Virus record (IMG/VR): IMGVR_UViG_3300044724_011066
Span: 1 to 28,302 of that record
Length of the DNA: 28,302 bases
Reading direction: 5' to 3' (one strand)
Source: a virus
Lineage: Duplodnaviria; Caudoviricetes
The notes under the pieces are model-generated. The model was not told the DNA's origin. It worked only from the letters and a program-made list of their open reading frames with translations, and did not search any database. This document shows positions 1 through 28,302 of this stretch, piece by piece. The position numbers and the translations under genes were made by a program. Each line of letters begins with the position of its first letter. Position 1 is the stretch's first letter.

Positions 1-572
1 CCAGGAACAAACTCGTCTTTTTTGAGCCAGAACTCAACCGTGGCGCCTTTTGTGTCTAGGTTTAGCGCTAAGTTTGAGTTTCTTTGCTTAGACGGGTCAT
101 AAATGTTGCCGCCGGCGTATGTGTTACGGGGGCCAGTGTTTGGACCACCTTCGATAGAGATATATTCTAAGGTTGCTGGAAGGCCATATCCATCCGCTGT
201 TGATGTTTGTGTGCCCCAACCATCTGCGGAAAAGATACCATAGCCATTAGACCTGGGATATTCATTCTCAAAAACGTATAAGTCAAAGTAAGTTGAGTCA
301 TTGTACCATTCGGTCAACTCTTTTTTAGAACCATCATAAGGATAATTATTAATGACTCGGGCAATTGCGTCTTGATAATACTGCTTAGCTAGACCGTAAA
401 AAGCAAAGTTTTCCGGCTTGGAAAAATCGATTTCCGGTATAAATCTCGCTCTTTGTTCTGCTAGCTCATCAAGATACTCAAACGACTCAAAGTCTATTCC
501 TTCCTTGTTTTTTAGGTCGGTTAATGAGTTATTCGAAAAAGAATTGTTTTCAAAATACTTTTTTATTGTCAT
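1..572 (-). CDS. Large virion structural protein, N-terminal part only (runs off the left edge); probable start of a LamG/ConA-like domain
   Basis: Not in the ORF track; translated by hand. ATG at 572 overlaps the upstream stop (TAATG) and the frame is open to base 1: MTIKKYFENNSF...RFIPEIDFSKPENFAFYGLAKQYYQDAIARVINNYPYDGSKKE...KGATVEFWLKKDEFVP. 'TVEFWLK' resembles the first strand of LamG-like domains. Confidence 0.7.
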   Translation of the reverse strand, partial: MTIKKYFENNSFSNNSLTDLKNKEGIDFESFEYLDELAEQRARFIPEIDFSKPENFAFYGLAKQYYQDAIARVINNYPYDGSKKELTEWYNDSTYFDLYVFENEYPRSNGYGIFSADGWGTQTSTADGYGLPATLEYISIEGGPNTGPRNTYAGGNIYDPSKQRNSNLALNLDTKGATVEFWLKKDEFVP

Positions 573-1993
573 TATTCGTCTACTCTAAACTTAAAGCCAG
601 TTGGGTATTCATTATAAATAGTTCCTTCTTTAATAATGAACTTGAATTCATACAGGTACCCCGCTTCTAAGCTAGAGAAGTCAAAATCGAAATAAGAGCC
701 TTGTTTATCGTAAGACAAAAGAGTGTGTTCTACTGAACCTGTGCCATACTGTACAACATCAGCATTATCAACCTTTCTTACTACTTTGTAGTAGATGTTG
801 TCGACAAAATAGTTTTCTATTGCTGTGCTCGCTACTGTATAAACAGTTGGGGACCAGTTGCGTTTTCTAGTAAAGAGCCTTACCCTTGTGTCTATTCCTG
901 TTCGACTATAAATGTCTTGTAAATTTGTGATAGAAAGAATTAAAGGTTCTATTTTATTATCTTCTTGCGCATTGTAAGTCTTTAGCTCTATTGTGCCTGT
1001 GTGGAAACAAGTTGAGTAATCTGCGTTAAACCATCGATCATACACTGTTGATGAAGTTGTGTTCAGATCAAACGAGCAAGAGTAAAGACCAGTATCAGCA
1101 TAGCCGCCAGTCACTGGATAGCTAACAGATACTGCTGAGTTTAGTTCTGTGCCGCCTGACTCAGCATCAAAGATCTTTACATAAATCGGGCCGGTTCCTA
1201 TTGCTGGGATGTTTTTTGCGATACCACGAAAGTTATTATAAAGATAAACAGTATGAAGATTTTCTGTTGATAGCATTGAGGATGAAACATAAAAGTCTCC
1301 TCTTTGGTCCTTCACAGAAGAGTCCCAGCGAGCTTCTATTGTTGGGCGTTTAAAGAAAAACTCCGATGATCTTGCAAAGAACTTTTTCGTGTAATAAGAG
1401 TCAGAGTCGGTTTCCAAAGAACCTGAGAGCCTTACAATAACTCCATAGTTCGCTTGGGTGCCATCAATCCAATCCTCTACAAGGTCTGAAATATCAACTG
1501 ATAAATCCTCGGTTCCTTCTGTTAGGCGATAAGTTTTGTTGTAAGTAGCTGAATCAAGAAAATCGCCACCTGCTGTTGTCCAGCCGGTAGTGGTGGAAGC
1601 AGAAACCCAGTTTGATACGCCTAGATCTTTGTATTCGTCCATATCCATTCCACGGCCTTCGTCCCACGATCTAGAAACAGCTTGGACTATCAGATCGACG
1701 TTTCTTGGTGTCGTGAATGGGGTTTTAGCATTGAATAAGTTGAGATAAAATGAAACGGAACCAGAGGCAGGAATCTGGCCGCTGGTCCTTGCTGTGTTTA
1801 TTTCTGCGGTGTCAAACTCAAACAAGGCACGGCTTTGTTCTATCGATGAGGTTGTTATGCTGCCATAAATCTTAAAGATCTCAACAGAGTCTGCTAAGCC
1901 CATGTTAGAACCGGTTGCCCTTGTTACGCCACCAAACTTTGAGGCGTTTGTTATTGTATTATCTTTATTTGCAAAAAACTTCTTATAAGCCAT
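572..1993 (-). CDS. Virion/baseplate-associated protein with N-terminal DNRLRE (disaggregatase-related/CBM96-like) domain
   Basis: 473 aa. Motifs SRALFEFD, VSRSWDEG, W-x7-WTTAGGDF, VDISDLVEDWIDG-x3-NYG and RPTIEARW follow the DNRLRE-like pattern. Directly downstream of the gp6-like gene with a TAATG overlap. Confidence 0.6.
   Translation of the reverse strand: MAYKKFFANKDNTITNASKFGGVTRATGSNMGLADSVEIFKIYGSITTSSIEQSRALFEFDTAEINTARTSGQIPASGSVSFYLNLFNAKTPFTTPRNVDLIVQAVSRSWDEGRGMDMDEYKDLGVSNWVSASTTTGWTTAGGDFLDSATYNKTYRLTEGTEDLSVDISDLVEDWIDGTQANYGVIVRLSGSLETDSDSYYTKKFFARSSEFFFKRPTIEARWDSSVKDQRGDFYVSSSMLSTENLHTVYLYNNFRGIAKNIPAIGTGPIYVKIFDAESGGTELNSAVSVSYPVTGGYADTGLYSCSFDLNTTSSTVYDRWFNADYSTCFHTGTIELKTYNAQEDNKIEPLILSITNLQDIYSRTGIDTRVRLFTRKRNWSPTVYTVASTAIENYFVDNIYYKVVRKVDNADVVQYGTGSVEHTLLSYDKQGSYFDFDFSSLEAGYLYEFKFIIKEGTIYNEYPTGFKFRVDE
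614..625 (-). promoter_or_regulatory. Candidate phage late promoter motif GGAACTATTTAT
   Basis: Identical 12-mer to 13660-13671; lies 41 nt upstream of the ATG at 572. Confidence 0.45.
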
Positions 1994-3807
1994 TATCTTA
2001 TTTCTCCATCAATATCTGCAAATGGAAGCTTAACTTCCCAAATAACATTTTTTGGTATAAAGATCTTCCTACCATCAGATGAATAATTGCCCAATATATC
2101 ATAGTTTAAATTTGAATAATTGACACCAGTTTTTAAATTAATATTTAACTCTATAACATCGTTAATTCCTGTTGCTTCATTTACAACGTTAATTAGTTTT
2201 TGTACTAATATTGCTTCTCCAATTGAGTTTGGATTAAGCCTAAAATAATCTCTTAAAGCTTTTTTTGCAGCTGACATAACAATTGCCTTATCGGAACCGG
2301 CTTCTGCTACGGCCTTAAAGGATATTGCAATGTTCAAAATCTTGGCATCAAATATGTCGACAGAATCGCTCATAATTTTAGAATTTGATATCCAATTTTT
2401 TAGATTTTGCTTAAGGGTGCTTGTTGCTGTAGTTAGCTTTCCATCCCGATCCTCAGCCAGGACATAAAGATCGATATTGGCGGCGGCACTAGCATCATCC
2501 TGGTATGCAACCACTCTTTTAATAGATCCAAAGCTTGATGGCATGTTATAAGCTGTGTTTTCATAATCTTTAGCAGTAACTGCTCTGTTTTGAGAAAAGA
2601 AAGAATTTGAGGCTAAGATCTTAATCTCATCAACAGTCATTCTAGATGTATCACCAACAATCTGCTCTTCGTTCTCAACCTCAAGTGTTGCCCGGACGCT
2701 GTCTATTATTGACCGATCGGTTGCGGCGTTGCTAAAGGTAAATGATGGGCCTTCGACAGATCGTAGACTGCCTACCGGTAAATTAACATTTGCATTGTTA
2801 TTTTGTCGGCACACAATTGTTATTCTTGTGTTAGAGGGAGCAATACCAAACTTACCAGATTTTAAAATAACATTTGGATCGAAAGAAGAGTCGGAAACAT
2901 AATTTTTTCCAAACATATCAATCGTTGTTTTTTCCGGAACGACGTTTAAACCTGCTGATTCTATATCTTCTTCTGAGCCATATCCAAATTGAATTATTTG
3001 CCTATCTGATTCTTTCTCTAATACAAACCTTCTTGGGACAGCCTTTGGTTGAAGGACAGATTTAACGTATTCTCTATCATCTCCATTGTTTGGGACATGT
3101 CTATAAATAACGTCTTGAGCTAGGTTCGGTACCTGGTAGTACTCATTTCCTTGTGAATCTCTTAGAGAAATAACTTCAACAATACTATTATCGTTTAAAA
3201 TAATTTTTTGAAATGGCTTATAATCTGTAATTGTTTTAGTTACAACTTTTAGCTTACCAGAAATAACTCGTCCAAATGCTTTTATAGCAAATTGAGATGG
3301 GCGGCCCGTAACTGAGTCCCTGGATGCTATAACGATTTCGTTAGTCGAATCTGCAAAATTCACATCTGTTGTCAATATAAAATTTAAACCATTAGTTGCG
3401 CCAATTGATGAACCTCTTTTAAGTATTGGAGCATAATCTAAGTTTGGTGAAGCGCCGCCCTCAAAGCCAACTGAAGTAAGTGCTGGGACTAATATATAGA
3501 ACGAAGCGATTCCCGTAGAAGTCTTATTAGGGGTGTAGTTAAATCCATTTTGTTTAGCTATTTTAACAATATTATTGAATTCGCTAGCGGTACTTAAAAA
3601 CGTTTCATTAACTTGATAATCTAGATAAAACGAAAGAATGTCTCCAACATAAGCTGTTGTATCTAAAAACAACGATCCAAAGCCAGACTCTTGAAAGTCC
3701 TTAAATGTATCAGGATAATATCTTTTTGAAAAGTTAATTAAATCTTTTTTAATACTATCAAAGTCTCTTGAGGTGTAATCTATAGGTGGCTTTGTTACTT
3801 TTGCCAT
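1993..3807 (-). CDS. Baseplate wedge protein (T4 gp6 / baseplate J-like)
   Basis: 604 aa. N-terminus IDYTSRDFDSIKKDLINF..YYPDTFKDF..SG.G.LFLD..AYVGDILSFYLDYQVNETFL.TA, plus IQFGYG and QNRAVTAKDYE motifs typical of gp6-like wedges; adjacent to the gp25-like gene. Confidence 0.9.
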   Translation of the reverse strand: MAKVTKPPIDYTSRDFDSIKKDLINFSKRYYPDTFKDFQESGFGSLFLDTTAYVGDILSFYLDYQVNETFLSTASEFNNIVKIAKQNGFNYTPNKTSTGIASFYILVPALTSVGFEGGASPNLDYAPILKRGSSIGATNGLNFILTTDVNFADSTNEIVIASRDSVTGRPSQFAIKAFGRVISGKLKVVTKTITDYKPFQKIILNDNSIVEVISLRDSQGNEYYQVPNLAQDVIYRHVPNNGDDREYVKSVLQPKAVPRRFVLEKESDRQIIQFGYGSEEDIESAGLNVVPEKTTIDMFGKNYVSDSSFDPNVILKSGKFGIAPSNTRITIVCRQNNNANVNLPVGSLRSVEGPSFTFSNAATDRSIIDSVRATLEVENEEQIVGDTSRMTVDEIKILASNSFFSQNRAVTAKDYENTAYNMPSSFGSIKRVVAYQDDASAAANIDLYVLAEDRDGKLTTATSTLKQNLKNWISNSKIMSDSVDIFDAKILNIAISFKAVAEAGSDKAIVMSAAKKALRDYFRLNPNSIGEAILVQKLINVVNEATGINDVIELNINLKTGVNYSNLNYDILGNYSSDGRKIFIPKNVIWEVKLPFADIDGEIR

Positions 3808-3813
3808 TGTTTT

Positions 3814-4362
3814 TTACCTTTGTACATTAGGATACTGAAATTCAATTGCTTTTTGAATTTGAGGAATAAATAAGTCAATCTTAACTTTCTTAATATATAA
3901 TCTATTTTTATAGCTTTCTTTTAGTTCGGAAAAGGATATGTTAGTGATTTGAACATAAGGCAAATACGTCTTTACTTGGGATTTTATGCGGCCATTTAAG
4001 CCGGAAATTTCTTGGCCAGCACCTAGATCTTGTTGAAATAAAAACCTTCTTAAACCAACGCCAAAGTTTATATCCATTACTCGCTCGCCAGGACTAGTCA
4101 GCATCAAATTTTTAAAATTCTGCGCAACCAACCTTTCGTAGCCTCTTATCATTGTTAGCTTATCTGACGTTTGGTTTTCTTCTGACATTCTCATTGGTAA
4201 ATCGACAGTCAAAGTGGGAAAAAAAGCTAATCTAACATCGTCTGACGGAATAAAGGAATCAATATCAGTCAGGGCGTTGGCATCGCTATTGCTAGAAACA
4301 ACTTCTTCATTTTGAAATATGTCAAAATCTATGTTTTGTGTATTTTTATTGTATTGTGGCAC
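3814..4362 (-). CDS. Baseplate wedge subunit, GPW/gp25 family
   Basis: QNFKNLMLTSPGERVMDINFGVGLRRFLF..IKSQVKTYLPYVQI is the gp25 signature; carries an N-terminal extension of roughly 50-70 aa. Confidence 0.88.
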   Translation of the reverse strand: MPQYNKNTQNIDFDIFQNEEVVSSNSDANALTDIDSFIPSDDVRLAFFPTLTVDLPMRMSEENQTSDKLTMIRGYERLVAQNFKNLMLTSPGERVMDINFGVGLRRFLFQQDLGAGQEISGLNGRIKSQVKTYLPYVQITNISFSELKESYKNRLYIKKVKIDLFIPQIQKAIEFQYPNVQR

Positions 4363-7300
4363 TTCTTAGCGTTCCTTTGATATTGTCGGCTATTGAATCA
4401 ACAAAATGGTTGAGTTCTTTAGTCAATTCACCACGAGCCTCTTTAAAGTCTTTTTCTTTTTTATCTCTTTCTTTGAACTCTTCACTGAAGTAAATAGTTC
4501 TAGCATTAAATATATTTGATAAAGAAACATAAGACAATAATTCTATTAAACTTACATTTTTAGAAATCTGTTCTTTTACAAAGTTAATATTCGAATCTTT
4601 TGACATAAACTTGCTAGCAAACTCTTTATGAAGGTCGTCAGTTATATCGCCAATTTTTATTACTTCACCATCAACAGTTTTGGTTCCACATTCTATTATC
4701 ATCGATGTATCAGAACTGCCTATAGGACCCTCGGAATCTAGCAATTTTGGAATAAATAGTTGTTTGTGATGAGCCAGCCTTACAAAAGAAACGTTTTTTG
4801 CTGTCGACTCATCGCTTTCTTTTATTATAAACAGCTTATTTGCTGTATCTTTATACAGACTATTCTCTTGGATTTGTTCAAAATCCAAAGAATTTATTTT
4901 ATAAGTAGCAAAATATTCTGTTGTTAAGTAAAATTCAAAATTTTCATTTAAAAGCCGGTTAAAAGCAGAGTCTAGATCGGTGCCCATGTCTTCTTCAGAA
5001 ACAAAACCACTTTCTAAGTAAGAATCTAAGATCTTATAGATAAAGCAAGAATCTTGTTTCTTAAAAACATCTTCGGGTCTTAAATTAATTGGGGCGCCAT
5101 CTAAAAACTCCCTAGCAACGTTGGTACTATTTAAATATGATTTATCACCACCAGAGAACCTAGCTACATTTGAATCGCTTTTTATCTTAACTTGTATATA
5201 GCTAGTGTTTGTGATTATTGGATCTCTATCTTCAGTGCTGCTAATAGAGCTATATAAATCCGGATCAAACAGAGTAGTTAACGACGTAAAAGTGGATAAT
5301 ATATTTGGTATTTTAAACGAATTCAAACTTTTATTTAAACTATAAGATACGTTGCTTTTTTGTTTAAACTCCTCTTCAGGTAAAAGAGTGTTAAAGAACC
5401 TATTAATGTTATTAACGGCTTCATAAACATAATCTGACATCGCATCAGAAGGAAGGCTCATTCTCCCAAAGTTTTGATCAAAATTGACTTTTTTAAATTT
5501 TGTTATTTCATATAAGATATACTCTAGAGCATCGACACCTACAAACGCATCGGGCGCAGCTCCGGGCACAACAATGGAAACTGTATCAAATTTCTTATTT
5601 AGTTCTTGTCGAACATATGACTCTAGAGTGCCTCCATAATAATTTAAAACAAGATCGTTGTTCATAAAGGGCAGTTTTTCAGAAATAAATTCTTCGAAGC
5701 CTCTGTTCTCTGCAGACACCAAAAGCTCAGGATTGGATAAAATTACCAGGGGCGCAAAGTTTTTTAGCAATATTGAAGTTATTAAATATTTGATACTCTC
5801 TTCCATAAACAAAAGCTCTAAATCAGTAAAGGTCAATAAAGATTTTGAATATTCGCTTCGGCCTTCAATAAACCTTTTATAAGTTTCTTCTTGCTTGTAG
5901 CTTCCATTTAAGTATTCATTGCTAGCTAGATCATATAACGCATTAGGGTATACCGGTATTCTCTTAAGTTGTTCTTCGTTGGAATTTGCACAAGCTTTGT
6001 TTATAAGCTTGAATAAAGATCTTCTAGAAAGAAATCCGTATGGGCTAGCCTCCTCCCCGGTCGTGGTGTCAATAATCGAGGCAGCAGGCCGGATAATATA
6101 AAGTTTTCCTTTTTCGTTCTCACCAAGTTCCGACCCTGCTTCGAAGGCAACCGCCGCCTCAAGGAACGGCTTTGTTCCGGCAGTTTCAACATAAACAAAA
6201 TCTGTCTTGAGCCAACCGGGTAGGGCGCCCATATAAGCCTCATCTTGTCCAAATTCATCTAATTTATCAATTTTTACAATTGCGTTCTTTCCGGCGGCGG
6301 TACCGTAATTTGGGGGTGCGAACTCTCCATCGATGAAGTTGCTTTTATATATTTGGCTTACAATCGAAGAGTACGCTTCAGTCGGGGCGGCAACCCTTCT
6401 ACTTCTGTTTGCTTCAATTATCGTATCGATGCTACTAGCAATTTTATTGTAATAGTAGTCTGATATTGCTCCTTCGGCCGGTGTGGATGGGTTGGTCGCT
6501 AATTGGAGAGTTAATTTTTGGTTTTCTCTAGTGTATAAAGAATATGGGTCGGCCCCAGCTGGAAGCTCAAATCCATTGCTGTATTTTAATATATTAATTT
6601 TTTGAAAATCGATACTTGATTTAAGTGTGTTTTTTTCTAAATACAAATAAGGCTTAAACTTATCGCTGTTAATAAGATCAGCGCCATCTTCATCATTTAT
6701 TTCGCCATTTACAGTTTCATAAATGTTTGGTAGCGGGTCGTCGGGGTCGTCGCCCAGTCCGATTAGGGAAAACAAGCCGGCGCTTTTCTTTTCTTCTTCA
6801 TAATTAACAACTCTATTTTTCAAGCCCCTGTAAAAGAAACTAAAGTTGTTTGAAAGGTTGTTAAAGTTGTTTTTTAAAACTAATTTGTTAATTTCGCCAA
6901 TCTCACCTTGATCTCGGCCGAGGGCAAAAGAAGGAACATCTTTAAATGTTGGAAGTTCTGCTTTTGGATCTTCTTTTAAAAGTGTTGGTATTACTGCGGA
7001 CGGATGCATCATGTTTGGCATGTTCCTTTCAATCATTGAAGCTATCCCATCTTCATCTGTCAGTATACCAATAAAGTCTTCAACATCAGAGCGCTCAAGC
7101 CTTCTGTTATTGTCTAATATATCTTGCAGCTCCTGTCTTAGTGCCGGCGCATCTGGCCGTATATCATTCTGATCAAAGTAGTTCTCAATATCCGGATCTG
7201 AACAAAGATCAAAAACATTGTCTTGAGGAAAACTAGGTTGAAAGTTTATAAGCGCATCTTCTATTCTATCAACATTAATTATATCGCCAACTAAGCCACC

Positions 7301-9937
7301 TAGTTCATTAAGTGCTTCGTCGTTTCTAGCTATGAAGTTTAAAAGCGCAGGGCTTTCTTCAGCTAGGTAGAAAGATATTCTGTATTGTGCCTCTTCTGTT
7401 GTCTGGCCTTGAAGGAAATCAAACAAGTCAAAACCATTCAACAAGCCGTTAACGCAAGCCTCAAGTAGATCTAAAAATTCAATGTTTATTTGAATTCTGT
7501 CTTCAGGGCTAGGTATAGATTGAAATAAATTCGCTTGTTCAATTGCGCTAGTAAATTGCTCTCTTTGGCCTCCAATTGATCTATTGACAAACCTAGGTAC
7601 TTGCTCCTCTATGTCTCTAAGGCTCGTGCCTTCTGGTATTGAGTTTATATCAAAGTCCATTGCACCAGGAGGGACAGATGAGACAGCCCTGCTAATTGAT
7701 CTAGAAACCAAATTAATTGTAACGTTAAAAAATGATCTTATGACTGTTCTCGTTACAAACGAAAGCAAATCTGGTATTTCTATTTGCGGAAAACCAATTC
7801 GAATTGGTAAAACTTTTGGAGAATTGAACGAAGCGTTTGGAATAGAGGGCTTTATAAGGGCAGCGCCACCTCCAACACTTGGCAAATTAACATTAAAACT
7901 AGGAAATTTTCTTAAATCCCAGGCGTTTGTCCAGTCTGGGAAGTTGTTAATATGGCCAAGTACAATATCAGCTTCGGGGAACCCTTCAAGTATGCACGCT
8001 AAAGAGTCAGCAATAATATCAGATAGCCGATCTGGCATTCTGGCGGCCATTTCAATTATTATGTTAGCTAAATTGTTTCTTCTTTCCTCGTCAGTAATTC
8101 CTATAGCCGGATTTAAATTAGCATAAAAAGAAAATATTAATTGATAAAAACCTAAGCCTGAAAATTTGTATTGTGTAAAACCTTCCCTGTCAGCTGATAC
8201 TAAAGGAATTTCTTCCTCGTCTGCTTCAATTCCAAATTGAAATATCTTATCGGTGCTTAGTACCCCGGCTTCCGCAGAGATGAAAAAGTCTGATGTGTTA
8301 ATTGCTTCAAGGCTTGATAACGAAACGGCTTCAATCCGAGCGCCGGCGGCGGCTGTGGAGCTTAACTCTGGGCTGAAGAGTTCGTTTAATAAGTTACCAA
8401 AATAGTTTTCATCATCTGGATTGAAGCTATATCCTTCTATCTCTGGTATTATCTGAATGCATTTAAAACTTAAATCTAATATTGATTCTAAGCTTAGCTC
8501 TAAAAGTATTTTTTTATAAAAATCTAAATTTGCAAACTTTTTTGACACTGATTTGATCAAAGCCTTTCTGATAAAGCTTTCATCGATTAAAATATCTTGT
8601 GGAATTTTAGATTTTAAATTTTGAATTGCTACTGCTATTAAGGAAGAGAAGTCAAATTGTTGCAACTCTCCAAATACATTATTAATTTCAAATTTAATAT
8701 CATTAAGATTAGAGCTGCTTAGATTCAAACTGGAAAACAAGTCTTGAATCTCTTTGGCTAAGTTTATACTACTATCTAAATTTAAATTATTTAACTGGCC
8801 AGCTAGTTGTTGTTTTAGTTGCGGATTGCCCAACGCTGCCCTTTCAGCTCTAAGCGTTTCCGGCGTCTTTACCGGGCCTATGTTGTTAATTTGATTAATT
8901 AGCTCATTTGAACTGTTCTGTAGGATTTCTCTAACATCTCTCAAGGGCGGTAATTGAGCAGAAACTGGATTTTCCTCTATTGTTACTGTAGGGCCTAAAA
9001 ACAAACTAGCTAGCTCTAGAAAATCATCATTCCCAGAAAAGGCAGCTGCTGATAAGTTGTCAAAAACATTATTTAAATTAAAAATAATAAAATTTAAATT
9101 TTGTTTATTTAGATTATCGTAGAGATGTGAAAAACCTGCAGGTTGTTCAAAGATTGTGCGCCCTTCTATTGTTGATGCTAGCAGGGATGCAGTTGGGCCT
9201 TCAACGCTTTTTTCTAAATCAATCTTTACTACATGAAACTCATCAGAAAAATAAATACTTACTTGCTCGCCTGGTTGTGGATTAGCGCTGACTACAATCG
9301 AATCAATTGCACTAAGTGTTTTAGATAAAGATCTTCTTTTGCCTATTCTGGTAAAGTTTATGCCTTTTACTACATATTTTCCAGCTGGATTTTGAATAAA
9401 ACGGCCACTGATTTTAAAGAAGTTTTCTATGAACCTTACTCTTTCTCTTACGGTGTTAAAATTGTTAAATTTAACGTTATAGTTGTAAGGAATTGAATTT
9501 TCTTTTTTTTGTCGAGCACTTGGAAGATACGGATTAACTAAAGGGTCTTCTGACTTAATGTCAGCCGATGTGTCTTCTATTGTCGGTACTGGTATAAAAT
9601 AAACTTTTTGAAAGAAAAATGTATTCGTGGTGCCGTCGACGCCTTCTTGAATAAAAAACCTTTCTAGTGGAACACTTTTACCCTCAACCTGTTCTGTACC
9701 CTCTATTAACTTGCTTCTTACCGAGTTGATGTTTTCTTGAGCTATGTCATTATATACAAACACAGACAAAGAAAGTAAAGATTTTTCATATACTTTTGTT
9801 TTTAAATTTTCTAAATTATTTAGCTCCGAGGCTTGTTCAAAAGCCTCAGAAAGAATAGCAATATACTTTCTCTCTATTCCATTTTCGTAGGCTGAATGAG
9901 TCTGGGGGTTTCCAGGTATAAGTTCTTTTAAAAGCAT
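4346..9937 (-). CDS. Very large hypothetical protein, probably virion-associated
   Basis: 1863-aa uninterrupted ORF between the spike-like and gp25-like genes; no motif recognised. Confidence 0.6.
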   Translation of the reverse strand: MLLKELIPGNPQTHSAYENGIERKYIAILSEAFEQASELNNLENLKTKVYEKSLLSLSVFVYNDIAQENINSVRSKLIEGTEQVEGKSVPLERFFIQEGVDGTTNTFFFQKVYFIPVPTIEDTSADIKSEDPLVNPYLPSARQKKENSIPYNYNVKFNNFNTVRERVRFIENFFKISGRFIQNPAGKYVVKGINFTRIGKRRSLSKTLSAIDSIVVSANPQPGEQVSIYFSDEFHVVKIDLEKSVEGPTASLLASTIEGRTIFEQPAGFSHLYDNLNKQNLNFIIFNLNNVFDNLSAAAFSGNDDFLELASLFLGPTVTIEENPVSAQLPPLRDVREILQNSSNELINQINNIGPVKTPETLRAERAALGNPQLKQQLAGQLNNLNLDSSINLAKEIQDLFSSLNLSSSNLNDIKFEINNVFGELQQFDFSSLIAVAIQNLKSKIPQDILIDESFIRKALIKSVSKKFANLDFYKKILLELSLESILDLSFKCIQIIPEIEGYSFNPDDENYFGNLLNELFSPELSSTAAAGARIEAVSLSSLEAINTSDFFISAEAGVLSTDKIFQFGIEADEEEIPLVSADREGFTQYKFSGLGFYQLIFSFYANLNPAIGITDEERRNNLANIIIEMAARMPDRLSDIIADSLACILEGFPEADIVLGHINNFPDWTNAWDLRKFPSFNVNLPSVGGGAALIKPSIPNASFNSPKVLPIRIGFPQIEIPDLLSFVTRTVIRSFFNVTINLVSRSISRAVSSVPPGAMDFDINSIPEGTSLRDIEEQVPRFVNRSIGGQREQFTSAIEQANLFQSIPSPEDRIQINIEFLDLLEACVNGLLNGFDLFDFLQGQTTEEAQYRISFYLAEESPALLNFIARNDEALNELGGLVGDIINVDRIEDALINFQPSFPQDNVFDLCSDPDIENYFDQNDIRPDAPALRQELQDILDNNRRLERSDVEDFIGILTDEDGIASMIERNMPNMMHPSAVIPTLLKEDPKAELPTFKDVPSFALGRDQGEIGEINKLVLKNNFNNLSNNFSFFYRGLKNRVVNYEEEKKSAGLFSLIGLGDDPDDPLPNIYETVNGEINDEDGADLINSDKFKPYLYLEKNTLKSSIDFQKINILKYSNGFELPAGADPYSLYTRENQKLTLQLATNPSTPAEGAISDYYYNKIASSIDTIIEANRSRRVAAPTEAYSSIVSQIYKSNFIDGEFAPPNYGTAAGKNAIVKIDKLDEFGQDEAYMGALPGWLKTDFVYVETAGTKPFLEAAVAFEAGSELGENEKGKLYIIRPAASIIDTTTGEEASPYGFLSRRSLFKLINKACANSNEEQLKRIPVYPNALYDLASNEYLNGSYKQEETYKRFIEGRSEYSKSLLTFTDLELLFMEESIKYLITSILLKNFAPLVILSNPELLVSAENRGFEEFISEKLPFMNNDLVLNYYGGTLESYVRQELNKKFDTVSIVVPGAAPDAFVGVDALEYILYEITKFKKVNFDQNFGRMSLPSDAMSDYVYEAVNNINRFFNTLLPEEEFKQKSNVSYSLNKSLNSFKIPNILSTFTSLTTLFDPDLYSSISSTEDRDPIITNTSYIQVKIKSDSNVARFSGGDKSYLNSTNVAREFLDGAPINLRPEDVFKKQDSCFIYKILDSYLESGFVSEEDMGTDLDSAFNRLLNENFEFYLTTEYFATYKINSLDFEQIQENSLYKDTANKLFIIKESDESTAKNVSFVRLAHHKQLFIPKLLDSEGPIGSSDTSMIIECGTKTVDGEVIKIGDITDDLHKEFASKFMSKDSNINFVKEQISKNVSLIELLSYVSLSNIFNARTIYFSEEFKERDKKEKDFKEARGELTKELNHFVDSIADNIKGTLRSATIQ

Positions 9938-10837
9938 TTAATTGACCTTGTTATAATTAGACAATATGTATTTTTTGCCTAAAGTGCTTAAAAAGTTTAA
10001 TTCGGTTGTTGCTAAATTAACTTTTTGCATAACCCCTTTTGATATTTGTTGTGTATTTTGCGCAAGCTTTAAAGCAACCGGAACAGGAAGTACAGGGGAG
10101 GGGGCTCCTGGTGGATGGACGTGTGCTAAGAGGGCTGCTTCAAATACCGTTTGAGATTTTGCTAAAGAAACAACAATTCCATTTAAGTTGTTAATTTGTT
10201 TTAAGATATTATTCAACAGCTCAACTAAATTCGTGCCCTTTACCATTGGCTGTAAGTCCTTGTCGTTATTGCCGGCGATCAGTTCTATACCGTTAATTTT
10301 TGGTATTGTTTGATTGTTTGTATTTTTTTCATTAACTCTTGTGACCAGTTTTATGCCACCCTCATCTCCAATTATACGAATAGCATCTGCCTTAAGTCCA
10401 ATCGCTGATAAATTTCTACTGGATCCTATGGAGCCATTTGTTAGGTTGAAATTATCATCAATATCTGTTCTTTCGGCTATATAAATTCTTGCTGCATCAT
10501 ATTTGAACATTGGATCAACAAGCACTCTTTGATTTGGCTCTGCCCCTGGTGCTTTGCGGCCAACGACTAGATCGATTGAATGTGCGCCGGTTGCACCAAT
10601 CCCACCATATCCTGATATCTTGTTTGAAGGACGGTCACGACCCAAGACAATGTAAGAATTAGCATTAGATATAACGTGTTCGGCATCTGCAGCTAAAAAT
10701 TCTGGAAAGTCTTCAAGTTTTTTGGTCAGGCCTGAACCAACACCGGTTGATCTAATTGATCGATTGATCTCTTCATCTATTATCCTAGCAACGTTTCGTG
10801 ATGCTAGTTGATTAATATTTGCTCTTGTTCTTGGCAT
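9938..10837 (-). CDS. Baseplate central spike-like protein (gp5 C-terminal / gpV-like) with HxH tip motif
   Basis: 299 aa with serial short beta-strand motifs (YIVLGRDRP, SIDLVVGR, AARIYIAE, SAIGLKADAIRIIG, GIELIAGN, QPMVKG) followed by AHVHPPGAPSP; lies in the baseplate module. Confidence 0.6.
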   Translation of the reverse strand: MPRTRANINQLASRNVARIIDEEINRSIRSTGVGSGLTKKLEDFPEFLAADAEHVISNANSYIVLGRDRPSNKISGYGGIGATGAHSIDLVVGRKAPGAEPNQRVLVDPMFKYDAARIYIAERTDIDDNFNLTNGSIGSSRNLSAIGLKADAIRIIGDEGGIKLVTRVNEKNTNNQTIPKINGIELIAGNNDKDLQPMVKGTNLVELLNNILKQINNLNGIVVSLAKSQTVFEAALLAHVHPPGAPSPVLPVPVALKLAQNTQQISKGVMQKVNLATTELNFLSTLGKKYILSNYNKVN

Positions 10838-11133
10838 TATTTCTCTTCTTCCTCTTTATCGTTTATAATGTCATATAACTGATCTTTGTCTGATGATGAG
10901 AACTCAAAAGATGAAGTTTTTTGTTTTTGCATCAAAGCAGCAACCTTTACTAACTGTTCATTGGAACGTTGTAGGGTCTCAACATATTTAGCAGCAACAG
11001 GTCCAACTTCCCTGTGACGCTCTTCTGCTGCGCCTAGGTATTTCATTAGATCTTGGAGAAGTTCTTTTGTTGTTGCCCTGTCTTCCTCAATGTTGTCGAG
11101 GGCGTTTGATAGTGTTTCGTCTAGGTTTTTCAT
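10837..11133 (-). CDS. Small helical phage protein (weak resemblance to T4 gp16-type small terminase)
   Basis: 98 aa, coiled-coil-like, containing RHREVG...NEQLVKV; TAATG-coupled to the next gene. The ORF is credible; the function is speculative. Confidence 0.55.
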   Translation of the reverse strand: MKNLDETLSNALDNIEEDRATTKELLQDLMKYLGAAEERHREVGPVAAKYVETLQRSNEQLVKVAALMQKQKTSSFEFSSSDKDQLYDIINDKEEEEK

Positions 11134-11147
11134 GAAAAGTACTACGT

Positions 11148-13640
11148 TTAAGTTTCCGAAGGCGGCTCAGAGGGGGTCGCACCCAGGGTGTCGGCAATCC
11201 AGTCTGGTATCACAGACGGTATCACTGGCCCAGATACAGGCGGGGGTGGAACGCCGGGTAGGGCCGCCGGATATGGTGTTCCTTGGGACGGTCCATCAGC
11301 TGGACACCCCCATTGTGGTCTAAGATATCCCTGTGTTCTTCCTTTTCTCTCTACGTCGATCAATATGGTAGCGGGAGTTGTGCCGTCATCGCTCATTACT
11401 TCTTGACCTGTAATTGGGTTGATGATTGGGCCATATGGAGATTCCGGGCCGCCAATGATTAAGCATGTATTATCTTTTGTATTAAAGTTGGGGTTGTCTA
11501 TCCTAAACATTGACTCAAATAAACTACCACCCTGTGCTGAGCCGCCGGCGCTAGTGTTCCCACCTACTTGCCAAACTATGCCGTCGCCCCACACATAAAC
11601 AACCATTTCAGCATGACCATGCGAGGAATTCTGGGTTTCAAGTTGCTTAGCCCACTCGCTTGTGCTTCCTCCCCATGTGCACTTTCGTGAGGGGTTATTT
11701 TCAAAATTCGGAAATATATCAATCTTTTCGGGATCAAACCCTATATATTTAAGGTATTCTCTATTAAAACTACTTAATTGATCTTCTGTTTGAGTATCCC
11801 TTACTCGGCCCAAGATGTCGCCTGGTCGTAGCCCTCCAGGTAGGCTAGCCATGTTGCCGATATCTAATAGCTCAGGATCGCCGTCGTCGACAGTATTGAA
11901 ATATTTCTCAACTGACTTACCTGACGTTTGGGATTTTAAAAGCTGATTGAACTGTAGCCGACTAGTCACATGGCGGTGCTGCCCCCAGTTTTGATAGTCC
12001 AACGGCATTATTGGAAAATAGTTTTCTGGGTCGCTCCATCGGCCGAACTTTGCCTGTCTAGGATCTTCTATCCCCAAGTGAAGATTTCTCGAGATTGTAT
12101 AATCGTTCCCCTTGAACCAAGTTACACCGGCATTGGCTCCGCCGAATGTCGGTACAAAGCGATCGTCAGCAAGGTCTGCAGCGCCGGAATCGACAAAGCC
12201 GGTTTTGTCGGGATTTAGCAAAAGTTCATGAGGGTGACCATTTATCAGTCTAAGTCCCATTTCACCAAGTGCTTGTGCCCACGCATCCCAGCAAATATAT
12301 GCGCAGTATTGGTTGCTGAAATCTGCCTCCAATATGTGTGGTGGTGTATATGCCGGATCCGAAGGAGGGCTGGAGGAGTGTCCATGGAAAATCCTTCTCA
12401 ATTCAACGCCGATGTTGATAGATCTCGTGCCGTCACCATCGCTCCTAGGCCACCTCCTCTCTTTTACTGGTGCCCTTCTCCATTCTCGGAACCAGCCCAC
12501 AGCCCTTGACCCCGGATCATTAGAGGTTAGATAGTTTTCTTTATCATTCGCCCAGATCATGTTCATTACTTCATCATAGATTTCACGACCAGTTTTTGTT
12601 TCGCCATCTCGCCAAGGTATTTCCTGGCTTCTGGCGTCGTCTGTTGAACACCATTTTATAAAGTTTCTTATTAGCCGGCCTGGGTGGATACCTCGACGTG
12701 CTGGATCCAGCACGGCAAGACCTGGAAAAGCTGCAACCACGGCGTCTTCGGTCCCCTCTTGATCGTTTATTGAAGGAACTGCATAATCTGCCTGGCCAGC
12801 CGGATTGAAAATGGCGCTAGCTGATCCATATGGATTATTGTATCGCTTTTTTCCCCTACTCGAACTGCCTAGAAACCCATGCTCTCTTTCTTCCTCTACC
12901 CACAGAGAACTTAAATATAAAGATCTGGTTGGATCGTTTGGATCCAGTTCATAATTACCCAGTCCAACATTTGGATTAAAGCCGCTAGCCATACCAACGC
13001 CAGCAACTCCGCCGGCGAATGCGCCAGCAGCACCTGCAGCACCATAGGCTAGAGAAGCAAAAGGCCCAGAAGCTCGGCCGGCAATTGCGGCGAAGTCCTG
13101 TAGTGCATTAACATTATTGCGAATTGTAACCCCAATAACACGGGCGCCCCTATATGAATTTTTGTTGGGTAGATACACTTCAACGATATCGCCAGCTCCA
13201 ACTGGCCCAAATTGAACCGATGGTACGTTTGATATAGCAACACCGTTCATTAAGGCAGCGTTAACGGAAGCTTGGGTCGACTCCATACTATCCGGATTTC
13301 TTATGTGGAAGTCAAATTCAGATCTAAGAGAAAATATATAATGCTCTTCTACGATCCCGCCGCTGCCATCGTTGAGCGCTTCTGTTGTTCTTTCATAAAG
13401 ATCTGGGAATCTTGACCTAGATGGGATTACAGATGTTACACCTAGCACTCTTGCCCTGATGGTGTTTCCCAATGAGGCAAGAGAATCAATATTATAGCTT
13501 GAATCTATAGTGTTTAAAAAGTTAGATCTTGATGCATTAAAGCGTCCGGCTTTAGTATCTAAAATCCGTCTGTTAAAACTATTTGGTTCAATATTGTTAT
13601 ATGCACCCCACAACTCTTGAACTCTTCTAGGAATTCCCAT
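11148..13640 (-). CDS. Tail/baseplate hub-associated protein with C-terminal CHAP/NlpC-P60-like (DUF2272-like) peptidoglycan hydrolase domain
   Basis: 830 aa; SD GAGGTG 8 nt before the ATG. The N-terminal region has IRARVLGV and PVGAGDIVEVY (gp5 OB-fold-like), followed by a Gly/Ala linker, then QYCAYICW, LRPGDIL, HGHAEMVV and WQVGGNTS, and a Pro-rich tail. Confidence 0.55.
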   Translation of the reverse strand: MGIPRRVQELWGAYNNIEPNSFNRRILDTKAGRFNASRSNFLNTIDSSYNIDSLASLGNTIRARVLGVTSVIPSRSRFPDLYERTTEALNDGSGGIVEEHYIFSLRSEFDFHIRNPDSMESTQASVNAALMNGVAISNVPSVQFGPVGAGDIVEVYLPNKNSYRGARVIGVTIRNNVNALQDFAAIAGRASGPFASLAYGAAGAAGAFAGGVAGVGMASGFNPNVGLGNYELDPNDPTRSLYLSSLWVEEEREHGFLGSSSRGKKRYNNPYGSASAIFNPAGQADYAVPSINDQEGTEDAVVAAFPGLAVLDPARRGIHPGRLIRNFIKWCSTDDARSQEIPWRDGETKTGREIYDEVMNMIWANDKENYLTSNDPGSRAVGWFREWRRAPVKERRWPRSDGDGTRSINIGVELRRIFHGHSSSPPSDPAYTPPHILEADFSNQYCAYICWDAWAQALGEMGLRLINGHPHELLLNPDKTGFVDSGAADLADDRFVPTFGGANAGVTWFKGNDYTISRNLHLGIEDPRQAKFGRWSDPENYFPIMPLDYQNWGQHRHVTSRLQFNQLLKSQTSGKSVEKYFNTVDDGDPELLDIGNMASLPGGLRPGDILGRVRDTQTEDQLSSFNREYLKYIGFDPEKIDIFPNFENNPSRKCTWGGSTSEWAKQLETQNSSHGHAEMVVYVWGDGIVWQVGGNTSAGGSAQGGSLFESMFRIDNPNFNTKDNTCLIIGGPESPYGPIINPITGQEVMSDDGTTPATILIDVERKGRTQGYLRPQWGCPADGPSQGTPYPAALPGVPPPPVSGPVIPSVIPDWIADTLGATPSEPPSET

Positions 13641-13659
13641 CTATCATACACCTCTTAAG

Positions 13660-13671
13660 ATAAATAGTTCC
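13660..13671 (-). promoter_or_regulatory. Candidate phage late promoter motif GGAACTATTTAT at the head of the structural module
   Basis: Sits in the 34-nt intergenic gap just upstream of the SD (13649-13654), 19 nt from the ATG at 13640; repeated at 614-625, 4491-4500 and 4752-4761. Confidence 0.55.
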
Positions 13672-13674
13672 GCC

Positions 13675-14379
13675 TTAGATTTCTCCGTTGTCCCACTCGG
13701 CTCTTAGATTTCGATATTTTTTTCTTACTTTTGTTAGAGAAGAAGTTATTTGCTTTGTGCTAAAGCCGGTAATCTCCCGCAGATAAACATATACAGCTTT
13801 TTTGTTAAATATATCAATCTGTTCTACTGACTCAAATAAAACTTCGACTGCTTCTAAGATTTTTCTATCTTGAGCGCTGGATGTTTCTTCCTTCCACCAT
13901 ACTATTTCTTCGTGGAGCACCTCAATAAACTCTGCTTTTGTGCGATCTTGGATATAAGTGTTTCGAACGATAAGCTTTTCATCTAATACTGTATCAGAAA
14001 CATCCAAGGCAACTTCTTTTTGAAGCTTCTTTTTTCTTTTCTTGGTCTCGGCAATAAACCAGTTCTTTGTGATCACTGAAAAGTAAGTAAAGGCCTTATA
14101 GCCCTTTTCAACATCAAACTTTTCTAAGATTGTAACCAAAAAGACTTTGCAATCTTCTTTTAGAATATCGCAATTTGGAAGTGAGTTAAACTTATACGTA
14201 TAAACAATCTTATCAACCAACTCGTCAAAAGCAGGTTGGATTAGTGTTACGTATAACTCTTCTCTTCTAGCTTTTGATTTTGATTTACAGTACTCAAGAA
14301 TTGCGTCTTCGTGTACCTGCGTAAAATACATGTTTTTTTTCTTTGGATACTTGCTCTTCCTTCTCTTCTTCGTTGTCAT
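13675..14379 (-). CDS. Phage sigma-like factor, T4 gp55-like late transcription sigma
   Basis: 234 aa. KFDVEKGYKAFTYFSVITKNWFI resembles sigma region 2 of gp55-like proteins; C-terminal FNKKAVYVYLREITGFSTKQITSSL is HTH-like; SD GAGGAG 7 nt upstream of 14379. Confidence 0.72.
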   Translation of the reverse strand: MTTKKRRKSKYPKKKNMYFTQVHEDAILEYCKSKSKARREELYVTLIQPAFDELVDKIVYTYKFNSLPNCDILKEDCKVFLVTILEKFDVEKGYKAFTYFSVITKNWFIAETKKRKKKLQKEVALDVSDTVLDEKLIVRNTYIQDRTKAEFIEVLHEEIVWWKEETSSAQDRKILEAVEVLFESVEQIDIFNKKAVYVYLREITGFSTKQITSSLTKVRKKYRNLRAEWDNGEI

Positions 14380-14683
14380 CTATTTGCTCCTCTAGGGCAC
14401 CTGTAAGCTCTTCTTCCTCTAACCTGCTAAACAGGGTCGTAAAGTCTCCAACTCTCTCCGAGACGGCCTTTGAGTGCTCTAACAGGGCACGTAAGGTTTC
14501 ATCTCCATAAAAGGATTCAAGCTGGTATACTTGTTCGACGTGGCGATGATAAATGTTAAGGTCTGTAATCACTTCCTCGACCTCTAATGAAAGGTCTGAA
14601 AGGTCGGTTACAAGGCGGCGGCTATACCAAATTAGAATTACATTAAGTAATACCGAAACTATTATAATACCATAAATCATCAA
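14294..14683 (-). CDS. Hypothetical membrane-anchored protein
   Basis: 129 aa; N-terminal hydrophobic helix (IYGIIIVSVLLNVILIWY) followed by an acidic helical region; overlaps the sigma gene by 86 nt. Confidence 0.7.
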   Translation of the reverse strand: MMIYGIIIVSVLLNVILIWYSRRLVTDLSDLSLEVEEVITDLNIYHRHVEQVYQLESFYGDETLRALLEHSKAVSERVGDFTTLFSRLEEEELTGALEEQIDDNEEEKEEQVSKEKKHVFYAGTRRRNS

Positions 14684-14946
14684 TCCAACATCCTATTTGC
14701 TAAATTATCTTTTTCGTCTTGAAGAATCTTTCTGTTTTCTTCAATATAATCTTTTGTTAGTTCGCCGGTCTTTTTTGAAGTTTCTTCGGCGGTTCTTCGG
14801 ATACTAACAGTAGATAATCGTTTTGTTATTTCGCCTTTATCGGCGCAATCATACACTTCTGAGCAAGTGGTTGGGGTTTCATCGGACCCAACCATTGCCT
14901 TGAAGGATGAGCCACATTTTTTACATTCGTAAGCGTATATGGGCAT
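14680..14946 (-). CDS. FmdB-family zinc-ribbon protein
   Basis: MPIYAYECKKCG...CSEVYDC matches the MPxYxYxCxxCG FmdB-type start. Confidence 0.75.
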   Translation of the reverse strand: MPIYAYECKKCGSSFKAMVGSDETPTTCSEVYDCADKGEITKRLSTVSIRRTAEETSKKTGELTKDYIEENRKILQDEKDNLANRMLD

Positions 14947-14966
14947 TGTTTTCTCGTTTGTACAAC

Positions 14967-14995
14967 AAAAAAAGAGGGCAAATACCCTCTTTTTT
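14967..14995. terminator. Intrinsic (rho-independent) terminator, potentially bidirectional; on the minus strand it ends the glycosylation-locus transcript
   Basis: AAAAAAAGAGGG-CAAATA-CCCTCTTTTTT: perfect stem with a T-tract on both strands, 5 nt after the stop of the 64-aa gene. Confidence 0.85.
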
Positions 14996-15000
14996 CAGTC

Positions 15001-15195
15001 TTATTGTTCCTCTACTGCAGTCTCTTCTAGTTCTGAAAGGTCTCCGGATACGACAGGTGGGTTGATTACCACAAGCCCATCATCGGACATCTCAAAAACC
15101 ATATCGTTAAGAAGCGGCATAATATCTGCTTGCTCCCAAAGACATTTTTGTAGAACCATTAACAGGGCTCCGGCTGCTTGATTTGATAGTTGCAT
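15001..15195 (-). CDS. Small hypothetical protein
   Basis: 64 aa; strong SD AAGGAG upstream; followed by the terminator. Confidence 0.75.
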   Translation of the reverse strand: MQLSNQAAGALLMVLQKCLWEQADIMPLLNDMVFEMSDDGLVVINPPVVSGDLSELEETAVEEQ

Positions 15196-15215
15196 TAGTT
15201 TTCTCCTTTTTAAAT

Positions 15216-15791
15216 TTATTTACGAAAAATAGCAAATCCTTTTCCTTTTGATTCCCATCTTTCTATTTTAATATTATTTTTTTCTGCAAAATCATTAACA
15301 GCATTGTTAACAGAAAGAATTCTGGCGCCATTTGGTGGGCCAGACATATAGTCATCAACAATCATAATTCCTCCATTGTTAATTTTTGCATACACACGCT
15401 CAATATCTGAGTATGCGCCGGCGTAAGAGTGGTCTCCATCAATAAAAGCAAATTCTATGCCGTGAGGAAAATTATCATTAAAGAAGTCATCAGTTAAAAT
15501 TTTAGATGATGATCCTTCAATTAGTTTAAAGTTATTAAAATTTTCTTTTATCTTTTCTGAATGAAGTCGAGCGCCGGAAATATAATCTAAATTAATATCA
15601 ATACTTATTAATAGTTCAGGCTCCGCTGCATTTAATGTTGTTATAGCGCTTCGTCCGGAGGCAAACCCAGTTTCAATACAAAATTTAGGTTTTATTTCTT
15701 TTAAGATATTAATTAGAAAATCTCTTTGATCTTCATTTAAATGACCTTTGTGAAACCAAAGTTTATTAATGTTTTTTATTATTTCTTTCAT
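15216..15791 (-). CDS. Class I SAM-dependent methyltransferase (Methyltransf_24-like, probable sugar O-methyltransferase)
   Basis: IETGFASGRSA, ISIDIN, FAFIDGDHSYAGAYSD and GGIMIVDDY. Start moved from TTG 15827 to ATG 15791, which has SD AAGGAG. Confidence 0.82.
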   Translation of the reverse strand: MKEIIKNINKLWFHKGHLNEDQRDFLINILKEIKPKFCIETGFASGRSAITTLNAAEPELLISIDINLDYISGARLHSEKIKENFNNFKLIEGSSSKILTDDFFNDNFPHGIEFAFIDGDHSYAGAYSDIERVYAKINNGGIMIVDDYMSGPPNGARILSVNNAVNDFAEKNNIKIERWESKGKGFAIFRK

Positions 15792-15819
15792 AATTTTCTC
15801 CTTATTAAATAAATATACT

Positions 15820-16788
15820 TTATACAACTATTGAATAAAAATCTGCATCAAACATTAAGTTTGCTAGTTGTTTTAAGTTTGTTTTTGATTCCCAGCCAAG
15901 TCTCTCTTTTGCTTTTGTGGCATCGCCTAAAAGAAGAGGCACTTCGTGAGGTCTGAAAAGTCGCTCATCAATTTCTACATATTTTTCAACATCTAAGTTT
16001 GCACGCTCAAAAACATGATGTAGGAACTCTTTTACACTATATGTCTCGCCAGTTGCAACAACATAGTCATCTGGCTCTTCTTGTTGTAGCATAAGCCACA
16101 TTGCTTCAACATAGTCTTTTGCAAAACCCCAGTCTCTTTTTGCGTCTAAGTTTCCTAGATATAACTTACTTTGTAGTCCTTTTTTAATTCTTGCTGCAGC
16201 GAGAGTAATCTTTCTTGTTACGAAAGTCTCACCTCGGCGTGGTGATTCATGATTAAAAAGAATGCCACAAGAAGCATGAAGTCCATAAGACTCTCTGTAG
16301 TTGCGAACTAAGTTGTGGGCAAACACCTTAGCACAAGCATAAGGTGACGCCGGCATAAACTTCGTTTCTTCATTTTGTGGGTTTTCTGGGTTATCTCCGA
16401 ACATCTCTGAGGATGATGCTTGATAAAAACGAATAGTTGGATCGAAGTTTCTTATTGCCTCAAGCCAACGCAACGTACCCATTGCTACGGTTTCAACAGT
16501 TTCTTCTGGTACATCAAACGAAACCCTTACATGAGACTGTGCTCCAAGGTTATAAACTTCATCTGGTTCGTATTTCTTGAGCAAACGATAAAGAGCGCCA
16601 GAGTCGACGAAGTTATAATATTCCATATGGAAGTTTTTGTGGGCAAAACACTTTTCATCAATTCTAGATGTGCAAATAGAAGAGTTTCTTCGCTTTAGGC
16701 CAATGACTTTATAGTCCTTTTCAAGCAGAAACTCAGCAAGATAAGAGCCGTCCTGACCGGTTACTCCTGTTATGATTGCTGTTTTCAA
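15820..16788 (-). CDS. gmd: GDP-mannose 4,6-dehydratase
   Basis: [68 protein letters not shown] and [17 protein letters not shown]; TTG start coupled to the fcl stop. Confidence 0.97.
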
Positions 16789-17723
16789 TTAATGCCTCTA
16801 ATATTTGGATAAGTTTTTTTAAACCATTTACAAGTTTTTTTAATCCCTTCTTCTAAAGAAATATAGTCTTCTTGCTTCCAGCCTAGGCTTAAAAGTTTTT
16901 GATTTGAAGTGGGTTTTCTTACTTGCCCTTTTGGTTTTGTTTTATTATATATAATATTACCATTATAGTCAAGTTCTTTTTTAATTAAATTTATAATATC
17001 TTTTAAAAAATATTCTTTTGTATTTCCTATATTTATTGGTTCTTTTTTTGTATAATTTTCTAAACAAAATAAAATTGCTTTTGCAATATCTCCTGCATAA
17101 GAGAATTCCCTATATACTTTTCCGTCACCCCATACTTCAAAGTCAGGCTTGTTGTTTATTTTTGCTTCCCATATTTTTCTTATTAAAGCTGGAATAACAT
17201 GGCTATTTTCTAAATCAAAATTATCATTTTCGCCATAAAGGTTGTTTGGTATAACTGATATGTACTCTAAGCCATACTGTTTTCTAGCTGCTCTTAACTG
17301 AACATCAACCATTCTCTTGGCATAAGCATAACCAAAGTTTGAAGGGTGGGGTGGTCCAAGGTGAAGCTGTTCTTCTGTTAAAGGATATGAAACATAAGGC
17401 TGGTCTGGATAAATACATGTCGACAAGCAGCATACTAACTTTGGCACGCCGACCCAAACACACGTATCGATAACATTGTTGTTTATATTGGAGTTTTGTT
17501 GATAAAAATTAAACACATTTTCTGTATTTGTTTTTACACCGCCAACAAAAGCGGCTAGGTGTATTACCACATCAATGTTTTTTTTACCAATTTTTTCAAA
17601 ATATTGTTTAATGTTATTGTGACTAGACAGATCGAGCTGTTTCCTTGTGGGGTAAAGAGCGTTTGGTAATATTTTCTTAAAGGCGGATCCCAACAAGCCG
17701 TTACCGCCGGTTACAATAATCAT
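16785..17723 (-). CDS. fcl: GDP-L-fucose synthase family (GDP-4-keto-6-deoxymannose 3,5-epimerase/4-reductase)
   Basis: [58 protein letters not shown] and [11 protein letters not shown]; adjacent to gmd. Confidence 0.92.
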
Positions 17724-18106
17724 TTAATATTTTTTTTAATCATATCTTTAAACAAATTATAACTTCTTATGTAATTTTCTTCAGTATATTCTGAGTCTGC
17801 AAAAACTAAAAGTGTAGTTTGTTTTGTTTTAAATTCTAAATTTAACCAAACCATTTCTTTTTGATAAAAACAATCCCCTCTTTTCAGTATAAATGTACTT
17901 TTTCCGTTTTTATCCTCTGATTTTATTAACACTTCCCCGTCTAAGCAGATAAGAAAATGCTCTTCATTGACATGTGCGTGATTGCCTCTTTCACAATTTT
18001 CTTTTTTGCTTTTAACAACAAAAAATCTCTTAATTTTAAATGGAATTTCAAGCTTGTTGCAAGCTAAAAGAAAGCCTTCTAGATTTTCTTTAACAGAAAT
18101 CTGCAT
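17720..18106 (-). CDS. FdtA/QdtA (WxcM-like) cupin, dTDP-4-keto-6-deoxyhexose 3,4-ketoisomerase
   Basis: IPFKIKRFF, ERGNHAH, LLVFADSEYTEENYIRSY: the RGxHAH catalytic motif and typical C-terminus. Confidence 0.88.
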   Translation of the reverse strand: MQISVKENLEGFLLACNKLEIPFKIKRFFVVKSKKENCERGNHAHVNEEHFLICLDGEVLIKSEDKNGKSTFILKRGDCFYQKEMVWLNLEFKTKQTTLLVFADSEYTEENYIRSYNLFKDMIKKNIK

Positions 18107-19016
18107 AATTATTTACCTTATCGATAATATATTTAATTTCTTTATTTTTTAATTTTTCATGAAAAGGTATACTAATTGTTGTTTTTTCTTCTTTTTCAGA
18201 TTTTTCTAAAACTTTATCATTAACTTTGTATACTGAATTTAAATGACAAGCTGAATAATGTATACCAGTCTGAATACCTGCTTTATTGAGATAATTTATT
18301 AACATTTCTCTGTTGCTTACATTGATTCTATATAAATGGTTGCTTGTGTTTTCTAAATTAAAAGCAGAATTAAATTTATGTTTAATTGTTTCTAATTTTT
18401 TATTCTTTTTTTCTAGTTTTTTTAAATTTTCGTTAGCAATAAAACATTGAATAGAATTCATATACATTTTAAATCCAGGAAACTTAATTTTTCTTTCCCA
18501 GTTGTTTTTAGAATATGTCATTCCATTTAAACATGCTTCTTTTAACCATGTTATTTTTTCTAAATCATTTGAAACAATTATACCACCATCACAAGATCCA
18601 ATTGGTTTTGTTGGGTAGAAGCTAAATATCATTAAGTCATTATCATTTGCTTCCTTGATAAATTGATTTTTTTCAACTTTTTGGGCAGAATCTATTATTT
18701 TATAATCATCAAATTCATGAAGTATATATGAATCTCCTACCCAGCCAACATCATCAACAAAGTTAATTGAATTTCCGGAAGTTATTATTGCATTACAGAC
18801 AACTGGTGGTATGATTGATGGAATACTGATTGTAGTATTGTTATTTAAAAGTGAAAGAAAAATTGCATTTGTTGCACTACTAAAACTACAAGCGTATTTA
18901 GCGCCAACAAAATTACAAAAATTATTTTCAAATTCTTCTACAACAGTATCATGCAAAAAGTGATTAAAATTTTTAGTGTTAATTTTATAATTTGGTATGT
19001 TAAATAATTTAATCAT
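18090..19016 (-). CDS. DegT/DnrJ/EryC1/StrS family PLP-dependent sugar aminotransferase (FdtB/QdtB-like), compact
   Basis: VEEFENNFCNFVGAKYA..SSATNAI, IIDSAQ, FSFYPTKPIGSCDGGIIV, GIQTGIHY and ISIPFH. Confidence 0.9.
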   Translation of the reverse strand: MIKLFNIPNYKINTKNFNHFLHDTVVEEFENNFCNFVGAKYACSFSSATNAIFLSLLNNNTTISIPSIIPPVVCNAIITSGNSINFVDDVGWVGDSYILHEFDDYKIIDSAQKVEKNQFIKEANDNDLMIFSFYPTKPIGSCDGGIIVSNDLEKITWLKEACLNGMTYSKNNWERKIKFPGFKMYMNSIQCFIANENLKKLEKKNKKLETIKHKFNSAFNLENTSNHLYRINVSNREMLINYLNKAGIQTGIHYSACHLNSVYKVNDKVLEKSEKEEKTTISIPFHEKLKNKEIKYIIDKVNNYADFC

Positions 19017-19866
19017 AAGTTATAAAGTGTTTTATTATTTTTTTTGTTTCATATCCTTGAAAATGAATACAATTAAATCTTATTAGTTTACCTAAAAAAA
19101 GATTCTCTGAATATGGAAGTTTATTCTTCCAAATAAATTTTTTAATATTATTTTCAGTTTTAAACATGTTAGATTCATTAATATTGTGATCAAACACAGT
19201 CTCCCCATCCATACCGAATGTCGACAGTTCCCCAATCATAGTTGGTTCATCGTGGCTTCTTAAGATATTCCAAAATGTCATATCACAAACACCACCAGGT
19301 AAGTTATGTTGTAAGCGAATATTAAAATCATTAATAGTTTTTTTTGATATATAAGAAAAAGAAAACTTATTTTTAAATAATAAATTTTGTTGTGAGGGGC
19401 AGTAGAAGCCATCAACTAAGTTTAAATAATCATCAAAAACTTTTATATCAGTAATATATAAAATACCAGCTGATTTATTGCAAGTCAATGAATAACGAAA
19501 ATTATTAAATTTTTTTAATTCTTTATTTAACTTGCAATATATCAAAACATCAGAATCTAAATAAAATGTATTTTTTATTTCTTTTATTCTACAAAGATTT
19601 CTTATTAGAAACCATCTTAAAATACATATTTTTTCAAACTCAGCATTATTAGTACTATAATTTTTAAAATTATTTAAAAAATTATATGTTTGTTTGCAGT
19701 AAAGACTTTCCATTTCATAAAAATGCGTTAACTCTTTAGCTTGCTCTGGTACATTTTTTCCAATTAAATATACTTTTAAATCTGGATTGTGATGTAATAA
19801 CTGTTTGATTGAATGTGTTAAATAATCATCTTGACCTATGTGAAAATAAACTACTTCTTTTAGCAT
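19009..19866 (-). CDS. Putative glycosyltransferase (divergent GT-A / nucleotide-diphospho-sugar transferase fold)
   Basis: CILRWF, FYLDSDVLIY (DxD after a hydrophobic strand), CDMT and IHFQG; inside the sugar locus. Confidence 0.6.
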   Translation of the reverse strand: MLKEVVYFHIGQDDYLTHSIKQLLHHNPDLKVYLIGKNVPEQAKELTHFYEMESLYCKQTYNFLNNFKNYSTNNAEFEKICILRWFLIRNLCRIKEIKNTFYLDSDVLIYCKLNKELKKFNNFRYSLTCNKSAGILYITDIKVFDDYLNLVDGFYCPSQQNLLFKNKFSFSYISKKTINDFNIRLQHNLPGGVCDMTFWNILRSHDEPTMIGELSTFGMDGETVFDHNINESNMFKTENNIKKFIWKNKLPYSENLFLGKLIRFNCIHFQGYETKKIIKHFITYD

Positions 19867-20477
19867 TCTTTTTTACTCAATAAAAATGTTTTTTTAGTAT
19901 TATTATTTTTAAATGAATTAATATTTAAATTAATTTTAAAATTATTAAAAGTTATTAATTTTTCAAAATCACTAATATTAATAAATGTATTAATTGTTGT
20001 TAAGCCGCCATATGTTTTATAATCTCTTAAAAAAGAATTTTTTTCTGTCATATCTTGCCTATGAATAATAATAAATTTCTTTGCGTTTAATAAAATTTTA
20101 GATAATATAACATACCAATTTGGTACTTCACTTAAAAAACTATTCATGATAATAATATCATAATTTTTTAAAAAATCAAAACTATTTTCATTAGCATCAA
20201 AATAAAAATAATTATTTTGTGGATTTTTTATTTTTGCAACTTTATCAATAACGTGTGGTAAGTCGGCGCCGGTGTAATCATGATCACTCATTACTCTACC
20301 TAATTCCCCAGCACCACATCCTAAATCTAAAATGCTATATTTTTTACTTTCTATTTCAATTAACTTATTTAGACATTTTTTAAAACTTGAAAAGTGATCG
20401 CTGTCTTCAAGCTTGCCAAAATTTGAAGCAACCATTGCGTTCGTAATATTTTTTTTATTATACCAGGCTGTTTTCAT
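19860..20477 (-). CDS. Class I SAM-dependent methyltransferase
   Basis: SILDLGCGAG motif I, YTGAD and YDIIIMNSFL. Confidence 0.85.
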   Translation of the reverse strand: MKTAWYNKKNITNAMVASNFGKLEDSDHFSSFKKCLNKLIEIESKKYSILDLGCGAGELGRVMSDHDYTGADLPHVIDKVAKIKNPQNNYFYFDANENSFDFLKNYDIIIMNSFLSEVPNWYVILSKILLNAKKFIIIHRQDMTEKNSFLRDYKTYGGLTTINTFINISDFEKLITFNNFKINLNINSFKNNNTKKTFLLSKKEC

Positions 20478-21369
20478 GCTCTAACTCGTTATTTAGTCTT
20501 CTCGTTAATGATAATAGGTTTTTTTGTATTGCTTCTGGATGGATCCCCGCAAAAGGAGCAGTGAAACACTCCCCTCTAAATTGTTGTTTGAACTCATGTA
20601 CACCTAGATACTGTTTTTCAATTTGATATTTTTGCACCTCAGAGGCATTCATCCAAGGCAGGTATACTTGTTCAAAGTATCCATCGATGCATTTGTCACG
20701 AGAGACTTTTGCTTTATAATATTCTATTTTATTCTTTACTTGTTTTGGAAAAACATAAGAGTAATGATACATCTCAACACCTGTTTCTTTATAAAACACA
20801 TCACTATTAATATGCTTCTTTTGAATATCTTTAGGGTACTTTATTGTTGGCGGTCTATGTGTAAGCCAGGTACTCCCAGGTGTAACTTTGAATATTCTTA
20901 AAAAATTGTCTGTATTTAGTTCAAAGCCAGTTAGATAGTTATTAAACCCTCCATAAAAACTTTTACTTCTCACGCCAACACTAGTTGGATTGTTTTCTTT
21001 AAGGAAGTTTATTGTTTTTTCTATATCATTTTTTTTATAAACTTCATCGCTATCTAAATTCCAGACATAGTCTATATCTGAATTTAAATATTGCATGTAT
21101 GCATTACATTGTTCATCCTTTTCTGAAAACTGACCATGAGCAATTCTTATTTTATTTTCCGAATCTTCAAAATTATCGATAATTTCATTTGTTTTGTCAG
21201 TTGATGTTTTGCGTCCTTTATTCTGCCAAAAATCAACCGGCCCTTCTGATATCAGAATTTGACTAGCATAAGGGTATACTTGTTCTAGACACTCTTGCAG
21301 AACATAGTCCCCTTCAAAAACAATCATTCCAAAAGCAATTTTTAACATCCTACAAATCCTTTTAGGCAC
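20458..21369 (-). CDS. Putative GT2-like glycosyltransferase
   Basis: MIVFEG..L..CLE, ILISEG, STDKT, EKDEQCN and YVWNLDSDEVY; likely true start is ATG 21348 (MLKIAFG). Confidence 0.72.
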   Translation of the reverse strand: MPKRICRMLKIAFGMIVFEGDYVLQECLEQVYPYASQILISEGPVDFWQNKGRKTSTDKTNEIIDNFEDSENKIRIAHGQFSEKDEQCNAYMQYLNSDIDYVWNLDSDEVYKKNDIEKTINFLKENNPTSVGVRSKSFYGGFNNYLTGFELNTDNFLRIFKVTPGSTWLTHRPPTIKYPKDIQKKHINSDVFYKETGVEMYHYSYVFPKQVKNKIEYYKAKVSRDKCIDGYFEQVYLPWMNASEVQKYQIEKQYLGVHEFKQQFRGECFTAPFAGIHPEAIQKNLLSLTRRLNNELEHENSLV

Positions 21370-22223
21370 TGGAAATATTCATCTGCAATGTTTTGTATAA
21401 ACTTATTTGGCGCCACTTTAAAACCGTGCCTAGGGGCTAGTTCGTATGAACTGCCAACTATTTTAAAATTTGAAAAGTGACAATAAACTAATTCTTGTTC
21501 CATGTTGTTCCAAATTATTTTTTCTTTTTTATATTGATGAAAATTAAAATTCCATGGGGCCAGGTGGCCAATTGATTTATCTAAAACACTCACGCCTTTA
21601 AATAATTTTGAAAAAAGCTCTAAATACTTTTGATCTCCACAGGAGCTGTGTGTTTTATAGAATTGATGGTCTGTTGTTAGGAGGCAGTTTTTCCACCATG
21701 TGCAGCATTTGTATCCTTCAAAATTGTTTTTAAAATAAACTATACCAACATTATACCTGCCGTTAACGGGATTATACGGACATCGGTGTTCTACTATCCC
21801 AATATTAACTCCACTATTGTCAAGCTTGTCGTAAAGTGTGTTTAAATTTTTATAGAAATAAATATCTGCATCAATATATAAAATATCTTTTAAATTTAAA
21901 TTTTCTAAACACCACCAAGAAAAATAAGCTGATAAAGACCAAATAAATTGTAGTTTTTTTGCTTTATTTTGATCTCCACCACTATTAATTAATGCTTCTC
22001 GGGATGGTGGGTTGTTTTCGGACGCACGTAGTGTTTTATCTTTTTCTTTTAGTTCTTTAATATTATAGCAAATAATATTTTTATTATTAATTTTACTTGC
22101 TATAATATCATCTAAGCACAAAAGATGGATTTTAAAGTCTTCTCCAACTTTTGTTAAAGAAGACTCTAGGGCGCTCACTCTATCATAGAAATTACTATCT
22201 GCTACAGTACAAAAGTTTTTCAT
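21342..22223 (-). CDS. Putative glycosyltransferase (GT-A, GT8/nucleotide-diphospho-sugar transferase-like)
   Basis: FCTVADSNF, ILYIDADIYFY, YNVGIVYF, WWKNC, GDQKYLE, LAPWN and HFS. Confidence 0.75.
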   Translation of the reverse strand: MKNFCTVADSNFYDRVSALESSLTKVGEDFKIHLLCLDDIIASKINNKNIICYNIKELKEKDKTLRASENNPPSREALINSGGDQNKAKKLQFIWSLSAYFSWWCLENLNLKDILYIDADIYFYKNLNTLYDKLDNSGVNIGIVEHRCPYNPVNGRYNVGIVYFKNNFEGYKCCTWWKNCLLTTDHQFYKTHSSCGDQKYLELFSKLFKGVSVLDKSIGHLAPWNFNFHQYKKEKIIWNNMEQELVYCHFSNFKIVGSSYELAPRHGFKVAPNKFIQNIADEYFQCLKGFVGC

Positions 22224-23122
22224 TTTATAAATTTATGTAAATTATTTTTATTATTATATTTAAAATGAAAATTTGTTTCTAATAGCTTATTGAAATTTAT
22301 TGAGTATCTTATATCTTGGCCAAGCCTATTTGGTACAAAACTAATATTCTTTTGGTAATCTACAATATCAAACCAGCTTGAAACTATTTTTACAACTTCT
22401 AAATTAGTTAAATGGTTATTGGCGCCGATGTTAAATGTAGAATTTTTATAATCATTAACTATTAAATGGTATATTGCTTCAACATTATCTTTGACATTAA
22501 TCCAGTCCCTAATATAACTTCCATCACCATGTAATGGGATTTTTTTATTTTCTTTCAAACTTGAAATAATCTTTGGTATTAATTTTTCATTATATTGTCT
22601 TAACCCATAGTTATTTGAACTTCTAGTGATTAAGTAATCAATACCAAATGTTTTATTGTATGATAGAACAAACATTTCTGCGGCTGCTTTCGAAGCAGAG
22701 TAAGGGTTCCCTGGGTTTAAAACGCTGTCTTCTTTAAAACTTTCATCTCTAATGTCTCCATAGACCTCGTCTGTGCTTATCTGTACAAATAGTGGCCTTT
22801 CATAGACTTTTCCTCTTATTAGCTCAAGTAAATTAAAGACTCCCTTTGAGTTAGATTTAAAAAATTCTTTTGGAGACTCAATTGAATTATCAACGTGAGA
22901 TTCTGCTGCAAAATTGACCACCACGTCACAAGGTGGGAGGTGAGTTATGTTTGAGATATCTTCAACAATTAATTTATAATTTTTATTATTATCCCATGGC
23001 AATTCATCGAAAGCAGCATAGGTCATTTTGTCAATATCAATGACCTGGTGTCCGTTTTCTAGCAAAAGCTCAACAAAATGGCTGCCTATAAATCCACGAC
23101 CACCGGTTACAACAAATTTCAT
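22220..23122 (-). CDS. rfbB: dTDP-glucose 4,6-dehydratase
   Basis: VTGGRGFIGSHF, DKMTYAA, NFAAESHVDNSI, ISTDEVYGD, NPYSASKAA, TRSSNNYG.RQ..EKLIP and GDGSYIRDW. Confidence 0.93.
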   Translation of the reverse strand: MKFVVTGGRGFIGSHFVELLLENGHQVIDIDKMTYAAFDELPWDNNKNYKLIVEDISNITHLPPCDVVVNFAAESHVDNSIESPKEFFKSNSKGVFNLLELIRGKVYERPLFVQISTDEVYGDIRDESFKEDSVLNPGNPYSASKAAAEMFVLSYNKTFGIDYLITRSSNNYGLRQYNEKLIPKIISSLKENKKIPLHGDGSYIRDWINVKDNVEAIYHLIVNDYKNSTFNIGANNHLTNLEVVKIVSSWFDIVDYQKNISFVPNRLGQDIRYSINFNKLLETNFHFKYNNKNNLHKFIK

Positions 23123-25131
23123 TACATTTCCTCTAATAATTTTGCTTGATATTTTCTAAAAATCTTAAACTCTTCTTCTTGTTTCCAAGAATCATTGTCA
23201 GGATTTGTAGAGATTCCTTGCGGATTAAAATAATAAACTCCTAAAATGCTCGGAGTTTTAACAAATTTTTCTCCTTCAAAAGTACAACGAAGCCAAAACT
23301 CCCAGTCGCCGGCAGAACGATAAGAGTCATTAAAATTACCGTGTTTCTCATGTAAGCTGCTGCGCCACATTGGATTGTTGTGCGGTAAGTTCCCTCTTAA
23401 CATTGCTTCTTTTGAAAACTGTTCAAAATTATAGCGTTGGGTCTTATCTTTTATGTCTTCCCACATAACATTTGCCTCTTGAACTACATAAGAATCATTA
23501 TAAACTAATGATGCATCCGAATTCAATAAAAGCATTTTTGCTTGAATCTCTAAAGCATTAGGCGCTCGTCTGTCATCACAGTTCATATTGGTAATAAAAT
23601 CTCCAGAAGATAATTCTATTGCTTTATTCCAAACCCCGTATACTCCAGGATCTTCATCAAGTCTTTGATAGATGATGTTGTCTGGGTACCTTTCTACAAA
23701 CGCTTGGATTATTTCATGCTCCTTATCCCCTTCCGGATTAACGTTTATGATCACCCACTCACAGTTGGTATTGAAGATGGTCTGCCTAGTTACATCTTCC
23801 ATTAGTTGCTCGATATGATCTGCAGCGTTAAAGACAGAGGTTATAAGTGAGATCTTCGGAAGTGCACTAATGTCGATCTTTTCAAGTTCTTGTGTGACCT
23901 CATCGGTTAGGCTGAAATGACTCATGAAGTGGTCAAACACCTCTTCTTCGGCGGGCCATTCTTTTTCAAGCCATTCTGCCAGCTGGTTTGCTTTCTTTTG
24001 CATTGCGCCGTGATTCTCCATCATTGAGCGCATCTTCATCTTAAATGAGCCTTCCTTTGGAAAACACCACATAGAATCAGGAATGATAACTTTATCCCAT
24101 ACAACTTCTTTCTGGACATGGCGAAGTTCATAATCTACCTTAAGCGGAATGAACTTGTTTTTTCCCTTTACAGGCATCGTCAAGAAGTCGGTATGCCCTG
24201 ACCAAGCCGGTGCGATGATGGGAAGGCCTGCTTGTGCTGCCTCGAATAGCGGAAGCCCATAGCCCTCACCGTGAGTTGTTGTGATAAAGGCGTGAATGTC
24301 CTTGTGTCGATAAAGGAGCGCCATCTCCTCTTCTGTCATATAACCGTGAAGAAGATATACCTTACATTTCTTTTCTTTGTAATCTTCGTGATCTAGAAGT
24401 ACCTTGATCCTTTCAACACAATGAACCCGATCAATCTCGCAGTTCTTTGCTAGGTTGGTCTTTAGAACTAGGCCAACATTTTCACGATCAAAGTTTTCTT
24501 CGATAAACCACTTGACTAGGCTTTCTAGGTTCTTTCGTGGTCCCCATTGGGCAACTGAAAGAAAGTTAAAGTCTGTTTCGAAAGAGATTTGGTTTTCAAT
24601 TGATTCTGGGCTGTCTTTAAAGTCCCAATCTTTTCTTGGATAAGGAATAACTTCAATGGGTGTTTCGTTTTTGTAGCCCTTGACGATTTCTCCAGTTTGT
24701 TGGTTTTGTGCGTCATAAGAGGTTTCGTCAAAAGCATAACGAGCAAACTGAGATGGAACAATGATTTTATCCATCAAATTTGCCTTCTCAATCCATTCTC
24801 CCGCAATCTTTGTGGTTTCAATACCTGCGGTGACGCCAATGTTGATCGGGGCCATACGCTCCCATTCAAGAGGTATTGTGACCTGTATTGAGACGTCTGG
24901 CTGAGGCATTTGCTTTTGTTGCATTAGCATAGCTGTCTTTTGAATGAGTGAGTCAAGCCACGCTCGCTCCTCATCATCTTCAAAGATCCAGTTTGTCGCA
25001 CCCCAGCTGGTTGAAAGAAGGTAAAGATCTAGTTCTTCCTCTCTTGAACGAAGCGAGCGAAGAACCAAGCGTGTATGCTCTCCATAGCCTGATTGTGATA
25101 GCGCTGGGCCTCTAACTAATACCTTTTTCAT
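23122..25131 (-). CDS. Two-domain glycosyltransferase: N-terminal GT4 (GT-B) fused to C-terminal GT2 (GT-A)
   Basis: GT4 part: SGYG, RKNL and HGEGYGLPLFEAAQAGLPII. GT2 part from about residue 424: KISLITSVFN, GVYGVWNKAI..SSGDFITNMNCDD and AGDWEFWLR. Confidence 0.88.
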   Translation of the reverse strand: MKKVLVRGPALSQSGYGEHTRLVLRSLRSREEELDLYLLSTSWGATNWIFEDDEERAWLDSLIQKTAMLMQQKQMPQPDVSIQVTIPLEWERMAPINIGVTAGIETTKIAGEWIEKANLMDKIIVPSQFARYAFDETSYDAQNQQTGEIVKGYKNETPIEVIPYPRKDWDFKDSPESIENQISFETDFNFLSVAQWGPRKNLESLVKWFIEENFDRENVGLVLKTNLAKNCEIDRVHCVERIKVLLDHEDYKEKKCKVYLLHGYMTEEEMALLYRHKDIHAFITTTHGEGYGLPLFEAAQAGLPIIAPAWSGHTDFLTMPVKGKNKFIPLKVDYELRHVQKEVVWDKVIIPDSMWCFPKEGSFKMKMRSMMENHGAMQKKANQLAEWLEKEWPAEEEVFDHFMSHFSLTDEVTQELEKIDISALPKISLITSVFNAADHIEQLMEDVTRQTIFNTNCEWVIINVNPEGDKEHEIIQAFVERYPDNIIYQRLDEDPGVYGVWNKAIELSSGDFITNMNCDDRRAPNALEIQAKMLLLNSDASLVYNDSYVVQEANVMWEDIKDKTQRYNFEQFSKEAMLRGNLPHNNPMWRSSLHEKHGNFNDSYRSAGDWEFWLRCTFEGEKFVKTPSILGVYYFNPQGISTNPDNDSWKQEEEFKIFRKYQAKLLEEM

Positions 25132-26390
25132 ACTACCTCCTCAAATGTCCAAGTTGAATGATTTTTTCTGCTTTCCCAAGATCCATAACGATTATGAATG
25201 TCTTCTAGGAGTGTTGGCCATTTATCACAAAAGTCTTTAAAGTTATAGTTCTTTTGTACGTGCTCTCGACCAGCTTCACCAAGTGCTTTTCGTTCTTCTT
25301 CGGACATTTCCATAATCTTCGTGAGAGCCTCTATAAAGTCTTCCTTGTTGAGACGGTCCTCATAGATGTAAGGAATGTCTTGAGAGCCTATGATGGCCTT
25401 TGAGGACGGTTCTAGGCCTATTCCAAACCAGTTCTCGCCATCAGTTACTTGTTCTTGGAGCCCACCGGTCATATTTACAATGATTGGGGTTCCACAAGAA
25501 AGAGATTCAAGGGTTGCTAGGCCGAAACCTTCAGCATCTGAAATGTTGAGGGTGCAATCAACCATATTGTAAATGTTCGCAAGAATCTGCGGTGGATACT
25601 TTTGCTTTGAAAAGAATACTTGGCCATCTTCATGCATATCAAGCTTCTTTGCAATTGCTTCTAGATCTTGACCGTTTGGATCTTTTGGTTCTGTATGCAT
25701 GATAAGAGTTGCCTTGTCCTTTCCAACTCTTTCCAAAAACTCTTTAAACCAAAATAGTAGGGTACCTGACTGCTTTCGTCGTGCGTTTCGGTTGTTCCAA
25801 AAGAATACAAACTTTTCGTGGGACTCTCCTAGTTGTTCTTTCCTAAGATCTGATGTAGCTTCTGTTGGCATTGGCTTGAAGATGTCGCCATCAACTGCGT
25901 GTGGAACATAGTGAGATTCAACATCCGGCGCAACTTCTCGCACAATAGCATCTGTAACCTTTGAGATTGAACAAATAACATCATTTGAGTTATAGAACTT
26001 TTCATTATAATAGGGAGCTGGAAAGTTGTCCCATACGTGATAATAAACCATCGGCATTTGAGAGCGGATCTCGTCTTCTATTTCCCAAAGCCACCCAAAG
26101 AAACGTGGATCTGTCATAAACCACAAAAGGTCCGGTCGATGATTTCTCATAATCGACCGGACCACATCAGGTGTTCCAAACCCGTCAATCGGGTAAATAA
26201 CCCAATCATCGCCCCACTCCTCTGTTTTGATGGGGTCGTATTTTGGGTGTTTTATAGCACCACCAAGTGAAATAACTTGGAACTTTCCTGTTTTTAGAAG
26301 GGATTCTATTACATACTTTGTTTGAGTGCCAACACCAGACGGGGAAAGAGGCATGTCTGATATTGTTAGAATCTTAATCTTGTCTGTCAT
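25128..26390 (-). CDS. Glycosyltransferase family 4 (GT-B)
   Basis: ILTISD.P..PSGVG, HAVD..IFKP, NRNARRKQ and SDAEGFGLATLESLSCGTPII. Likely start is ATG 26390, directly after the nuclease stop (the track extends to 26426). Confidence 0.9.
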   Translation of the reverse strand: MTDKIKILTISDMPLSPSGVGTQTKYVIESLLKTGKFQVISLGGAIKHPKYDPIKTEEWGDDWVIYPIDGFGTPDVVRSIMRNHRPDLLWFMTDPRFFGWLWEIEDEIRSQMPMVYYHVWDNFPAPYYNEKFYNSNDVICSISKVTDAIVREVAPDVESHYVPHAVDGDIFKPMPTEATSDLRKEQLGESHEKFVFFWNNRNARRKQSGTLLFWFKEFLERVGKDKATLIMHTEPKDPNGQDLEAIAKKLDMHEDGQVFFSKQKYPPQILANIYNMVDCTLNISDAEGFGLATLESLSCGTPIIVNMTGGLQEQVTDGENWFGIGLEPSSKAIIGSQDIPYIYEDRLNKEDFIEALTKIMEMSEEERKALGEAGREHVQKNYNFKDFCDKWPTLLEDIHNRYGSWESRKNHSTWTFEEVV

Positions 26391-26391
26391 T

Positions 26392-27195
26392 TTACCTCGG
26401 GCAATGTTTTGTATGTTTGAATTCACAATAAGTGCAATTCATTCTATTCTTAAAGTATAACTGTTTGTGAATATTATAAACTGCTTTTTTTGTAAAGTCA
26501 AGAGCATTTTCAACTTTTTTTTGCCCTGAAGTGATTTTAAATATTTCTACCCTATTTTTCTTTGCTGTTCTTTTAAGAAGCGCAAAATGACATTCAACGT
26601 CTTTTAGTGGAATACCGTATTTCTTAGCATAAAAATACTTGTAAAGAACTAACTGGTAGTTTGTCATCTTGCTGCTTTTCTTTTCTGCTTTCCATCCCCA
26701 AGAACAAGTTTTGTAGTCTAGAATGTGAATCTTGCCATCTGAAGTCTTGATAATAAGATCGATAAAACCTTTGAAAGAAAAGTTATAATCAATGTCTAGA
26801 TCTTCTTTACAGTCTTCATAAAGAGAATATTCTACAGCAACTAACTCAAACTTGCCGAATTCGATGCGAAGGGCGGGTAAGATAAGCTCAACAAGATCTT
26901 CACCCTGTGCTTTCATCTGCTCTACGAGCATTTCATCGTATTCTACACCATCTTTTTGGAGTTGGTTGATTTGTTTTGTAAAATCTTTTTGGAAATAAGA
27001 AATAGGGTCTTCTATGTTCTCCAAAAGCAACTGTTCCGCTGTGTTGTGAACAGCGGAACCAAAAGCGGTATGGGCAGAGCCCTTGAAACCAGCAATGTCG
27101 TCGACGTATACTAGTTTGTGATACCAAGGGCATTTATGCCAATTGGAAAGTTCGGAAAAAGAAATATGTGGTTTATGTAGCTTCGGCTCGGTCAT
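26392..27195 (-). CDS. PD-(D/E)XK nuclease, RecB/AddB/Cas4-like, with probable Fe-S staple
   Basis: ISFSEL..W.KCPW, FGSAVH, VEY, KGFIDL and ILDYKT; C-terminal CTYC-x7-C plus the N-terminal Cys. Confidence 0.88.
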   Translation of the reverse strand: MTEPKLHKPHISFSELSNWHKCPWYHKLVYVDDIAGFKGSAHTAFGSAVHNTAEQLLLENIEDPISYFQKDFTKQINQLQKDGVEYDEMLVEQMKAQGEDLVELILPALRIEFGKFELVAVEYSLYEDCKEDLDIDYNFSFKGFIDLIIKTSDGKIHILDYKTCSWGWKAEKKSSKMTNYQLVLYKYFYAKKYGIPLKDVECHFALLKRTAKKNRVEIFKITSGQKKVENALDFTKKAVYNIHKQLYFKNRMNCTYCEFKHTKHCPR

Positions 27196-27823
27196 TTAGC
27201 TCCTTTATCTTGTTAAACGCCTCTGGTGAGATCTTAGCAGATGCGGAGGCGCTTGTCAAGTAAAAGTGCTCAAAAGCGTTGGCCCAGTATTCCCTGAGAG
27301 ATGTCGCCCCATACGGAGAGGCGAAGAGGCCTGGGGTTAGGATGTGTAAGATGTCGTAGCCAACAGTTTGATAAAGAAACTCATCCCATTCTGGGTCATA
27401 CTCAAACGGAACAGTTTTAAGGAACTTTTTTGGGATTCCTATTTGAGCTTGCTTTCCCATTAGACCGATTAGTTTTAAGTATTTTTCTTTATACTCTTGT
27501 TGGATCTTGCCGTCGCCATAGATAAAGCCAGTGAAGCGCTCTTCAAGAGAGTGCGCAACCTCGTGAACAATGTCGTCTAGAAAGTCCTGCTCGGAAGACT
27601 GTTCAGGCAAGACATAGATAGCGCCGTCAGCATAGGCAGCATTTAGCTCTCTTTCTCTAAGATCCTCAAACTCACCAACATAAATAACATCGATGCCTTG
27701 CATTAGAAAATAACCCGGTAAGGCTTTTTCTAATTTTTCCAAGGCTTGTTTAAAATCAAACCTAGTCTTTCCTTGTATAAAAACCTCAATTTGTCCGGCG
27801 TATAAAGTAAAAAAATTATTCAT
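27173..27823 (-). CDS. Zincin-like metallopeptidase-fold protein (HExxH)
   Basis: AAYADGAIYV, IVHEVAHSLE and a distal SPYGATSLREYWANAFE supplying the third-ligand Glu. Confidence 0.65.
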   Translation of the reverse strand: MNNFFTLYAGQIEVFIQGKTRFDFKQALEKLEKALPGYFLMQGIDVIYVGEFEDLRERELNAAYADGAIYVLPEQSSEQDFLDDIVHEVAHSLEERFTGFIYGDGKIQQEYKEKYLKLIGLMGKQAQIGIPKKFLKTVPFEYDPEWDEFLYQTVGYDILHILTPGLFASPYGATSLREYWANAFEHFYLTSASASAKISPEAFNKIKELNDRAEAT

Positions 27824-28085
27824 CGTCTTCAGCTTGCGGACCTAGATCGTCCATTGCTTGCTCATAGCCACGAATAAAGTTTTCCTCAGCAAGAGCAAAA
27901 ACAAGCTCTGGGAAGTGTGAAGCCAGTACATCAATAACCATCTCAACCGTAACATTGCCGGTTTCCGGTTGAAGTTCTTTTCCAACATAATCAACAACAA
28001 AAGTTTTTAGTTCGTTGTCGACTTGCACAACCTCATCAAGGTCAGGGTTGTGCATTGCTTCTTCCATTGTTTTTATCTTTTCCAT
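27816..28085 (-). CDS. Hypothetical acidic protein
   Basis: 89 aa; SD GAGGT upstream; coupled to the next gene. Confidence 0.75.
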   Translation of the reverse strand: MEKIKTMEEAMHNPDLDEVVQVDNELKTFVVDYVGKELQPETGNVTVEMVIDVLASHFPELVFALAEENFIRGYEQAMDDLGPQAEDDE

Positions 28086-28096
28086 TTTTTTACCTC

Positions 28097-28302
28097 TTAT
28101 AAGATCTTGGATGCTAGAGTAGCAATTTTGGAGCGCTCGCCTCTAACTAGTGTGACGTGGCCGGAGATCTCGTACTCCTTGAACTTCTCAACTGCGTAAG
28201 CAAGTCCGTTTGATGTCTCGTCAGTATAGTCATTATCGATTTGCTCAATGTCTCCGGTGAGAACAATCTTTGTATTATTTCCAACACGTGTAATAATAGT
28301 TT
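28097..28302 (-). CDS. phoH: PhoH-family ATPase, C-terminal part only (runs off the right edge)
   Basis: Not in the ORF track; translated by hand: TIITRVGNNTKIVLTGDIEQIDNDYTDETSNGLAYAVEKFKEYEISGHVTLVRGERSKIATLASKIL*. The TRxG, GDxxQxD, SNGL and ERS motifs are PhoH signatures. Confidence 0.9.
   Translation of the reverse strand, partial: TIITRVGNNTKIVLTGDIEQIDNDYTDETSNGLAYAVEKFKEYEISGHVTLVRGERSKIATLASKIL

Follow-up and report, generated by a model that had tools for sequence, protein, structure and literature searches.

A conserved glycosyltransferase pair heading a swappable sugar cassette in an uncultured marine T4-like phage, with a virion protein as a possible acceptor

The analyzed window is a lone 28-kb contig (28,302 nucleotides) of an uncultured marine T4-like phage, and genome-wide searches were therefore done in its relatives. 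The larger ORFs of the window all lie on one strand, and they include 12 consecutive ORFs at positions 15216-26426, which the ORF list places on the minus strand, as had been read from the sequence alone (features below are on the minus strand unless stated otherwise). The phage context claimed earlier was recovered by Pfam and PHROG searches, which identified a late-sigma-like protein, gp25 and a baseplate-J/gp6-like protein nearby. The locus consists of two parts, a conserved GT4 head and a swappable cassette, a division that the sequence-only reading had not noticed. The cassette occupies approximately positions 15210-23935 (8.7 kb), and its GC content (0.23-0.39, with most genes at 0.23-0.33) is below that of the conserved head (0.36-0.42), which fits lateral exchange. 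The island shares an operon with a nuclease gene and lies upstream of the late-sigma gene, outside any structural module. The gene strand carries no TATAAATA motif from which the timing of expression could be read.

We compared the locus with 87 related loci from 83 distinct records. The operon is headed by a small conserved ORF, u89 (27816..28085), with tblastn matches in 72 of these loci, each time upstream of u216, and with no family match in Pfam or PHROG. The next protein, u216 (27173..27823; present in 80 of the 87 loci), is conserved, phage-only and without an assigned function; its atlas neighbours are phage-only clusters, one of which points faintly to Peptidase_M90 (11% of its members), and its match to Pfam ATLF (E 0.0068) is below the cutoff. 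It is followed by a PD-(D/E)XK nuclease of the Cas4/RecB-like type (26392..27195; PF12705, 79.6 bits), which corresponds to the phrog_69 exonuclease, is called Cas4-like by PADLOC, and immediately precedes the first glycosyltransferase (GT) gene in all 87 loci.

This first gene encodes a core GT4 glycosyltransferase of the retaining GT-B fold (25128..26426; PF00534, 53.5 bits). Its true start is probably near position 26390, where the earlier reading had ended the locus, because homologues align from residue 13-16 and residues 1-13 have a pLDDT below 50, in an AF2 model with an overall pLDDT of 88.5. The core GT4 was found in 87 of 87 loci, with 57-68% identity within the lineage and approximately 32% in the cultured Flavobacterium phage immuto and the Microcystis phage Mel-JY01, and was intact in all 46 orthologues checked; all 43 sequences compared share the EX7E residues E299 and E307. 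The second core GT4 domain (GT4b; 23932..25131; PF00534, 29.0 bits) forms the N-terminal ~400 aa of a 669-aa fusion, occurs in 85 of the 87 loci, retains an invariant H287-G-E289-G in 41 sequences, and is a standalone protein of 427-429 aa in G001, L084 and L085. The nuclease-GT4-GT4b order is kept in both immuto and Mel-JY01, and the two core GT4s follow the phage backbone in phages of Flavobacterium, Microcystis and Rhodothermus. No cellular orthologues of the core GT4 were found, the 11 strong genome matches being MAG contigs with scattered taxon labels. Its best cellular matches in NCBIfam and structure searches are BshA and MshA, and the closest cellular structural relatives by Foldseek are MshA, BshA, sucrose-phosphate synthase and GlgM. 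Both core GTs have borderline matches to the PF20706 'GT4-conflict' family in Pfam, and for both the best PDB match is 3oy2, the chlorovirus NY-2A protein B736L, which makes it their nearest solved relative.

The variable cassette begins with a GT2 domain fused to GT4b (23122..23931; PF00535, 48.7 bits, residues 428-578); the full-length GT4+GT2 fusion (23122-25131) is also present in L032, L036, L042 and L045. Two nucleotide-sugar routes and two methyltransferases had been proposed for the locus, and the corresponding genes were found by Pfam and NCBIfam searches: an RmlB-like NDP-hexose 4,6-dehydratase (22220..23122; top NCBIfam match TIGR01181 at 290 bits, below the 365 cutoff, plus PF16363 and PF01370 matches), a short DegT-type sugar aminotransferase of 308 aa (18090..19016; PF01041, 121 bits), an FdtA/QdtA-type cupin of the NDP-4-keto-6-deoxyhexose 3,4-ketoisomerase family (17720..18106; PF05523, 90.4 bits), an Fcl-like GDP-4-keto-6-deoxymannose epimerase/reductase (16785..17723; top NCBIfam match NF047922, full-length at 250 bits but short of the 500 cutoff), and Gmd, the GDP-mannose 4,6-dehydratase (15820..16788; TIGR01472 at 459 bits against a cutoff of 415; PF16363, 429 bits). 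The DegT protein carries the SFYPTK motif with the PLP lysine, aligns to 7b0d, and has QdtB (3frk, E 1e-14) among its best PDB matches. A class I SAM methyltransferase (Methyltransf_23; 19860..20477; PF13489, 33 bits) would act on a sugar N- or O- position, and the last cassette gene encodes an O-methyltransferase of the TylF/Methyltransf_24 type (15216..15827; PF13578, 49 bits; PF05711 TylF, 31 bits). One contig of run X4 skips 15206-15832, a weak observation, as one side of the join is just 29 nt.

The remaining cassette genes are glycosyltransferases, and the count of five GT genes with six GT domains given earlier holds. A GT8-family enzyme (21342..22223; PF01501, 25.5 bits, cutoff 24.3) and a GT2-family enzyme (20458..21369; PF00535, 43.6 bits) have homologues of 41% and 58% identity, respectively, in L035. 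The fifth GT gene (19009..19866) encodes a 285-aa candidate of the GT-A fold (GT8-like), for which the assignment is shown at the level of the predicted fold and an invariant DxD motif only. This protein has no Pfam, NCBIfam or PHROG match, and none of its 57 homologue clusters carries a Pfam domain. Its D104-x-D106 is invariant in a 39-sequence family alignment, and its AF2 model (pLDDT 95.9) matches mainly GT-A enzymes, the majority of GT8 type, at E ~1e-5 and TM ~0.47, with XXYLT1, GlyE, LARGE1, SetA, glycogenin and LgtC as top Foldseek matches.

The 3' flank of the cassette contains u64 (15001..15195), a conserved acidic 64-aa protein with an RBS and an ATG 20 nt past the methyltransferase stop. 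It is 94-97% identical in L084, and it has matches in 10 of the 87 loci, a low count that is mostly due to the 10-kb flank ending before the u64 position in the others. A terminator had been placed at the end of the locus; a hairpin does exist, but it sits at 14968-14995 after u64 and not at 15216. This A6-stem-T6 palindrome (14968..14995, no assigned strand) lies in the 54-nt gap past u64 and is likely a two-way terminator. Terminator-like sites in the region are no commoner than in shuffled sequence (11 vs a mean of 9.1), and none of the eight other loci checked has the hairpin after u64.

Nucleotide comparison delimits the cassette sharply. Identity of 90-97% to near-identical phages ends at ~23933-23944 and restarts at ~15209-15212, and four backbones with flanks 90-97% identical carry four different cassettes with different gene sets. 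An island sits at this position in 79 related loci, and the L035 locus carries a related cassette there. Measured from the GT4b start, the island spans 2.0-9.4 kb in the 10 loci where the comparison extended to the far flank; of the 69 loci where it did not, 58 have islands longer than ~10 kb. The 684 island ORFs fall into 280 protein clusters, 181 of them singletons; the sister cassettes include GT9, GT10, GT11 and GT29 families as well as nonulosonic-acid, sulfo- and carbamoyl-transferases. Tail-fibre-like genes are also exchanged between the same near-identical phages. An assembly artefact, in which a bacterial O-antigen-type locus was misjoined to phage DNA, could be suspected from the cassette GC (0.23-0.33 in most genes, lower than in the flanks) and from the isolation of the window as a single contig; we regard it as extremely improbable. 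Both junctions are crossed by contigs of independent runs that are not flagged as the source, namely X11 record 6 (23207-24510, 1 mismatch) at position 23935 and X8 record 25 (13885-15342, 4 mismatches) at position 15210, and the join is therefore not chimeric. In addition, the upstream junction lies inside an ORF that continues as the GT4+GT2 fusion of four other loci, and the occupied slots of the relatives, that of L035 among them, speak against a misjoin. The cassette is present in 20 runs from 12 studies among the matches listed.

The absence of export machinery claimed for the window extends to its relatives. None of the 12 locus proteins has a 19-residue window reaching Kyte-Doolittle 1.6, in agreement with the claim that the GTs have no TM helix, and among the 684 island ORFs of 75 related loci no product shows more than one hydrophobic segment; as a control, the scan detected multi-segment proteins elsewhere in G001, a 93%-complete relative with flanks ~97% identical. 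Flippase, polymerase, ABC-2, Bac_transf, Glycos_transf_4 and GtrA families gave no match in 150 cluster representatives (covering 551 of the 684 ORFs) or in the 211 ORFs of G001, which also have no integrase, priming transferase, ThyA-type hydroxymethylase, TET/JBP or C5-methylase match. With no integrase match among these ORFs, the phage is probably lytic. We are highly confident in an island architecture of a conserved head and a hypervariable, membrane-free, swappable cassette.

The enzymes encoded make a methylated glycan with a 6-deoxyhexose and an aminodideoxyhexose a fair prediction, in keeping with the complex methylated glycan first suggested. The host would supply GDP-mannose and dTDP-glucose, because the locus contains no ManC or RmlA. 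Gmd and Fcl would yield GDP-L-fucose, and RmlB, FdtA and DegT would yield dTDP-3-amino-3,6-dideoxyhexose, its sugar being left free or N-methylated, as no N-acyltransferase is present in the locus. The two core GT4s may lay a conserved base on the acceptor using common host sugar nucleotides, which the cassette GTs (the GT2 domain, GT8, GT2 and the GT-A-like 285-aa protein) would extend and the O-methyltransferase would cap. The resulting glycan would be strain-specific and serotype-like, under diversifying selection.

Our explanation as a whole, that the hypervariable island directs the cytoplasmic assembly of this oligosaccharide on an acceptor encoded by the phage, with a virion protein as the most probable one, is held tentatively and with somewhat less than even confidence, and the virion protein, although the favoured acceptor, is proposed equally tentatively. 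If this is true, the phage coats its own particle with a strain-specific glycan. The envelope glycolipids of Flavobacterium, Microcystis and Rhodothermus differ, and a phage-encoded acceptor fits better with core GT4s that are kept with the backbone across phages of such hosts; the missing cellular orthologues of the core GT4, the chlorovirus origin of the nearest solved GT and the lack of an integrase match in G001 point the same way, as do weak MptE/Maf-like matches in the sister cassettes; Maf proteins glycosylate flagellin. The jumbo myovirus XacN1, as described in excerpts of PMC5852040, encodes GTs and has at least two glycoproteins in virion proteomics. Several observations stand against a virion protein. 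The G001 MCP has no Ser/Thr-rich C-terminal tail of the kind that is glycosylated in mycobacteriophages, and no structural protein of G001 has a striking Ser/Thr tract; the island belongs to a nuclease operon and not to a structural module. B736L is identified as a chlorovirus NY-2A GT in excerpts of PMC9614988, which describe NY-2A capsid glycans without mannose, and its own acceptor is not known. Against the explanation as a whole, the scores of Fcl and RmlB fall short of the equivalog cutoffs curated for these enzymes.

A serious rival acceptor is a lipid of the host envelope, either lipid A-core or some other, although we consider it unlikely that the island serves to remodel the host envelope. 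In this reading, the soluble GTs would add sugars at the cytoplasmic face to a glycan that the host has linked to a lipid, which could be lipid A-core (LOS type) or an intermediate on undecaprenyl; host MsbA/Lpt, Wzx or ABC exporters would carry it out, and the altered surface would block superinfection or loss of progeny on debris. The GT4, GT8 and GT2 families, together with the sister GT9, GT10, GT11 and GT29, are the ones used in making LOS and O-antigen, where non-priming GTs are peripheral and helix-free. Missing TM helices thus do not exclude the host envelope, and as an argument for a virion acceptor they are weak; nor do missing export genes exclude lipid A-core extension, since host MsbA/Lpt would export the product. 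The exchanged tail-fibre-like genes also favour this reading, as does the interpretation published, untested, for GT-rich hypervariable islands of pelagimyophages and cyanomyophages (excerpts of PMC7029224); for the comparable islands of pelagimyophages it is host O-chain modification, which counts against a virion protein. However, phages of three hosts with differing envelope glycolipids all keep the first two GTs together with the backbone, the 75 islands contain no priming transferase, ligase or flippase, and for a phage that is probably lytic, given no integrase match among the 211 ORFs of G001, a surface change through new LPS would be slow relative to the infection cycle.

Phage DNA is a less likely acceptor, and an oligosaccharide on a modified base that evades restriction seems to us quite improbable. 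According to the preprint 10.1101/2023.12.21.572611 (sections 8 and 9), the phage GT-B enzymes that glycosylate DNA are similar to BshA, MshA and PglH, and ~65% of ~25,000 such GT contigs have no neighbouring primer enzyme; the BshA and MshA matches of the core GT4 therefore tell against a virion protein as well. So do the HHpred matches of the T4 alpha- and beta-glucosyltransferases and the RB69 GT to 3OY2 (Table 3 of PMC6024577), and the C5-cytosine methylase and SAM synthetase that directly adjoin the Mel-JY01 island, which with the adjoining nuclease and the borderline 'GT4-conflict' matches favour DNA. However, among the five records searched, a ThyA-family hydroxymethylase/5hoC synthase match is absent from G001, G002, G003 and Mel-JY01 and is confined to immuto, where the gene carries the annotation of an ordinary ThyA and adjoins RNR genes; Tet_JBP was found in none of the five and a C5-methylase in one. 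G001 encodes ThyX, dUTPase and three N6/N4-type DNA methylases, and the T4 alpha- and beta-GT Pfam families gave no match at E <= 0.01 and are absent among the Foldseek matches listed. Reported DNA glycans, in the excerpted literature, are mono- to tri-saccharides, which six GT domains with methylation and amino sugars far exceed, as do the nonulosonic-acid, sulfo- and carbamoyl-transferases of sister cassettes. We give little probability to another soluble target in the infected cell, such as a non-virion phage or host protein, a small molecule or a free oligosaccharide, with the glycan acting for example as a decoy or compatible solute or modifying a protein of host defence. MshA, BshA, sucrose-phosphate synthase and GlgM do act on small soluble acceptors, the acidic u64 is co-transcribed at the island 3' end and has sugar genes on both sides in G001 and L084, and the 'GT4-conflict' matches could be read this way too. 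Strain-level exchange of whole cassettes nevertheless points to an exposed structure that is subject to recognition, rather than a metabolite inside the cell, as the object of selection, PADLOC gave no match for any GT, and no particular target is singled out. The interpretation first made from the sequence, with virion proteins ahead of DNA and host LPS, is thus partly supported.

All sizeable ORFs of the 28.3-kb window lie on the minus strand, and from position 26426 down to 15216 ORF calling placed 12 of them back-to-back, with overlaps in most cases. In the order of transcription, and according to Pfam and NCBIfam searches, the locus begins with a GT4 glycosyltransferase (25128-26426; the core GT4), followed by a 669-aa GT4+GT2 fusion (23122-25131), whose GT4 half (23932-25131) we call GT4b. 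Third to sixth are an RmlB-like 4,6-dehydratase (best match TIGR01181, at 290 bits below the cutoff of 365), a GT8 enzyme (25.5 bits against a cutoff of 24.3), a GT2 enzyme, and a Methyltransf_23 enzyme. The seventh gene (19009-19866) encodes a 285-aa protein without a Pfam or NCBIfam match (unk285), and the eighth a short DegT aminotransferase of 308 aa that matches QdtB and keeps the SFYPTK lysine motif. The remaining genes encode an FdtA-type cupin (above its Pfam cutoff), an Fcl-like reductase/epimerase (best match, full length, at 250 bits below the cutoff of 500), Gmd (459 bits, above the equivalog cutoff of 415), and, in the last position, a TylF/Methyltransf_24-type O-methyltransferase. 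A late-sigma-like gene, gp25, and a gp6/baseplate-J-like gene lie downstream. With its score below the cutoff, the Fcl-like enzyme is predicted to produce GDP-L-fucose but may make a related GDP-6-deoxyhexose. The route to dTDP-3-amino-3,6-dideoxyhexoses (Fuc3N or Qui3N) comprises RmlA, RmlB, a 3,4-ketoisomerase and an aminotransferase, usually with an N-acyltransferase; neither RmlA nor an N-acyltransferase was detected in the locus by Pfam or NCBIfam.

The protein unk285 belongs to an unannotated family of 57 clusters, in whose alignment a D-x-D motif is invariant. Profile comparisons of the family gave little: hhalign returned a probability of 23% against the GT8 of the window and of 2.7% against a Nucleotid_trans representative, and a profile search of the PDB yielded a chance match only. 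The question was settled by the fold search, in which the unk285 model (pLDDT 95.9) matched mainly GT-A structures, mostly of the GT8 type (XXYLT1, GlyE, LARGE1, glycogenin, and LgtC); judged by this model, unk285 is a GT-A-fold protein. Given the D-x-D motif and the confident GT-A-like model, the count of five GT genes and six GT domains made in the sequence-only reading stands, with the fifth GT (unk285) assigned at the level of fold alone. The same reading had seen no obvious transmembrane helix in any GT, and the hydropathy scan agrees for the entire locus, since none of the 12 proteins contains a hydrophobic stretch of transmembrane grade. PADLOC gave no match for any GT of the locus.

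A terminator had also been placed at the end of the locus. The hairpin is present, but at 14968-14995, beyond a conserved 64-aa ORF (u64, 15001..15195), and it is not conserved in relatives. The counts of promoter-like and terminator-like sites were not above those in shuffled sequences. The motif TATAAATA, which we take to be the T4 late-promoter consensus, had two matches against 3.5 expected, both on the non-coding strand, and allows no inference about the timing of expression.

A 25-kb megablast query found no match in the phage collection. At the protein level, the baseplate protein and the core GT4 reach the same distant relatives at about 30% identity, namely two cultured phages, the Microcystis phage Mel-JY01 and the Flavobacterium phage immuto, whose host is Flavobacterium sp. 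LMO8, and an uncultured 484-kb phage, with the Rhodothermus phage RM378 as an additional relative for GT4. The gene order in immuto and Mel-JY01 is that of the window: a PD-(D/E)XK nuclease (26392..27195 in the window), GT4, a second GT4, and then further GT and sugar genes. In Mel-JY01 the core GT4 is annotated as two CDS of 573 and 909 nt, possibly through a split or a sequencing error; these CDS and the neighbouring genes for a SAM synthetase and a C5-methylase are covered by 7371-10855 and 12025-13516 of L002.

In IMG/VR, at least 80 loci on contigs of up to 204 kb carry a GT4 orthologue at 57-68% identity, and four further contigs carry one at 92-99%. The tblastn table comprises 87 loci from 83 distinct records. 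The nuclease and GT4 were found in all 87 loci and GT4b in 85, while the two conserved genes further upstream, u216 (27173..27823) and u89 (27816..28085), were found in 80 and 72, respectively. The genes of the cassette (approximately 15210-23935) were matched in 32 (RmlB), 19 (Gmd), 16 (DegT), and 12 (Fcl) of the 87 loci, and FdtA, GT8, GT2, Methyltransf_23, and unk285 in one each, always L035. GT4 is intact in all 46 orthologues checked; four in-frame stops noted in the orthologues are only apparent, being located upstream of the real start codon. EX7E-type catalytic residues are retained in both the core GT4 and GT4b. A scan of genome contigs revealed no cellular orthologue of the core GT4, only binned phage contigs and short motif-level matches. 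A MAG "chromosome" labelled candidate division WOR-3 (L110; CP070664.1, 1480594-1497526) contains a sequence homologous to part of the core GT4 (residues 13-324, 64% identity), possibly misassembled phage DNA or phage DNA integrated into the bin. Of the 11 strong genome-contig matches, L102 and L103 come from MAGs that bear the label Candidatus Pelagibacter, the contig being 116 kb long in one case, and the other labels are scattered; this binning provides a weak lead to a SAR11-like host.

The boundaries of the variable part were located by comparison with near-identical contigs, which share 90-97% nucleotide identity with the window from its end down to approximately 23933-23944. This break coincides with the GT4/GT2 domain boundary within the fusion gene, and identity returns at approximately 15209-15212, at the start of u64. 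Between these shared boundaries the gene sets differ, so that four backbones carry four cassettes. The window has an 8.7-kb cassette with a predicted fucose and aminodideoxyhexose set. G001 (a close relative) and G002 share a 15-kb cassette encoding cytidylyltransferases, a PfkB kinase, a sugar C-methyltransferase, a radical-SAM/SPASM enzyme, WbqC, DegT, GNAT, a GT-D-like protein, and UDP-GlcNAc 2-epimerase. The cassette of G003 (locus L084) encodes a GT2, a FUT8/NodZ-like protein, a split transketolase, an SDR, and Gmd, and that of the L085 contig a Maf/MptE-like protein, a C-methyltransferase, a cupin, DegT, Gmd, a CMP-sugar-type cytidylyltransferase, and a HAD-nucleotidyltransferase fusion. 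Measured from the start of GT4b, the island is 2.0-9.4 kb long in the 10 loci where the far flank is reached, and among the 69 loci in which it is not, 58 have an island longer than approximately 10 kb. Altogether, 684 island ORFs fall into 280 clusters, including 181 singletons. The GC content of cassette genes is 0.23-0.39, compared with 0.36-0.42 for the conserved head. A fixed slot, conserved flanks, non-syntenic sugar and GT content, and a T4-like backbone are thus all present, as in a hypervariable glycan island. A second, small variable slot lies between u64 and the Zn-ribbon gene, where the window (14947-15000) has a hairpin only, G001 has a 138-aa cytidylyltransferase (45215-45631; L092:7215-7631), and L084 has another ORF with a cupin-like N-terminus (~15113-15846); in the latter two, u64 therefore stands between sugar genes on both sides.

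The cassette is present in 20 listed public runs from 12 studies. Both of its junctions are bridged by contigs from runs not flagged as a possible source of the record: record 6 of run X11 spans junction 23935 (23207-24510, 1 mismatch), and record 25 of run X8 spans junction 15210 (13885-15342, 4 mismatches). The locus is therefore not a chimeric join of bacterial and phage DNA, the artefact considered in the sequence-only reading. In runs X4, X6, and X11 the contig depth of the flanks exceeds that of the cassette, in per-contig figures that carry no evidential weight. One contig of run X4 joins 15206 to 15832 and omits 625 nt that correspond exactly to the O-methyltransferase gene, a hint of a single-gene presence/absence variant that is weak because the shorter side covers just 29 nt.

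The absence of export machinery noted within the window extends to its relatives, as seen in 684 island ORFs from 75 loci and in the 211 ORFs of G001. According to the hydropathy scan, for which the two multi-segment proteins of G001 served as a positive control, 650 of the island ORFs have no hydrophobic segment, 34 have one, and none has two or more. Pfam analysis of 150 cluster representatives, which account for 551 of the 684 ORFs, detected a broad soluble repertoire: GTs of families 2, 4, 8, 9, 10, 11, 15, 17, and 29 and CST-I, together with NeuB, CMP-sugar synthetases, 2-epimerases, formyl-, carbamoyl-, sulfo- and acetyl-transferases, FkbM, C-methyltransferases, and radical-SAM and transketolase-type enzymes. 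No flippase, polymerase, ABC-2, priming transferase or GtrA family occurs among these representatives; priming transferases of the WecA/WbaP type (PF00953, PF02397) are likewise absent from the window and the 211 G001 ORFs. The locus itself has no GtrA-family or other membrane protein and does not form a serotype-conversion module of the GtrABC type, which in a temperate phage combines the flippase GtrA, the bactoprenol glucosyltransferase GtrB, and a GtrC located in the membrane. The name of PF14667, "Polysacc_synt_C", is linked to Wzx flippases. The only PF14667 match above the cutoff, a 137-aa protein of L085 (10153-10566), is a hydrophilic cupin rather than a flippase, and could mislead automated screens for export genes.

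The G001 genome (168.9 kb, 93% complete by CheckV) was annotated in full. Its structural genes encode a T4-like portal (gp20), terminase, gp23 capsid protein, prohead protease (gp21), sheath and baseplate, and its replication and nucleotide genes encode Pol III alpha, DnaB, RecA-like and gp32-like proteins, ThyX, dUTPase, and class II RNR. Further genes encode three N6/N4-type DNA methylases, GroEL, ClpP, PhoH, and phosphomannomutase. None of the 211 ORFs belongs to an export family or encodes an integrase, and in view of the latter the phage looks lytic. Two of its proteins have more than one hydrophobic segment, namely a DUF5658 protein and a Gly/Ala-rich, tape-measure-like protein; the latter, with five segments, is encoded amid tail genes and is not a transporter. 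The phosphomannomutase (L093:9757-10476) is of the eukaryotic type, is encoded a few genes upstream of the island, and could feed the supply of GDP-mannose. The backbone also encodes a ribosomal protein S21 homologue, IMPDH, and adenylosuccinate synthetase. Two tandem arrays of paralogous ORFs of 120-168 aa, most of 120 or 143 aa, occupy 92404-95005 and 100064-102314 (L094:16404-19005 and L095:5064-7314), and some of these ORFs have sub-threshold matches to DUF6745.

As the acceptor of the predicted glycan we tentatively favour a virion protein, with somewhat less than even confidence. Conservation of the GT4 pair suggests an equally conserved acceptor, as a phage structure would be. The island combines soluble GTs and sugar-nucleotide enzymes encoded by the virus itself with the lack of a cellular export route, as is expected for virion glycosylation. 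Among solved structures, B736L of chlorovirus NY-2A (3oy2) ranks first for both core GTs, before MshA, BshA, and others; the core GT4 matches it by sequence profile over nearly its full length (E 8.6e-15) and also by fold (E 5.9e-20, TM 0.72/0.78, identity ~18%), and GT4b does so by sequence profile (E 5e-9). The capsid of chloroviruses is glycosylated by soluble enzymes that the viruses encode themselves, although B736L has no established acceptor (PMC9614988), and T4 DNA glucosyltransferases likewise match 3OY2 by HHpred (PMC6024577). The jumbo myovirus XacN1 encodes GTs and has at least two glycoproteins according to virion proteomics (PMC5852040), and weak Maf/MptE-like matches occur in sister cassettes. 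A point against a virion protein is the 595-aa major capsid protein of G001, which has no Ser/Thr-rich C-terminal tail, whereas mycobacteriophage glycans are described at the C-termini of capsid and tail-tube subunits (PMC12619734); a Ser+Thr content of 55% over 20 aa is attained by only four G001 ORFs, in each case away from the C-terminus. On a virion protein, the glycan of this abundant marine T4-like lineage would form a strain-specific "serotype" with a base built by the conserved GT4 pair and elaborated by O-antigen-like exchanged cassettes, a picture that we regard as somewhat less likely than not. Some other soluble target is improbable in our judgement.

A glycan of the host envelope seems to us a rather unlikely acceptor, although it is the published reading of pelagimyophage and cyanomyophage islands, and the pelagimyophage authors favoured modification of the host O-chain (PMC7029224). 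The missing export genes would be compatible with extension of lipid A-core at the inner face of the membrane. Lipid A-core extended there would be exported by the host MsbA/Lpt systems, and non-priming GTs lack helices anyway; the absence of export genes is therefore no bar to an envelope acceptor. It is opposed by the finding that the first two GTs are conserved along with the backbone in phages whose hosts differ widely, by the absence of cellular orthologues of the core GT4, and by the lytic appearance of the phage. That the sugars are placed on DNA is very improbable, even if the fold of the core GT4 is compatible with such a role: phage GT-B enzymes acting on 5hmC resemble BshA, MshA, and PglH (10.1101/2023.12.21.572611), and the core GT4 has BshA/MshA-like similarity, with no T4 GT Pfam match and neither T4 alpha-GT nor beta-GT among the Foldseek matches listed. 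Phage DNA glycosylation clusters share with the island GT-A and GT-B enzymes related to those of LPS and teichoic acid, sometimes with extra GTs and epimerases (Pyle et al., 10.1101/2023.12.21.572611; Lee et al. 2026, PMC13326640). However, these systems, like that of 5-hydroxycytosine arabinosylation (PMC13326640), begin with a hydroxylated base made either by a ThyA homologue, such as a hydroxymethylase or 5hoC synthase, or by a C5-methylase combined with TET/JBP. The window being a 28-kb fragment, we looked for these enzymes in its relatives. In the 93%-complete G001, no ThyA-family, TET/JBP or C5-methylase protein was found. Among five records, only immuto has a PF00303 match, a gene annotated as an ordinary ThyA next to RNR genes, and G001, G002, G003 and the complete Mel-JY01 genome have none; Tet_JBP (PF12851) is found in none; and the C5-methylase (PF00145) is found in Mel-JY01 only. 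The latter (129 bits, unannotated), encoded with a SAM synthetase just upstream of the nuclease/GT island, speaks for DNA, but six GT domains with amino-sugar and methyl decoration exceed the mono- to tri-saccharides reported on DNA.

A close published likeness is the "host recognition cluster" of pelagimyophages and cyanomyophages, also marine T4-like myophages with a fixed slot and non-syntenic GT and deoxy-sugar content (Zaragoza-Solas et al. 2020, PMC7029224). Our lineage is a different one, with immuto, Mel-JY01, and RM378 as its nearest cultured relatives; its slot runs from the PD-(D/E)XK nuclease to the u64/Zn-ribbon/late-sigma block rather than from VrlC to gp14 with tail fibres, as described for pelagimyophages (PMC7029224), and, unlike that cluster, it has a conserved two-GT4 head. 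With chloroviruses (PBCV-1 Vp54 N-glycans; GTs A064R, A546L, and NY-2A B736L) the island shares soluble viral GTs and methyltransferases, methylated glycans of the fucose/rhamnose type (predicted for the island), and the lack of cellular export machinery; however, their host is a eukaryotic alga, and attachment of the glycan to the capsid was shown there by experiment (PMC9614988), whereas here it is a prediction. The fibril glycogene clusters of Megavirinae likewise use bacterial-type rare sugars that set the composition of the virion surface and vary between clades (PMC9614988), whereas here whole cassettes vary between phages 90-97% identical in their flanks; capsid type and host domain also differ. 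Mycobacteriophages are reported to O-glycosylate their own capsid and tail proteins with soluble GTs (Freeman et al. 2023, via PMC12619734), a likeness to the proposed virion acceptor. None of the 13 phage records matching the core GT4 is a mycobacteriophage. The glycosylation gene sets of mycobacteriophages are also much smaller than the island. Bacterial O-antigen, LOS, and capsule loci resemble it in their low-GC nucleotide-sugar and GT cassettes, enzyme families, and serotype-like exchange between near-identical backbones, but the island lacks a priming transferase, flippase, polymerase, ABC transporter, and ligase and belongs to a lytic-type phage genome. The "moraphage" paper mentions four core GT groups and, of the cultured relatives of our lineage, names only one Rhodothermus phage, in a tree (PMC12619734). 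Searches of published articles found no account of this lineage's island.

GT-rich hypervariable islands of marine T4-like phages (PMC7029224) and virus-encoded virion glycans (PMC9614988, PMC12619734, PMC5852040) are thus already in print. New here are a clear delimitation of the cassette, with one boundary falling at a domain junction within a GT fusion gene; the finding of four distinct cassettes in four near-identical backbones, with contigs bridging both junctions; the negative outcome of explicit searches for DNA-primer enzymes in a relative whose genome is nearly complete; the similarity of both core GTs to chlorovirus B736L; and the fold-level assignment of an unannotated GT-A family. 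If the glycan is on the virion, the surface diversity of these phages would be comparable to bacterial serotypes, with consequences for adsorption, aggregation, recognition by host defences and grazers, and the counting of viral "strains" in metagenomes. Virion glycan serotypes, if real, would mean that giant viruses and phages follow the same glycan-coat strategy, and would add a so far hidden dimension to phage-host, phage-grazer, or phage-defence interaction in the sea. A glycan on host lipid A-core would instead mean serotype conversion by a lytic phage without export genes of its own. Either answer would close a question that dates from the first "LPS genes" in marine T4-like phages, and since the conserved GT4 pair is present in two phages available in culture, immuto and Mel-JY01, that question is accessible to direct experiment. 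In addition, the cassettes form a rich source of soluble rare-sugar enzymes.

Large tail-fibre-like genes of the window (1863 aa, 299 aa, and 830 aa; 2085-10828 and 11133-13650) have no megablast-level match in G001, despite 92-97% identity in the baseplate and sigma regions on either side. They represent further hypervariable slots exchanged between the same near-identical phages, and probably encode receptor-binding proteins.
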